Below are positions 1 to 54,992 of a stretch of 54,992 nt of DNA, piece by piece; the stretch's first letter is position 1, and each line of letters opens with the position of its first letter. The translations under genes and the position numbers were made by a program. A model generated the notes under the pieces. It did no database searches and was not told the DNA's origin. It saw only the letters and a list, made by a program, of their open reading frames with translations. The DNA is from a virus (lineage: Duplodnaviria; Caudoviricetes), in the IMG/VR virus record IMGVR_UViG_3300012987_000011, positions 1 through 54,992 of that record. One strand, written 5' to 3'.

Positions 1-1
1 C

Positions 2-3000
2 GGGTGCTCCGAAGATGTCGCCGGCCATGCCGATCGTGTGCAGGCTGGCACTTTCCGAAGTGCGGTATGGGTCACCACCCGCCTTGCCCTCGTCGCCCAT
101 CGTCAGACCGAAGGCCTCCGCCTGCTGGCGGATGTACGCGATGATGTTGGCGTCAGGGATGACCTGTGCATTGGGCGCCCGTGACGCGTCGATCTTGGCC
201 TGCGCGCCCGGTGAGCCCGCGGCGATGACGCCGGAACCCTCGAACGGGTCGCCGACCGTGGCAGTGCTGGCCAGCAGCTGCGATCCGGCCACGCCAGCCG
301 GCGGTGCGATGCTGACGATGGAGCCATCCGAAAGCTGCACCTGCTGTGGGTAATTCGCGTATCTGTCCACGCCCTGGTTGAACGTGTCCTGCGTGGCTCC
401 ATCGACGTACTGGTCAGCGCCGCCACCCGCGATCATCGGGCCGAACTTGTCACCGTAGAACCCGGTGACCTGCCTGATGGCGTTGAAGTACGCGTTGTCA
501 GGGGACATGCCGAAGAACCCGAGCACGCCACCGAACAGAGTGTTGGCGAAGTTGCTGATGAAGTTGCCGCCCCACTCAGCAACGTAGGACAGCGGGTCGT
601 AGCTGGAGTCGCCCAGGCCCAGCTGCGCGGCACCCTCGCCGCCCTTCATGGCCGACTGCACGGTGCCGAGCCACGGGAACCAGGCGTTCAGGAATTGGCC
701 ACCCAGGTCGGTCGGCTGGCCATCGGCGCCGGGCGCGTACTGGCTGCCATAGGCCGGGTCGCTCGGGTCCATGGGTGCAGCGGTGACGCCAGGTGCCGCG
801 TTCTGCAGCTCAGGCGGGCCGGGGAGCGGCCCGACACCCGGCGTGCTGGTGCCGTGTGCGTTGGGGTCCGGAAGGCCTGCCTGCGGGACAGCAGGGGTCG
901 GCGGAGCGATGGCGGGGGCCACGATGTCGGGGATGGCCGGGGCCACCGGGTCGACGGGCGGGATGATCGGCGGGGCCAGCGGCACCGGCAGGTTGCCGGG
1001 GCCACCCAGGTCGAAGCCACGGCGGCGCGGCAGGTTGCGGTTGCCGGTCAGCTGCCACAGGCGCTCGTCACCGATGGCGTGGCGTGCGTGCGGGGGTAGC
1101 ACCCACTCGTCGTCGTGGACCTCCACGATGTGGCCGCCGCTGGGGCCACGGCCCTTGCCGCTCGGGGTCGGGCCGCCCGCCGCGTAGGAGAACAGCTCGC
1201 GGCTGTCCGCCTCGCTGAAGGTGATGTCGCGGGTGTTCTCGCCGAACCCACTGCGGTACGGGTTGCTGACTTGGTTGTTGCGGTCCTCCAGGTTCTTGGC
1301 GGCCGGGTCGCTCAGGCCCACCACCTGTGCACCGACAACGTCGCCGTCGAAGCCGATCTTGGTGACCTGCACGCCCTTGAAGAATGCCGCGCCGTTCGGG
1401 CTCAGCGTCGGCAACTTGCCGGTCGTGGCCTGCTGCTTCTGGGTCTCCAGATCCTGTGCTGAAGTGACCTGCGGCGCACGGGAGTTCAGGAACTGGCCAG
1501 CCAGACCCGCGGCCGCCGTGGTGCCGCCTGCGCGCTGGATGGCCTCGGCGACGTTGCCCAGGTCATAGGTGATCGCCCCGTTGCCCTCGGCCTCGCTGAT
1601 GCTCGACAGCCGGGAGATCTCCGAGGTGAACCACTTGACGTCATCCTGGTTGCCCAGGAACGCGCTGGTGACGCGCGCCGGGTCCAGGTCCAGGCCCATC
1701 CGCTTCAGCTCGGCCTCGACGGTCGGCTGGACCTTCGCCTTGAACTGCTCCAGGAACCCGCCGCGCGCCGCGCTACCGCCCGGCAGCACCGACGCGGCGA
1801 ACGCGTTGGCGTCGATGCCCAGCTTGCTGGTGGCGTCCAGGACGTTGCCCTTCAGGCCCGCGCTGGCGTCGGGCTGGAAGTCGGCCATCTCGTCCACCAC
1901 GGCGGCGATGGTGGCCGCGCCGGCCGCCTTGCTGACCCGCTCCAGGGAGTCGGCCAGCCGGTCGGTGCTGCGGCGCTGGCGGTCAGCCGCATCCGCCGCG
2001 TCGTCGTGGGTGTCCATCAGGGACAGCAGCGCGGTGATGGTGACAGCGACACCACCGACGATCGCGCCGTAGGGTCCGAGCACCGAGCCGACCATCGCCA
2101 GCTTCTGGGCCGCATTGCTGACGCCGCTGCCCGCCTTGCCGACCTTGCCGAACGCGGTGTCGATCTCCTTGGCCGCGTCGGCACCCTTCTTCTTCGCGCC
2201 ATCGAACCCGGTTCCCAGCCCGACGAGCGCGGTGGACATCAGGCCGACGCCCACCTCGACGCCGGAGATGATCGGGCGGATGGCCGACCAGCCCAGGAAC
2301 GCGGTGGCCACCGCGGTCACCAGGGCGGGGCTGTGCTCCAGCACCTCGGTGAAGATGTTGATGATCGGCAGTACGGCTTGGATAGCCTGCCGCGCGGCCT
2401 CCATTGCCGTGCCAAAAATTGGCGCGAGATCCTGGAGGATTGGTCGCCACGCCTCGAAGTCGGTCTTCACGTTGTTGATGAAGATCCGCAGATCCTCTTG
2501 TCCCCGTGCGGAGTTCAAGAAGTTCGACAGCTTCTTGGTCAGGTTCTCCAGCATGTTGAGGAACCCGCCACCGAAGGCCTTACCGATGCCAGAAACTGAC
2601 GTGCCGACGTTGGAGATGATGCGTCCCAGCGTGGAGAAGCCGTCGATGCCGCTGTTGATCATCTTGTCCAGGCGGCCGTTGTCGTCGGAGGCCTGCACCC
2701 AGTTGGCGAACTTGTTGGTGACATCCTCGATACCAAGTGCCAAGCGCGGCATGGCATCCGAGCCCGCAGCAGCCAGCGTGCCCATGCCGCGGATGATCGG
2801 GTCGATGCTGCGGTTCAGGCGACGCTGAGTCTCCTCGGTGTTGCCGAAGATCCGGTCAAAGATCGACTGCGTGCTGGAGGTGCCCAGCGTGCTGGTCATC
2901 TGCTTCAGGGTCTCGTTCCACACCGTGCCCATGCCACCGAGGCGGCGTTGTAGCAGCGGCATGCTGGTGTTGGCTAACACCTCGATGTTCTGCGAGAAAT

Positions 3001-4528
3001 CCTTGAACATGTTGCCAGCCACGGTCCGTCGCAGATCCTGGAAAGCAGGCTTCATGCCCCACACGGTCTCGACAACCTTGGCGGTCTCCGGCCCCAGGTT
3101 CTCCATGGCGGCCTTGACCTTGTCGGCCGCGTTGGCCGCGCCCGAGGACTCGATGCGCAGCTGGGTGGTCGCCGCGGTGAGCGCCTGGGTGCTGCGGATC
3201 AGGTTCTCCTGGGCGGACACCACGGCGTCAGATCCGTTGATACCCTTCTTGTCCGCCTCGGTGACGTCCTCTTTGTTCCGCTTCTGCCGCTCCAGGGCGA
3301 CGCTCAGTGACTCCTGCGCCTGCAGCTCACGGAGCACCGCGCGGTCCCGATCCAGGGTGCCTTTGAACCCACCCTTGGCCAACTCGTTGCGGGCCTCGCG
3401 GAGGTTCAGTGCGGCCTCGGCCACGCTCAGGTTGTTGCTGCGTTCCTCGCGGTGCAGATCCTCCAGGTCACGACGGGCATCCTTGCGGGCGTCGTTCAGA
3501 TCCTTCTGTGCGCGTGTGACATCCACGCTGGCGTTGCGCACCGAGTCGTAGGCCTGTGCCATACGCGCGGCGTCGGTGGTGGCCTGCTCGGCGGAGCGGT
3601 CCTGCTCAGCAGTCAGTGCCTTCCAGGCGTCGCCGATACCGGCCAGACCCAGGGCGAACGTACCGATCGACGCGCCCGCCACGGCCAGCCCACCGGGCAC
3701 GGCGAGGCCTGCCTGCGACAGCTGATGGAGGCTGGCGATGAGGCTGGCGATGCCCGCTACCGCGGCCGGGATTACCTGTGTACCAAGAGATCCCAGGGGC
3801 AGGCGGAGCTGGACACCAGCGAATGTCGGCTGGATACGCAGCCGAAAGTTCTCCTGAAAGTCGCGCTGCAGGTTCGCCATCTGGCGCTTGAGCTGCGCGT
3901 TACTTCCGATGTTGCCGTTGATCTGCGGGTTGATCTTCGGTGCGCTCGGCCCATTGGCCTGCTGCACCGCGGACTTCATGACGGCGATCATCTGCGCCTG
4001 GAACTGGCGGCTGTTGATCTGCGGGGTGGCGGCGAAGTTACCGCCCTGGGGACCGGCGCCGGCCGACCCTGGGATGTTGCGTGCCCGCCAGTTGCGCGAG
4101 CCCGCGCCTGTGGTCACGCCGGTGATGCCGCCCTGCTGCGGGGACACGTGGATGCGCAGTGGCACCGCCTCCTGGCGGCGACGCCACGCCAGGATCTGTG
4201 CGTTCGCACGGGTGAAGTCGACGGTGGCCGACAGCTGCACGCTCAGGTGCAGGTTCTGGGTGGCCGCGTTGACCTGGTCGCGCACGGAGGTGCGGAAGGT
4301 GGGTGCCAGGATCGGCTTGAGTTCGACCCGCTTCACCAGGTCGTGGGTGGCCTTGATCTTCTTGTCGGCCTCGGTGGCGAATCCGTCGCCAACAGGACGC
4401 AGTCGCACGTCGGCGTGCAGCGGCTTGTTGGCGACGGATGCCCGAATGGCTGCTCGCGCGTTGTTGTAGAAGTTCCGCGCGATGGGTTCGAGGAGGATCT
4501 TCGCCTTGCCGGCGGTGTAGTCAGGCAT
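2..4528 (-). CDS. Tape measure protein (3' end runs off the window)
   Basis: Open frame from ATG at 4528 (MPDYTAGKAKILLEPIA...) to the window edge; >1500 aa, Ala/Gly-rich and helical; directly follows the tail assembly chaperones; absent from the ORF track because it has no stop in the window. Confidence 0.93.
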   Translation of the reverse strand, partial: MPDYTAGKAKILLEPIARNFYNNARAAIRASVANKPLHADVRLRPVGDGFATEADKKIKATHDLVKRVELKPILAPTFRTSVRDQVNAATQNLHLSVQLSATVDFTRANAQILAWRRRQEAVPLRIHVSPQQGGITGVTTGAGSRNWRARNIPGSAGAGPQGGNFAATPQINSRQFQAQMIAVMKSAVQQANGPSAPKINPQINGNIGSNAQLKRQMANLQRDFQENFRLRIQPTFAGVQLRLPLGSLGTQVIPAAVAGIASLIASLHQLSQAGLAVPGGLAVAGASIGTFALGLAGIGDAWKALTAEQDRSAEQATTDAARMAQAYDSVRNASVDVTRAQKDLNDARKDARRDLEDLHREERSNNLSVAEAALNLREARNELAKGGFKGTLDRDRAVLRELQAQESLSVALERQKRNKEDVTEADKKGINGSDAVVSAQENLIRSTQALTAATTQLRIESSGAANAADKVKAAMENLGPETAKVVETVWGMKPAFQDLRRTVAGNMFKDFSQNIEVLANTSMPLLQRRLGGMGTVWNETLKQMTSTLGTSSTQSIFDRIFGNTEETQRRLNRSIDPIIRGMGTLAAAGSDAMPRLALGIEDVTNKFANWVQASDDNGRLDKMINSGIDGFSTLGRIISNVGTSVSGIGKAFGGGFLNMLENLTKKLSNFLNSARGQEDLRIFINNVKTDFEAWRPILQDLAPIFGTAMEAARQAIQAVLPIINIFTEVLEHSPALVTAVATAFLGWSAIRPIISGVEVGVGLMSTALVGLGTGFDGAKKKGADAAKEIDTAFGKVGKAGSGVSNAAQKLAMVGSVLGPYGAIVGGVAVTITALLSLMDTHDDAADAADRQRRSTDRLADSLERVSKAAGAATIAAVVDEMADFQPDASAGLKGNVLDATSKLGIDANAFAASVLPGGSAARGGFLEQFKAKVQPTVEAELKRMGLDLDPARVTSAFLGNQDDVKWFTSEISRLSSISEAEGNGAITYDLGNVAEAIQRAGGTTAAAGLAGQFLNSRAPQVTSAQDLETQKQQATTGKLPTLSPNGAAFFKGVQVTKIGFDGDVVGAQVVGLSDPAAKNLEDRNNQVSNPYRSGFGENTRDITFSEADSRELFSYAAGGPTPSGKGRGPSGGHIVEVHDDEWVLPPHARHAIGDERLWQLTGNRNLPRRRGFDLGGPGNLPVPLAPPIIPPVDPVAPAIPDIVAPAIAPPTPAVPQAGLPDPNAHGTSTPGVGPLPGPPELQNAAPGVTAAPMDPSDPAYGSQYAPGADGQPTDLGGQFLNAWFPWLGTVQSAMKGGEGAAQLGLGDSSYDPLSYVAEWGGNFISNFANTLFGGVLGFFGMSPDNAYFNAIRQVTGFYGDKFGPMIAGGGADQYVDGATQDTFNQGVDRYANYPQQVQLSDGSIVSIAPPAGVAGSQLLASTATVGDPFEGSGVIAAGSPGAQAKIDASRAPNAQVIPDANIIAYIRQQAEAFGLTMGDEGKAGGDPYRTSESASLHTIGMAGDIFGAP

Positions 4529-5015
4529 TCACCAGCCCCCTCTTCTTCCGGTTGCGAGCCTGAGACTCTTCGATGGCGTTGCTCCGCTTGATCTTTGCGA
4601 ACTCGCGGAGCCTGCTTTCCACGATCTCCAGCGGGAACACCGGACCCTTGATGGTCTGCAGCTTCTCGTTGTGCGCCGACTCGGCACGCAGGGCGATGAG
4701 CTGGTTGGCCACCATGAGGAATCCGGACGCTGTCTGGCTGAACCCGAACAGTTCGGGACGGGCGTTGGCCGTGTCGACCTTGCCTGCCTTCATGTCCGCC
4801 TCCAGCCTGTCGATCATGCCGGGGTCTGCGAGCTTATTGGCCCAAACCGCTGACCCCTGAATGGTTCCGAGTCGATCGACGTAGCGCAGGAACTCGCTCC
4901 AGGGCCGGAGTCCGTGCACGTAGTCGAGCGCGTGGAAGTGGAAGTATTGGGCGAAGTCGCCCTCCACCTCTACCCAGTAGCGCTCAACGATGTCGGCGAC
5001 TCGTCGTCGTTTCCC
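4521..5015 (-). CDS. Tail assembly chaperone, -1 frameshifted C-terminal extension (G-T type)
   Basis: ORF 4521..4967 is in the -1 frame of the upstream chaperone and open back to the slippery site G GGA AAC at 5009-5015. Confidence 0.85.
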   Translation of the reverse strand, partial: GKRRRVADIVERYWVEVEGDFAQYFHFHALDYVHGLRPWSEFLRYVDRLGTIQGSAVWANKLADPGMIDRLEADMKAGKVDTANARPELFGFSQTASGFLMVANQLIALRAESAHNEKLQTIKGPVFPLEIVESRLREFAKIKRSNAIEESQARNRKKRGLVNA

Positions 5016-5578
5016 TCGGCCTCCTCGTCAACGACGTGGCCACAGGTGGGGCAGGTTCCGCCTTCCGGCGTGGGCAAGAAGTAGTCAGAGATGTTCTTGT
5101 AGAAGGTATTCCAGACGACACCCTGCTCGTTTTTGAAGCGTTCGATGACCGCTTCATACTGGGCGCCGAACAGTGCCTTGTCGTATTCCAGACCGGCGCG
5201 CTCGGCGACTTCTTCCAGCTTCTTGAGGGATTCCTTGTCGAGATCGGGCAGCACCGGAGCGCCGCGATCGTCTCGCAGGATCCCGTCCTTCGCGGAGGGG
5301 TCGGGCAGTGGGAGCATCATCGAATCCAGCTGGTTCCTGGCGATGATGTAGGCCGTCTGCGCCTGGTTGATGCGCTGGAGACGGGCCTGGTCAGGGGCCT
5401 CGACAGAGAGGGTGGCGGTGACGGGGTACGGGGGTAGCCGTACCTCGTCCGCCAACTCTGCCAGCTTGCCGATGAACGGTTCGACTGGGGGCACCGCTCG
5501 CGTTGCTGCTGCTTTCTGCGCCGGAGAGATCTTTGGCGTTGCAGTCCTGCGAGGTGCCCGACGAGTTGATTCAGGCAT
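4970..5578 (-). CDS. Tail assembly chaperone (G type)
   Basis: Lies between major tail and tape measure genes; AAGGAG RBS; slippery site near the 3' end. Confidence 0.88.
   Translation of the reverse strand: MPESTRRAPRRTATPKISPAQKAAATRAVPPVEPFIGKLAELADEVRLPPYPVTATLSVEAPDQARLQRINQAQTAYIIARNQLDSMMLPLPDPSAKDGILRDDRGAPVLPDLDKESLKKLEEVAERAGLEYDKALFGAQYEAVIERFKNEQGVVWNTFYKNISDYFLPTPEGGTCPTCGHVVDEEAEGNDDESPTSLSATG
5009..5015 (-). other. Programmed -1 ribosomal frameshift site GGGAAAC
   Basis: X XXY YYZ heptamer in the correct phase (GAG GGA AAC); the shift gives GKRRRVADIVERYWVEVEGDF, continuous with the next ORF. Confidence 0.85.
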
Positions 5579-5609
5579 GATCTGTTGTCCTACTCCTTAT
5601 TTCAGGGGG

Positions 5610-6263
5610 TTAAGAACCGAAGCCGGTGTCAGCGACGGTCTGCAGCAGCTGCCAGCCGGGGCCGCAGATGCCGAGCTTGGCCGGCGAGCCGACCGTCTTG
5701 TCGTACTTGGCGGTGTACGTGTACGGGTAGCGCAGCACGTTGTTGTCCACCGCCTGGGTGTTGTCGCGGTTGCTGATCGTGGCCTTGTTCAGCAGCCAGT
5801 AGATGTAGATGTCCTCGCCCTCGAAGTCATCCCAGCCCAGCGCGATGGTGCGGTAGCGCAAGTTGAGCGGGAGCGACGGGAGGACCATGACCACGCCACC
5901 ATGCGGGGACGGGTTCACGTCGGAGAAGTCGGCGCCCCAGTACTTTTCGAGGTTGCCGCGGTTGGTCTCCTGGGGCACGACACCCAAGGTGATCTCCCGC
6001 TGGTTCGCCCACTCGCGGGTCGGTTCACCGAAACCGTGCGACCGGATCTGCACCATCTCGATGTTCTGGCCGAGCGAGACGCCGTCCTCCTTGGTGTGGA
6101 GGCCGGTGGGAACGTACTCGTCGGGGATGTCCAGCGAGCCGTCGCTGACATCCTCCAGGGTCGTCAGCGCTGTGGTGCCGACGTAGGGAGCGGTGAGGAT
6201 GGAGAAGTCGCGCGCGGCAAGCTCCAGTTCCTCCTGCGCATTCTGAATTGCCTTGATGCTCAT
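5610..6263 (-). CDS. Major tail protein
   Basis: 217 aa, synteny, and sequence style of actinophage tail tube proteins (GLHTKEDGVSL...SHGFGEPTR...GPGW). Confidence 0.88.
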   Translation of the reverse strand: MSIKAIQNAQEELELAARDFSILTAPYVGTTALTTLEDVSDGSLDIPDEYVPTGLHTKEDGVSLGQNIEMVQIRSHGFGEPTREWANQREITLGVVPQETNRGNLEKYWGADFSDVNPSPHGGVVMVLPSLPLNLRYRTIALGWDDFEGEDIYIYWLLNKATISNRDNTQAVDNNVLRYPYTYTAKYDKTVGSPAKLGICGPGWQLLQTVADTGFGS

Positions 6264-6296
6264 GGTCGGAGCCTTCCTCCGTTCGGTGCCGTCCGG

Positions 6297-6836
6297 TCAG
6301 AGACCGAGTTCTCCGGCATATTTCGAGAAGCTGGGCAAACCCTTGCGTCGCTGGACATCCAGCTCGAAGGTAACCGGCACAAGCCGTGGGTCTCTGAACG
6401 CTTCGGGAGTCAACGTCGGTCCGACGATTTCGCCCTGAACACTGATGACAGCATAGAGGTCGTCAACCGATATGCGGCCCCCGCCGCCCAGATAACAGTA
6501 CAAAACCTGTCGCACGAACTCGATCACTTCCCACGACAGGTCTCTGCTGGCGGAGAGGGCGGCAAACTGCACGTGGGCGCGATCGACATCACCCTTGCCT
6601 CCCTCGCCCTTGACGATCCGACCACCGCTGCGGAAGATCCGCAGGTAGATGGTCCTGTCCTCCTCGATCGCGTGCAGCAGCTCCTGTTCGGGAGGCAGCC
6701 AGCCGAGGCAGACGACATTGGAGAGCAGCTGCGAGAAATAGCTCTGCAGCAGCCACTCGATGTCCACGAAGCCACCCTCGTACCAGTCCGGAAAGCCCGG
6801 CAGGGTACTCGGCAGTGGCGGCGCGGGCGCAATCAC
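6297..6836 (-). CDS. Tail terminator
   Basis: Directly upstream of major tail; W-Y-x-G-G-F-x-D-x-E N-terminus typical of mycobacteriophage tail terminators. Confidence 0.72.
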   Translation of the reverse strand: MIAPAPPLPSTLPGFPDWYEGGFVDIEWLLQSYFSQLLSNVVCLGWLPPEQELLHAIEEDRTIYLRIFRSGGRIVKGEGGKGDVDRAHVQFAALSASRDLSWEVIEFVRQVLYCYLGGGGRISVDDLYAVISVQGEIVGPTLTPEAFRDPRLVPVTFELDVQRRKGLPSFSKYAGELGL

Positions 6837-7192
6837 AGCATCTCCAGCACGTAGTTGAGGTCGTTGGCAGCGGCGATCTCCGCCTCGACACTGGCGTCTC
6901 GCTCTGCCTCCCAGCCAAATTCGTGCGGGAGGATGTGACTGGAGGTCACCTCCATGACGCCCTGCCAGCGGGTGCCCATGTCGGTGACGGTCTTCTCGGT
7001 GTAGGCGGCCGCGGAGTTGTGCAGCCGGTCGCCGGCATACCGCGGGTCGGTGCCACGCTCCACGATGCGCTGGTAAATCCCCTTGGCCCGTTGGGCTTCC
7101 AGCAGGCAGATCGCACGCAGCGCGTTGCTGTTGAGGATGAAGATGAGGGCAGGGTTGGGCGGCCCGTACAGTTCGATGTCGGAGTCGAGCAT
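6833..7192 (-). CDS. Head-tail connector region protein (HK97 gp10-like position)
   Basis: Synteny, overlaps with both neighbours, C-terminal HEFG motif. Confidence 0.6.
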   Translation of the reverse strand: MLDSDIELYGPPNPALIFILNSNALRAICLLEAQRAKGIYQRIVERGTDPRYAGDRLHNSAAAYTEKTVTDMGTRWQGVMEVTSSHILPHEFGWEAERDASVEAEIAAANDLNYVLEML

Positions 7193-7590
7193 CAGCCGCC
7201 CTTTCGCACAGTGAACTCGACGTAGCCGTAGTCCTCGCCGGTCAGCGCGTGGTCATAGTCCCACCGGGCGTCGGCGACGATGCCGTACCAGGTTCCGTTG
7301 TAGAAGAACCGCATATTGTCCTTGACGCCTGATTCTCGCGGCACGAACACGGAGCCTGACTGTGTCGATGCCGTTCCGCGCGAAAGGGTCTGGGCAAGCG
7401 GTGCGTCAACCACCGGGACGCAGTGATCCAGAGTGCCGACAGGGCGTCCCGCGCGAGGCTTCTGGTTGACGATGCCAGTGGCGGCCTGCCAGTCGTGGTT
7501 ACCGCGGGCCTGCTGCTGCGGGGTGGCATGGTCCTCCTCGAACGCCAGGGAGACGCCCTTCACGCTCACGCCGGGAATGAAGACGGTCAC
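7192..7590 (-). CDS. Head-to-tail stopper (putative)
   Basis: Synteny, 132 aa, 4-bp overlap with the adaptor gene. Confidence 0.6.
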   Translation of the reverse strand: MTVFIPGVSVKGVSLAFEEDHATPQQQARGNHDWQAATGIVNQKPRAGRPVGTLDHCVPVVDAPLAQTLSRGTASTQSGSVFVPRESGVKDNMRFFYNGTWYGIVADARWDYDHALTGEDYGYVEFTVRKGG

Positions 7591-8072
7591 GGGGAGTCCC
7601 AGTGGGCAGAGAAATCGAAGCCGGGGTTGCGTGCCTCGCGCTCGGGGTACATCGGCAGGTGCTCCACGAACTTCTTGGGCTTGCGCAGCATGAGCTTGTC
7701 AGCGCGCGAGAGCCAGGGGGAGCCGAAGACGACGTCGTCGCCGAACGTGGTGGTGTGGCCCATCGGACCCATGGAGCTGTTGAAACTGCGGGTGCCCGGC
7801 AGCATGGTGCCGCCCAGGACGCCGCCAGGCGTCCCAGAGGTGCCGAAGGTGCGGGCGATCATGCGGGAGGCGACGACACGCACGTTCTGGGGCGCATCAT
7901 CGGGCACTCCATCGTCGTCGGCGTCGGGGCCGGAGAAGGTGTGCTCCAGGTAGCCCTCGATGAGGGCGGTGGCCTCCTCGGCCAGGCCCTCGAATGCGGA
8001 TCCTTCTTCGGTGGTCAGGTCGCGGCCGCCAAGACGCTTCTTGACGTCCTCGGTGCTGCACAGAACGCTCAC
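7587..8072 (-). CDS. Head-to-tail adaptor
   Basis: GTG at 8072 after GGGAGG; 'CSTEDVKKRLGGRDLT...EEATALIEGYL' typical of gp19/gp15/gp42-like adaptors. Confidence 0.78.
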   Translation of the reverse strand: MSVLCSTEDVKKRLGGRDLTTEEGSAFEGLAEEATALIEGYLEHTFSGPDADDDGVPDDAPQNVRVVASRMIARTFGTSGTPGGVLGGTMLPGTRSFNSSMGPMGHTTTFGDDVVFGSPWLSRADKLMLRKPKKFVEHLPMYPEREARNPGFDFSAHWDSP

Positions 8073-8092
8073 GATGACCTCCCTGGTGAGTG

Positions 8093-8164
8093 GGGACGGG
8101 CGCTGGTAGCTGTTCGGGTAAACACCCCTGCAAACCCTGCGCTGGCCGATCCGGCGCCCGTCCC
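8093..8164 (-). terminator. Stem-loop after the major capsid gene
   Basis: 11-bp inverted repeat GGGACGGGCGC/GCGCCCGTCCC in the capsid-adaptor gap; no U-tract. Confidence 0.5.
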
Positions 8165-8175
8165 AACTCGGTCTG

Positions 8176-9267
8176 TTACGACGCCTCGGGCAGAACCGTG
8201 GCGACCATCGAACGGTTGGCGTCGCCGGCCACGGGCATTGCGATGGCGCTGCAGTGAACCCAGAGACCGATCGGGTCTCGGGTCTTCCACACGCCGGCCA
8301 CGATGCCGGGCAGCTCGTCGCCCTCCAAGCCGTACTCCGGCTCGTCGGCCTCCAGGGTCTGACCCCAGTAGGTCGCACCCAGACCACCCTGATCGACACC
8401 AGCGCCTGCCGGGGGCAGGAGGAACACCTTGTTCGGGCTCAGGATCGGGCGGGTGATCACACCGTCGCCGTCCCCGTTGTCAAACTGGGCCTTCCGTTCG
8501 TAGATGTCGATCGGGGGGATCTCGTTGTCCTCCAGGACGGCGTTGACGGCCGCCCGGTTGATGCGGGAGGGCTGACCCACCAGCGTGGCGTACAGGGCGC
8601 GGAACTCCTTGTTGCGAGCGAGTGCCGCCACCTGGCGCCGGCTGGTGAACAGGATGGAGCCGGGGCGGACGTTGTTGATCCGCTCGTAGTCCTCCACCCA
8701 GCCGATGAGCTGTTCGATGACAGCTGCATCGGGGTCGTCCCAGAAGTCGCCGCCACCGTCGGTGGCCGAGACTTCCATGGACGGGTCGCGCTCGAAATCG
8801 AACGCCTGGATGAACCCGTTCTCCGCGATGTCGAGCCCGCCGGTCTCCAGGGCCTGGCCGCGAGCGACCTCCAGCCGGTTGGTGACCGCGTTGACGATGT
8901 TGTCCGTCAGCTTGAGCAGCGAGTTCGTGACCACCACGTCGCCCTGGGTGTTGCCGTCTCGCTGGCGCAGCTGATCACGCTCGGAGATGCGGTTCTTCAG
9001 GCCGATCGGGGGCAGTTCGATGAACACCTTCTGGCGTCCCTGGGTCTTACCCAGCGGCACCTCGGCGTCGTACGAACGGAACGGCGCGACAGGCAGGAGA
9101 CCGGCGCCGCCGACCTCGAACTGCGCGACGATGTCCGGAACGAACTCGTTCGGGAAGTAGCGGGACAGCGAGCCCCACTGGCGTTCCAGATCCTCCTGCG
9201 ACGCACGGGCATAGCCGGTGAGCGTCGCCGGGGTGATCAGGCTTGTCCAAAGCTGGCCTTCAGGCAT
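8176..9267 (-). CDS. Major capsid protein (phage major capsid E-like family)
   Basis: 363 aa, follows scaffold and decoration genes, strong RBS, 'RLEVARGQALETG' motif. Confidence 0.9.
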   Translation of the reverse strand: MPEGQLWTSLITPATLTGYARASQEDLERQWGSLSRYFPNEFVPDIVAQFEVGGAGLLPVAPFRSYDAEVPLGKTQGRQKVFIELPPIGLKNRISERDQLRQRDGNTQGDVVVTNSLLKLTDNIVNAVTNRLEVARGQALETGGLDIAENGFIQAFDFERDPSMEVSATDGGGDFWDDPDAAVIEQLIGWVEDYERINNVRPGSILFTSRRQVAALARNKEFRALYATLVGQPSRINRAAVNAVLEDNEIPPIDIYERKAQFDNGDGDGVITRPILSPNKVFLLPPAGAGVDQGGLGATYWGQTLEADEPEYGLEGDELPGIVAGVWKTRDPIGLWVHCSAIAMPVAGDANRSMVATVLPEAS

Positions 9268-9281
9268 GTGTCAGCGCTCCC

Positions 9282-9668
9282 TTACACGAACCGGAAAGTG
9301 CCACTGGTCGTCGGGGAAGCCCCGACCTGATGACCACTGGGCAGATTGGACACGATGATGCGGCCGGTATCCAACAGCGGCACGACGATGTCGTGCGTGT
9401 TGTCCAGCCGCGGGTCGACGGGCGTCGGGGTGAGAATGAAGCCCGCCAGCGTGCCAGCGCCCGCGTAGGGCACCAGCTTCTGCTTGCCGTCCACGGTGGC
9501 GTACTTCGCCGGCTCACCGCTGCGGATGTAGTTGCCGGTCTGAATCTTCGAGGTCCACGCCGACAGGTCGATGGTCGCAGTGCGGGCGCTGTCGACGCCG
9601 TCACTGCTACCAAGCCATGTCAGGTCGTCTACACCGAAGGATTCACGGCGGAATCCAAGCTGGACCAT
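9282..9668 (-). CDS. Capsid decoration protein
   Basis: 128 aa between scaffold and capsid; 'YIRSGEP...LAGFIL...GRIIVSNLP'. Confidence 0.75.
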   Translation of the reverse strand: MVQLGFRRESFGVDDLTWLGSSDGVDSARTATIDLSAWTSKIQTGNYIRSGEPAKYATVDGKQKLVPYAGAGTLAGFILTPTPVDPRLDNTHDIVVPLLDTGRIIVSNLPSGHQVGASPTTSGTFRFV

Positions 9669-9702
9669 GACCTTTCCTTCCGAGAGTCGTTACGTCGCAA
9701 CA

Positions 9703-10311
9703 CTATTGGGTTGCGGGTTCCTGGCGATTCCCGGCTCGCTTGCTCTTGAACAGATCACGTCCTGCGTCAAGACTGCCGGTCTTACCGTCAGCTTCGGAGG
9801 GAACTCCCTGCTGACGAATGGGGCTGCGCCCCGGTGTTCCCGGCGTGGCCGGTGGGGTAGCGCCGCCGGTACCGACCGGCTTCAGGGTCTCGATGTCGGC
9901 TTTGATCTCGTCCTCGGTGTTCCCGCGGATGCGGTCCCACAGGACGGGGTCAAGCCCGGCTATCGCTGCCTCACGATACCGGATCTTGTCCGCCTCCAGG
10001 GCGGTGATCTTCTGGTCGCGCTCGGCGATGGCGGTGGCCTGGGTACTGACTCGCTCGGCGAGGGGCTGCTGTTCCTGCTCTTGAGCTTCCAGCTTCTTGC
10101 CCTTCTCGATGAGGTCTGCGTCGCGCTCCGCCTTCTCGCGGTACTCCCGCTTCACCCGAGCCTCAAAGCGATTGAAGTCTTCTTGGGTGAATGTCTTGCC
10201 GGAGTTGGGATCTGGCGGATTTTGTTCACCGGCTGGCGGTGTCGGGGTCGGAGTAGGGGTTGGACCCGGCGTCGGTGCTGGCTGTTCGGCTCCGCCTGCT
10301 GGCTGTGTCAT
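9703..10311 (-). CDS. Scaffolding protein
   Basis: ATG 10311 after GGAGG; 'KTFTQED', coiled coil, 'RIRGNTEDEIKAD' typical of actinophage scaffolds. Confidence 0.85.
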   Translation of the reverse strand: MTQPAGGAEQPAPTPGPTPTPTPTPPAGEQNPPDPNSGKTFTQEDFNRFEARVKREYREKAERDADLIEKGKKLEAQEQEQQPLAERVSTQATAIAERDQKITALEADKIRYREAAIAGLDPVLWDRIRGNTEDEIKADIETLKPVGTGGATPPATPGTPGRSPIRQQGVPSEADGKTGSLDAGRDLFKSKRAGNRQEPATQ

Positions 10312-10375
10312 TGCGGTGATTCCTCCGAGTGGAGTAGGTGCCCAGCAAACAAATTGCTGGTCGTGAACACCGCTA

Positions 10376-11008
10376 TTAGACCGCAGGTTCCTCCATGGCG
10401 GCAAGAGTCTCTGTCAGGTTGCCTGTCTTCTTGCGTTCGTGCTCGTCACGCCAGGTCTGAACGTATGCCGGTGGGATGTAAGGGTTTCCGTCACGACTGG
10501 CCACGGCGATGCACCGGCAGTCGTGGTTGTGCGATGGCATGTCCACATATTTGCCGTTGTACGCATGCGGATCGACGGTCAGCAAACGACAGAACGGGCA
10601 CGAGTCCTCGTTGGCGTCGCGCTCCCACTTCACCCGCTCCAGCTTCGCGTTGCCGATCACGGTCTGTCGGCCGCAGTCGAACACCATCCGCTGGAAGGCC
10701 CCGGCCATGTGCTCCACGGGGTCGGCCTCGCCGGCCAGCTTGTAGGCCCACGCCGAGGTGTAGTTGATCCGGCCCTCGCTCACCGGGAAGAACTCCCGGA
10801 CACGAAAGGGCTTGTCGGACAGGTTTTGATACCAGTCAGCGGTGAGGATCGAGGCGCGGTCAAGGGTGGGGGTGATCAGTGAGGGCAGGATCGACTGGAC
10901 ATACTCCGGTGAGTACAGCCCGAACACGCCGCGGATCTCGTCGGTGCCCTCACGGACCAGCGACATCAGCTTGCCGCGCAGGTCGTCGGCTTGCTTGCGA
11001 GTCGTCAA
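10376..11008 (-). CDS. MuF-like minor capsid / capsid maturation protein
   Basis: TTG start after GGGAGG; CPFC...HNHDCRC motifs. Confidence 0.8.
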   Translation of the reverse strand: MTTRKQADDLRGKLMSLVREGTDEIRGVFGLYSPEYVQSILPSLITPTLDRASILTADWYQNLSDKPFRVREFFPVSEGRINYTSAWAYKLAGEADPVEHMAGAFQRMVFDCGRQTVIGNAKLERVKWERDANEDSCPFCRLLTVDPHAYNGKYVDMPSHNHDCRCIAVASRDGNPYIPPAYVQTWRDEHERKKTGNLTETLAAMEEPAV

Positions 11009-11195
11009 TTCGGGCCTCCCTTCGCTCGGCGGCGTTCCTCGGGAACGCGTCGGGGTTGATTGGTTTCTGGAACAGCCACTGTTTGCAGTCGGCGCAGTAA
11101 ACCTGCGCGGCGACGGTGCGGAGGTACTGGCCACCGCGCCAGATGTGACGCTGTGGCTCCACCTCGTGGTTCAGGTGACGGCAGGCCTTACCCAT
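10950..11195 (-). CDS. Small hypothetical protein with CxxC (between portal and MuF-like gene)
   Basis: ATG overlaps the portal stop (TGATG) and fills an otherwise empty gap. Confidence 0.55.
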   Translation of the reverse strand: MGKACRHLNHEVEPQRHIWRGGQYLRTVAAQVYCADCKQWLFQKPINPDAFPRNAAERREARIDDSQASRRPARQADVAGP

Positions 11196-12751
11196 CAGCT
11201 ACTCGGACCCCCGCCGACGTTCGGGCGGCCCGGCTGGCCCCCTGTGGGCGCCGGTGTGGCCGCAGCCTTGGCCTTGGTGATGGCCACCTGCGTGTTGAGC
11301 TGGTTGGCGGCTTCACGGGCCATCTGGGCCTGCTCCTTGGCCTCCTGCTTGCGCCAGTCCTGCTCCAGGATCAGCTGGTCATGGTCGCTGATGTCCAGCC
11401 GGCGGTAGGTGACGCTGGAGTTGGGCGGCAGCACCTTCGCCGCGATCAGCTTCTGGGCCTCATCCGCCTGGGCCGCACGCGTCGGGATGGCCGGGTTGCG
11501 CCACAGTGGGCGGATGTTGCGGAGGTCGTCGGTGCTCACCGCGTCGGGGCCGTGCTTGCGCAGCAGGGCCAGTAGGGCGACCTCTTTCCAGCCGCGGTTG
11601 TAGCTCTGGATGCGACGCTCGGCCCGGCGCACCAGGCGGTACTCGCCCTTCAGGATCGCGTCACCGGAGGTGGGGTTGTCGGTGACGAACCCGAACATTT
11701 CCGCAGGCATGCCGGTCTGTCCGGACAGCATGATCGAGTAGGCCTTGATCTGCTCGATGTACGGGGTCGGCGGGGCCGGTCGCAGCTCGGTGATGGTGGG
11801 CCGGGGTGATGGTGCCGGGGAGTTGGGGTTGCCTTGCGGCGGAACGATGTTCAGGTGGCCCATGATGAGGGACCAGCCACGGCGCTTCTTCTCCGCCTCG
11901 GTCATATCGTCAGTGAAGCCCAGGGTCTCGGGGTCCACGTCCAGCAGGGCGCGCATCGGGGTGGTGTAGAACTCGCGGTTGACTTCCATGCCGAGCAGGG
12001 TGCGCACCGCGGCGTCGGTGTAGTAGCGGACGGCCCGCGTGATCTCGCTGCGGCCACCGACATCAGAGGCGCTGTCACGGGTGAGCAGCTGGGCCATCAT
12101 CACGCGGTTCATCTTGTGGTTGTCGACCGCGGTGACCTCCAGCTTGCCGCCCTTGATCGGGTCGGTCTCGAACAGCAGGGTCCGGTTCGGCATGTACAGC
12201 GACTGCATGATGCACTGGTTGCGGGCGTTGAACGTCTGCGAAATCCCTGCGATAGCACGACGTTTCCGGTAATCCCAGATGACGGTGGAGTGGTTGGGCG
12301 ACTCGCCGGTGATGATGACGTCGGGCTCGTCCTCGTCACCCTCGCCGACGGACACGAACCCCACGCCGGCAATCAGCGAGTCCGCGGTGGCGCGTGACGA
12401 CTCGATGCTGATGTCGTTGTCCTCGGCCACCTCATCCAGGCCACGGAGGTCACCGTTGGCGGCGGCCCAGCCGAGCATGTCGATGCGCTCCTCCAGCACG
12501 TCAACGACGGTTTCCGGCCACCCGCAGATGACCGGCACGTCGCGCAGCTGCGGGGGGATGGCGATGTCCAGCTGCTCCACCACCTGGCGGGTGCGGTAGT
12601 ACGAGTACTTGTCCTCGTTGTTCTTCCGAGCGACAGTGAGCTGCTTCTTCAGCTTGCCCAGTGTCAGCTTCTCGTCGGGAGTGAGATCCTTATCGTCCAC
12701 AAGGGTTTCGGCGTCACGAGGCCCCGATGCAACTGGCATGAATGTGGTCAT
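11195..12751 (-). CDS. Portal protein (SPP1 gp6-like)
   Basis: ATGA overlap with terminase stop; 'GWPETVVDVLEER', 'GRSEIT', 'NPTSGDAI' motifs. Confidence 0.92.
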   Translation of the reverse strand: MTTFMPVASGPRDAETLVDDKDLTPDEKLTLGKLKKQLTVARKNNEDKYSYYRTRQVVEQLDIAIPPQLRDVPVICGWPETVVDVLEERIDMLGWAAANGDLRGLDEVAEDNDISIESSRATADSLIAGVGFVSVGEGDEDEPDVIITGESPNHSTVIWDYRKRRAIAGISQTFNARNQCIMQSLYMPNRTLLFETDPIKGGKLEVTAVDNHKMNRVMMAQLLTRDSASDVGGRSEITRAVRYYTDAAVRTLLGMEVNREFYTTPMRALLDVDPETLGFTDDMTEAEKKRRGWSLIMGHLNIVPPQGNPNSPAPSPRPTITELRPAPPTPYIEQIKAYSIMLSGQTGMPAEMFGFVTDNPTSGDAILKGEYRLVRRAERRIQSYNRGWKEVALLALLRKHGPDAVSTDDLRNIRPLWRNPAIPTRAAQADEAQKLIAAKVLPPNSSVTYRRLDISDHDQLILEQDWRKQEAKEQAQMAREAANQLNTQVAITKAKAAATPAPTGGQPGRPNVGGGPSS

Positions 12752-14532
12752 ACGATCACGGCCTTCTTCCGAGTGACAGTTTGCTGGCCAAATCCCTTGG
12801 CGAGCGCGTCCAATCTGGCTGTCCACGCCATGACCCCGGCATATGCCGCGTCGATCTTATCCCACGACTCGGGGTATGCCTTGTAGATCAGGTAGCCAGT
12901 GGCAATCTTCCGGCGCCGGGCATTGAGAAAATGCCGGGTCATCGCCATACTTCCGTCATGACTGAACTCCCCCGTCGCTGGGGGTGGCAACCCCTGCCCG
13001 ACCTGCTTGTCGTAGAGCGTCCACGCCTCGCCGGAGGTGACGACAGCAACCCTGGTCCGCTCGACAAACTTGGAGACCAGAGCTGTTTTGCCCGACGGCC
13101 ACACCATGATGGGGTGGTCACCCGATGCTTTAAGCCAAAGCCGTCGCCCATACGCCGCTTCCCATTTCGAGATGAATTCCGTCCATCCGTTTGGGTCGGC
13201 GTAGAAGCCGATGACGTTCCACCGATCGAAAGCTGTGCGCACCGCGGTGTCGACTACGAGAACGGGAGGGGTCCAACCCTTTCCGTCGCGTCCCGACGGC
13301 TGCTCCCATACCCCGATCTCGAACATGTGCCCGGTGGCCACTTCACACCCGACGAGTGCTGTCGCATCGGCCTTACCGCGAGCGCGACCTTGAGAACCAT
13401 CGAAACCCAGCACTATGGCAGCACCATCGGCTGGTATCCCCCGGTCTGGACGGTAGCAAGCATGCCACTGGGGACTTGTTACCCACGAATCACTGTGGTG
13501 CGTGATCTGATTCAGAAAATCGCTGCGGCTCCGCTGGATGTCCTGCGCCGGGTCGTAGATCACGGACACGAGGCGGTCCAGATTCATGTGTCCCGCCGGG
13601 CAGGGCGGAGTGTGGATTACGCAACCACGCTTATCAGCACTGGCGTCCCCGTAGGCGAATCGCAATCCTTCTATGAGACTTGGTCTTTCATCCAAGTCGA
13701 GGAGTGGTGGCGCCTCCCGATGGTCGTAGAGGAGTGAGTTGTCGAGTGCCCGGCCCTCCTGGATGGACTGGGCGAAGTGCGCCGACTTCTCGGCCACGCT
13801 CTCGTCGCCGGGCATGAAGGCGTTGGGTGACTCCAGCACGGTGCCGCCCACCTTGGCGGCGTTGGCGCGGACGACGTCGGCCAGGTGGTGACCGCCGTTG
13901 GCCTCCACCCACTCCTCGGTCTGGTCCATGACGCAGAACAGGGCGCGGGCACCCTTCAGTGACCGGGCGCTGGAGGCCACCTTCTCGATGCGGCCGCGGG
14001 GTAGCTGGACGAACGTCTGGTTGACCAGCATGCCGGGCAGGTAGTCGTGGACCGGGGCCTCTTCGCGCAGCATCTCCAGCAGCGGCTCCCAGGTGTTCGC
14101 CGTCTGCTTGTCCGACACCGCACAGATGTGGACCAGCGGTGTGCGCGACTCGCTCCAGGGTCGCGCCACCGGCTGGCCCGCGGGGAGTGCCAGGCAGCTG
14201 TCACAGGCCTCGCCGTCCGGTCCCTTTGTGCACTTATCGGCATCGGTCCAGTGGTCGAATACGACCGGCCCGATGGCCTCCACGATGGCCAGCGCGGCCA
14301 GCAGGGGGGACTTACCCCAACCGCGGGGTCGGCACAGCACACCGCGCGCGTAGAGCCGCCGGCCCGTCTTGTCGATCGAGTACCAGCGCAGGATGAACTC
14401 CTCCTGCTCTCGATAGAGCACGAAGGGCTCGTAGTCGTGGCAGTCTGGCTTGGCCAGATTCTCGGCTATCCAGTCGATGACCTGATACCCGAGCGTGGGG
14501 ATCTCCCCGCGGACCGACGGCTTCCAGGGCAT
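12748..14532 (-). CDS. Terminase large subunit
   Basis: Walker A RPRGWGKS, Walker B-like VMDQ, nuclease LGFDGS...DATAL and KIDAA motifs. Confidence 0.95.
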   Translation of the reverse strand: MPWKPSVRGEIPTLGYQVIDWIAENLAKPDCHDYEPFVLYREQEEFILRWYSIDKTGRRLYARGVLCRPRGWGKSPLLAALAIVEAIGPVVFDHWTDADKCTKGPDGEACDSCLALPAGQPVARPWSESRTPLVHICAVSDKQTANTWEPLLEMLREEAPVHDYLPGMLVNQTFVQLPRGRIEKVASSARSLKGARALFCVMDQTEEWVEANGGHHLADVVRANAAKVGGTVLESPNAFMPGDESVAEKSAHFAQSIQEGRALDNSLLYDHREAPPLLDLDERPSLIEGLRFAYGDASADKRGCVIHTPPCPAGHMNLDRLVSVIYDPAQDIQRSRSDFLNQITHHSDSWVTSPQWHACYRPDRGIPADGAAIVLGFDGSQGRARGKADATALVGCEVATGHMFEIGVWEQPSGRDGKGWTPPVLVVDTAVRTAFDRWNVIGFYADPNGWTEFISKWEAAYGRRLWLKASGDHPIMVWPSGKTALVSKFVERTRVAVVTSGEAWTLYDKQVGQGLPPPATGEFSHDGSMAMTRHFLNARRRKIATGYLIYKAYPESWDKIDAAYAGVMAWTARLDALAKGFGQQTVTRKKAVIV

Positions 14533-14672
14533 TAGTTCTTCGGGTTCGGTTCCGCGTCGGGCGGCACGACACCGGACATCCCACTCGGGTCGGCGGCCGT
14601 GCCCTTCAGGTCTTCGACCTGCTCAGCGACGTCGTGCGCCTCGGGGTGTTCCTTGTCCTCGGGTGCGTTCAT
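14532..14672 (-). CDS. Small acidic hypothetical protein (46 aa)
   Basis: ATGA and TAATG overlaps with both neighbours; GGAG RBS. Confidence 0.55.
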   Translation of the reverse strand: MNAPEDKEHPEAHDVAEQVEDLKGTAADPSGMSGVVPPDAEPNPKN

Positions 14673-15166
14673 GATGCTGCTCCTCCTTTGACCGCGGTCA
14701 GGGGTCCGCGCCGGCTGCGCGAAGTGGTCCCCGCCGGGGGCTCCTTGCCCGCCCGTCGCCGCTCCTCGGCCTCGTCGGCAGCGACGATCGAGATGCGCTG
14801 CTTGAGCAGGTCGTCGGGGGTGACTCCGAACTGGCTGAATCGGATGCGCGCCTCGGCCGCCCACTTGGGCTCGGTGAGGCTGGCGTCATCGAGCATCACG
14901 GCCCGGCTGAGCAGATCCCACTGGGCCGCCTGGAGCCCGGCCATGATGGTGGGGAATTCGCCGAGATGCTTCCACAAGTCGAGGCTCTGTGGGTTCCAGG
15001 ACTCGCCGGTCATCGGGTTGATCGCGCCGACCAGATCCCAGATCTCCGGCTGCGGAACAGCCTGGGCGGTAACGGTTCTCATGCCCGCGCGGCGGTCGCC
15101 AGCGGCGCCGGCCCGTCCGTGTGAATGCCCGCTTAGTTGCTCGGGGTTCTTGGGCCTACGTGGCAT
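14669..15166 (-). CDS. Terminase small subunit
   Basis: MPRRPKNP... start at 15166; 'AAEARIRFSQFGVTPDD..K.RI' typical of actinophage TerS. Confidence 0.82.
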   Translation of the reverse strand: MPRRPKNPEQLSGHSHGRAGAAGDRRAGMRTVTAQAVPQPEIWDLVGAINPMTGESWNPQSLDLWKHLGEFPTIMAGLQAAQWDLLSRAVMLDDASLTEPKWAAEARIRFSQFGVTPDDLLKQRISIVAADEAEERRRAGKEPPAGTTSRSRRGPLTAVKGGAAS

Positions 15167-15173
15167 GACGACC

Positions 15174-15518
15174 TCACCATCTGAGTCCAGGGTGCCGCTC
15201 TGGCTGCAGTTTCCAGGCGTTTGCTCCCCGTTGGGCTTGCTCCTGCGTATGCACATTGTGACACGCCGAGCAAACGAGGCGGACTTTGCTGGGGTCGCTC
15301 GATACCTTCTTTGGTCCACCGGACTCGGTGACGCCGTCATCCACACCGGGCTCGCCGTAGTGGTCGTACTGGAGCTGGTGATCTCCCTGGCAAACATTAG
15401 GGATCTGGAGTTCGCACCAGTCCTCCCCGGTGGGGGAAGTCTGACGTGAGCGCGCCCTGATGAACTGCTTCACCCTTGCCGGAATGTGTGTACTCGGCCG
15501 GTTGCGCGCCCACGTCAT
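15174..15518 (-). CDS. HNH endonuclease (terminase-associated)
   Basis: C...C, DH, CSACH and C-terminal ERHPG; directly upstream of TerS. Confidence 0.78.
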   Translation of the reverse strand: MTWARNRPSTHIPARVKQFIRARSRQTSPTGEDWCELQIPNVCQGDHQLQYDHYGEPGVDDGVTESGGPKKVSSDPSKVRLVCSACHNVHTQEQAQRGANAWKLQPERHPGLRW

Positions 15519-15520
15519 AG

Positions 15521-16195
15521 CTACATGATTGCAATCCCTCGGGACCAACGCGAGCGGGTGCCGAAGTTGTGCGCCACCCGCCCGTCCTGGAGGACCGCGT
15601 CCTCGGGCCGGTGCTGGGCGACGCTCGGGATGCTGACGTCATGGTTCACGAGCGACGGGTTGGTGTAGCTGACCGGGATGGCCTGGCCCTTGCACCACTC
15701 GGTGATGGCCTCGTCTATCGGCTTGCGCAGGGGACTGTGCGCCGCCTCGCTGGCGTTCTCCAGCATGCCGCGCGGGCCGGTGAGCACGTCGGTACGGATG
15801 GCCACCGCGACGGCGTGCAGCAGCGTGGTGCTGACGATGAAGGGCTGCCCGGTGGCCACCGCGCGGGCCGCCTTGGCCTGCCACTGCGGCGGCCGCGCCT
15901 GGCCCAGGTAGAGCGACACCACAGGGCTCGGCGCGTTGTTCAGCGCGAACTCGGCCTGGTCCATGAAGCCGTCGCACAGGATCGCGTCGTCCTCCAGCAC
16001 CACTGACCACTCGTCCTCGCCGATCTCGGCGTCACGCCAGGCCAGCTCCTCCCAGGCACGGAGGTGGTTGTCGGTGCACCCGAACGTCCCACCGTCGGTG
16101 TAAATCATTGTGCCCATGGGGAGTTGGGAGAACAGGTTGGCCGACAGGTGACGCGGTCGCTGGTAGGTGGTGACGATGGAGTACTGGACGTTCAC
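15521..16195 (-). CDS. Glycosyltransferase (GT25-like)
   Basis: GCxxNHxxAW and VVLEDDA motifs; GTGA overlap with the methyltransferase. Confidence 0.8.
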   Translation of the reverse strand: MNVQYSIVTTYQRPRHLSANLFSQLPMGTMIYTDGGTFGCTDNHLRAWEELAWRDAEIGEDEWSVVLEDDAILCDGFMDQAEFALNNAPSPVVSLYLGQARPPQWQAKAARAVATGQPFIVSTTLLHAVAVAIRTDVLTGPRGMLENASEAAHSPLRKPIDEAITEWCKGQAIPVSYTNPSLVNHDVSIPSVAQHRPEDAVLQDGRVAHNFGTRSRWSRGIAIM

Positions 16196-16842
16196 CCGAA
16201 CAGCACCATCTGGCGGGGCTCCACCTCGTTCATGCGCGCCAGCACGTTGGTCAGCCCGAAGGGTGCGATCTCCAGGTTGACCGGGTGGCACCAGTACCCT
16301 GGCCGGCCGTCGTGACCCTCCTCGTCGTACTGAAACTCGTTGGAGGTCACCCACGGTGCGGTGGAGGCGGCCAGGTACTTCACGCCGGAGTCACGGAACA
16401 GCTGGACGATGCGCTGGTTCTGTGGGGTAGGCAGGTGGATCATCAGGTCGCGGCACCAGATCAGATCCACGTCGGGGATCTGCGGCCGGTCCAGGATGTT
16501 GACGCACTCGAATCGCACGTCCACCCCGTCGCCCCACACTCCGCCGAACTCGTCGTCGTTGATGGCGACCTGCTCGGGCTCCACATCCCAACCGATGTAC
16601 CGCTCCAGGCCGGAGATGTTGGTGTGCTGCATCCAGTTCCAGTCACCGCAGGGGATGTCGAGCATGCTCTTGATGCCGTAGTCCTTGATGATCTGTGGGA
16701 GCCAGGTGCGCACGTTCTGGGTCGCATCCAGGGTGGAGCCGGGGCCGTTCGGGGTTTCGACCCACTGCTTGAACTGCTGTCGGATCTGTGACCACGCGTG
16801 GGCCTGGGTCCGCTTGTCGAATATCATTTGTGCTGCCACCAT
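16192..16842 (-). CDS. Class I SAM-dependent methyltransferase
   Basis: 'GPGST', 'SMLDIPCGDWNW', 'YIGWD', 'DLIWCRDLMIHL'. Confidence 0.85.
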   Translation of the reverse strand: MVAAQMIFDKRTQAHAWSQIRQQFKQWVETPNGPGSTLDATQNVRTWLPQIIKDYGIKSMLDIPCGDWNWMQHTNISGLERYIGWDVEPEQVAINDDEFGGVWGDGVDVRFECVNILDRPQIPDVDLIWCRDLMIHLPTPQNQRIVQLFRDSGVKYLAASTAPWVTSNEFQYDEEGHDGRPGYWCHPVNLEIAPFGLTNVLARMNEVEPRQMVLFG

Positions 16843-17486
16843 GCCGTTCCATTGTCGGTGTACTTCTTGAACTCCGTGGTCACCTGGGGTCCGGTGACGA
16901 CCGCGATGTGTTCTGCCGCAGCCATATTGAAGAACACCATCTCATGCAGGGCGTCAGCTCGGGTGTTCGCCCACAGGTCGTTCATCTTCATGCAGAGGTT
17001 CATGATGGTCTCGCGGTCACCGCCGACCACCCCGCAGTTCAGCAGCTGGCGCTCAGAGTGGCGGCGCACCCACATGCTGACCTTCTTGGAGTGCTGCCTG
17101 ATCCACTCGCAGCCGACTTTCGTTGGCTCCCAGCCGGTGTAGAGCACGCCGGGTCGCATCTGCTCCCATGGCTCACGCAGCATGATGACGTCAGTGGCGT
17201 CGACCAGCCAGACGAACCGGACCTCGGGGTGGCGGCGCAGCCACTGCCATTGTGACAACCAGCGTTGTCGATATGCCACCTCGGGGGCCTCGATGCGCTC
17301 CCAGCTGAGTGCGGTATCCCTGGAGTTGAAGCAGTCGTGCAGCACCACCAGCTTGCCGTGGGTGGACAGGGACAGCTCGTCCAGCATGGTGACGTCCGGA
17401 GACAAGAACGTGCCGCGCTGCGGGTCGCGCTGGCCGGTGAAGAACGACGTCAATACAACATCTTTCGCGCTGCTGCGGTCACGCAT
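16824..17486 (-). CDS. Glycosyltransferase (GT-A fold)
   Basis: 'VWLVDATDV', 'LLNCGVVGG'; resembles mycobacteriophage virion glycosyltransferases. Confidence 0.72.
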   Translation of the reverse strand: MRDRSSAKDVVLTSFFTGQRDPQRGTFLSPDVTMLDELSLSTHGKLVVLHDCFNSRDTALSWERIEAPEVAYRQRWLSQWQWLRRHPEVRFVWLVDATDVIMLREPWEQMRPGVLYTGWEPTKVGCEWIRQHSKKVSMWVRRHSERQLLNCGVVGGDRETIMNLCMKMNDLWANTRADALHEMVFFNMAAAEHIAVVTGPQVTTEFKKYTDNGTAWWQHK

Positions 17487-18219
17487 GATAGTCCACGAAC
17501 TCCTTGGAGTTGGCGCGTTGGATGCGCAGGTTGGTGTTGCGCTCGATGAGGCGCTGGCGCTTCGCCCGTGACATGGCACTGAAGCTGCGGACCACCGCGC
17601 AGTGCTCGTCGCCGGCATAGATGCTGCCCGCCATCTGCGGGTTGTCCTGGTGCACAAAGCTGGTGAACCCCGCGTTGTGGATGCGCTGCGCCCACTCGGC
17701 GTGCTCCTCGAACCCCATGCCGAACACCGGATTGAGTCCGCCGACGGTCTCGATGACATCGCGGCGCACGTACTGGCAGCACCCCATCGACCACGTGTAG
17801 GCGACCAGGTTGGAGTCCCGGTACAGCTCGGCCATCTTGGCCACCGGCAGCCCGTTGTGGGCGAAGTGGGTCCAGCAGTAGGTGTAGTAGGGCTCCTCGC
17901 CTTCGATGTACGGCAGCCACCAGTTGCCGCGTCGCGGGGCGGTGTCGTCGTCCAGCAGGATCAGGTGCTCGACGCCCTGGTCCATCAGCGCCTCGATGCA
18001 GCGATTCTTGGCCGCTGGGATGCCCCGTGGCTGGTCGTGACGGATCAGGCGGGCACCGTGTGCCTGGGCGCCGGCCAGGGTGGCTGGCTGCTCGCTCCCG
18101 TCGTCCACCACCACGATGGGGACGCCCTGCGGGGTGTAGCGGACCAGGGCCGCGAGCGTGTCGCGCAGGACATCAGGGCGGTTGTGCGTTGTGACAGCAA
18201 CGCCAAAATTTGATGACAC
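17479..18219 (-). CDS. Glycosyltransferase family 2
   Basis: 'VTTHNRP', 'VVVDDGS', 'GIPAAKN', 'LLDDD', 'GFEE'; GTG at 18219 lies 6 nt after a TATGCT box (possibly leaderless). Confidence 0.9.
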   Translation of the reverse strand: MSSNFGVAVTTHNRPDVLRDTLAALVRYTPQGVPIVVVDDGSEQPATLAGAQAHGARLIRHDQPRGIPAAKNRCIEALMDQGVEHLILLDDDTAPRRGNWWLPYIEGEEPYYTYCWTHFAHNGLPVAKMAELYRDSNLVAYTWSMGCCQYVRRDVIETVGGLNPVFGMGFEEHAEWAQRIHNAGFTSFVHQDNPQMAGSIYAGDEHCAVVRSFSAMSRAKRQRLIERNTNLRIQRANSKEFVDYHA

Positions 18220-18362
18220 GGGGACAGCATATCTATTAGAGTGAGCGGGTGCGTCAAACTCGGTCAGCTGTTTTTGACACAGCAGGCAGCTGACAAGCAA
18301 GTGTCGTTCATGATGGTTACAGAGCTATCTCAGACCGGAGACGGCTACTGCGCACACAACAA

Positions 18363-18395
18363 CGCCCCCCGAGGTTGTAAGACACTCGGGGGGCG
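18363..18395 (-). terminator. Intrinsic terminator
   Basis: 11-bp stem CGCCCCCCGAG/CTCGGGGGGCG followed by TTGTTGT on the minus strand. Confidence 0.8.
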
Positions 18396-18402
18396 CTGTC
18401 GT

Positions 18403-18645
18403 TCATAGGGTGCGTTCCTCCAGTACCGCACCAGTCGAGTCGATGACCACCAGTCGGTGGCCGGTGCCCTTGAAGGCCAGCACCGCGGTGTCCACCGCAT
18501 CTCCCTGGTTGGTGTAGGACTCACCCCACAGCAGCTTCTTCTCGTTGCCGCCGGTCAGTCGGATGCGCCAGCGCTGCGGCCGGCCACCCTTTGTCTTGGT
18601 GTTCGGCCCCTGCCACACAAGGACTTTCAGCTTCTCCTTGCTCAT
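18403..18645 (-). CDS. DUF1508/YegP-like protein
   Basis: 'WRIRLTGGNEKKLLWGESYTNQGDA' fits the W-R-x-R-L...N...G-E-x-Y pattern. Confidence 0.7.
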   Translation of the reverse strand: MSKEKLKVLVWQGPNTKTKGGRPQRWRIRLTGGNEKKLLWGESYTNQGDAVDTAVLAFKGTGHRLVVIDSTGAVLEERTL

Positions 18646-19040
18646 TTGTTCACCCCCTTACTGTCGTAGGCGTTGATGATCTCCCTGATTTGTGGTGCTC
18701 GCCAGCCCGCGGGCTTGAGCAGCTTCCCGTCGTCGCGCCGCACGATCGGCCCCAACGATCCGTCCACCTTGGACAGGTTCGACCGTGCCACCTCGTCATA
18801 GATGGCAGTGGTCAACCGCGGTCCGAAGTAGGTGAGCATGGTGCCGTGCGAGACCACGATGATGTCGGCCAGGCCGTCGGCGATCTCCACCAGGTTGCCC
18901 TGGACCTCACCCGCGACGTACTCGTTGTACTCCTCGGCCAGGATCTTCACCCGCATCTTGCGCAGGGCCTCATCATTCATGTCCGCGCGGAACGGCTGCC
19001 CGCCTAGCTCCATGAACCGCTGGGTCGCATCGAGGATCAT
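18642..19040 (-). CDS. MazG-like / PRA-PH nucleotide pyrophosphohydrolase
   Basis: 'EEYNE...ADGLAD...SNLSK...RDDGKLLKP.GW'. Confidence 0.85.
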   Translation of the reverse strand: MILDATQRFMELGGQPFRADMNDEALRKMRVKILAEEYNEYVAGEVQGNLVEIADGLADIIVVSHGTMLTYFGPRLTTAIYDEVARSNLSKVDGSLGPIVRRDDGKLLKPAGWRAPQIREIINAYDSKGVNK

Positions 19041-19366
19041 GCTGCACACCCCCACGGTGCCGCCGGGGGCATCGCGGTGCCGTTGTCGATGACACACTGC
19101 GTCGGCAACCAGAACCCCATCGCGTTGGCGGAGTGCCAGAACGTGCCGTCGGCGTACCGTCGGCCGTCGCAGAACCCACCCCAACCACTGCCCACGCCGC
19201 CGCCGGGGCACCAGCCCAGTGCGGGGATCGGCATGTAGGGATCAAAGATGCTGTCCGCGTGCGCCTTCGGGGAGCTGACGGCCACCACGACGATCGTGGC
19301 AATCACCGCCAAGATGATGGTGACGAGTATCTTGCTCAGCACACTGAGTCGTGTCCACCAGGTCAT
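19037..19366 (-). CDS. Secreted or membrane protein, CDGP-domain-like
   Basis: N-terminal TM/signal ending in AHAD; 'WCPGGG...CDGRRYADGTFWH'. Confidence 0.7.
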   Translation of the reverse strand: MTWWTRLSVLSKILVTIILAVIATIVVVAVSSPKAHADSIFDPYMPIPALGWCPGGGVGSGWGGFCDGRRYADGTFWHSANAMGFWLPTQCVIDNGTAMPPAAPWGCAA

Positions 19367-19367
19367 G

Positions 19368-19820
19368 TCAGTCCTCCACTCCGAGCCAACCCAATAGGTC
19401 TATCGGGTCTGTTGCAATGTGATCCACCATCTTGTACATCAGCTCCGGCTGGACAACTTCTTCCAGCAGGATCGCGGTGCGCTTCCCCGCGCCGACGGCC
19501 CATCCCAACTCCAGGTGCGCTGACTTGCCGCACGGGAGAACCAGGACGAACGTGTCCGCCCACTTCATCGCATCGAAGTCGGCAGTGAACCCCTCTTCGG
19601 CACGAGTGTGCTTAAGGGCGTTGACATACGCCGCGCCAACGATGGACTTGTCGCCGTCCAGGCCAACCTCGTGGAACGAGAACCCCTTGTTGCCGTGGGG
19701 ATTCTTGAAGTCGTACACCTCAAACTTCGCCGCTCGTAGTGTGTGGACGATCAACTGCTGGAAGTTGTTTCGCCACGACGATGCGACATAGATCCGCTGT
19801 GACTTGGTTGCCGTGGTCAT
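19368..19820 (-). CDS. Nucleoside 2-deoxyribosyltransferase-like protein
   Basis: 'IYVASSW', 'D..AMKWAD', 'GKSAHLELGWAVGAGK'. Confidence 0.72.
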   Translation of the reverse strand: MTTATKSQRIYVASSWRNNFQQLIVHTLRAAKFEVYDFKNPHGNKGFSFHEVGLDGDKSIVGAAYVNALKHTRAEEGFTADFDAMKWADTFVLVLPCGKSAHLELGWAVGAGKRTAILLEEVVQPELMYKMVDHIATDPIDLLGWLGVED

Positions 19821-20809
19821 TAGCTGCCCACCTTCATGTCAGCCTCGCCGAACACACACGTGGCTGGGATGCCCTGGCGGTGCAGGTCTTCGCAGGCACG
19901 CACGCGCGGACCGAGGGGTCCGTACTGCTGGTCGGTGACGGCGATCCGGTTCGGGGCCTCCGCCTTGGTGATGTCGATCTTGCGCTTGTCCTCGGCGGCC
20001 TGGTCGGACTGCTGCTGCATCGAATCCGACTCAGCGAACACGCGGTCCACCACGATACGGATTGTCTGGCAGTCGAAGTCGTCGCCGACACCTGTCGATC
20101 CGGAGCCACAGAACAGATCGGTGGTGGCACCCGTGTTCTTCTGCATCTCCGCGGAGAACGCGTCCATCATGGACGCGGCGATGGCCTCCTTGGCAGCGAA
20201 GTCGTTGGCGATCCAGACGTTGTCCGACACCTCCGGCGTGGCGCGCTCGGCCACCCGGTTCAGTACCGGCCACATGTTCTCCGACAGCATCTTGTTCCAC
20301 CCGTCGGAGGCAGAGTTGACGTCCCCCTCCTGGCGACCGAAGTCATCGGGTGATCCGACGGAGCACTGGTACTTGCCTGCGCAGAACTGGATGAACTGCG
20401 CCGCAGCGGATTCCCGCAACGGGTCACCGCCGTTGCCATTGGTGTTCAGGTTCGGCCGCCAGTACACCGACACGTACAGCTTGACGGGGGTACCCACCTC
20501 GGTGCGCCCATGTAGGGGCTGGTTGGTGTCACCACCCTCGCCAGCGACGATGTAGTTCCGCTTGTCGGCGGGGAAGTACATCGCGTTGTCGTAGTTGTTG
20601 TTGTACTCGTTGATGGTGCCCGGCAACAGGAATCGGTTGACGGTACGGTTGCCCTGCGGGCCGTTGTCGTGGTACTCGCCGTTGCCGACCAGGTACCCGA
20701 AGAACGAGTCAGGCACGGATGCCACGTCGTTCTCACTGCACGCGGTGAGTGATCCCGCCAGCGCCGCAGCACAGGCAGTACCCAGGATGACCCTGGTGAA
20801 CTTCTTCAT
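19820..20809 (-). CDS. Lipoprotein, possibly band-7/SPFH-like
   Basis: Signal peptide with LTAC lipobox and C-terminal coiled coil. Confidence 0.6.
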   Translation of the reverse strand: MKKFTRVILGTACAAALAGSLTACSENDVASVPDSFFGYLVGNGEYHDNGPQGNRTVNRFLLPGTINEYNNNYDNAMYFPADKRNYIVAGEGGDTNQPLHGRTEVGTPVKLYVSVYWRPNLNTNGNGGDPLRESAAAQFIQFCAGKYQCSVGSPDDFGRQEGDVNSASDGWNKMLSENMWPVLNRVAERATPEVSDNVWIANDFAAKEAIAASMMDAFSAEMQKNTGATTDLFCGSGSTGVGDDFDCQTIRIVVDRVFAESDSMQQQSDQAAEDKRKIDITKAEAPNRIAVTDQQYGPLGPRVRACEDLHRQGIPATCVFGEADMKVGS

Positions 20810-21450
20810 TCCTTCATGCCTTTCATGTAGTCCTCGAACGTCCAGTCCTTCTGGACCTCGGCACGGTGCAAGAGTTCTCGCCGACGGCGGACCTTGCGAC
20901 GCACCAAGACTGTGATGGTGCCGACGATCGTGAGTCCGATCGCCATGCCGCCCAGCATCTTCAGCACGGGCGCCCAGTCATAGGGCGGAGCCGGCGGAGC
21001 TGGTGGCGGTGGTGGAGGTGGTGGTTTGGGGTGTGAGGCCTGATACTTGTGCACCTCGCGGATCATGGCAAGCAGTTTGTCCAGCGGTGCCCGCGTGACG
21101 TTTTCGACGCGCGCTGCGCGCTCCTGGAGCCACAGCTGCGGCACCCATGCGTTGCCCTGGACGGTCAGCTCGTTACCGATCGTCTGGAGCACGATCAGAT
21201 CCACGTCGTCACTGGAGACGGTGACACGCCTGCTGTCCTCGGCCAGCATGATGATGGCCATGTCATCGCCGGGCTGGAGCCTGGCCGTCAGCTTCCCGGC
21301 GATGATCTCGGAGTCCTCGATCTCGGGGGCCACATGCACCACGCCGACGTCAGCACGGGCGATGTAGCTGCCGATGATGAGTGATACCAGGGCGAGGGTG
21401 ATGAGCCCGCAGATCAAGATCGGTGCGCGCATCCATGGATGAAACTTCAT
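20806..21450 (-). CDS. Membrane protein with poly-Pro linker
   Basis: Two hydrophobic segments and a PPPPPPPPAPPAPP linker. Confidence 0.65.
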   Translation of the reverse strand: MKFHPWMRAPILICGLITLALVSLIIGSYIARADVGVVHVAPEIEDSEIIAGKLTARLQPGDDMAIIMLAEDSRRVTVSSDDVDLIVLQTIGNELTVQGNAWVPQLWLQERAARVENVTRAPLDKLLAMIREVHKYQASHPKPPPPPPPPAPPAPPYDWAPVLKMLGGMAIGLTIVGTITVLVRRKVRRRRELLHRAEVQKDWTFEDYMKGMKE

Positions 21451-21504
21451 GGCTGACAATCTTTCTCGGAAAATTTTCGCAGGGGTTCGGCGAGCTTAGT
21501 TAGA

Positions 21505-21903
21505 TTAGCTAGATAAACCGAGGATCGCCTTGATGGAGTCCAGGGTCTCGGTCAACACCGTCGGCATGAACAGCGGGTGGGACAGGGCCACGTGGTAGGC
21601 GACCCACTCAGGGGTGTCGTCGGCGATCTTCGGATCGGCCGGCATCCACATCGGAGCGCCGCGCTGGTACAGGTAGTGGATGAACGAGTTCGACGCCGTC
21701 GCGTGGACGTGGCGGCCATAGATGTACACGTCGCGCAGCTCCCACTCCCCAGTGTCCCGAGTCGTTTCCCACTTCATCGTGAGGGACTGGGGCTGCATGC
21801 GCTTGCGGGCGGCCTGGTGGTTCCAGGTGATCATCATCTCGGGCGGCATCTCGTCACCGTCCTCGAACAGGACGGTGCGTTCGTGGGTGTCGATGAGCCT
21901 CAC
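21505..21903 (-). CDS. Hypothetical protein
   Basis: GTGA overlap with the upstream gene. Confidence 0.6.
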   Translation of the reverse strand: MRLIDTHERTVLFEDGDEMPPEMMITWNHQAARKRMQPQSLTMKWETTRDTGEWELRDVYIYGRHVHATASNSFIHYLYQRGAPMWMPADPKIADDTPEWVAYHVALSHPLFMPTVLTETLDSIKAILGLSS

Positions 21904-22208
21904 AGCGGGTACCTCTCGATGTAGGCCTTCAGGTCGGCGTCGCCGCGGTTCCTGATGGCTTGGTGGTGGTCGATGTCGCAGAGTCGCTTGGCATCTCGCA
22001 GGTAATGCGGCGGCACTTCGGATAGAGTTGTGCACTCCACGCGGTGGTTACGGATTCGTCCGATGCGCTCGTTGTGCTCCGGCACCCAGCCATTGTCCCC
22101 GTCGGGGGTGATGGTGTACCAGCAGCGAGAGTCCACTTCGCTGGCCGCCACCCACTCGCCGTCATTGTTGCGGCGCTTGCTCCATACCAGCTTGCCGTTC
22201 TGCATCAT
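21900..22208 (-). CDS. Hypothetical protein
   Basis: ATGA overlap; GGAG RBS. Confidence 0.6.
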   Translation of the reverse strand: MMQNGKLVWSKRRNNDGEWVAASEVDSRCWYTITPDGDNGWVPEHNERIGRIRNHRVECTTLSEVPPHYLRDAKRLCDIDHHQAIRNRGDADLKAYIERYPL

Positions 22209-23083
22209 GCACGTTCTCCAATCACGTAGTCGGACTGCACTTCTCCGTGCTCGGGATTACCCCGAACACTCCAGCCCCACCAATACGTACCGACGTGCTT
22301 GCCGAGCAGGGGCTTCTCGGCGGTGAATGTCTTGAAGTGGCCGCGCACCCGATGGATCGCGGCGGCGCGGTGACTCCCACCGTGCTTGCTGCTGGCCACA
22401 GAGCCCTCACCGGGCAGGATGATGGTGTTGTAGCGCAACTCCCTGGCCGGGATGCCACGGCGCTTCTCCGTGCCGCTGCGCCGCATCTTGAGTGAGCCGG
22501 TCTCGCGGTGCTTGACGTTCTTGCAGTTGATGAGCCCGAGCGCCATCAGTGCGGGCAGCGCGAACATGTCCACCATCGCAGCGCTCTGGCGCGCAAGCTC
22601 CTCGGAGACCCCCTCGAACTTCGGGAGCGCCCGTGCCTCGATGAACTTGCCCTGCCTGTCGGTGTGGTACTGAGTGACCGTCGGCCAGACGAACAAGTCG
22701 TCGTTCTCGGGGTTGACAGCCAGGTAGACCAGCACAAACCCGCGATCGTCGTCAGCGGCCTTGAGGTATGCGCCGCAACGCATTCCGACCAGCTCCGACA
22801 TCATGGCCTCGTCTTTTTCGACGCAGGCACCGTCGGGCACCTCCCACTCCAGCCACATGTCGGAGTAGGGCAGCTTCAGTGGCCCCAGCTCGTCGCGCTG
22901 GTACCCGTCCTTGTCGCCGCGCCAGTACAGGTCCGCGGCGACCTGGATGTCGAACTTCACCGCGTCTGCGCACGGCTCCGCGAACTGCACGCCCTGGGCG
23001 TTGTTCCCGTGGTCATCCAGTAGGCCGGCGACCACGGCGACATCCCCGGCCATCATGCGGCGCAGCAGCGTCATCGCCTGCAT
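22205..23083 (-). CDS. Hypothetical protein with C-terminal HxVRGHF motif
   Basis: TGATG overlap; GGGAGG RBS; 'HRVRGHF...W...RG' tail common in phage proteins. Confidence 0.7.
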   Translation of the reverse strand: MQAMTLLRRMMAGDVAVVAGLLDDHGNNAQGVQFAEPCADAVKFDIQVAADLYWRGDKDGYQRDELGPLKLPYSDMWLEWEVPDGACVEKDEAMMSELVGMRCGAYLKAADDDRGFVLVYLAVNPENDDLFVWPTVTQYHTDRQGKFIEARALPKFEGVSEELARQSAAMVDMFALPALMALGLINCKNVKHRETGSLKMRRSGTEKRRGIPARELRYNTIILPGEGSVASSKHGGSHRAAAIHRVRGHFKTFTAEKPLLGKHVGTYWWGWSVRGNPEHGEVQSDYVIGERA

Positions 23084-23535
23084 CAGACGGCCTCCCAAAA
23101 CTCAATGCGCACTTCATATTTCGTGTTCATCAGGATGTGGTCCATGGCCCGGCAGGTCATGGCGCGGTGCCACGACGCCGGGTACTCCTCGGACCCCATG
23201 GCCTCGTGATACTCGCTGTCCACGCGGAACGTCTTGAGCACCACGACGCCGTTGACGGCCCGCTCGGTGGCACCCTTGACCATGGTGGCGATCGCCTCCG
23301 CGGACTGGTTCCACAGCCGCACCAGCTCCACTCCGGCCTTCTCGGGGATCGCGGTGTGGCCGTCGGCCCAGCGGACCACCGTCCGCTCACCGAACCCCAC
23401 GCGGGTGCCGAACCACTTGCGCGTCAACCCCATCCAGTCAATGAGGGCGCGCAGCTCTGCCGGGGTGATGTTGGCCGGGTCGGTGACCGACGGCTCACCC
23501 GTTTTCGGCAGAGGCACCACATTGTCTTCACTCAC
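23083..23535 (-). CDS. HTH regulator, DUF1870/Aca2/YdiL-like
   Basis: 'ITPAELRALIDWMGLT...ERTVVRWADG..AIP' and C-terminal 'PASWHRA'. Confidence 0.65.
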   Translation of the reverse strand: MSEDNVVPLPKTGEPSVTDPANITPAELRALIDWMGLTRKWFGTRVGFGERTVVRWADGHTAIPEKAGVELVRLWNQSAEAIATMVKGATERAVNGVVVLKTFRVDSEYHEAMGSEEYPASWHRAMTCRAMDHILMNTKYEVRIEFWEAV

Positions 23536-23601
23536 AGGGGTTTTCCTTTACCTTTATCCTCGGAAAATTTTTGGACCACTACCGGAAGGTTTGCTGTCAC
23601 A

Positions 23602-24123
23602 CTACCTGACAGGCTGGTTCTCTGCCAGGGCGTTTTCGATCCGCTTCCGCAGCTGCATCGCGGTGGCCCTCGCCGTGATAGCCATCCCCGACGGGCTGGC
23701 CACCGGGACGTAGCGGTAGGCGGTCGGGCGCACCATCTCGTCGGTGCTCATCCACGTGCGAGCGTCATTGCTGACATACCAGCCGCGCGGGGTGGAGAAC
23801 CACCAGGTGAGCATGTCGTAACCGGCTCCCGGCCGGTACCAGAGTCGCCAGGTGACGACCATGCCGGCGACGACGTTGACCGCCTGATGGTCGCTGTAGT
23901 TCTCCGGACGCTGCCGCTGGTGGGTCAGGGTGGCCTTCATGCGCTCGGCCAGGTCCACCCAGGCCTGCAGGTCGGACTCGCGCCACAACGGCTGGTGCCG
24001 GGTGTTGCCGTACCCGGCCGTGAAGGGCGCTGGCGGGGCTGCCGGAAGCAGGGTGTCGTACTGGTTCCGGTTCAGCCCCGTCAGCCTCATGATGTCGACG
24101 CGATTGAGTAGGCGCTCACTCAC
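23602..24123 (-). CDS. Hypothetical protein with N-terminal excisionase/AlpA-like HTH
   Basis: 'LLNRVDIMRLTGL...PAP...PLWRESDLQAW'. Confidence 0.55.
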   Translation of the reverse strand: MSERLLNRVDIMRLTGLNRNQYDTLLPAAPPAPFTAGYGNTRHQPLWRESDLQAWVDLAERMKATLTHQRQRPENYSDHQAVNVVAGMVVTWRLWYRPGAGYDMLTWWFSTPRGWYVSNDARTWMSTDEMVRPTAYRYVPVASPSGMAITARATAMQLRKRIENALAENQPVR

Positions 24124-24463
24124 TGAACACCCGGCCACAGTCGTGCTCACCGATCGGGCCACCCGCGTTCACCACCGCGCAGGCGATGTCCACCAGCTGG
24201 CTCGTGAGCGCCGCCTGGACGATCTCCAGGCTCCGCGGCCGGGCGCCACTCAGTCGGCCGGCGTGGATGGCGCCAGCCACCATCAGCACGGCGTTGTACT
24301 GGTCGCACCCGAGCAAGAAGTGGGTGGCCTCCTCCGCCTCCGAGTGGATCTCCGGCAGCGTCAGGTGGTCGCTCAGTCCCTCGCGGAACACGGTGACGAT
24401 CTTGGCCACGGCCAGGGTCATGTTGTGGTCGTTCTCGTGGTAGACCTTCGCGGGGTCGATCAT
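24116..24463 (-). CDS. Hypothetical protein
   Basis: ATGA overlap; GGAGG RBS. Confidence 0.65.
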   Translation of the reverse strand: MIDPAKVYHENDHNMTLAVAKIVTVFREGLSDHLTLPEIHSEAEEATHFLLGCDQYNAVLMVAGAIHAGRLSGARPRSLEIVQAALTSQLVDIACAVVNAGGPIGEHDCGRVFSE

Positions 24464-24855
24464 GCCTCCTCCTCGTCTCCGAATACCTGCTTGCGCAGTT
24501 TGCGCAGGCTTCGCCAGAGATTCAATTCTTCACGTCCCCAACCGCGGTTGGGGAAGGTTTTCATGATGACGGTCACCGAACGGTCCAGCGTCCGCGCTAC
24601 CTCGCCGTAGCTGGCTCCGTCGTCCAATAGCTCGGTAGCGCGCTGGCGCTCCCATTCCGACAGCGGAGGCTTGAGCCGACGCGGCACCTGGTTCGCAGCG
24701 ATGCCGTCGGCGATGATCCGATCTACCGTCCGGATGTCGATCTTCATCTCCTGGGCGATCTCCACGTGGGTCATCGTGCCCCGCAGGCGGAACTCGATCA
24801 CGCGGTGCCGGGTGAGGTCGCTGTACCGGCGGACACGCTGGCTCTGGGGGATCAT
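24460..24855 (-). CDS. Double helix-turn-helix DNA-binding protein
   Basis: 'EIAQEMKIDIRTVDR' and 'LLDDGASYGEVARTL...FP.RGW', as in mycobacteriophage HTH proteins. Confidence 0.8.
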   Translation of the reverse strand: MIPQSQRVRRYSDLTRHRVIEFRLRGTMTHVEIAQEMKIDIRTVDRIIADGIAANQVPRRLKPPLSEWERQRATELLDDGASYGEVARTLDRSVTVIMKTFPNRGWGREELNLWRSLRKLRKQVFGDEEEA

Positions 24856-25094
24856 CAGAACCACACCCCCTTCCAGCCGATATGATCGGCTACGCGCTGA
24901 TACTCCACTTTCGGAGTGGCTGAATCGGTTTCCCACTGCTGGACCAGAAATGTATGGAAGTCGCCGGGGTGTTTTTCCTCATTGCGGTCGGCGTGCCGAA
25001 TGGCGGTGTACATACTGTGCCCGACACCGAGGATGTGTCGGGCGGAGTGATTGTCCTCGCCGAGCGCGACCCAGATCTCAGTTGGCGCGGGCAT
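24855..25094 (-). CDS. Hypothetical protein
   Basis: GGAGG RBS; stop overlaps the next start. Confidence 0.55.
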   Translation of the reverse strand: MPAPTEIWVALGEDNHSARHILGVGHSMYTAIRHADRNEEKHPGDFHTFLVQQWETDSATPKVEYQRVADHIGWKGVWF

Positions 25095-25362
25095 GCACCA
25101 CCTCCAGTAGACGATTGACCCGAATGTGTTCGCGCGGACTGCGACTCACCTCGGACTTGGCCAGCAGATCCCAGCACTGCCCACACACCTCGTTGTGCTT
25201 GAGCTGTTTCGGCTGCTTCTCCCGCAGGCAGGCCCGGCAGGTGTTGAGCCGGATACCGGCCCAGAACTCCACCAGCTCCCACTGGGCCTCGCGGCGCTTC
25301 CGGTACTCGGCGAGCACCGTGCGCCACTCCCACGGTTTGTTGAGCAGGTTGTAGAGCAGCAT
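25078..25362 (-). CDS. Hypothetical protein with two CxxC
   Basis: TAATG overlap; CRAC...CGQC. Confidence 0.6.
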   Translation of the reverse strand: MLLYNLLNKPWEWRTVLAEYRKRREAQWELVEFWAGIRLNTCRACLREKQPKQLKHNEVCGQCWDLLAKSEVSRSPREHIRVNRLLEVVHARAN

Positions 25363-25670
25363 TACTTGGCCCTCCGTGACTGGATGCGGTGGATGTTGAT
25401 GAGGCGCAGGGTGCCGCGCTCGGTGTTGTTCAGGCGGCCACCGGAGAGCTGATAACCCTCGGGGTAGACGTAGGTGGCACCGGGGACGAAATCGCCCGTG
25501 CGGGAGTCGATCTTCTGCTTCTTGAGGGTCTTGCAGCGACCACAGATGGTGGACTCCACGTAGAACCGGCCGTCGATCTCCACGTCGTACGGCTTCCAGC
25601 TGTGCTGGTACCGGCGGCACTCGATGAACTGGTCCTTGATGACACGAGCAGGGTTGATGCGCTTGGCCAT
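25362..25670 (-). CDS. Hypothetical protein (C...H...CxxC)
   Basis: AGGA RBS; 'CRRYQHSW...CGRC...YPEGY'. Confidence 0.65.
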   Translation of the reverse strand: MAKRINPARVIKDQFIECRRYQHSWKPYDVEIDGRFYVESTICGRCKTLKKQKIDSRTGDFVPGATYVYPEGYQLSGGRLNNTERGTLRLINIHRIQSRRAK

Positions 25671-25681
25671 GGGGTGTTTTC

Positions 25682-25900
25682 CTAAACGGTTGGGCGGCGA
25701 GCTAATTCGTGGATGGCAAGGCCGGCCAGGGTGGCCAGTCCGGTGATGTAGGCGTGCAGCTCCAGGTCGTCCGGAGGTTCGAGCATGGAGGCGATGACGT
25801 CTTCGATGGTGCCTTCGGCGGCGCGTACCTCGGCGATGAGTTCGTCCATGTGGTAGCGGGTGCCGTCGATGATGAAGGGGGTGGGGAATGGTGCAATCAT
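25682..25900 (-). CDS. Hypothetical protein
   Basis: GGAG RBS, acidic 72 aa. Confidence 0.6.
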   Translation of the reverse strand: MIAPFPTPFIIDGTRYHMDELIAEVRAAEGTIEDVIASMLEPPDDLELHAYITGLATLAGLAIHELARRPTV

Positions 25901-25919
25901 GTTGTGCTCCAGGGGTTGA

Positions 25920-26095
25920 GGGGGTGGTGTCCAAACCGTTTAGCCGGGGGACTAGATCAGCGCCGAGCAATGACAGTCCAGCCTGTTAGTGACTCCCAGG
26001 GTTACCGTGAACCGTTCAGGACGGGTTGGTGCCTGCACTAGGCATTGGTCATCGACTTATTGGCTACGATCCTCCGATTACAGAACACCACCCCC
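25920..26095 (-). ncRNA. Candidate structured intergenic RNA (~176 nt)
   Basis: Ends pair over 13 bp (GGGGGTGGTGTTC / GGACACCACCCCC); internal helices; no ORF in the gap. Confidence 0.45.
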
Positions 26096-26107
26096 AGCCT
26101 GTTGCGC

Positions 26108-26380
26108 CTAGCTGGAGATCAGCTGGCTGGCCGCCCAACGCGGCACGACCGCGATGTCCCGGCGGTCGATCTGCACGCCCTGGGCCGCTGCGACCTCGGC
26201 GAGCCGGCGACGCGTCGGCTTCGACTCGTTGGCTTCGTCATACTCCACGACCAGCTGGGGCTTGCTGCCGCCGTTCAGGACGCGGGCACGGGCGACGTTG
26301 TACCCGGCGCGACGACCGACGCTGGTGACGTCGTTCGGGGTGATGTAGCGGGTGCCGGGGATGGTGATGGTGACCTTCAT
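26108..26380 (-). CDS. Hypothetical protein
   Basis: ATGA overlap; GAAAGG RBS. Confidence 0.65.
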   Translation of the reverse strand: MKVTITIPGTRYITPNDVTSVGRRAGYNVARARVLNGGSKPQLVVEYDEANESKPTRRRLAEVAAAQGVQIDRRDIAVVPRWAASQLISS

Positions 26381-26691
26381 GTTTTGTTGCCTTTCAGGGG
26401 TTTTGCGGATTTTCTGGCGACGCCTAGTCGGCCGCCATCTGTTTGGTTACACGGTGCGCATGCGGGTCTGATGTTGTCCCTGGTGTAGCGCCCTCCTTCT
26501 GCTCCTGGGATCGGGTGTCGATCCACGGTGATGGTCGAGATGGTTACCGTGCCTTCACACTTGGCCGATACGCGCAGGCTGCACGGTGCCTGCACCCCAT
26601 CTCCGAACTCTACGAGCAACCACAGCTTGCGAACGCGGCGTTGGTACGATGACCCCCGGTCGTTGCGGTTTGTGGTTCCCCGGTAAGTCAT
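26377..26691 (-). CDS. HNH endonuclease
   Basis: 'RGSS..RR.RK.WLL..FGDG...C...TVDR.PIPG..GG.Y...NIRPAC..CN'. Confidence 0.85.
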   Translation of the reverse strand: MTYRGTTNRNDRGSSYQRRVRKLWLLVEFGDGVQAPCSLRVSAKCEGTVTISTITVDRHPIPGAEGGRYTRDNIRPACAPCNQTDGGRLGVARKSAKPLKGNKT

Positions 26692-26990
26692 TTCGCTGCT
26701 GTGGCCTCACGCTGCTTACGGCTGTCTCGGTGCTTCTTGTTGGCGGCTGCGTGCGCCTCCCGGCAGCACTTGAGCCGACACCCGTAGTCCCGGTATCCAC
26801 TATCGGTGCCGTGGACGTGTCGCGGGGTGGGGGCATTGCGCTTGGCCTCTCTGACTCCAGCCTGGTACTCGGTGTTCGCGGCTTTGCAACGGTCGCAACG
26901 GCATCCGTGGTTGATGTAGCCGTTGAGCGTCCCATGGCGGGGGTCTCGTGGGTCATTCAGCAGCTTCCAGGTCGAATCGCTGACGGTCAT
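26688..26990 (-). CDS. Protein with two HG-x3-Y-x3-GCRC repeats (putative Zn-binding)
   Basis: HGTLNGYINHGCRCDRC and HGTDSGYRDYGCRLKCC. Confidence 0.7.
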   Translation of the reverse strand: MTVSDSTWKLLNDPRDPRHGTLNGYINHGCRCDRCKAANTEYQAGVREAKRNAPTPRHVHGTDSGYRDYGCRLKCCREAHAAANKKHRDSRKQREATAAK

Positions 26991-27091
26991 CGGTTGACGT
27001 ACCAATGTGCCGCCCAGCCGGCAGTGGCACCGACCAGTCCGATGAACATCAGCGCGGCGAAGAGTATCGCCAGCTTGCTGTGTGCGTCCAT
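26987..27091 (-). CDS. Small membrane protein (34 aa)
   Basis: GAAAGGA RBS; MDAHSKLAILFAALMFIGLVGATAGWAAHWYVNR; ATGA overlap. Confidence 0.6.
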   Translation of the reverse strand: MDAHSKLAILFAALMFIGLVGATAGWAAHWYVNR

Positions 27092-27115
27092 GTCTTTCCT
27101 TTCAGGGTTACTGAC

Positions 27116-27124
27116 ATTGTACCA
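27116..27124 (-). promoter_or_regulatory. Extended -10 promoter TGGTACAAT
   Basis: TGnTAnnnT in an intergenic gap ahead of an RBS; identical copies at 30018 and 32191. Confidence 0.65.
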
Positions 27125-27127
27125 TAC

Positions 27128-27421
27128 TTACCAGAGATCGCGTGCTCGGGTGACCGGCGGTTCCTTTTTCACGAACAACTGGTGGTCCACTCGGATCGAA
27201 CTGGCCTCGGCCAACTCGCCCCACGAACTCTTGCCATCCCCAATCTTCATTGTCCTGGTGGTCATCTCAAAGCCCACCACGCCGATCGGCATGACATGCA
27301 GGGGTGAGAATGCGTGGTACCGCAGGACGGTTATATGGAGGTCGGGGAGTGGGATGAACTCCAGTTCCTCGCACACCCCGTCATAGATCGGGGTGGGGTC
27401 ATTGCGCCATGGGTTAGTCAC
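27128..27421 (-). CDS. Hypothetical protein
   Basis: GTGA overlap. Confidence 0.55.
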   Translation of the reverse strand: MTNPWRNDPTPIYDGVCEELEFIPLPDLHITVLRYHAFSPLHVMPIGVVGFEMTTRTMKIGDGKSSWGELAEASSIRVDHQLFVKKEPPVTRARDLW

Positions 27422-27678
27422 TGATCGAGTCCCAGAACCATTCGGAACAACGCGCGTAATGCCGTGGCGGTGTCCAGTCTTCGATCCTCGATCTCACCCG
27501 TGACCAGATCGCGGACCACGATGAAGATGTCCAGCGTCGGGGTGGTGTGCTCGTACTCCTGATCGGGGTCATACCTGTCTCCAGTGTCCCAGTCGACGCG
27601 GACGTCCAGGATCTCTGACTCATGAGCGTTGACCTCCCCGGCGAATGCTTCGCGCAGTGCTTCACGGTGCTTGTTCAT
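27418..27678 (-). CDS. Hypothetical protein
   Basis: GGAGG RBS; ATGA overlap. Confidence 0.6.
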   Translation of the reverse strand: MNKHREALREAFAGEVNAHESEILDVRVDWDTGDRYDPDQEYEHTTPTLDIFIVVRDLVTGEIEDRRLDTATALRALFRMVLGLDQ

Positions 27679-27989
27679 GCCTCCGGCTTTCCACACTCGG
27701 GCCACTCGTCGCCGATCTGGCAGCGGTCATATTCCTCGGGAGTGACGTCCCGCCAACCAGACTCATCGGCCTTGTGGTCGGTGATCTCGATGGTCCAGCT
27801 GTCACCGTAGTACCTCGGCTGGTACTGGGTGGTGCACGTTTGCCGCCCCTTGCTGTCCGTGAGGCACGACTGATGGGACTCCATGGTGGTGTGGGCGGGC
27901 TCGAACTCCCGGTCGGTCACCTCCCCCCGGTCCGGTGCGCTACAGGCGGCCAGAGCGACGGCAGCGGCCGCGATCAGCAGGCGCTTCAC
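27675..27989 (-). CDS. Lipoprotein
   Basis: MKRLLIAAAAVALAACS lipobox; GTGA overlap. Confidence 0.7.
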   Translation of the reverse strand: MKRLLIAAAAVALAACSAPDRGEVTDREFEPAHTTMESHQSCLTDSKGRQTCTTQYQPRYYGDSWTIEITDHKADESGWRDVTPEEYDRCQIGDEWPECGKPEA

Positions 27990-28183
27990 GATCGCCTCGG
28001 CCAGGTGTAGCCACAGCCGGCGACGCCGCCGCACCTGTGGTCACCCTCGTGGTCCAGGGACTCGGTGCAGTAGTGGGCGCCCGCGTAGTGCTGCGGAACG
28101 TCGGGGTCACCGGGTTCGGTGTGGGTGATCGTCAGGCAGGTGATCGGCCGCTGCGGGTCGGGGGGTGGGGTTACTGCGCTCAT
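27986..28183 (-). CDS. Hypothetical protein starting MSAVTPPP (Cys/His-rich)
   Basis: ATGA overlap; starts in a motif copy. Confidence 0.6.
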   Translation of the reverse strand: MSAVTPPPDPQRPITCLTITHTEPGDPDVPQHYAGAHYCTESLDHEGDHRCGGVAGCGYTWPRRS

Positions 28184-28545
28184 GGCTCGATCACTCCCGA
28201 TTCCAGGTCTAGGACGTATCCTGCTGTGCGACGCCACCTTTTAAGCATCTCTCGGCTCAATGCGTTGTTGCGCTCGCCGTTGACCAGGGTGTCCCACGAT
28301 GGAAGGCTGGCGATGTCGTCGCCGTGGTGGATGACGCGCAGCCGCTCGGCCAGCTCGTCCACCTTGGCGGCACGCTCGGTCTGTTTCAGAGCGATCTCGA
28401 TGGCGGCTTGCTCGATCTTGTCGGCCTCGTCGCGCATGAACCCTGGGGAGTAACCCACGCCGGGGTGCACACCGCGGAACATGGCAAACTCATCCAGCGT
28501 GTCCGCCGCATCCCGAAGTCGTTCGGGCAGTGTGTGTTCGGTCAT
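28180..28545 (-). CDS. Hypothetical protein
   Basis: ATGA overlaps; 'LPERLRDAADTL...LRDEAD'-type sequence. Confidence 0.65.
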   Translation of the reverse strand: MTEHTLPERLRDAADTLDEFAMFRGVHPGVGYSPGFMRDEADKIEQAAIEIALKQTERAAKVDELAERLRVIHHGDDIASLPSWDTLVNGERNNALSREMLKRWRRTAGYVLDLESGVIEP

Positions 28546-28952
28546 TTGCTACTCACTTTCATATAGAACCCCACATCGTGGGGCAGGTTGTTGCGCTGAT
28601 ACCGGAACATCTTGTTGACAACCACCTCGGTGGCCAATTCACGCTCGGTGTAGGTGTGTGTGGTCCACGTGCGGGGGGCCAGGATGCGAATGATGTTGCG
28701 GGTCTTACCGCGCGTGATGATGGCACTGCGTACCGGACTGATGAACACCCGAACCTCACCACGCCTGCGGGCCTCGTACTGGCGGTGCTCGCCAATGGTG
28801 CCCACGCCAGCTGTCAGATCCCGGTTGGGGTGGTCGCAGAAATGGCCGACCGGGGTGTCGTTGTGCACCCAGCCCCGGTATCCGCAGACTGGTCCTCCGC
28901 CACGGCATTTCCGGACCTGGCGACCACAGTTGTCGCAGTACTTCATGACCAC
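28542..28952 (-). CDS. Hypothetical protein (CxxC)
   Basis: ORF fills the gap; CDNC. Confidence 0.55.
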   Translation of the reverse strand: MVMKYCDNCGRQVRKCRGGGPVCGYRGWVHNDTPVGHFCDHPNRDLTAGVGTIGEHRQYEARRRGEVRVFISPVRSAIITRGKTRNIIRILAPRTWTTHTYTERELATEVVVNKMFRYQRNNLPHDVGFYMKVSSK

Positions 28953-29025
28953 GCCCCGGTGATGAGTAGGAAATTGCCGATCAGGAGGCCCACGCTGACA
29001 CCGAGCCCGAAGACTACCCAGCGAT

Positions 29026-29988
29026 TCACTTCTCGCCGCCGATCACGGTCACCATCTTCTGGACCGCCTTCTGGACACGCGCCGCGGTGGCCTTGATGGC
29101 CTCGCCGGCCGGCGTGCCGGTGACCCCGGCCCAGCCCAGCAGGTAGGTCTCGCTGTACGCCTCTGTGTCGAGCCCGAGGATCGCTCCGGCCACATAGGCT
29201 GCCGACTCGGCTTCCAGCTCGCGTACGGCCCGGTCAGCCGGTGCGTCGGGGTGCCTGTTGCCGTCGCCGTCCACGTGCAGGATGACGTGGGCCATCTCGT
29301 GCAGCGCGGTCTTGGCCTGCATCGCGGGCTCCATGGCGTCGCTGACGACGACGCGCTTGCTGCCGTCGGTGGTGGTGTACCCCTTGGCGCTGCCGTCGAT
29401 GGGCGCCAGATCGAAGCTCCAGCCGATCGAGTCCAGCCAGCAGGACACAGCCAGGGTGAGCCCGCCATGGTCCGCTCCGGTGAGCAGGGGTGGGTGTGCT
29501 GCGCCCAGGTTGACCACGGGCGCTCCCTCAATCTGATCGGTCTGGTCGATGTCGAACACCGACACCACCGGGTAGTAGGTCCGGTAGCGCTTGTTGCCCT
29601 TCTCGTCCAGGACCGGGTTGCCGTCCTCGTCCACGATGAGCTTCTTGCTGAACCCGAAGATCCGGAGCCCGGTCTCACCCTTGCGGACCTGGCGACCCTT
29701 CTCCTGCCACGCCTTGAACCCGGCGACCAGGGTGGGCATCTCCAGCCCCCGGCTGATGCGCTGAGACCACATCAGGATCAGGTTGTTGAACGAGTAGCTG
29801 TGGAAACCCTTCATGAACTGGAGGTAGGCCTTCCACTCGTCGGACTCGGACAGCGTCTGGACCTTGAGCGCGATGGCGCGGTGCAGCTCGGAGGCCTCCG
29901 CCTGCCGTGCCTCGTTCAGTTCGGCGCGCTTCGCCTCGGACAGCTTCGGGCGGGTGGGGGTCTTGCGCTTACGGGTGGCGGTGGCCAT
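29026..29988 (-). CDS. ardC: ArdC-like antirestriction protein (DUF1738 ssDNA-binding + zincin HExxH domain)
   Basis: 'FHSYSFNN...VAGFKAWQEKGRQVRKGE...VFDIDQT', 'HEMAH', 'ELEAES.AY', 'YS..YL.GW'. Confidence 0.85.
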   Translation of the reverse strand: MATATRKRKTPTRPKLSEAKRAELNEARQAEASELHRAIALKVQTLSESDEWKAYLQFMKGFHSYSFNNLILMWSQRISRGLEMPTLVAGFKAWQEKGRQVRKGETGLRIFGFSKKLIVDEDGNPVLDEKGNKRYRTYYPVVSVFDIDQTDQIEGAPVVNLGAAHPPLLTGADHGGLTLAVSCWLDSIGWSFDLAPIDGSAKGYTTTDGSKRVVVSDAMEPAMQAKTALHEMAHVILHVDGDGNRHPDAPADRAVRELEAESAAYVAGAILGLDTEAYSETYLLGWAGVTGTPAGEAIKATAARVQKAVQKMVTVIGGEK

Positions 29989-30017
29989 CTCAGATCCTCT
30001 CGCAGGGGTTTGATGTC

Positions 30018-30026
30018 ATTGTACCA
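30018..30026 (-). promoter_or_regulatory. Extended -10 promoter TGGTACAAT
   Basis: Intergenic, upstream of the ardC-like RBS. Confidence 0.65.
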
Positions 30027-30030
30027 CAGG

Positions 30031-30465
30031 TTAGGTGCGTTGACTGATGATGTCAACGGGCGTGCGGTATTGCGGGGTGCGCTCCGTCATGTCGCGGGCA
30101 CGGTGGCGGTCCAGATGGATCTGCGCGTTCTTCTTCGCGGTGGCCTTGGTGGTCCACTCCACGTTGCCGGTGTCACTGGCAACGCCACGCTGGCAGCGAC
30201 GGCAATGTGCGCCGTAGACAGTGCGGTACGAGTAGGCGCGCTTCTCGATCACGACGGAGTTGATTGTCGCCAACAGGGTCTCGGCCGCCATCAGCTTCTG
30301 CACCGATGCGGTCTCGTACTCGTCCACCACATCCTCGGACGGGCGGCCGGACACTGCGTCATAGGCGGCACTGGCCTCGTCCAGGCGGGTGGTCTCGTTG
30401 TCATACCAGCGCCGCGCCTGGGCAATGGTGTAGCTGGGCAAGGGGGGTGGGGTCGTTGCGCTCAT
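30031..30465 (-). CDS. Hypothetical protein starting MSATTPPP
   Basis: ATG within a motif copy; C-terminal CxxC...H...H. Confidence 0.65.
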   Translation of the reverse strand: MSATTPPPLPSYTIAQARRWYDNETTRLDEASAAYDAVSGRPSEDVVDEYETASVQKLMAAETLLATINSVVIEKRAYSYRTVYGAHCRRCQRGVASDTGNVEWTTKATAKKNAQIHLDRHRARDMTERTPQYRTPVDIISQRT

Positions 30466-30469
30466 AGGT

Positions 30470-30892
30470 TCAGCCCTGCCACTCGAAAGTCTTACCGACC
30501 AGCTCGGGCTGGCGGCCGCACTCCACGATGGTGACGACATAGAACGCGTCCAGGTTGACGCCGTGGCCGTCGCCGGTGTACTCGAACAGCAGGTCTTGCA
30601 GGTCGTCGTCCGTCATGCCCGCGTTGGTGGTGACCTCGTGGAACTGAGTGGACTCGTGGCCGTCGACATAGGCGTTTTCCACTTTGATACGCATGATCAT
30701 CGGATCCATCTCGGGGTCGGCGGGTAGTGCCATCGGCACTTTGAAGTCGACGTCCCACACGCCGAACCCGTTGGCGTACAACGCGTTGACAATGGTTCGT
30801 CCCATGGTGGCCTGTTCGTTGTCATCCATCGGAATGCGGGAACTGGGGGTGACTCCCAGGGTGACAGACAGGGGTGGGGTCGTTGCGCTCAT
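30470..30892 (-). CDS. Hypothetical protein starting MSATTPPL
   Basis: GGGAG RBS; ATG within a motif copy. Confidence 0.7.
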   Translation of the reverse strand: MSATTPPLSVTLGVTPSSRIPMDDNEQATMGRTIVNALYANGFGVWDVDFKVPMALPADPEMDPMIMRIKVENAYVDGHESTQFHEVTTNAGMTDDDLQDLLFEYTGDGHGVNLDAFYVVTIVECGRQPELVGKTFEWQG

Positions 30893-30893
30893 A

Positions 30894-31361
30894 TCAAACT
30901 CCCAAAAAATCTTCGAGTGATTCACGGGTTACATGGGGATTCCAGCCCTCGCCGGGCGTGCTGTTGACAACGAGACCTGTTGCCAGCCAGCCGATCGCGT
31001 GGTTGACGTCGTCGTCTTCGATCATGTCACCGTCGCTGTCGTAGCCGTAGGATGGCCGGTTACCCGCGTCGTCCTGGACCATGACGGCGTTCATGTCCTC
31101 CATCTGCATGTAGTTCAGCAGATCGCGGGCGGCATCGACCGGGCCGTAGGGGGGTGGGGTCGTTGCGCTCGGGCCGTAGGGGGGTGGGGTCGTTGCGCTC
31201 AGCATGCCGATGAGTGCGTGAGCCTGTTCGCTGGAGGTGGCCCAGGCGATGACGCCGTCATCATTGACGACGCCATACATACCGGAGGGGTGGCCGGGAA
31301 TATCGGTGTCGGACAAGATGACTCCATAGCCATCTTCGGGGGGTGGGGTCGTTGCGCTCAT
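30894..31361 (-). CDS. Acidic hypothetical protein with SATTPPP repeats (alternative in-frame start at 31442)
   Basis: GGAG RBS before ATG 31361; exact 30-bp tandem duplication at 31141-31200. Confidence 0.65.
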   Translation of the reverse strand: MSATTPPPEDGYGVILSDTDIPGHPSGMYGVVNDDGVIAWATSSEQAHALIGMLSATTPPPYGPSATTPPPYGPVDAARDLLNYMQMEDMNAVMVQDDAGNRPSYGYDSDGDMIEDDDVNHAIGWLATGLVVNSTPGEGWNPHVTRESLEDFLGV

Positions 31362-31403
31362 GTGATCTCCAGGGGTTGGGGGTGGGGTCGTTGCGCTATA
31401 GCC

Positions 31404-31412
31404 ATTATACCA
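31404..31412 (-). promoter_or_regulatory. Extended -10 promoter TGGTATAAT flanked by motif copies
   Basis: Consensus TGnTATAAT between motif copies at 31421 and 31379. Confidence 0.7.
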
Positions 31413-31446
31413 CACCGAAGGGGGTGGGGTGGTTGCGCTCATAGCG

Positions 31447-31689
31447 TCAGGCGGAGTTCCGCCGCATATGGTCGATGAACAGGTGCTCGGGCAACCACGC
31501 CGTCGGAGTCGGCGACAACTCCCGGTAGGCACAGTTGACCCACCCTTCGGTCTCCAATTCGTTCTGCGCGTTGGCAATGAAGTACTCGGGCGCCATGTTC
31601 GGAAACGCAATCAACGTGGCCTCGTAATACTCCCAGCTGCCCGTGGACGCATCGGATTCGTGAGCCTGCATGACTCGGACTCTGCGCAT
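31447..31689 (-). CDS. Hypothetical protein
   Basis: ORF tiles between neighbours. Confidence 0.55.
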   Translation of the reverse strand: MRRVRVMQAHESDASTGSWEYYEATLIAFPNMAPEYFIANAQNELETEGWVNCAYRELSPTPTAWLPEHLFIDHMRRNSA

Positions 31690-31692
31690 GGG

Positions 31693-32139
31693 TCAGCCCT
31701 GCTCGTGTGTCGGGATACCGTAGTGGTCGCAGTCGCAGAGATCGGGCATGTATGCGGGCTGGACCGTGCTGCCGATGTTCTGGTGAGCGGTGGCCGGGTA
31801 GTTCTCCAGGAATCCGTCCAGGCCAACGTACTTGGACATTCCGGTGTAAACGCGCGCGTTCGGGTTGACGTCGAACACGCCCTGGATCGCATCGCGGTAG
31901 GCATGCCAGCATGCGGCCTTCAATCGGCGACCGGAATGTGACCGGCGGGCACCGGGAGCGGACAGCTCCGTCTTGGGCCACATGGCAGCACCGGACTCGG
32001 CAACGATGACACGGGCACGAAATCGGGTGGGGGACATCTGAGTGCCGATCTCCACGCGCAGATTCTCGGAGTAGTGGGCCATGCTGATCTTGGCCACGGC
32101 GGAGCGGAAGTCTTCGGGAGTGATGCCGGTAATGATCAC
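31693..32139 (-). CDS. Hypothetical protein
   Basis: AGGA RBS and upstream promoter; 'GARRSHSGRRL.AACWHA.RD'. Confidence 0.7.
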   Translation of the reverse strand: MIITGITPEDFRSAVAKISMAHYSENLRVEIGTQMSPTRFRARVIVAESGAAMWPKTELSAPGARRSHSGRRLKAACWHAYRDAIQGVFDVNPNARVYTGMSKYVGLDGFLENYPATAHQNIGSTVQPAYMPDLCDCDHYGIPTHEQG

Positions 32140-32190
32140 TTGCGGTTTCCTATCTCAGTTGGTTGGGCGGGTGGTCGGTGGTACAAGTCC

Positions 32191-32199
32191 ATTGTACCA
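32191..32199 (-). promoter_or_regulatory. Extended -10 promoter TGGTACAAT
   Basis: Intergenic, upstream of 32139. Confidence 0.65.
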
Positions 32200-32214
32200 C
32201 ACTCGGTGGAGTGC

Positions 32215-32600
32215 TCCGTGGCGGCCGCCAAATACAGGTAGGGCGCCAAAACCATTAGGAGGGTAGGACGGCCGCCAAAAAATATAAAGGGGTCGGAGCG
32301 GGGTCGGTAGCGGCCGCCAATAGTAGGTAGGGGGTCGGTAGGGGTCGGTAGGGGTCGGAGGTATTGACCGGCTACGCCCGTCGGCCGCATCCGCCCACCC
32401 GCCGGTCGCGGCCGCCCGCGCGTTGCTGCCACGGCGGCCGCGCGGCCGCGCGCACCGACCCGGCCGCGCGGAATCGCCCGGCCGGCAACGGGTCCGGACG
32501 GCCGCCGGCCCGCGCGCGAAACGTATTCGCCGGCTGCCCGGCCTGGCGGCCTGGCGGAGGCCGGCGGCGATTCCACGGGAGCGCTTGCCATTCCAACCGA
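32215..32600. repeat. Non-coding repeat zone
   Basis: GCCGCCAA/GCGCCAAA x4, GGGGTCGG(TA) x5, then a very GC-rich palindrome-dense tract. Confidence 0.75.
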
Positions 32601-32602
32601 TA

Positions 32603-32633
32603 CGGCCGCCACCCGGTGAACGGGTGGCGGCCG
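32603..32633 (-). terminator. Perfect 13-bp hairpin ending the 36.7-32.6 kb operon
   Basis: CGGCCGCCACCCG-GTGAA-CGGGTGGCGGCCG, 7 nt after the stop at 32641. Confidence 0.7.
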
Positions 32634-32640
32634 CAACGGG

Positions 32641-32793
32641 TTACGCGTCGTCGTCGTCGTCTGCCTCCGTTCCGCCATGGCCGGAGCATTCCGCTCCACC
32701 GCACTGACATTCTTTCTTCGGCTGGAGCGCGGCTCCGGCGACGGCCACGGCCACGCCTCCGCCCAGAATGAACGTGGATGCTGTCGCGCTCAC
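32641..32793 (-). CDS. Small membrane protein (50 aa)
   Basis: GTGA overlap; hydrophobic N-terminus, Cys and acidic tail. Confidence 0.5.
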   Translation of the reverse strand: MSATASTFILGGGVAVAVAGAALQPKKECQCGGAECSGHGGTEADDDDDA

Positions 32794-32963
32794 AGAGTCA
32801 CCGACATTCCGTCTCGGAGCCATCGCCGGGTGGCCAACTCACCACGGAGCGCAAAGCCTCCGGCGAAGCACACGAGGAACACGGAGGCCGCCAGCATGAG
32901 GATCGCTCCGGCCTCCGCCCTGGAGATCTCCAGCCACGCCGCCAGCGCGGCCGCCGGGCTCAT
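32790..32963 (-). CDS. Small membrane protein (57 aa)
   Basis: ATGA overlap; one TM helix. Confidence 0.55.
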   Translation of the reverse strand: MSPAAALAAWLEISRAEAGAILMLAASVFLVCFAGGFALRGELATRRWLRDGMSVTL

Positions 32964-33082
32964 CGTGGCCACGCCGCGACAACAAGCGCCACCACGGCCA
33001 GAATGGCCAGCGCGGTGAACACGTACGGCCACGCGCTACCGGCCGCCAGCGCGAGCATGTAGCCATCCACAATGGCGTTCAT
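32960..33082 (-). CDS. Small membrane protein (40 aa)
   Basis: GGAG RBS; ATGA overlap; MNAIVDGYMLALAAGSAWPYVFTALAILAVVALVVAAWPR. Confidence 0.55.
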   Translation of the reverse strand: MNAIVDGYMLALAAGSAWPYVFTALAILAVVALVVAAWPR

Positions 33083-33360
33083 GCGAGATCTCCGAGCAAG
33101 CCCCAACCGTCTGCCATATCGGCCGCCAGCTCTGCGGCCGCCGTATCGGCCTCCACGTTCATGCTCAGCGCGTCAGCGGCCGCGTGGATGCCCTGCCAGT
33201 CTCCGGCCGCCAGCGCGGCCGCCAGAGCGCGAACGTTCGGCGACTGTTCCCGTAGGCCGTCCGCCTGGAGCCACCCGGCGACGACGGCCGCACCGTCATC
33301 CGCCAGCACCGTGGCGCTCCGCCGATCGTCGCGCTGGTCTCTTACCGTCACGTACAACAT
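33079..33360 (-). CDS. Hypothetical protein
   Basis: Shared TGAGATGGGA leader. Confidence 0.65.
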   Translation of the reverse strand: MLYVTVRDQRDDRRSATVLADDGAAVVAGWLQADGLREQSPNVRALAAALAAGDWQGIHAAADALSMNVEADTAAAELAADMADGWGLLGDLA

Positions 33361-33403
33361 GGTTTTCGTCCCATCTCATTGGTTGGTGCCCGTGAACCGT
33401 TCC

Positions 33404-33460
33404 GGCTCCGGCTGACGCGCTCCAGGTCTCTCACACCTGGAGCGCATCCGTCGGAGTCAG
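33404..33460. repeat. Conserved intergenic hairpin element, copy 1
   Basis: Arms identical to 35660-35715; ~21-bp imperfect stem. Confidence 0.85.
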
Positions 33461-35610
33461 TCCGTCAGCTTGGACAGGTCGTAACTACCGGGTGCCGGAG
33501 CCGTCGAGTCGCGCAGCACGCGCACGTTCCGGATGTGCTCCGGCCGGACCTCCAGGCCGCCCAGCTTCTTGCCCAGCTCGATGGCGATGGCGTAGGTATC
33601 GGCCGCATGCTCCGCAGCGCGTCGCGCGTCACCGGCCGCTGTCCTCATCTCCACACGGGAATTGCTGAGAGTGCCAGCGTTGTTCGGCAACTCCACGTCG
33701 ACCACAACGGGCGTGATCCAAAACGCTTTGTACCAATCACGGCCGCTGGCACTGGCCTCCGGCAGGTACTCACCATTGCGATTCCGGCCGTCGCGGTCGT
33801 AGAACCCGATACCGCGCAACGTGCGGTCCAGCTCCGAGCACTGCGACGTGAGATCGCCACGCATGCACGCCACTTTGTTCACGATGCCGCCGGGCATCCA
33901 CATTTCCAGCGTGTCCGCCAGCTTGCGTTCGGCGGCCGCGACGGAGTCACGCGCTCCGACGGCCTCCAGGCGGAGCCGCTGAACTTCGGCGGTCTGTTCC
34001 GTCCGCACGCGTTCAATCTGCGACAGGTAGGCCTGCTGCTGATCCGCCAGTGCCAGCGTGTGTTTGGCCTTCAGCTCTGCCAGCAATGCGCGGACCTCCG
34101 GCGACCGACCCGGCTCCACGGCCGTCCACCCGTCGGAGCCCAGATCACGCGCGGTCAGCTTGCGGCCGTCGGAGGCTCTGGTCAGCTCGACGTCGCGGTA
34201 GTTCTCGCACGTCACATCGTGGTCCAAGTCTTCACTGACAACCCAAGCGGTGGGGCCGTCGCTGACCGTGCCTCCGGCTCCGACGGCCGCAATCGCATCC
34301 GCCATGAACAACGGACCGAACGGAAATTCCAGACTGTCGCCGGTCGACACCACGGTCCACTCCGCACTGTGGTGCTCGTGGTCGCGCTGGTAATGCCGGT
34401 ATCCCGTGCGAACCGTGAGAACGATCGGCAGGTCGTTCACCGGCAATCCGACGCGCCATTTACCCGCGCTGGCATGCTCCACGACGCCGTGCATACCGGC
34501 GGCCGCGACGGCCTCCGCCAGCGTCAGACCGGCCGGGGAATCCGCGACCGGCTCCGGCTCCGCGATGGCGGCCGCCGGGCCGTATGCCGTTACGGTCCAG
34601 CCGTCTTGAATCCAACGTCCGAGCCCGTCGCCGGAGCCGTCGCCGTATCCGTCCATGATCGACGTCACGCCGTCGACCACCTGGACGGTGTAACGGGTGC
34701 CGGAGCGCGTAACCGCGCCACCGTTGCCTGCCAGCTCGCACGCCTCCGGCAGACGCATACCGTGCACGGGTAGCTCCGGCCGGGTGGCCGGAGCCGCCGC
34801 CTCCGTCTCTTCGGCCACCTGATGGCGGAGCACGCGCCACGGGTACGTCGACAGTCCGTTGGTGCCGACGTAGTCGACTCCGTCGCGATAGAGACCCGTG
34901 GAATCGCTGACCACATAGAACGACTGACTGGCGACCACTCCACCCGGCCCGGCGACGCGCATTGCCTCCGCCAGCTCCAGCCCGGTCACGATCTCCAGGG
35001 CGAAACGACTGCCGTCCGCGCGATGAACCGGAGCCATGCGGGCCGTGGTGCGGAACGGAGATCCGCCATTGGAGCAGATCTCCACGATGCGATCGGCCGC
35101 GCTATACCCGGTCAGCCAATAGTGAGCCCCGCTGACATCGCGCATGATTCCGTTGATTCCGGTCAGCGCGGCCGCGATGGCGGCCGGGTAGAACACGTCG
35201 GTCTCTGTGTCGTCGTCGTCGTTGTCGTCGTCGCCGGTGACGTCGATCGACGTCACGACGTAGTCGTAGCTGGAGTCCGTTTCGTCATATTCGTCGGAGT
35301 CGATCTCCATGTACTCACCATCGGTGGCTTGCTCCGGCTCCGAGTCCAGGACGTAACGGGTCTCTTCGCCATCGTCGTTGCCGTCGTCATCCACGGCCAC
35401 CATGGCCACCACGGTCACCGGGTCTCCGGTCTCCATCTCTTCGGCATCGCAGTAGCTGTCATGTTCCGAGCATCCGCCGGAGCATGAGACCTCGCGCGAC
35501 GGAATGGCGGACTCGATGGCGGTCACCCGGTAGGTGACTCCGATCGAGGTGTCACGGATGAACCCGCCGATACCGGCTTGCTCTGCTGCGGTCGTGATTT
35601 GAAGCGTCAT
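33457..35610 (-). CDS. 717-aa protein: acidic N-terminus, four ~73-aa internal repeats, coiled coil
   Basis: Long ORF with AGGA RBS; repeats start GLELAEA, GMRLPEA, GLTLAEA, LFMADA and each ends in W-x-V or W-x-x-V. Confidence 0.85.
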   Translation of the reverse strand: MTLQITTAAEQAGIGGFIRDTSIGVTYRVTAIESAIPSREVSCSGGCSEHDSYCDAEEMETGDPVTVVAMVAVDDDGNDDGEETRYVLDSEPEQATDGEYMEIDSDEYDETDSSYDYVVTSIDVTGDDDNDDDDTETDVFYPAAIAAALTGINGIMRDVSGAHYWLTGYSAADRIVEICSNGGSPFRTTARMAPVHRADGSRFALEIVTGLELAEAMRVAGPGGVVASQSFYVVSDSTGLYRDGVDYVGTNGLSTYPWRVLRHQVAEETEAAAPATRPELPVHGMRLPEACELAGNGGAVTRSGTRYTVQVVDGVTSIMDGYGDGSGDGLGRWIQDGWTVTAYGPAAAIAEPEPVADSPAGLTLAEAVAAAGMHGVVEHASAGKWRVGLPVNDLPIVLTVRTGYRHYQRDHEHHSAEWTVVSTGDSLEFPFGPLFMADAIAAVGAGGTVSDGPTAWVVSEDLDHDVTCENYRDVELTRASDGRKLTARDLGSDGWTAVEPGRSPEVRALLAELKAKHTLALADQQQAYLSQIERVRTEQTAEVQRLRLEAVGARDSVAAAERKLADTLEMWMPGGIVNKVACMRGDLTSQCSELDRTLRGIGFYDRDGRNRNGEYLPEASASGRDWYKAFWITPVVVDVELPNNAGTLSNSRVEMRTAAGDARRAAEHAADTYAIAIELGKKLGGLEVRPEHIRNVRVLRDSTAPAPGSYDLSKLTD

Positions 35611-35659
35611 TGTCGTGTCCTATCTCAGGTTGGGTAATGCGTTGATTCCGTAGCCGTCT

Positions 35660-35715
35660 GGCTCCGGCTGACGCGCTCCAGGCTGGCAGTACTGGAGCGC
35701 ATCCGTCGGAGTCAG
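35660..35715. repeat. Conserved intergenic hairpin element, copy 2
   Basis: Arms identical to 33404-33460 with a different loop. Confidence 0.85.
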
Positions 35716-36062
35716 AAGGGCGGAACGAGATCTGCCAGCGGCCGGAGCATGTGAGCGATGGCCACGGCCCGGCGATCGGCCGCCATCGCCAGCGCGGTCA
35801 GCCGATCGCATTCCGCGCGGTACTCCGCCACGGCCGGATCCGCTCCGACCACGGAGTCGAATTCTTCGGAATCCCAGTAGCGCATCCGGTACTCGGCGGC
35901 CGTCATCCCAAACTCACTGGCGATCGCATCCGCCTCCGCCTGGACTGCCAGCGCGGCCGCCGTGTCAGCGTCGCGCTCCAGGCGCTCCGCCTCCAGCTCC
36001 AGCCACGACAGTTCCGTTTCGGCGGCCGTCCGCCACAACGTGTAAAGCGCGTGCATGCTCAT
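35712..36062 (-). CDS. Hypothetical protein (Ala/Glu-rich, helical)
   Basis: ATGA overlap. Confidence 0.65.
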   Translation of the reverse strand: MSMHALYTLWRTAAETELSWLELEAERLERDADTAAALAVQAEADAIASEFGMTAAEYRMRYWDSEEFDSVVGADPAVAEYRAECDRLTALAMAADRRAVAIAHMLRPLADLVPPF

Positions 36063-36478
36063 CGCTCATCATCCGTTTCTGCGGCCGCGTAGTCGGCCGC
36101 ATCGTTCATGTCCTCTTCGATTCCGACGGCGGAGTAGAACCACTTGATTCCCGTGTTGTATTCGACCAACACGCGCGCCGTGATGTGGCCTCCGCCGTTG
36201 TCGGACAACGTGATGGTCAGCCCAGATTCCGCGTATCGGTTGACTTCGGTAGCGATCGCAAGGATTGCCTCCGTCACGTTGCTCGCAGTGACGACCATCG
36301 TTTCGCGCTGACCGTCATCCGTGATGCAGGTCTCCGCCACCTGCTGCCACTCCACCCGGCCGCCGGTCAGTCCGAGCCACGTCCGCGCGGCCGCATCGTT
36401 GAAGCGAGTCAGGTCCGCTCGGAGCGCGGATCCGTTGACGGACTGACTGACCGTGGTGGCCGTCTCGATATTCGACAT
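36059..36478 (-). CDS. Hypothetical protein
   Basis: ATG 1 nt after the upstream stop. Confidence 0.65.
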   Translation of the reverse strand: MSNIETATTVSQSVNGSALRADLTRFNDAAARTWLGLTGGRVEWQQVAETCITDDGQRETMVVTASNVTEAILAIATEVNRYAESGLTITLSDNGGGHITARVLVEYNTGIKWFYSAVGIEEDMNDAADYAAAETDDER

Positions 36479-36479
36479 G

Positions 36480-36740
36480 TCAGCGCATCCATTCCGGAGT
36501 GACCAGCGCGACGGCGGCCGTCGAGATCTGCGCGGCCGCAATGCGCTGGGCCATGGAATTGCTCGCACGCGTTGCCCGGCCTGCCCACACGTGAGCGAGA
36601 TGGGCGGAGACCCGAGCCGGTCCGATCGCCACGCCTTCACTGCTGACCGCTCCGGCGGAGATCTGCCGCTCGGCTGACTCCAGGTGGACGGCCGCCATTC
36701 CGTGGAACGCGTCGTACTCGGACATGTCCAGAATGCTCAT
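36480..36740 (-). CDS. Hypothetical protein (first gene of the block)
   Basis: GGAGGT RBS. Confidence 0.6.
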   Translation of the reverse strand: MSILDMSEYDAFHGMAAVHLESAERQISAGAVSSEGVAIGPARVSAHLAHVWAGRATRASNSMAQRIAAAQISTAAVALVTPEWMR

Positions 36741-36859
36741 CTCTCGCTACCTCCGTCTCATCCGCCTCCGCCGTTCGGAGGTGGTGAAGCTCCGACACTA
36801 CACCACTCCACCAAACTTTTGTAGGCCGCTGACCAGCGGCGTGTTTGGTTCTGGCGCCC

Positions 36860-37870
36860 ATGGACTACACAACTACCTGTAACCCATAGTTACGGCCCAG
36901 ATGCCCTCCTAAGCGATCCGACCCCTTCTCGGGCACTACCACCCCAGGCATGTCCTGTTCGTCATTTGCCCAGGTCAGGGCATGTTTTCGTGTTTGCTGG
37001 TGGACACTGTCCACTACGGGTGGATTGTGGGCCGTTCACCTATCCGCATGTGGGCATGCGTGGCTATGCGCTGGTCAGCAGGTTGGCCACACCATGGCTG
37101 TAACCCATGCAATGGAGCTGACCTGGTGGCGATGGCATGAATGTTGTTGTGGTGCAAGCGCGTTGGTCTTCTTATGCGTGAACGCGCTTGTGGTGCAAGC
37201 GTTTTCGCTAGGCCAGCGGCCGGCTAAGTACTGGTCAGAGACGTAATGCGTTGTGGTACATACGCGTTGGGCATGCGTGCATCCAATGTTGTTGCAACGC
37301 ATGCGTATTCGGGTACAGCTCTGCCAGGTCGGCGCCGGCCCCATGGGTATGGCTACGTGAATGTTGGTATGGCACAACGTGTTTCAATCTATGTGTGGTG
37401 CAATGGATTTGGGCATGTGCACGTAATGTGTTGTGGCATAGGCGCATTGGGCATTGCTTCACATGTGAAGTACTAGCAAACACTGTGCACCATGGTGCGG
37501 ATCTAGCAAAGCTTGACAAACGGGGATCTCTAGTTACTGTTGCCCCGACAGTATGCAGCAAACGGTATATAGCCATGCTATGGGTTTGCCCAATGGGGTC
37601 GAATATGGCTCTGACCTGCGGTTATGTCGACCCAGCAACGTAACTGAACAACACCACACTTAGGGTGCCCTAGTTTGCTGTGGGCGACGACCGACGTTGC
37701 TGGCGAGGGCAAAAACATGCCCTGACCTGCGAAGATAGCCACGGTGGGGGTTGCCCCTCCCCCTGCCGGGCTTTGCTGGGCGGCTTGACGCGGCGCTGTG
37801 GGTAGGCTCAGAACCCAGCAAACACGGGTGAAAAATCGGGCAGAGGCCCAGAACACGAAATGTGTTGGTA
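36860..37870. other. ~1-kb non-coding, lower-GC, repeat-rich region; candidate genome terminus or packaging region
   Basis: No credible ORF; 18-bp inverted repeat 36971-36988 / 37712-37729; repeated CTGACCWG, AGCAAA and TTGTGGYRCA words. Confidence 0.6.
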
Positions 37871-37871
37871 T

Positions 37872-38648
37872 TTAACGGTTTTCGGGCAGGAATGGCTTGC
37901 ACAGCACACGCCTAGCAAACCCCAAAATGCTGAAATCCGCGGAAAAAGCGCTGATAGGGGCCACTTTGCTGTTTTCCGGCTCCTGGGTGCCAGCTAACTC
38001 ATCGCCGGAGTCTGACAGGTCGCTGACCTCGGCAAACTTGGTCTCGGTCATCTCGTAACCCATGATCTCCGCGGCGGTCGCGGCGTCGGCGCCGAGCAGG
38101 ACCGGGTAGGCGCCGGTGGCCTCGGCGATGTATCCGGCGACGTCCATCGGCTCCGCCGGCCGCCGGTCGATGTCTTGCGGCCACTCGACGGTGGCAGTCT
38201 TCATGACCTGCTCCCACGCGTCGCCGAACATCGACTGCCGAGCCTGGGCCTTGCTGATGACGTCCGCCTCGCGGTGGGCGACGAGCTGCTGCCAGGTCGG
38301 GCCGGTCTCACTGACCGGCGTCTTGGTGATGGTCATGTCGGTGGGCCAGTCGTAGATCTTGGGCATCATGGTGGCCGGCGCGCGGAACCCGTCGCGCATC
38401 TGGACCAGGCGGCTGATCGTCCACTTCTTCAGGTGCCGCTGGTAGACCGCGGGCACCTCCAGCTCGATCATGCCGAACAGCCGGGCCATCTTGTCCAGGT
38501 TGTCCTGGTAGGCGCAGCCCAGCGCCACACGGAAGGCCTCGGCGTGCGGGATGCGGGTGGTGACCTCGGTGTGGGTGCGCTCATCGCGCACGACCCACTC
38601 ATGGCAGTCCTCGCGGCGGCAGTGCTTGGTGACGGAGTAGTCAGCCAT
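37872..38648 (-). CDS. Hypothetical protein
   Basis: TGATG overlap, phage-like codon usage except the extreme C-terminus. Confidence 0.65.
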   Translation of the reverse strand: MADYSVTKHCRREDCHEWVVRDERTHTEVTTRIPHAEAFRVALGCAYQDNLDKMARLFGMIELEVPAVYQRHLKKWTISRLVQMRDGFRAPATMMPKIYDWPTDMTITKTPVSETGPTWQQLVAHREADVISKAQARQSMFGDAWEQVMKTATVEWPQDIDRRPAEPMDVAGYIAEATGAYPVLLGADAATAAEIMGYEMTETKFAEVSDLSDSGDELAGTQEPENSKVAPISAFSADFSILGFARRVLCKPFLPENR

Positions 38649-38779
38649 CAGATCGGCATCCCCTCGGTGTCGACCGGCAGAACGACCATGTCCACGATCT
38701 TGCCGTCCTCGGTGTGCGCGATCAGAATCTCGGCGCGGCCGCCGCCATCGAGGTGGATCACCGCGCGGGGCTCAGGCAT
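38648..38779 (-). CDS. Small hypothetical protein (43 aa)
   Basis: GGAG RBS; stop overlaps the next start. Confidence 0.5.
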   Translation of the reverse strand: MPEPRAVIHLDGGGRAEILIAHTEDGKIVDMVVLPVDTEGMPI

Positions 38780-39137
38780 GGGGGTTGCTCCACGGCTCGA
38801 AACGGGGGCCAAACGGGTCAACCGACTTATCGCGCACCTGGAAGAACTCGCGGCACTCGTGGATCTCGATGCGCTGGAGGCACCACAGCAGCCAGTCGAG
38901 AACCTCTTTGCGCGTTTGGAAGTCGCGCGGCATGGCCACCCGAACCCCGATGTTGCTGGTCTTAGCGTGGTCGTACGCGTCGGGCACGACGCCGTCGATG
39001 AGCAGCATCGGGTGCTCGGGGTCGGGGAGCGCGCCATAGACCGTGAACGTCCAGCCGGGCCGGTACCGGCAGTCGGCGACGATGTTCTTCACCTGCTCGA
39101 ATGACAGGGTGCTCACGGTGTGCTGCGCAGGGGTCAT
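38772..39137 (-). CDS. Hypothetical protein
   Basis: 'Y.PGW.F...E.HECREFF...DP' pattern; ATGA overlap. Confidence 0.65.
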   Translation of the reverse strand: MTPAQHTVSTLSFEQVKNIVADCRYRPGWTFTVYGALPDPEHPMLLIDGVVPDAYDHAKTSNIGVRVAMPRDFQTRKEVLDWLLWCLQRIEIHECREFFQVRDKSVDPFGPRFEPWSNPHA

Positions 39138-39339
39138 GGGGTTGATGCTACAGCTTGGCCAGGCCAGAAGTCACTGACGGTCTGGAAGTAGTATTGGAAC
39201 CGGATGCCGTCAGGGAGCCGATACTCCCACCAGTAGCATTCCTGCCCGTCCACCGACAGGTCGATGCCCCCTGGCACGATGCGGCCCTTGAACTTCCAGG
39301 GACCACGCGGCCAGGGGGCGCCGGGATCAACGACCTTCA

Positions 39340-39969
39340 TCAGAACGGCGGATCTTCGGGGTCGATCTTGCACGGCACGGTGCTGACCGGCGCGATCTGG
39401 ATGCGGTTCTCGTCGGCGTCATACTTGCGACGCAGCTCGCCGGCCCGACGCAGCGAGGCGACGCTGCTGTTCTCGCTGCCGTGCACGATGTCCTCGCCGC
39501 CCTGCACATGCTCGATGATGTGCCAGATGCCGCGCTCGTTCTCCTCGACGGTCAGCCAGTAGCGGATCGCCTCACTCACCTGGACCGCGGGCTCCTCCGG
39601 ATCGGGCGCGTCGCTCGCACCACCATCCTCGGGCTCCGGACCCGACAGGCCGGTCTCCGGCTCAGGGTTGGGGTCAGGGACATCCTCGGCCGGCGCGTCC
39701 GACTTGGCCGTCCACTCCGGCGGGTTCTCGGGGGTGGCCTTCGCCTTGCGGCCGCGGGGCTTCACCTCGGCGGCCTTGTCTACCAGCTGTGCGAACGCGG
39801 TGGTCATCTGGAAGCTCTGCAGGATGCCGTTCGAGTCGGTGACCACCACCTCGTTCTCGCGGAAGATGATCTCCGCGGTGGCGCCGAACACCTCCTCGAT
39901 GGTGTCCTGGAGCTTCGAGACGGCAGCGGTGGCCTCGCCGAACTGGCGCAGAAATGCGGTGGTGTACAT
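39340..39969 (-). CDS. Hypothetical protein (acidic, C-terminal DPPF)
   Basis: GAGGA RBS; TGATG overlaps. Confidence 0.7.
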   Translation of the reverse strand: MYTTAFLRQFGEATAAVSKLQDTIEEVFGATAEIIFRENEVVVTDSNGILQSFQMTTAFAQLVDKAAEVKPRGRKAKATPENPPEWTAKSDAPAEDVPDPNPEPETGLSGPEPEDGGASDAPDPEEPAVQVSEAIRYWLTVEENERGIWHIIEHVQGGEDIVHGSENSSVASLRRAGELRRKYDADENRIQIAPVSTVPCKIDPEDPPF

Positions 39970-40490
39970 CAGGATTCCTCTTCAGGGGTGTTGGGTGGTG
40001 GCCCGGCGGCCATCAGGTTACTTATCGAGTATGGATCATCGCGGCCACTGGGTTCGGTACATGGACAGAATCGGGCCTCCACAGCATCGGCGTCGTCACA
40101 GTCGGCCTCGTGTTCCGGAACTTCAATTCCGAGAACTCTGCAGGGGCAACCGCCGTCGCCGGCCCAGTACGGGCACAACTCCTGGTCGCAGGTCAGTCCC
40201 ATGCGTGGATCACCGCCCACACACCGAGCGCGACGAGCAGCCAGGGTCCGATGTACAGGCCGAGCCACATGAGCATGCCGAGCCATGGGAACGGTCCGTC
40301 GCGGTCACCCATTGTGCTGACCTTCGATCGGACCCTGCTTACCGGCGTGCTCCTGGCAGCGCATCCCCATCATGCTGGAGCGCCAGATGGACGGGCCGTC
40401 ACAGCCAGCGATGGAGCACTGGCCGAACGGCTCGTCACCTTCTTCACAGACCTCGACTGTCGCCGGGCCTGACTTCCACGTCTGCACCAT

Positions 40491-40823
40491 CTACTTCTCC
40501 CACCCTCTGGCCTTGGTCCATTTGTCGATCTCGTAGGCGCGCTTGGTCTCTCGCCACATCTTGTTGGCGAGGTCCACCACCGCATTGTCGAACTCGCGCT
40601 GATACTTCAGGCTTTCGATGCCCAGCAGCGGCTCCCGAGCAACCTCATTACACTCCCCCACCCCGGCGCGCAGCACGACGTAATATCCCGATTCGTAGGG
40701 CGCGTAGGCCGCTACGACATCGACGCTCCACTCCGGCGGGAAGTCTTCTGCCAGAGCACGTCTGACAGGTTCGCCGAAAACAACGCGTTCAGCGACCTCG
40801 GCGCCATCTTGGGGATGCCTCAT
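40491..40823 (-). CDS. Hypothetical protein
   Basis: ATGA overlap. Confidence 0.55.
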   Translation of the reverse strand: MRHPQDGAEVAERVVFGEPVRRALAEDFPPEWSVDVVAAYAPYESGYYVVLRAGVGECNEVAREPLLGIESLKYQREFDNAVVDLANKMWRETKRAYEIDKWTKARGWEK

Positions 40824-41092
40824 GATCCACTCAATTCTGCGATGCGGCGCTCGGCGTCCACAATCAACTGCTGCTGCTTGATGATGACGATCTTCGCCCG
40901 CTCAATCCGATCGCGCTGCTCGATCAACTCGATGGCGTCGATGACGGCACCGAGGGCATCCATCGCCGCGTCAACGGGGGTCTGTATGTGGTAGGGCAGT
41001 TCGTCGTCCATCGTCATCGGAACGTTTGCCAGCCTGTTGGCGACCAGGTTGGCCCGTTCCAGAATGTCCTTGTCCCCAGAGCGTTTACTCAT
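40820..41092 (-). CDS. Hypothetical coiled-coil protein
   Basis: GGAG RBS; ATGA overlap. Confidence 0.6.
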   Translation of the reverse strand: MSKRSGDKDILERANLVANRLANVPMTMDDELPYHIQTPVDAAMDALGAVIDAIELIEQRDRIERAKIVIIKQQQLIVDAERRIAELSGS

Positions 41093-41394
41093 CGCTGCTC
41101 CATCCAGAACTCGGCGCCGACGCGGTTGCGCTCGGCCTCGGCGGTCTCCCACGGCCCCATCACCTGCTGGAGCAGTTCCCAGCGCCCCACCTGCTCCTCG
41201 GCCAGGGCTTTGTCCACACCGGCCTGGGCAACCTCGCGGTGGTCGCTCATAGCGACGGGGCGGCCGTCCCAGCCGATGGCGAACCGCTTCGGGCTGTTCG
41301 CCGGCAGCAGCACGAACCCGTGCACCTTCGCGGCGGTCAGCATGTCCTCCAGGCTGATTCCGATACCGGAGGCCTTCGTGCAGGTCTTACACAT
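41089..41394 (-). CDS. Hypothetical protein
   Basis: GAGGA RBS. Confidence 0.6.
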   Translation of the reverse strand: MCKTCTKASGIGISLEDMLTAAKVHGFVLLPANSPKRFAIGWDGRPVAMSDHREVAQAGVDKALAEEQVGRWELLQQVMGPWETAEAERNRVGAEFWMEQR

Positions 41395-41821
41395 GGTTTC
41401 CTCGCATCTTGGCGATCTCGTGGCGGCGGATGGCCGCGTACTCGGTGTTGGCGGCCGTGCAGCGCTTACAGCGGCAGCCGAGGTCGGTGTAGGTGGAGCG
41501 CAGGCCGTGGCGAACGTCGTTGCGCGCGAGCCTGGTACCCGCTCGGCGGGCCTTCGTGTAGTCCGATCGCGCTTTCCGGCAGATCTCGCACCGGCACCCG
41601 TACTTGGTGTAGCCGTTGAGCCCGTGCACGATGTCGGCGATCGGCGCCGGTTTGATCCGGCGGTGAGTACCCATGGCGAAGCGGCGAACGGTGGTGGCCT
41701 TGATCCGGCCCCGGTCGCTGGCGATGCGGCCGTCGCCGATCATCTTGGCCAGTGTCAGCCGTGTGACGCCAAGCCATTCCGCCGCCTCGTCGTGGGTGAG
41801 GTAGATCTTCCGTGTGGTCAC
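41387..41821 (-). CDS. Excisionase-like HTH fused to two HG...GCRC repeats
   Basis: 'YLTHDEAAEWLGVTRLTL...G.I'; HGLNGYTKYGCRCEIC and HGLRSTYTDLGCRCKRC. Confidence 0.75.
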   Translation of the reverse strand: MTTRKIYLTHDEAAEWLGVTRLTLAKMIGDGRIASDRGRIKATTVRRFAMGTHRRIKPAPIADIVHGLNGYTKYGCRCEICRKARSDYTKARRAGTRLARNDVRHGLRSTYTDLGCRCKRCTAANTEYAAIRRHEIAKMRGNHV

Positions 41822-41823
41822 AG

Positions 41824-42246
41824 TCAGGGATTATCCAGCAGGCGTTCCAGAACGTGGCGGGGCACCTGCACGGCCAGCTTCCCGGCCAGCTGCCGGCGGG
41901 GATAGTCCCAGCCAAGCATGTTGCCGTAGGCGTCGCAGTCGCCGACAGTGAGGTAGACATCCTCCTTGGATGTCGGTCGGTTCGAGCGCTTCGCCGTGCT
42001 GCGCAGGTCGGCCAACCGCTCCCATTCGGCGGCGGTCAGGTCCGTGCCGCATCCCTCGCAGACCGGGTACTCACCGTCCACCCACTTGATCGACGTCTGC
42101 ACGTGGTCACATGGCGGTGCTTGCGCCCCCATTGGTTTCGGTCGCTGCGCCTCCGCCACCGCGGCAACGTCGGTGACGATCTCCCCGACGATCTCGGCGA
42201 CCTTGATGAGGTTGGTGCTAATGGCCAGGAACGGATTCTGGGTCAC
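41824..42246 (-). CDS. Hypothetical protein
   Basis: GGAGG RBS; GTGA overlap; CxH...CxxC. Confidence 0.6.
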   Translation of the reverse strand: MTQNPFLAISTNLIKVAEIVGEIVTDVAAVAEAQRPKPMGAQAPPCDHVQTSIKWVDGEYPVCEGCGTDLTAAEWERLADLRSTAKRSNRPTSKEDVYLTVGDCDAYGNMLGWDYPRRQLAGKLAVQVPRHVLERLLDNP

Positions 42247-42653
42247 TGCCCCGCCTCCAGAACCTCATCGACGTGGTCCAAGCACACGCTGTGGCCACAG
42301 GCGATGAACACCGCGGGCGTGACGGGGCTGTTCGCCCCCTTCTCGGCGTAGCACATCACGCACACGCCGAACAGGTGGACCACGGGTGGCGCCGGCTCGG
42401 GGATGACTTGTAGCGGCCCCATCTCCTTGGCCCACTGGTCCTGCTCGGCGGACGTCGGCGGGACATCATTGTCAGGCCCCATCAGTATCTGCCATGGAGG
42501 TATTGCCTCCCTGGCGAATTCGCGCAGCTGCCCTTCGGTCAGGTCGCCGGTGGGCGTCTCGATGCCGCGGGCCTGCAGGATGAGGTCCACACGGCGAATA
42601 ACGCCCTGCAGGACGTTATGGATGAGCGCCCAGTCCGTCTCATTCGATGCCAT
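42243..42653 (-). CDS. Hypothetical protein with C-terminal Zn finger
   Basis: GAGGA RBS; CVMC...C.GHSVCLDH. Confidence 0.6.
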   Translation of the reverse strand: MASNETDWALIHNVLQGVIRRVDLILQARGIETPTGDLTEGQLREFAREAIPPWQILMGPDNDVPPTSAEQDQWAKEMGPLQVIPEPAPPVVHLFGVCVMCYAEKGANSPVTPAVFIACGHSVCLDHVDEVLEAGQ

Positions 42654-43602
42654 AGATCCTCGGTTCCTCTCGGTAGTTGAACAGGCGGCCAAGGGCCATC
42701 TGAACCTGTTGGGGTACAACACCATTCCCGAGGACGCGTAGTGCGTACTCCTTGGGTATCGGGGTGAGGCCGGAGCGGCCGTTCATCCAGTTGTCGTCGG
42801 GCAGCTCGGAGACCCAGCCTTTCGGCCAGCCCATCACCCACTCCACGAACGCGACGCTGGTCCGCTGGGTGCCGCGCAGGGTGGTGTCGAACTGGGCGGG
42901 CATCTTCCGGCGGCTGATGTTCTGCCAGCGCTTGAGGGCCGGTTCGACCTTCTGCATCTTCTCGTGATCCAGCATGAAATCGGTGAGCCGGTAAGCGGAT
43001 TCACCATTGTGGTTCTGCCAGCTGCTGCGCTCCCCGTCGCTGGCGGCCGGCGTGGGCAACAGGTAGCCCATCGGCTTCACTGGCAGGATCAGTGGGGCGG
43101 TGACACCCGCTCGCTTAGGAAATCCCTCATGGCAGCCGAGGATGAATACTCGGGTTCTCCGGTGCGGCGCACCCGCTTCCGAAGCGTGAAGAGTCGTCCA
43201 GCGGAACTCATACCCGAGGTCGGCCAGGGTAGTGATGACTCGATGGAACTCCCCAGAGCCAAAGATTCCTGGCACATTCTCCAGGACGACGTATCGGGGT
43301 CGTATAAGGCGAATGGTTCGTCCGATCGCTGGCCAGATCGCTCGATCGTCATCTGCGCCCTTCTTCTTGCCGGCCAACGAGAATGGCTGGCACGGCCACC
43401 CCGCGGCGATGATGTCCACTGGTTCGACATTCTCCCAGAAAACATCGCCCACAGCAGGGTATATCGGGATCTGGAGATTGTGTGCGGCGACCTTCGCGGC
43501 CACCCGGTCCGACTCGCACCCCCATGCGGGCTCGGCGCCGAAGATCCTGGCCACGGTGTGGTCCAGGATGCCGGAGCCGGTGCACAGCGATCCGAGCTTC
43601 AT
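42640..43602 (-). CDS. DNA (cytosine-5) methyltransferase
   Basis: Motif I SLCTGSG, catalytic GWPCQPFS, ENV, HRRTRVF, and LGNGV (motif X). Confidence 0.92.
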   Translation of the reverse strand: MKLGSLCTGSGILDHTVARIFGAEPAWGCESDRVAAKVAAHNLQIPIYPAVGDVFWENVEPVDIIAAGWPCQPFSLAGKKKGADDDRAIWPAIGRTIRLIRPRYVVLENVPGIFGSGEFHRVITTLADLGYEFRWTTLHASEAGAPHRRTRVFILGCHEGFPKRAGVTAPLILPVKPMGYLLPTPAASDGERSSWQNHNGESAYRLTDFMLDHEKMQKVEPALKRWQNISRRKMPAQFDTTLRGTQRTSVAFVEWVMGWPKGWVSELPDDNWMNGRSGLTPIPKEYALRVLGNGVVPQQVQMALGRLFNYREEPRIYGIE

Positions 43603-44015
43603 CGCAGACCGAAGTGCTTCGGGTGGAACGGGCAGTCTTCGGCCACCAGGCTGAAGTCGACGCCGTCGTCGCGGTCGTCCACGATCGCGGTGAACCGCGC
43701 GCCGGCCACCGAGTCGCCACCGCGTTCGATGACCTGGATGTACCCGCCGCCCGCCATCTGGTAGAACAACCGCTCACCGCTGACGTACTCGATGAGTGAG
43801 CCGAAGGGCAGGGAGCGTTCGAGCAGCACCTTCCAGTTGTGCATCAGGCGTGCATGATTGGCCACGATCAGGGCCACGCGATGCCCGTGGATCGCGTTCG
43901 TCAGGGCGAGGTCGGTGGCCACCGTGGTGAGGCCCTGTCGCCGTTCGACCCCCTTGTGGGGGAACCGGAACGGGCTGATCTGCAGGTGCATGAAGGGGCG
44001 TTTGTCGTCGCTCAT
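43599..44015 (-). CDS. Hypothetical protein resembling a degenerate terminase-type ATPase domain
   Basis: 'RRQGLTT', 'HRVALIV', 'GARFTAIVDD'. Confidence 0.5.
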   Translation of the reverse strand: MSDDKRPFMHLQISPFRFPHKGVERRQGLTTVATDLALTNAIHGHRVALIVANHARLMHNWKVLLERSLPFGSLIEYVSGERLFYQMAGGGYIQVIERGGDSVAGARFTAIVDDRDDGVDFSLVAEDCPFHPKHFGLR

Positions 44016-44371
44016 GGGGGTGTTATCCGTCCTCCGTGGGGGTCGGTGTCGCGGTCGAAACCGATACCCCGCCGGATGCTGGCAGCGCGGCGGCTGCGGG
44101 TGATGATCTTGTCGGCGTTGTCCAGGGCGTTGCCGACCTGGGGGAACATGATGATCGTGCCGGGCGGGTACACGCCGACATCGAGGTGGTCGACGTCGAT
44201 GTTGGCGATCTGGTCAGGGGCACCGTCGATGCTCAGCAGGAACCGCGGTGTCGGGACGCCGCCATCGAATGAGAGGTCGAAGAACTCCACCTTGACCGCG
44301 ATCCGGAAGCCACCCTTGGTCACCAGGTAGACGTCCTCCGGCGGCGGGTAGCCGGGGTTCGGTGTCCTCAT
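44012..44371 (-). CDS. Hypothetical protein
   Basis: ATGA overlaps on both sides. Confidence 0.55.
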   Translation of the reverse strand: MRTPNPGYPPPEDVYLVTKGGFRIAVKVEFFDLSFDGGVPTPRFLLSIDGAPDQIANIDVDHLDVGVYPPGTIIMFPQVGNALDNADKIITRSRRAASIRRGIGFDRDTDPHGGRITPP

Positions 44372-44937
44372 CGGCGCCGCGGGCGGCCGGCGGTGGAGGC
44401 CTTCTTCTTGACCTCGTACCGGCCGAGCCCCTGGTAGTCGTAGCGCACCGCGTCGAGGAGCTGGTCCCACACCACCATGGTGCCCACCCGCTTCCCCGAA
44501 AGCAGCTGGGAGATATACGGTTTCGACAACCCGGTGAGCCGGCAAACCTCGTCCTGGGTCATCTCCCGCCGCTCCATGCCCTGCACCACGGTGCCGATCA
44601 GCATGCGGTGGGTCTTCGACAGGAACTTGGAATCGGAGTGCCCGCGGTGCATCTCGGACCGCGCGACCGGCGGCGAGTAGTCGTGCGTCGGGTCGTCGTC
44701 GCGGTCGCTCAGGCCAGATATGCCGGGCACTCGCACGCCGTCTCGGTTCTCGGGGCGTGCGTCACCCTGATCGTCTGGCACTCCCCCGTCGTGTTCATCA
44801 GGTGATGGTGCCTCGGATGGTGGCAGCCCGGCCGACGACACCTCTGCAGAGGAATCCCACCAGGCTGCGGCTGCGTCTCGTCCGTCACCGGGCACCGCGT
44901 CCGAGCCAGATGTATTCGTAGAATCGTTCGGCATCAC
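44368..44937 (-). CDS. XRE-family HTH protein (start uncertain)
   Basis: 'MTQDEVCRLTGLSKPYISQLLSGKR'. Confidence 0.75.
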   Translation of the reverse strand: MMPNDSTNTSGSDAVPGDGRDAAAAWWDSSAEVSSAGLPPSEAPSPDEHDGGVPDDQGDARPENRDGVRVPGISGLSDRDDDPTHDYSPPVARSEMHRGHSDSKFLSKTHRMLIGTVVQGMERREMTQDEVCRLTGLSKPYISQLLSGKRVGTMVVWDQLLDAVRYDYQGLGRYEVKKKASTAGRPRRR

Positions 44938-45229
44938 TGATTACCTTCTCAATCTCGTCGGACTGAAATGCGGGCTGGGACTCCACTTCTCCGTGGAGGT
45001 AGACGGCGTTGCGCAGGGCGTCCTCGCGGGCCTCACGCTTCGCGCGCTCGATCTGGTCATGGGTGCGGTCGTAGTCATCGACCTCGGTAACCTCTTGGGG
45101 CTCCTCGGGATTCACCCCCACACCCCACTTGTGCTGTGGGATGTACGGCCGGGGCCACCGGACGCCGAGGCCGAACTCCGCCAGGTCGGGCGGGAGCTTC
45201 CATGGCTGGGTTTCATCGGATGTCGTCAC
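44885..45229 (-). CDS. Hypothetical protein
   Basis: GTG start; C-terminal 'VISDAERFYEYI'. Confidence 0.55.
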   Translation of the reverse strand: MTTSDETQPWKLPPDLAEFGLGVRWPRPYIPQHKWGVGVNPEEPQEVTEVDDYDRTHDQIERAKREAREDALRNAVYLHGEVESQPAFQSDEIEKVISDAERFYEYIWLGRGAR

Positions 45230-45596
45230 TCGGTAACTCTCTCGCAGGGGTGTGTATGGCAGCAAGCCTATTGCGCAGGATAGCCCGTGCCCGCTGCCAG
45301 CGGTAGACCGCGTTGGAATCGGCGCCGGTGCGCCAGGGCAGCCAGACCCCGGCCCAGAAGCCGCCCTCCTCGCGCCGCTCGTGGGCGTGCAGCGCACACT
45401 CCAGCAGCACCGGGCAGTTGTCGCACACCGAGCGCATCGCGGCCTGCTCGGATTCCTTGGGTGTCACGTCGGCCGTCCACGGCATGCCGGAGAGGCCTTT
45501 GCACGCGGCGCGCTGACGCCACAGCTGCTCGGCGACGGGGATGATCTGCTCCCACCCGACGCCGATCCGGCGGGGGGCTCGGGTCTCGACGGTCAT
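45213..45596 (-). CDS. whiB: WhiB family transcription factor
   Basis: W...AAC...CxxCPV..EC...GFWAG. Confidence 0.9.
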   Translation of the reverse strand: MTVETRAPRRIGVGWEQIIPVAEQLWRQRAACKGLSGMPWTADVTPKESEQAAMRSVCDNCPVLLECALHAHERREEGGFWAGVWLPWRTGADSNAVYRWQRARAILRNRLAAIHTPARELPSDDIR

Positions 45597-45961
45597 TTCT
45601 TCACCCGATCCTTGGCCACCTGCATCAGCAGGGCGGCCATCATGTACGGCAGCTCGGAGATGTCGACGCGGGTGCTGAGAATCTGCACGAACGCGTAGAA
45701 CACCATCGGATTGTCGGTCGCCTCATCGGCTTTCGAGTCGATCGCCTGGGCCGCCCACTTGTCCAGAATGTCGAGCAGGGAATTCACTCGGGCAATGGCA
45801 CTGGCGTGGGCCTGGTCGATTTCGTGCACCGTCCGGAGACTGGCGCGCGGATCCGCTGAAATCGGCTGCATATCGTCGTCAATTCGCATATTGCAATCGG
45901 GGTCGTTGCAATAGACGCCGTCGGCGCTCAGGCGCAGCACGGGGTGGGCGCAATCGCTCAT
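45593..45961 (-). CDS. Hypothetical protein
   Basis: ATGA overlaps. Confidence 0.6.
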   Translation of the reverse strand: MSDCAHPVLRLSADGVYCNDPDCNMRIDDDMQPISADPRASLRTVHEIDQAHASAIARVNSLLDILDKWAAQAIDSKADEATDNPMVFYAFVQILSTRVDISELPYMMAALLMQVAKDRVKK

Positions 45962-46203
45962 CGGATCACCGGCCGGCGCTGCCACCCCACCGCGGTGCGG
46001 GCGTAGCTCGATGGCGCCGACGGGCTGAACCACGTCGCGGCCTCCATTGGTAACTCGGGGAGGACGATCGCATGGAAGCGGCGATCTGGGGCAGGTGCTG
46101 ACGCCGCCTGTGGACGATTGGGGGTCCGGTGGGGTGGTTGTACCGGAGAGGGGCGTTTGACGCCTCTCAGAGGCTCTGAGCCCCGATTGATCCTGATTCT
46201 CAT
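45958..46203 (-). CDS. Hypothetical protein
   Basis: ATGA overlaps on both sides. Confidence 0.45.
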   Translation of the reverse strand: MRIRINRGSEPLRGVKRPSPVQPPHRTPNRPQAASAPAPDRRFHAIVLPELPMEAATWFSPSAPSSYARTAVGWQRRPVIR

Positions 46204-46757
46204 GAGTCGAGCAACACCTTCCGTGCAGGGGGATCGGTCAGTACTTCGATGAAACGGCGGAGCTTTTCCAGGCCATAGCGGCCGAGGATCTGGTTGCACT
46301 GGCCGCAGAGCAGTGCACGTATGCACAGGTGACAGCCTTTTTTCGGGTCGTGGCCGGCGGTGCATTTGTGGTCGTGGTCCACGGCCAGGCGCTTGGTCTT
46401 CCCGGTGGCTACCCGGCACACGAAGCAGCAACCGCCCTGGTTCGCGTAGAGCAGCCAGTAGTCCTCGGCGGTGATCTCGAAATTACTCACCAACCTGGCC
46501 TCATGCGCCTGTTCGGACTGGCGGCGCTTGAACGCCCGGCCGTGCGCCAGGCAGCGCCGGCCCGGCACCTTCGGCGACACCGGCATGCACTTCTTCGGCG
46601 GGCGCCCCTCGGCCAGGCAGTCGACGCAGGCGGCCTTGCGGGCCTCGTGCTCGGCGTGGTGCTCATCGCAGCGCCCGGCGGGGTGTGGGCCGAACACCGC
46701 GCCCAGCTTCCCGGTCTTCCCGGCGGCACGGCATTCAGGGCAGGACTGCCGAGTCAC
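46200..46757 (-). CDS. Endonuclease VII (Holliday junction resolvase)
   Basis: 'QGGCCFVC...RLAVDHDH...RALLCGQCN..LG'. Confidence 0.9.
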   Translation of the reverse strand: MTRQSCPECRAAGKTGKLGAVFGPHPAGRCDEHHAEHEARKAACVDCLAEGRPPKKCMPVSPKVPGRRCLAHGRAFKRRQSEQAHEARLVSNFEITAEDYWLLYANQGGCCFVCRVATGKTKRLAVDHDHKCTAGHDPKKGCHLCIRALLCGQCNQILGRYGLEKLRRFIEVLTDPPARKVLLDS

Positions 46758-47014
46758 AGGTCGTCCAGCCGTTGCTGGGCCGCGGACACCTGATTGGCGG
46801 CGTGCCTGGCCCGGTTGGCGGCCTTGGTCGTCATTTTGCTGAACGACCTCGCCGCGTGCTCGGCGTCGCTGCGCTCGCGGTAGTTCCCGTCGATCCGGAG
46901 CACCACCTGCCAGCCGCCGGTTTCGGTCGGGACGACCATCACCGCATCGGGGTCCAAAATCCAATCGGCTCGCTCGGCGAAGAAACCGCCGGGGGTGTCC
47001 GGACTACTTGACAT
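46754..47014 (-). CDS. Hypothetical protein
   Basis: GAAGGA RBS; 'LRIDG.Y'. Confidence 0.6.
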   Translation of the reverse strand: MSSSPDTPGGFFAERADWILDPDAVMVVPTETGGWQVVLRIDGNYRERSDAEHAARSFSKMTTKAANRARHAANQVSAAQQRLDDL

Positions 47015-47039
47015 AACGTTTTCCTTCCGAGGGGGTTTG

Positions 47040-47195
47040 TATTGACACATCACACGCGCGTACACGTGTGCGCGTCACGTGGGGGGGCAATATATTGATC
47101 CAATTGATCCAATTGCAGGTCAGGGCCTAAATCTAATCCGATTAATCGGCTCACCTCCTCGTGGCTGAGCCGATTGTGAGCCGATTGGATTCTGG
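47040..47195. other. Putative replication origin
   Basis: AT-rich gap right after the helicase with tandem ATTGATCCA x2, TGAGCCGATT x2 plus inverted AATCGGCTCA, and CAGGTCAG. Confidence 0.55.
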
Positions 47196-47201
47196 GCCGC
47201 A

Positions 47202-48833
47202 TCATTCGGGCTCGATCTCGTCGGTCCAGTGCCGTGCTTCGACCACCTCGTCGGAGGGCAGACGCCAGTACGTGACGCGTGGTTTTCCGGCCTCTGATCG
47301 GTTCTCCACGATGAGCCTCAGCTTCGACACCGCACGTTTGAGGGTGGGTTCGCTGAAGTCGGTGTCCTTGCGTGCGTCGTCCTTGACCTTCTTTGACGCG
47401 GTGGGGCCGTTCATGAGCAAGTAGTCCGACAGCCAGGTGCTGGCGTCATCGACCTTCGTCCGGACCTCGGCACCCTCGGCCATCAGATCCTCCACGGTGA
47501 CGTCGGAGGTGCCGGTGAACTGGAACCGTGTCATCTCCGTCGTTCGGCCGTCGTGGGCCTGCACAGGTACCAGATCGAGGGCGTACTGCATGGCGAGGTC
47601 TTCCCGCCCGGCGGAGTTCTTTGACTGAGACATCACGCGGACGTCCTCGTCGTCGTTGACGCTGGATGCCTTGGCGAACGCGAATACCGATCGGGTCACC
47701 TCACCGAATGCCGCGGAGCCGGTAAGGGCCTGCACCGCGTTGGCGGCACCGTTTTTCCGGAAATGGGCGATGCCAATGACAATGCCGTCAATGGCGTGGG
47801 CGATGCGAATATACGGGTCAAGATATTCGCGGACTTCGTTGTTCTTGTGGATATCCACACTGCCACCCAGGGTGCTCATAATGGGGTCCACCACAAGCAT
47901 TTTCACCTTCAGGTCAAGCATTTGTTCCGTGAGCTGTTCCTCGTCCGCGCGGGAGAGGAATTGGGCCTCCTTGTCACCCATGGTGACCTCGGGATAAAAG
48001 ATCCGGCTCAGGTCGGCGTCGGCGGCCACCAGAGACGGTGCGACCATCGCGTCCACCTCCTCCTCGGCGGCGATGTAGGCGCAGTTCTGGGGGTTCTCGT
48101 ACCAGCAGCCCTCCAGCCTGCCCTGGGTGATCTCGCTGACAAACCACCGTGCTGCGGTGGACTTACCGGAGCCGGGGAGGCCTCCGAAGATGGCCAGGGT
48201 GCCGAGCTGGATGCGTCCAGCGCCGCGGTAGTGCCAAGCCCAGTCGGGAATGCGAAGCTGCACGTCAGCCATAGATCGCATGGTCAGAATGCGCGCCGCC
48301 GGTCCCGTCCCCCTACCGTCGGCGCGCGGCGCTTCCCCCGCCGACTCTTCTTCGTCAGGACCACTGACAGGGATGCGCCCGCGTGGCCCGGCCACCTGCG
48401 GCTCCATCTTCGGCAGGTTGGTGCGGGGTCCGGACGCCCGGCCGGCGGCGATCCCGCCCCGCATCGAGGCCTCGCACTGGGCCTGGCCGTCGTCGGCGAG
48501 TAGTCCGGACGCCGCGCACGCGCCGAGCAGGTGCTGCTCCACCTGCTCCACCGTGACCAGCCGGTTCTCGATGAGTTGGCCCAGGTTGAAGGCCTCGGTG
48601 TTCAGGGTCTCGTTGCGCCCGATCCCGTTGGCCGCCGCGTTGACGATGTTGTCGAACGAGTGCTTGAAGGCGGCCTTGACCGCGCCGCGCGTGCGGGGAT
48701 CCTCGATGGTGGGGTTGAAGTTCGGTCCCGACGACGACTGTGGAATCGGTTGTCGCGGTGGGGGTTTGGGTCTGTCGTCCAGCTTCCGAAGAGCGTCGAA
48801 TACGCCGGGCTTCTGCGGCTCCTCGTCGCTCAC
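47202..48833 (-). CDS. RepA-like AAA helicase (AAA_25) with N-terminal primase C-terminal-like domain
   Basis: GLPGSGKST, LVVDP, HFRK, GSAAF..V.R, KNS; 'GRNETLN..AF.LG'. Confidence 0.88.
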   Translation of the reverse strand: MSDEEPQKPGVFDALRKLDDRPKPPPRQPIPQSSSGPNFNPTIEDPRTRGAVKAAFKHSFDNIVNAAANGIGRNETLNTEAFNLGQLIENRLVTVEQVEQHLLGACAASGLLADDGQAQCEASMRGGIAAGRASGPRTNLPKMEPQVAGPRGRIPVSGPDEEESAGEAPRADGRGTGPAARILTMRSMADVQLRIPDWAWHYRGAGRIQLGTLAIFGGLPGSGKSTAARWFVSEITQGRLEGCWYENPQNCAYIAAEEEVDAMVAPSLVAADADLSRIFYPEVTMGDKEAQFLSRADEEQLTEQMLDLKVKMLVVDPIMSTLGGSVDIHKNNEVREYLDPYIRIAHAIDGIVIGIAHFRKNGAANAVQALTGSAAFGEVTRSVFAFAKASSVNDDEDVRVMSQSKNSAGREDLAMQYALDLVPVQAHDGRTTEMTRFQFTGTSDVTVEDLMAEGAEVRTKVDDASTWLSDYLLMNGPTASKKVKDDARKDTDFSEPTLKRAVSKLRLIVENRSEAGKPRVTYWRLPSDEVVEARHWTDEIEPE

Positions 48834-49657
48834 TGGTGGATCTCGGGTGACGCGGCGATGGACCAGAACCAGCGCTCATCCTGACTGAGCAGCGACGGCG
48901 GCGCGACAACGTACCCGCCCTTGCCGCGATAGTCCACACCTGGCAGGATCCCCGCGGTATTGCCTTCGCCGGTCGCCTTGATGTAGTAATGTAGTCCGCC
49001 GCTGCGGGTGTAGACCACCCCGTGTGCGTCTGGAAGTTCCTCGGAGGCAAGGATTTTGGGTATCTGCTCTCGCCCGTCAGGGGCACCTGGCTTCTTCGGC
49101 GGGTCCACGTCGATGACGTCGAACAGGTAGCCGGTGGCCAGGCCGATATTGTCGTTCGGGAACTTGGTCCAGCGCCGTTTGATCCGGTCGATGTCGCTGT
49201 GCGCGTCGTGCACGCCGTGACCGATCTTGCCGCACTCGCCCTTGCAGTGGCCGCGCAGCGGGTCGCCCTCGGGGTGGGCGTTCGGGATGGCCGGTCGCTT
49301 CGTCCTGGGGGCCAGTGGGAACACCCGCCAGCCCCACTCGGCGTACTTCACGGCGGCGTCGAGCAGGCGCGGTGGCTGGCGGTCCAGATCCGCGAGCTGC
49401 GACTTCAGGTCGGCGATCAGCACCTCGACAGAATCGGCGGCAGCCTCGTCGGAGGGGAGCATGCCGCCGATCGCGGCGGCCTCCGCCATCTCGTCATAGT
49501 CGCGTTCGGCCAGGTTTAGGTTGTCGACCAACGACTCTCGCCGCGTCGGGCGCGCGTTGACGCAGCGACCCTCGTGCACGTTGGTGTTCACGGTTTCCTC
49601 ACCGATGGCGACCATCAGGAGGTGGCCGCATCCGCGGCAGGTAGAGAAGATGCGCAT
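48830..49657 (-). CDS. Bifunctional DNA primase/polymerase (Prim-Pol)
   Basis: 'A..YA..GWRVFPL', 'NIGLATG...VIDVD', 'TRSGGLHYY', 'DYRG.GGYVVAPPS'. Confidence 0.93.
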   Translation of the reverse strand: MRIFSTCRGCGHLLMVAIGEETVNTNVHEGRCVNARPTRRESLVDNLNLAERDYDEMAEAAAIGGMLPSDEAAADSVEVLIADLKSQLADLDRQPPRLLDAAVKYAEWGWRVFPLAPRTKRPAIPNAHPEGDPLRGHCKGECGKIGHGVHDAHSDIDRIKRRWTKFPNDNIGLATGYLFDVIDVDPPKKPGAPDGREQIPKILASEELPDAHGVVYTRSGGLHYYIKATGEGNTAGILPGVDYRGKGGYVVAPPSLLSQDERWFWSIAASPEIHQ

Positions 49658-49680
49658 GATCTTGAAGCCTTCGGGGTGAC

Positions 49681-49718
49681 CGAAGGGGCTGCCGCGGGGG
49701 GATACGGCAGCCCCTTCG
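49681..49718 (-). terminator. 14-bp perfect hairpin after the SSB gene
   Basis: CGAAGGGGCTGCCG / CGGCAGCCCCTTCG. Confidence 0.65.
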
Positions 49719-49748
49719 TGGGTGGAACTACTTGTTAGGCAGCGCCAC

Positions 49749-50423
49749 TCAGAACGGCGGCTCGTCGTCGGGGACGTAGCCGTCGTCGTATGCGGAGGTG
49801 GGTGTCTGCCCGCCCTGGATCTGACCGGCAGGCGGAGTCTCGGCTGCCGGGCGGTTCTCGGTCTGCAGCTGATGGTAGGCCTTGATGGCCTTGTCCAGCC
49901 ATTCCGAGCCCTCCTTCGGTGCGCGCACCAGCAGAGGGCCGTAGATGCCCACCGAGCGGCCGCGCTGACGTGCGGCGTCGATGGCGGCCTGGTCGGTGAT
50001 CTCGCCGCCCTGGGCATTGCCCTGCGCGTCGTAGACCTGGGCCAGCTGGGTGGTCTGGGTGACCACGTCGCCGACGGCGATGGTGCCGTCCGGAAGGCCC
50101 TTCTTCGCCTCGATCCAATCACCAAAGGCCTTGCCCTTGAGGATGAGTCGGACGATGTCGCCGGCTTCCGGAACGTTCTCGTCCTCGCCGAGCCCGGCCG
50201 GGGAGGTGGTCCCCGGCAGAACGAGGCAGGTGACGACCATCTCCTGCGCGTGCTTGCCGTTCGGCTTCACGATCGGCGCGGACTCGCCGTTGTCGCCGCG
50301 CTTGAGTCGATCCCGCGACTCCGCCTTCAGGATGGCGCCGTTGAACACCTGGCCGAGCGCGGTGCGCTTCACGACCGGGTATCCGCCGACGCGGGGTTCC
50401 TCAAGGGCAATGCGTTGTGTCAT
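49749..50423 (-). CDS. Single-stranded DNA-binding protein (putative)
   Basis: Acidic C-terminal DDEPPF tail; lies between exonuclease and primase. Confidence 0.65.
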   Translation of the reverse strand: MTQRIALEEPRVGGYPVVKRTALGQVFNGAILKAESRDRLKRGDNGESAPIVKPNGKHAQEMVVTCLVLPGTTSPAGLGEDENVPEAGDIVRLILKGKAFGDWIEAKKGLPDGTIAVGDVVTQTTQLAQVYDAQGNAQGGEITDQAAIDAARQRGRSVGIYGPLLVRAPKEGSEWLDKAIKAYHQLQTENRPAAETPPAGQIQGGQTPTSAYDDGYVPDDEPPF

Positions 50424-50470
50424 CGGACTGCTTTCTCTTGTGTGTCAACTGAGTTCACTTTGTGATGTGC

Positions 50471-51475
50471 CTATCCCTGCGCCAGCAGATAAGCCTTCCG
50501 AGCGGCGACGGCCGCACGGAAATCTTTGGAGTCGATGCCCATGGCGGCACTCGACAGGTAGTGGTCCTTGAGATCCTGGATGGTGGCGCACGTCCCGGCG
50601 CGCATGATGGCGCGGTCCTCGGCGATCAGCGGCTCGGGCGCGATACCCAGCTCCATCTGGTCGTAGACCGGCCACATGATGTTGTCACGCTGCTCGGATC
50701 GGTGCTCCCACACCTTCTTCGCCGTGGAGCAGGCCTCCCAGCCCTTCTTGATGTTCACCCAGTGCAGCTCGCAGGTGCCCTCGCCGGCCGGGAGGTGGAT
50801 GATGACGGCCTTGTCGGCCTCGATGTACACCGGGTCTTTGCCGCGGGTGTCAGAGGCGATGTCGTAGGGCACAGAGTTGCGGTACATCGCCAGCTGCATG
50901 GCCATCTTCAGGCCCGAGCCCCAGTCGATGCTGCCGGTCTTGATGTCGGCGATGTAGTACCGGCCTTCGATTTTCACGATCCGGTCGGTGGTCCCGGCGA
51001 CCTGCCAGGCGTCATGGACGCGGAACGATTCGATGAACAGGTACTCCAGCTGGAACCGCTTCTTGGCCTGCTCGTAGGCCTTCAGATCGCTGCCGTGCGG
51101 CTCGGGCACCCGGCCCAGGGTCTCGCCGCGGTCCAGGCGCTCGGTCATCTTGTGCAGGGCGGTGCCGGTGGTGGCGGAGGCGTCCTGCCGCGCCCGCTCC
51201 ATCGCCTTCCATGCCACGGTGTCGAGCGTCGACTTGTCGTCCAGGGTGACGCTGGTGGCCTGCAGGATGAGGTCCGGAGACTGGGCCAGGCCCCATGCGA
51301 CGTTGCGCTGCTTCCATTTGTTCAGGTTGTACTGGTCTTCGAGCACGTCGATGAACTTGGTGGCGCGGCGGTACTTCAGCCGCTTGCTGCCGTCCTGGCT
51401 CATCACCAGCGGCCAGCCGTTGTGGTCGCGGGGGATCTCCGGACTGATCTTGATGCGTTGGGGTGCCTGGGTCAT
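50471..51475 (-). CDS. PD-(D/E)XK (Cas4/RecB-like) exonuclease
   Basis: GTALH...E...AGTTDR...IADIKTG...QLAMY. Confidence 0.88.
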   Translation of the reverse strand: MTQAPQRIKISPEIPRDHNGWPLVMSQDGSKRLKYRRATKFIDVLEDQYNLNKWKQRNVAWGLAQSPDLILQATSVTLDDKSTLDTVAWKAMERARQDASATTGTALHKMTERLDRGETLGRVPEPHGSDLKAYEQAKKRFQLEYLFIESFRVHDAWQVAGTTDRIVKIEGRYYIADIKTGSIDWGSGLKMAMQLAMYRNSVPYDIASDTRGKDPVYIEADKAVIIHLPAGEGTCELHWVNIKKGWEACSTAKKVWEHRSEQRDNIMWPVYDQMELGIAPEPLIAEDRAIMRAGTCATIQDLKDHYLSSAAMGIDSKDFRAAVAARKAYLLAQG

Positions 51476-51729
51476 GGCGTCACCGTAGCGGTGGGCTCCG
51501 ACAAGTAGCCGTCACGGTTCTGCAGCAACTCCCGGTAGACCCTCGGCGCGCGTGCCGCCGCTGCCGCCAGGTCACCCAAGATGTTGTAGGTCGGCTCCGA
51601 CCACGGCGCACATGTGGGGCACAGTGCTGCTCGGGTGCGGTCGACGGGGGCCACGCTGGTGAACATGTTGTTGCAGTGAGAGCAAAGATAGGTGCCGGGG
51701 CCGGGCGGTGGTGAGCTGGGCTCAGGCAT
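51472..51729 (-). CDS. Small Zn-ribbon protein
   Basis: AGGAG RBS; CSHC...CPTC. Confidence 0.6.
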   Translation of the reverse strand: MPEPSSPPPGPGTYLCSHCNNMFTSVAPVDRTRAALCPTCAPWSEPTYNILGDLAAAAARAPRVYRELLQNRDGYLSEPTATVTP

Positions 51730-51792
51730 AGACGCGCTCCTGGTTCAGGGGTGGAAGTTCCAGTTGTAGCACACCTCGCGGTGGCAGGAAAG

Positions 51793-51981
51793 CTATTCCG
51801 GCCATTGCTCGTAAATACACGTCTCACATGCGATTTGACCGTCGAGGTAGCCGATGGGGTCACCCGGTTCGATGTCGAAAGCGCAATCATTGCAACGGCC
51901 GTAGTATTCCGCCGGGAAGGTGGTCGGGCGCTGGGGTCTGGGCGCCGGCCGGGGGTCACCGACGGGTATGCGTTGAGACAT
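51793..51981 (-). CDS. Small Zn-binding protein
   Basis: 'FPAEYYGRCNDC..DIEPGD.I...CETC'. Confidence 0.65.
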   Translation of the reverse strand: MSQRIPVGDPRPAPRPQRPTTFPAEYYGRCNDCAFDIEPGDPIGYLDGQIACETCIYEQWPE

Positions 51982-52030
51982 TGCTGTAGCGTGACATGGC
52001 AGTAACCCCCTGCGCAATGAGGACACGCCG

Positions 52031-52528
52031 ATGTTTGACACCGAGCTGGGTCAGATCGTGACCCTGGTCTTCGTGCTCGCCGTGCTGATGGTGACCGTCA
52101 TCATGGGTCTGGTCGCCGACTTCGTGGACTGGCTGGAGGACCGCGTCAAGGCCCAGGAGGCCATCCACGCCGTCCGCCTGGAGATCGCCGAGGTGCTGGC
52201 CGAGCGCGCAGTCGAGCAGAACAACGCAATCCTGCGCGGGGACATCTGGTTTGGGCTCTACGGCGTGTACCAGCCGGCAATCAGTGAGAGTCTTGATCGT
52301 CTCTCGGCCGGTCTTCCATCGGCGTCGAATGATCACGCGGCTCCAGGAGTTTCGGGGGAGCCATGTGGCGGCCGGGAAGCTGACGGCGCAGCGCTTGCCG
52401 CGCCCGCTCATCGAACCGCTGCTCGCGGATCAAGGAGGCCAACAGAGGCACGGCTGCGACTGCGCCGAGCGAGTAGATCAGGAACCGAAGGTGTTGGCGC
52501 CCAGGGAAGTCTGGATCCCACCAGGTAG
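52031..52528 (+). CDS. Lone plus-strand membrane protein (3' half overlaps the convergent gene)
   Basis: GAGGA RBS; N-terminal TM helix; GC3-rich codons over the first ~75 codons. Confidence 0.5.
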   Translation: MFDTELGQIVTLVFVLAVLMVTVIMGLVADFVDWLEDRVKAQEAIHAVRLEIAEVLAERAVEQNNAILRGDIWFGLYGVYQPAISESLDRLSAGLPSASNDHAAPGVSGEPCGGREADGAALAAPAHRTAARGSRRPTEARLRLRRASRSGTEGVGAQGSLDPTR

Positions 52529-52772
52529 CGACGACGATCTGGATGAGCACCAGCGACATCACGGTCTTGAAGATCAGGTAGTTGCGGCCGATCCGGTTGG
52601 TGTACCACTGCGACCACCCCGCGTAGCGGATGGTGAAGGCGGCAGTGAGGATCGTCAGGTAGATCAGCGACATGTTGGCGGCGCGTTGGATGCTGCCGTT
52701 GTCAAACCACCAGATGTCGCCGATCAGCACGGCGAGGATCCCCGTCAGCGCGAATCCGATAAACCATCTCAC
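52281..52772 (-). CDS. Multi-pass membrane protein (lysis cassette, holin-like)
   Basis: Four hydrophobic segments; GTGA overlap. Confidence 0.75.
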   Translation of the reverse strand: MRWFIGFALTGILAVLIGDIWWFDNGSIQRAANMSLIYLTILTAAFTIRYAGWSQWYTNRIGRNYLIFKTVMSLVLIQIVVATWWDPDFPGRQHLRFLIYSLGAVAAVPLLASLIREQRFDERARQALRRQLPGRHMAPPKLLEPRDHSTPMEDRPRDDQDSH

Positions 52773-52975
52773 GCCTGGGTTCCCTTCGTCCGACGCCCCG
52801 CCATCGCAACCTGAATCGCCTCCCCAAACCCGTTGCGCGCGATCACCTGCTGTAGTTCATTATTGACGGACCGGGAATATGAGGCGAGGGCGGGGGTGTC
52901 AGCCGTCTCGGCGTCGGCGACAGCCAGGCGCTTCTCTGCGTCTTCAACAGCACGACGCCACGGCCATGGGATCAC
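52769..52975 (-). CDS. Small lysis-cassette protein
   Basis: 'WPWRR...RNGFGE.I..AM' typical of actinophage post-holin genes. Confidence 0.7.
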   Translation of the reverse strand: MIPWPWRRAVEDAEKRLAVADAETADTPALASYSRSVNNELQQVIARNGFGEAIQVAMAGRRTKGTQA

Positions 52976-53262
52976 CCGTGCTCACCACCCCTCGCCGATA
53001 GCTTCGCCAATTCCTCGCGGAATGACGAGACGATGGCGATGGTCGCCTGCTGGCCGGCGACGTTCTCGATCAGCGCCGCGGTGGCCGTGCGGTGGGCCTC
53101 TTCGTACTTGTCGCCCCGCTCGCGTTCCGCTTTGTACTGTCTACCCGGCACCAAACGTTGGGTGGCCACCGCCCAGATGAAGATCACGGCAGCCACCGTT
53201 GCCAGCGCTGGGGCCGATAGGCTTCCCAGGCTAGTCCAGAACGAGGTCAGGTGCGGTTCCAC
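52972..53262 (-). CDS. Membrane protein (lysis cassette)
   Basis: One TM helix, 'RLVP', coiled coil. Confidence 0.7.
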   Translation of the reverse strand: MEPHLTSFWTSLGSLSAPALATVAAVIFIWAVATQRLVPGRQYKAERERGDKYEEAHRTATAALIENVAGQQATIAIVSSFREELAKLSARGGEHG

Positions 53263-53266
53263 CGCA

Positions 53267-53515
53267 CTACGGGAGCGTCTTGGGGACGACCCTGACGCCG
53301 TTCTCCTCGGCGATCCGCTCCAGGTCTTCCACGTTGGCCGTGTTGCGCTTCAGCCATACCAGCCAGGTGCCGACGACGGTCAGGGCGACGCCCAGCCAGG
53401 GGCCGACCTGCGCGGGCAGCACGGTGCTGATCTCAGGGTTGCTGAGCACGCTGGTGATGGTGACGGATACGAGTGACAGGAAAGCGATGACGGCCTTCCA
53501 GTAACGACTGAGCAT
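53267..53515 (-). CDS. Holin
   Basis: GGGAG RBS; two TM helices; 'YWKAVIA...VW..RN'. Confidence 0.8.
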   Translation of the reverse strand: MLSRYWKAVIAFLSLVSVTITSVLSNPEISTVLPAQVGPWLGVALTVVGTWLVWLKRNTANVEDLERIAEENGVRVVPKTLP

Positions 53516-53607
53516 GAGAACTCCCAAAAATGGTTTCTGATGTGGGCTGATCCGCCGCCGAGGGCTACCGCGTCATGCGCGTGGGCACAGCAAATATCAC
53601 TCCGAGG

Positions 53608-54801
53608 TTACCCCGCAAGGCGGCCAATATAGTCACGGAAATGCATTGCGGCGAAGTCGACAAACGTCGGCCCGCCAGGCCAGGCGGCGTCGAACTCGTA
53701 CCGGATGTGCGGCGCGGTGCCCGCGAACAGGAACTCCAGCGCCAGCACTGCTGCCTTCGCGGCCGCTGCCGTCCCCGTGAGCTGATCGGCAGGCTTGCCC
53801 ATGGGGATCAGCCCACCGAGGGCTCCCAGGGCCAGTGGGAGGGCAAAGCCGAGGAACCCCGCGGGGCCGCCGGCCAGCGATGCCAGCGCGCCCGGCAGCG
53901 AGATGCCCGCCTTGGCGGCCACGGTGGGGATCACGGTGACCATCCGGATGGTGAACTGCATCAGGTCGGTGAACGCGAAGCGGGACACCTCGGCGTACAC
54001 ATCGTCCATGATGTCGCCGACCACACCGCCCGGCACCTGCGCGTACATGTCCTTGTCATGGGTCAGCCAGGCGTGCCGGAAGTCAGACGGGTCGCCGATG
54101 GCGAAGTCGGCGATGCCGTCGCCCCACGGCGCCGGCTGGCCGAAGAACCCGCCGCCCGCGGGCCGGGTCGGGTCACCGAACGTCACCGACGCCACGTAGC
54201 ACTGCGGGTGGTTCTTCAGCACCCACTCGCGGAACATCATCGCCAGGATCGCACCGGCCGAGTAGCCGACGATGCAGACTTTCAGCTGGGGGTTGCGAGC
54301 AAGGCGGGCAAGGAAATCGGCCTGTGCCGCCTTGAGTCCATCCTGAATCGCTGCCCACATCGACGGCGCTCCCACGCCACCCTGGGTCGCGCCGACCGGA
54401 ATGCCGCCCATCGTGGCCGCCCATGGAGTGTTGATCTCCTCCACCAGGTTGCCGAGCCGCTGGCATACCCGTGAGCAGATGTCGATGCCGATGATGCCGC
54501 CGGTACCGCGGAACACATAGGTGGGGATGCGCGGGCCGTCGGGCACTACGACGCCCGGCTTAGCACCTTGGTAGCCAACGCGATTGGCCAGGGCGTCATC
54601 GAAGATGCCGGTCTGGGGCAGCCCGACGCGGCGCTGCATCTCCTTGGTGAACGCGGCGTCGCTGCTGCCGTAGTAGCCGTCGACCGGACCCATGAGGTCG
54701 GCGTACGACTTGGCGTATGCCTTGCCCCACCGCTGCCAGTGGGTGACGTCGTCACCCTTCGCATCCGATGAGCCGAGGCGCAGCGGCAGGCGGGCGCTCA
54801 C
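53608..54801 (-). CDS. lysB: Lysin B (cutinase-like esterase) with N-terminal peptidoglycan-binding domain
   Basis: GYSAG nucleophile elbow, FGDP, DMYA, H; 'VDGYYG..D....EMQRR'. Confidence 0.92.
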   Translation of the reverse strand: MSARLPLRLGSSDAKGDDVTHWQRWGKAYAKSYADLMGPVDGYYGSSDAAFTKEMQRRVGLPQTGIFDDALANRVGYQGAKPGVVVPDGPRIPTYVFRGTGGIIGIDICSRVCQRLGNLVEEINTPWAATMGGIPVGATQGGVGAPSMWAAIQDGLKAAQADFLARLARNPQLKVCIVGYSAGAILAMMFREWVLKNHPQCYVASVTFGDPTRPAGGGFFGQPAPWGDGIADFAIGDPSDFRHAWLTHDKDMYAQVPGGVVGDIMDDVYAEVSRFAFTDLMQFTIRMVTVIPTVAAKAGISLPGALASLAGGPAGFLGFALPLALGALGGLIPMGKPADQLTGTAAAAKAAVLALEFLFAGTAPHIRYEFDAAWPGGPTFVDFAAMHFRDYIGRLAG

Positions 54802-54992
54802 AGTGTCGCCGACAATCCGAGGGACACCAGGGTGGCCGGGCCGGCGATGCCGTCCACGACGAGGCCGGCGCGGCGCTGGAACTCCTTGACCACCCACAGG
54901 GTTTGGGCGCCGAACTCGCCGTCGACATCGAGCTTGGAGTACAGCGGGTAGTTCTTGTTGAGCGTGCGCTGCAACACTTTCACGCGCTCGCC
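54798..54992 (-). CDS. lysA: Lysin A, C-terminal peptidoglycan-binding domain (partial)
   Basis: 'VKVLQRTLN..YP.YSKLDVDGEFG..T..VVKEFQRRAGL.VDGIAGPAT...LGL'; GTGA overlap with lysB. Confidence 0.85.
   Translation of the reverse strand, partial: GERVKVLQRTLNKNYPLYSKLDVDGEFGAQTLWVVKEFQRRAGLVVDGIAGPATLVSLGLSATL

Follow-up and report, generated by a model that had tools for sequence, protein, structure and literature searches.

The asymmetric stoperators of the cluster A phages (L5, TipsytheTRex) are present in many repeats that all keep one orientation with respect to transcription, and they are found at a promoter as well as further along the transcribed unit (PMC9283540; PMC5559632). As described in the parts of these papers used here, a temperate phage of this kind has >20 sites, which are distributed over its whole genome in the small gaps between genes and are recognized by the immunity repressor. 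The reading protein is a monomer that carries two DNA-binding domains, and the asymmetric sites, located at promoters and in intergenic DNA, act in an orientation-dependent manner (PMC9283540). The start-associated sequences of cluster K phages (SAS/ESAS) are also asymmetric, keep one orientation and occur only in the non-structural part of the genome. The SAS itself, the 13-mer GGGATAGGAGCCC, contains the Shine-Dalgarno (SD) core and lies 3-7 bp upstream of the start codons, with a strong preference for ATG, of genes from unrelated families (PMC3203893). In Microbacterium phages, cluster EC has an 18-bp asymmetric motif, EF has SAS-like repeats, EI has 30-bp repeats and EG has inverted repeats, all of them within short gaps between genes, either 14-30 bp ahead of a start or at the RBS (PMC7302621). 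Polar start-tied repeats (SAS, EC, EI) thus recur in actinophage genomes and are still unexplained. Here we analyze a repeat in an uncultivated soil actinophage whose record comprises 54,992 bases and is ~70% complete (about 30% of the genome is missing). This whole stretch is referred to as the window.

A polar repeat within 4.6 kb

An 18-mer pattern scan for GCGCA-N4-CCCCACCCC returned 10 exact matches, all on the - (coding) strand between 26824 and 31438 (low coordinates 26824, 27390, 28162, 30444, 30871, 31151, 31181, 31340, 31379 and 31421). This occurrence is not random, as 0.00 exact matches are expected (100 shuffles). With ≤2 mismatches permitted there were 14 matches compared with 2.31 expected, the additions being two one-mismatch sites on the - strand (29487 and 29951) and two two-mismatch sites on the + strand (21733 and 45976). 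Using a PWM built from the 10 exact copies, these copies score 27.7-40.2 bits, the runners-up score 11.6 (29504), 8.5 (29968) and 7.9 bits (28596), and the background stays at ≤5 bits, with 4.9 bits for the best + strand match in the window. The distribution is bimodal and has no intermediate copies. Because of this gap we count 10 solid copies and two marginal ones (29487 and 29951), with none comparable elsewhere in the window on either strand. Two of the ten form a perfect tandem duplication of 30 bp (31140-31199; the unit is 10 codons) and count as one, so nine copies are independent. An earlier sequence-only reading had counted 12 copies, of which ten are exact and two are the marginal one-mismatch sites. 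Its further statements, that the copies share one orientation, that no equally good copy lies elsewhere and that the central 4 nt vary, were all borne out.

Each copy is an island of identity whose flanks are unrelated on both sides. A common stretch of 20 bases is identical in six copies. Across the ten, the 14 outer positions are invariant and variation is confined to the contiguous 4-nt spacer, which takes five forms (ACGA in six copies, then ACCA, GTAA, ATGA and ATGC). Beyond the 18-mer core, the repeated sequence spans 20-24 nt, and the 24-nt unit equals exactly eight codons. The copies and neighboring elements are:

31421-31442, - strand: copy 1, spacer ACCA, 36.9 bits; starts at an ATG 4 nt past the stop of an 80-aa gene
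31379-31399, - strand: copy 2, 33.2 bits; preceded by TATA rather than ATGA
31340-31361, - strand: copy 3, 40.2 bits; on the ATG of a 155-aa gene (MSATTPPPEDG), with GGAGA 6 nt upstream; gene callers choose this start (31361)
31151-31201, - strand: copies 4 and 5, the 30-bp tandem pair inside the 155-aa gene (SATTPPPYGP twice)
30871-30892, - strand: copy 6, on the ATG of a 140-aa gene (MSATTPPLSV)
30444-30465, - strand: copy 7, on the ATG of a 144-aa gene (MSATTPPPLPS)
28162-28183, - strand: copy 8, spacer GTAA; on the ATG of a 65-aa gene (MSAVTPPP), its ATGA overlapping the stop of the upstream 121-aa gene
27390-27410, - strand: copy 9, spacer ATGA, shorter by one base (ATG-GCGCA); in a 97-aa gene, where it is translated as W-R-N-D-P-T-P
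26824-26841, - strand: copy 10, spacer ATGC; translated as K-R-N-A-P-T-P within the segment that links two Cys-rich repeats of a 100-aa protein
29951-29968, - strand: marginal copy, one mismatch, 8.5 bits; in an ArdC-N/Peptidase_M78 gene
29487-29504, - strand: marginal copy, one mismatch, 11.6 bits; inside the ArdC-like gene, probably a chance match
32190-32199, - strand: P32199, promoter-like site TGGTACAATG, the first promoter of the block
31403-31412, - strand: P31412, extended -10 promoter-like site TGGTATAATG, with copy 1 on its upstream and copy 2 on its downstream side
30017-30026, - strand: P30026, promoter-like site TGGTACAATG, upstream of the ArdC-like gene
27115-27124, - strand: P27124, promoter-like site TGGTACAATG
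27134-27391, - strand: indel segment, 258 bp or 86 codons, in frame; the body of the 97-aa gene
24460-24936, - strand: 158-aa protein with two HTH motifs (residues 45-77 and 92-125), candidate binder

Exact TGGTAYAATG sites occur only four times in the window, all in this block and on the same strand. P31412 is the only one of these promoters bracketed by strong copies: the 18-mer of copy 1 lies upstream at ~-41 to -24, that of copy 2 at ~+2 to +19, in the 5' end of the predicted transcript, and that of copy 3 at ~+41 to +58, with spacings of 42 and 39 bp. P30026 has the marginal copy 29951 at ~+50, P32199 has a degenerate, C-rich motif-like stretch at the downstream position equivalent to copy 2, and P27124 has none in this genome. 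On the + strand, TGGTACGAT at 26642 is a one-mismatch promoter match, of which 1.75 are expected by chance.

Start codons, reading frames and relatives

Five copies begin in one register on an ATG (ATGAGCGCA...; 31442, 31361, 30892, 30465 and 28183); the ATG at 31442 gives the 31361 gene a second possible start, upstream and in frame. Four of these starts, all of them ATG, give MSATTPP(P/L) and one gives MSAVTPP, and the encoded proteins have no common family. Overall, 5-6 of the 10 copies lie ≤20 nt after a start, compared with an expected fraction of 0.054-0.059 (P ~1e-4). An SD-like GGAG, separate from the motif, is found upstream at three of the five starts. Seven to eight copies are inside coding sequence, and eight of the ten are in the S-A-T-T-P-P register of an open frame. 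Two strong copies (26824 and 27390) and the marginal one at 29951 are read in another frame, as R-N/K-x-P-T; of these, 27390 begins 14 nt past a GTG (27421) and 29951 begins 20 nt past an ATG (29988). The sequence-only reading had noted the five ATG-starting copies with their MSA(T/V)TPP neighbors, the three other-frame copies and the closeness of two of these to gene starts, and we found each of these as described.

The motif is retained in relatives that are 88-99% identical (few low-depth contigs). In X3 contigs, 20 differences are spread over 27370-27697 and none falls in 27370-27409. For 31378-31605, among the 15 differences listed of 20, one lies in 31378-31444 and turns the spacer to consensus: in both X1 and X3, copy 1 has ACGA (31431 G>C). 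Identity to X3 falls sharply just upstream of the copy 1 ATG. An orthologue of the 144-aa protein (P0005, 93% identical) retains MSATTPPPL, and in a strain variant (P0008) the tandem pair is single, so that its copy number is polymorphic. The segment 27134-27391 is absent from contigs of two other independent runs, which come from two studies (X2, side 218; X4, side 30). This well-supported 258-bp indel breaks at one end within the copy 9 C-tract and at the other immediately next to the conserved promoter module; an in-frame remnant of 11 codons is left. In the contigs without the segment, copy 9 ends ~10 nt upstream of the P27124 -10; for copy 1 at P31412 the distance is 11 nt. Four collections yielded no other phage or contig with the motif, and no cultured or catalogued relative there carries it.

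These data support a constraint on the nucleic acid rather than on the peptide, because the motif bases are kept in two reading frames, the variation forms a contiguous 4-nt block instead of falling on third codon positions, relatives with diverged flanks retain the motif, and the N-terminal segment is missing from distant homologues of two proteins whose genes carry the motif. On these grounds we agree with the sequence-only reading, which had placed the site at the DNA or RNA level. One may alternatively suppose that MSATTPPP is a common N-terminal tag (targeting, turnover or polyproline stalling) and that the DNA identity reflects recent duplication. Such a tag would be consistent with the eight copies in its register and with its presence in close orthologues, but we regard it as most improbable given the R-N/K-x-P-T readings of two strong copies and one marginal copy and the absence of synonymous variation outside the spacer. 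Moreover, copy 2 falls in the 5' UTR if the 31361 start is used. For the 140-aa and 155-aa proteins, the distant homologues lack the tag, their alignments beginning at residue 58 at the earliest or past the internal tandem copies. None of 425 candidate proteins was scored when the N-terminal 40 residues served as the query. No RNA structure was predicted at the motif (z -1.38 to +0.62 in six windows), and no Rfam 15 family reached the gathering score cut-off in 25500-33500, where three sub-threshold matches occur, none on a copy.

A putative operator and its alternatives

We tentatively favor, with somewhat less than even confidence, a polar bipartite operator or roadblock for a phage regulator of the early gene block, stoperator-like and yet outside that family. 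The half-sites would be (T)GAGCGCA and CCCCACCCC(CC), with centers ~11 bp apart and a free 4-bp spacer between them. The regulator, which would be phage-encoded (a host protein is less likely), may bind as a monomer or via tandem domains; the two-domain monomer of the cluster A sites is a plausible working model (PMC9283540). Its target would be the small early or host-takeover genes at 32.2-26.7 kb with their four extended -10 promoters. Occupancy of copies 1 and 2 would occlude P31412, and copies at the 5' ends of downstream cistrons would be orientation-dependent roadblocks, as in cluster A. Since there is almost no intergenic DNA, the sites may be placed in the most tolerant coding positions, namely the first eight codons or interdomain linkers. 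The C-tract in any frame would encode a Pro/Thr-rich disordered peptide, so that the identical MSATTPP N-termini would be a by-product. What we observe is that the copies are non-random, polar, associated with starts, independent of frame, placed around a promoter and conserved in relatives; protein binding, a DNA rather than an mRNA target, repression and the identity of the binder are what we infer. The window encodes several uncharacterised DNA-binding proteins, and the 158-aa two-HTH protein may be the binder. An integrase, site-specific recombinase or immunity repressor was not recognised among the proteins scanned in this 70%-complete contig, and thus a role in lysogenic silencing is not evident.

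Some observations count against an operator. The exact ATG register shared by five copies is expected of a translational site and is not required of a DNA operator. Strong copies bracket P31412 alone, and the confinement of all copies to 4.6 kb differs from the genome-wide spread of stoperators. An mRNA-level role would have an unstructured, G-poor stretch running from the AUG serve as a translational operator or enhancer, either bound by a phage or host RNA-binding protein that co-regulates the cistrons or paired with a complementary RNA. All ten copies have the sense orientation of the mRNA, minimum-energy folds leave most of the motif unpaired, the enrichment and common register of the copies at starts fit, and the nearest described class, the cluster K SAS, is likewise suspected in translation initiation (PMC3203893). 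We nevertheless consider this role rather unlikely, as copy 1 lies upstream of P31412, copy 2 precedes the AUG by 36 nt in a 5' UTR and three copies are gene-internal. For a protein that binds single-stranded RNA, an invariant site of 20-24 nt interrupted by four free positions would also be unusual, and an RNA-binding domain was not found in the 54 distinct window proteins scanned. The + strand site at 26642 could drive an antisense RNA over copy 10, but a mismatched site of this kind is expected by chance, and a trans complement of the motif was not found in the window, where the + strand holds nothing above the 4.9-bit match.

Recombination and replication offer further explanations. The 24-nt homology could by itself, without a binding protein, swap gene bodies behind an ATG and seven codons, the identity being the result of copy-paste. 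The islands of identity between unrelated flanks, the whole-codon lengths of both units, the X3 identity drop at the copy 1 ATG and the PD-(D/E)XK exonuclease encoded by the phage are compatible with such a linker, and the 258-bp indel and the tandem copy-number variation weakly hint at crossover. The sequence-only reading had asked whether gene gain and loss breakpoints in relatives fall in the motif; the indel end inside copy 9 and the tandem pair fit such an association, but among the joints listed only one of five touches a copy and none joins two copies. In addition, the in-frame remnant resembles a deletion more than a cassette insertion, recombining direct repeats would delete the intervening genes, neither an integrase nor a site-specific recombinase was found, the four collections hold no exchange partner with the motif, and the free spacer and the promoter bracketing are left unexplained. 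A linker of this kind thus appears distinctly unlikely. The same reading had offered an operator/stoperator or a crossover site; the bracketing of P31412 favors the operator and one indel breakpoint the crossover, which does not settle the choice. Both roles might also be combined, with the 24-nt unit (ATG and seven codons) as the early-gene-regulon operator and the preferred crossover point for gene bodies behind a fixed start, which we judge decidedly improbable. If true, a lytic actinophage would possess a system of gene cassettes that needs no integrase, and a single sequence would provide the start codon, the N-terminus, the regulation and the homology for recombination. The 258-bp indel, which lies between a copy and the promoter module, would then be an example of such an event. 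Finally, the five-copy cluster at 31140-31442 with its internal promoter could be an origin within coding DNA, its direct repeats being iterons for a phage initiator. Five same-orientation copies of ~22 bp in 300 bp with a promoter among them have this appearance, and among the phage proteins are a primase-polymerase and a helicase with a C-terminal match to a 'DNA binding protein' PHROG. However, the spacings are irregular (42, 39, 159 and 30 bp), five more copies are scattered across 4.3 kb on gene starts, no AT-rich unwinding element is adjacent, and 32200-32660 is a better origin-like region, with palindromes, five CCGACCCC repeats and an AT-rich run. We therefore regard iterons as very improbable.

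Comparison with known repeats

The operator that we favor resembles the cluster A stoperators in asymmetry and repetition and apparently in placement at a promoter and along the transcription unit, and all 10 copies match the direction of transcription. The sequences differ, as the sequence-only reading had stated for cluster A and cluster K alike: cluster A sites are 13-mers of unrelated sequence, for instance GGTGGTTGTCAAG for Che12, whereas the present motif is an 18-24-mer, and GCGCA-N4-CCCCACCCC does not fit the 13-bp consensus (GGTGG..TGTCAAG type). In place of >20 genome-wide sites in intergenic spaces there are 10 copies, all within 4.6 kb (26824-31438; about 30% of the genome is missing), mostly in the first codons of genes. 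Two bracket P31412 and 7-8 are within coding sequence.

T4 RegA-type operators have one regulator and sites overlapping the AUG of many early mRNAs, as a translational role would have here. RegA sites are short, AU-rich and poorly conserved. A RegA-like protein was not found here, and several of the present copies are not at starts.

With the cluster K SAS the motif shares asymmetry, one orientation, a non-structural location and linkage to the mostly ATG starts of unrelated genes. Unlike the SAS, it begins at the start codon, has no SD and reaches 20 nt into the gene, which fixes the N-terminal peptide. Because these defining features of both families are lacking, we place it outside the cluster A stoperators and the cluster K SAS. 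The Microbacterium repeats are similar in having ~5-12 polar copies per genome, among right-arm non-structural genes and tied to a downstream start; their sequences are unrelated to ours, and the portions of that report used here describe none inside coding sequence or in two frames (PMC7302621).

We class the motif with the start-associated repeats known in actinophages, as a new form. It is unusually long, invariant and inside coding sequence, so recoding could cleanly separate nucleic-acid from peptide function. It suggests how unrelated proteins can come to have the same N-terminus because a regulatory site imposes it. Should the connection with the gain and loss of genes be borne out, the motif would provide a concrete mechanism of mosaicism for fast-evolving early phage regions.

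Copies of the motif and the level of constraint

The window contains ten exact matches to the motif GCGCA-N4-CCCCACCCC, every one of them on the minus strand between 26824 and 31438 (expected 0.00, 100 shuffles). It is a real, strongly non-random feature. A position weight matrix derived from these ten matches gives them 27.7-40.2 bits; the next sites reach 11.6, 8.5 and 7.9 bits and the background at most 5. Because of this gap we treat ten copies as solid and two as marginal. The sequence-only reading had claimed 12 copies, of which ten are thus exact, while those at 29487 and 29951 have one mismatch each and are marginal. The conserved unit exceeds the 18-mer first described: A is found at -1 in nine of ten copies and G at -2 in seven, one or two extra C bases usually follow on the 3' side, and 20 bases are identical in six copies.

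We numbered the copies along the coding strand, with low coordinates 31421, 31379, 31340, 31181, 31151, 30871, 30444, 28162, 27390 and 26824. Copies 4 and 5 form a perfect 30-bp tandem duplication (31140-31199) that encodes SATTPPPYGP twice. A strain variant of the tandem-bearing protein (P0008) has only one unit (145 aa versus 155 aa), which leaves nine independent copies. Five copies lie in the same register relative to an ATG (31442, 31361, 30892, 30465 and 28183), copy 9 begins 14 nt past a GTG at 27421, and copy 2 is located in the leader ahead of 31361. Copies 4, 5 and 10 are internal to genes, in what look like interdomain linkers. With the alternative start at 31442, six of ten copies fall within 20 nt after a start (five without it), positions that make up 5.9% or 5.4% of the total, respectively (binomial P 7e-6 or 9e-5). 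No family is common to the motif-bearing proteins.

The constraint on the motif acts at the nucleic-acid level, not on the peptide, which bears out the earlier proposal of a DNA- or RNA-level site. Eight copies are in the open-frame S-A-T-T-P-P register; copies 9 and 10, together with the marginal copy at 29951, fall in a frame shifted by one base and give R-N/K-x-P-T. The ten copies vary only in a contiguous 4-nt block (ACGA in six, then ACCA, GTAA, ATGA and ATGC), with no periodic third-position change. The alignments of distant homologues also exclude the motif segment: for the 140-aa protein (Gordonia and Streptomyces phages) they start at residue 58 or later, and for the sole homologue of the 155-aa protein the alignment covers only the domain after the internal copies. 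The paralogue at 41387-41821 shows no conservation of the linker that holds copy 10. Because every frame of the motif's C-tract yields Pro together with Thr or His, a disordered linker or N-terminus could accommodate it. In six 81-nt windows around copies, the RNA folded no better than shuffles (z -1.38 to +0.62), with the motif mostly unpaired, and an Rfam search returned nothing at threshold.

Gene order and promoters

The record is a whole IMG/VR virus, linear, of 54,992 bases (CheckV completeness 70). All recognisable genes of the window are on the minus strand.

Gene order, read 5' to 3' on the minus strand
54897, minus: endolysin
51475, minus: PD-(D/E)XK exonuclease
50125, minus: primase-polymerase
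48833, minus: helicase
45596, minus: WhiB-like regulator
44937, minus: HTH_31 protein
43602, minus: C5 cytosine methyltransferase
41821, minus: HTH_17 protein with Cys-rich repeats
35610, minus: 717-aa orphan
32660-32200, minus: non-coding region, 460 bp
32.2-26.7 kb, minus: motif block
26691, minus: HNH endonuclease, after the motif block
24936, minus: two-HTH protein, after the HNH endonuclease
between the two-HTH protein and the 594-aa ORF, minus: glycosyl- and methyltransferases
14532, minus: 594-aa ORF, adjoining the portal
12826, minus: portal
9267, minus: major head protein
2-4528, minus: 1509-aa open frame, running off the contig end

The 594-aa ORF has no Pfam family and is taken, from position alone, to be the large terminase; the 1509-aa frame probably encodes the tape measure protein. 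The record lacks the minor tail genes, in agreement with its 70% completeness, and a search for tRNA found none. By portal, the closest cultured phages are Tsukamurella TPA4, Gordonia Apricot and Mycobacterium Marvin-like phages. As all have <50% identity, we regard the virus as an uncultivated phage with a Mycobacteriales-type host and without a close catalogued relative. The 717-aa orphan (33457-35610, minus) is acidic, with several internal A-x-x-A-G-x-G-G-x-V...Y-x-V repeats, and has no Pfam or PHROG match.

There are four exact TGGTAYAATG words in the window, each of them on the minus strand and within the motif block. These promoter-like sites are named by coordinate.

TGGTAYAATG words
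27115-27124, minus: P27124
30017-30026, minus: P30026
31403-31412, minus: P31412
32190-32199, minus: P32199

In the whole window, TGNTANNNT is found five times on the minus strand (the four promoters and 13458) and twice on the plus strand. A simple -35/-10 scan of 25500-33500 gave no promoters and no -35 match; the four promoters belong solely to the extended -10 type. If transcripts start ~7 nt past the -10 element, copy 1 would lie at -41..-24 relative to P31412, copy 2 at +2..+19 and copy 3 at +41..+58. P32199 has a degenerate C-rich stretch at the position that copy 2 takes relative to P31412. At P30026 and P27124 the -10 is directly followed by a shared AACCC(C)TG...GA leader, and a related AACCC(C)TG..GGAG leader follows each of the four words. 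The gene at 25900 is preceded by a diverged copy of the same leader and starts with a degenerate motif (ATGATTGCACCATTCCCCACCCCC). A one-mismatch promoter word (TGGTACGATG; 26642-26651, plus strand) lies antisense inside the HNH gene, and a transcript from it would cross copy 10, bearing the motif complement.

The 460-bp non-coding region upstream of P32199 (32200-32660, minus) contains a hairpin with 19-bp arms (32597-32639), an AT-rich run, five direct CCGACCCC repeats packed into 62 bp (32295-32357) and three to four copies of a palindrome around GCGGCCGC (TGGCGGCCGCCA), located at 32219, 32308 and 32625, with a half-site at 32269. Its makeup resembles that of a second set of operators or of the replication origin. 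Directly after P30026, the gene at 29026-29988 (minus) fuses an ArdC N-terminal domain to a Peptidase_M78/IrrE-like domain. This is likely an anti-restriction early gene, which suggests that the motif block be read as a host-takeover region.

Relatives and breakpoints

The exact 20-mer was found in no stretch of viral_contigs and as single chance matches in genome_contigs (two) and metagenome_contigs (one). The degenerate 18-mer matched at least 119 stretches in viral_contigs, all single among the 80 matches listed. Megablast of 26500-32000 against phages gave no match, and distant blastn recovered the ArdC-like gene alone in three of four records and a short stretch in Cafasso. A 116-nt query had one 19-nt match, a single intragenic copy in Gordonia phage VanLee; we consider this a chance match, given two matches (<=2 mismatches) in 17.7 kb versus 0.54 expected. 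Related-locus searches gave no relative, whether the query was the 140-aa protein or the portal. Gordonia phage Apricot was rejected as one, because its similarity is limited to the portal and its non-structural region is unrelated. The sole cluster found for the 140-aa protein was one at 98% identity, a search with the first 40 residues of the 182-aa frame gave 425 candidates of which none scored, and the 148-aa protein had no usable match in the ESM Atlas.

Part of 26500-32700 is present in 11 sequencing runs from five studies, none on record as RNA. We compared this segment with contigs from four runs (X1-X4). The X2-X4 pieces listed differ from the window at ~0.5-12% of bases over most of the block. 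An X3 contig covering 27370-27697 has 20 differences, none of them in 27370-27409 (copy 9 and the next 20 nt); at 27410, X3 changes the ATG beside copy 9 to GTG. Another X3 contig (31378-31605) also has 20 differences. Among the 15 listed, 14 are in 31445-31557 and one is in 31378-31444, which spans copies 1, 2 and P31412; this one changes the copy 1 spacer to the consensus ACGA. Two orthologues, P0001 and P0005 (98% and about 93% identical, respectively), keep the N-terminal peptide.

X2 (side 218) and X4 (side 30), from different studies, have a joint at 27133-27392 that skips 258 bases. The loss (27134-27391) removes 86 codons of a 97-aa gene in frame and leaves an 11-codon remnant. Its first breakpoint is within the C-tract of copy 9 and its second directly before the TGGTAAG..TGGTACAATG promoter module. 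Copy 9 of these relatives ends ~10 nt upstream of the P27124 -10, nearly the geometry of copy 1 and P31412 (gap of 11 nt). The absence of the gene body from contigs of two other metagenome studies indicates that the gene is dispensable or recently gained. The proposal that copies act as crossover sites gains one breakpoint inside a copy, but the four other joints listed touch no copy, and among the joints listed none links two copies.

Possible mechanisms and comparison with known repeats

The site is long and invariant. It has two parts in a strictly polar arrangement, with a free spacer that spans roughly one helical turn. Its copies cluster around one promoter, are repeated at the heads of downstream cistrons and are conserved while their flanks drift. 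These features point to recognition as duplex DNA, by a protein that is a monomer or has tandem domains and that would control initiation at P31412; further downstream, bound copies would serve as a roadblock. We put this operator and roadblock reading forward tentatively. The main fact it leaves unexplained is the fixed ATG register. For this reason an mRNA-level translational site, which that register favors, stays in contention, if as a doubtful candidate. A recombination linker alone, in which an ATG-motif unit may have spread as a module, would fit that register, the 258-bp indel and the tandem-copy polymorphism; with most listed joints away from the copies, we think it unlikely. That the motif is both operator and crossover point seems quite unlikely, iterons are improbable, and a peptide tag, for a motif kept in two frames, is very improbable. 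Three further ideas were rejected. A phage RNA polymerase promoter does not fit a motif that lies over start codons, and no polymerase of that type was identified. A G-quadruplex or i-motif is at odds with the two G/C tracts that are all an isolated copy offers, and a host REP-like element is not borne out by genome_contigs, from which the motif is absent as such an element.

Candidate sequence-specific binders include two paralogues of 100 aa and 144 aa (26688-26990 and 41387-41821, respectively, minus), each with two H-G-x-x-G-Y...G-C-R-C-x-x-C modules. The larger (41387-41821) also has an N-terminal HTH_17, and the Cys-rich module is variously named HTH DNA binding, HNH-associated and WhiB-like in PHROGs. 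The 158-aa two-HTH protein (24460-24936) is a member of an HTH family that is widespread among actinophages (457 phage records; among 12 listed, none is named repressor), and its AlphaFold2 model is unusable (mean pLDDT 41.1). Further candidates are the 189-aa HTH_31 protein (44368-44937), a 150-aa protein (23083-23535) and the WhiB-like protein (45213-45596). No single candidate stands out.

Cluster A repressors are described as controlling initiation at operators and acting as a roadblock at stoperators (PMC9283540). The motif would work similarly to stoperators and start-associated sequences (SAS), but it is a member of neither class because it differs in sequence, in length, in placement with respect to start codons and in distribution over the genome. 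Of the earlier suggestions, a DNA operator is the tentative leading reading. Actinophage repeats of this kind have been described as intergenic and upstream of starts, although rare intragenic copies may appear in the aligned repeat figures of PMC7302621 and PMC3203893. Searches of main article text on start-associated repeats and stoperators turned up no motif that extends from the start codon 20 nt into the coding sequence with its bases preserved in two frames. The motif is a new variant among the start-associated polar repeats of actinophages, with a DNA operator, an mRNA operator and a recombination linker as the candidate mechanisms.
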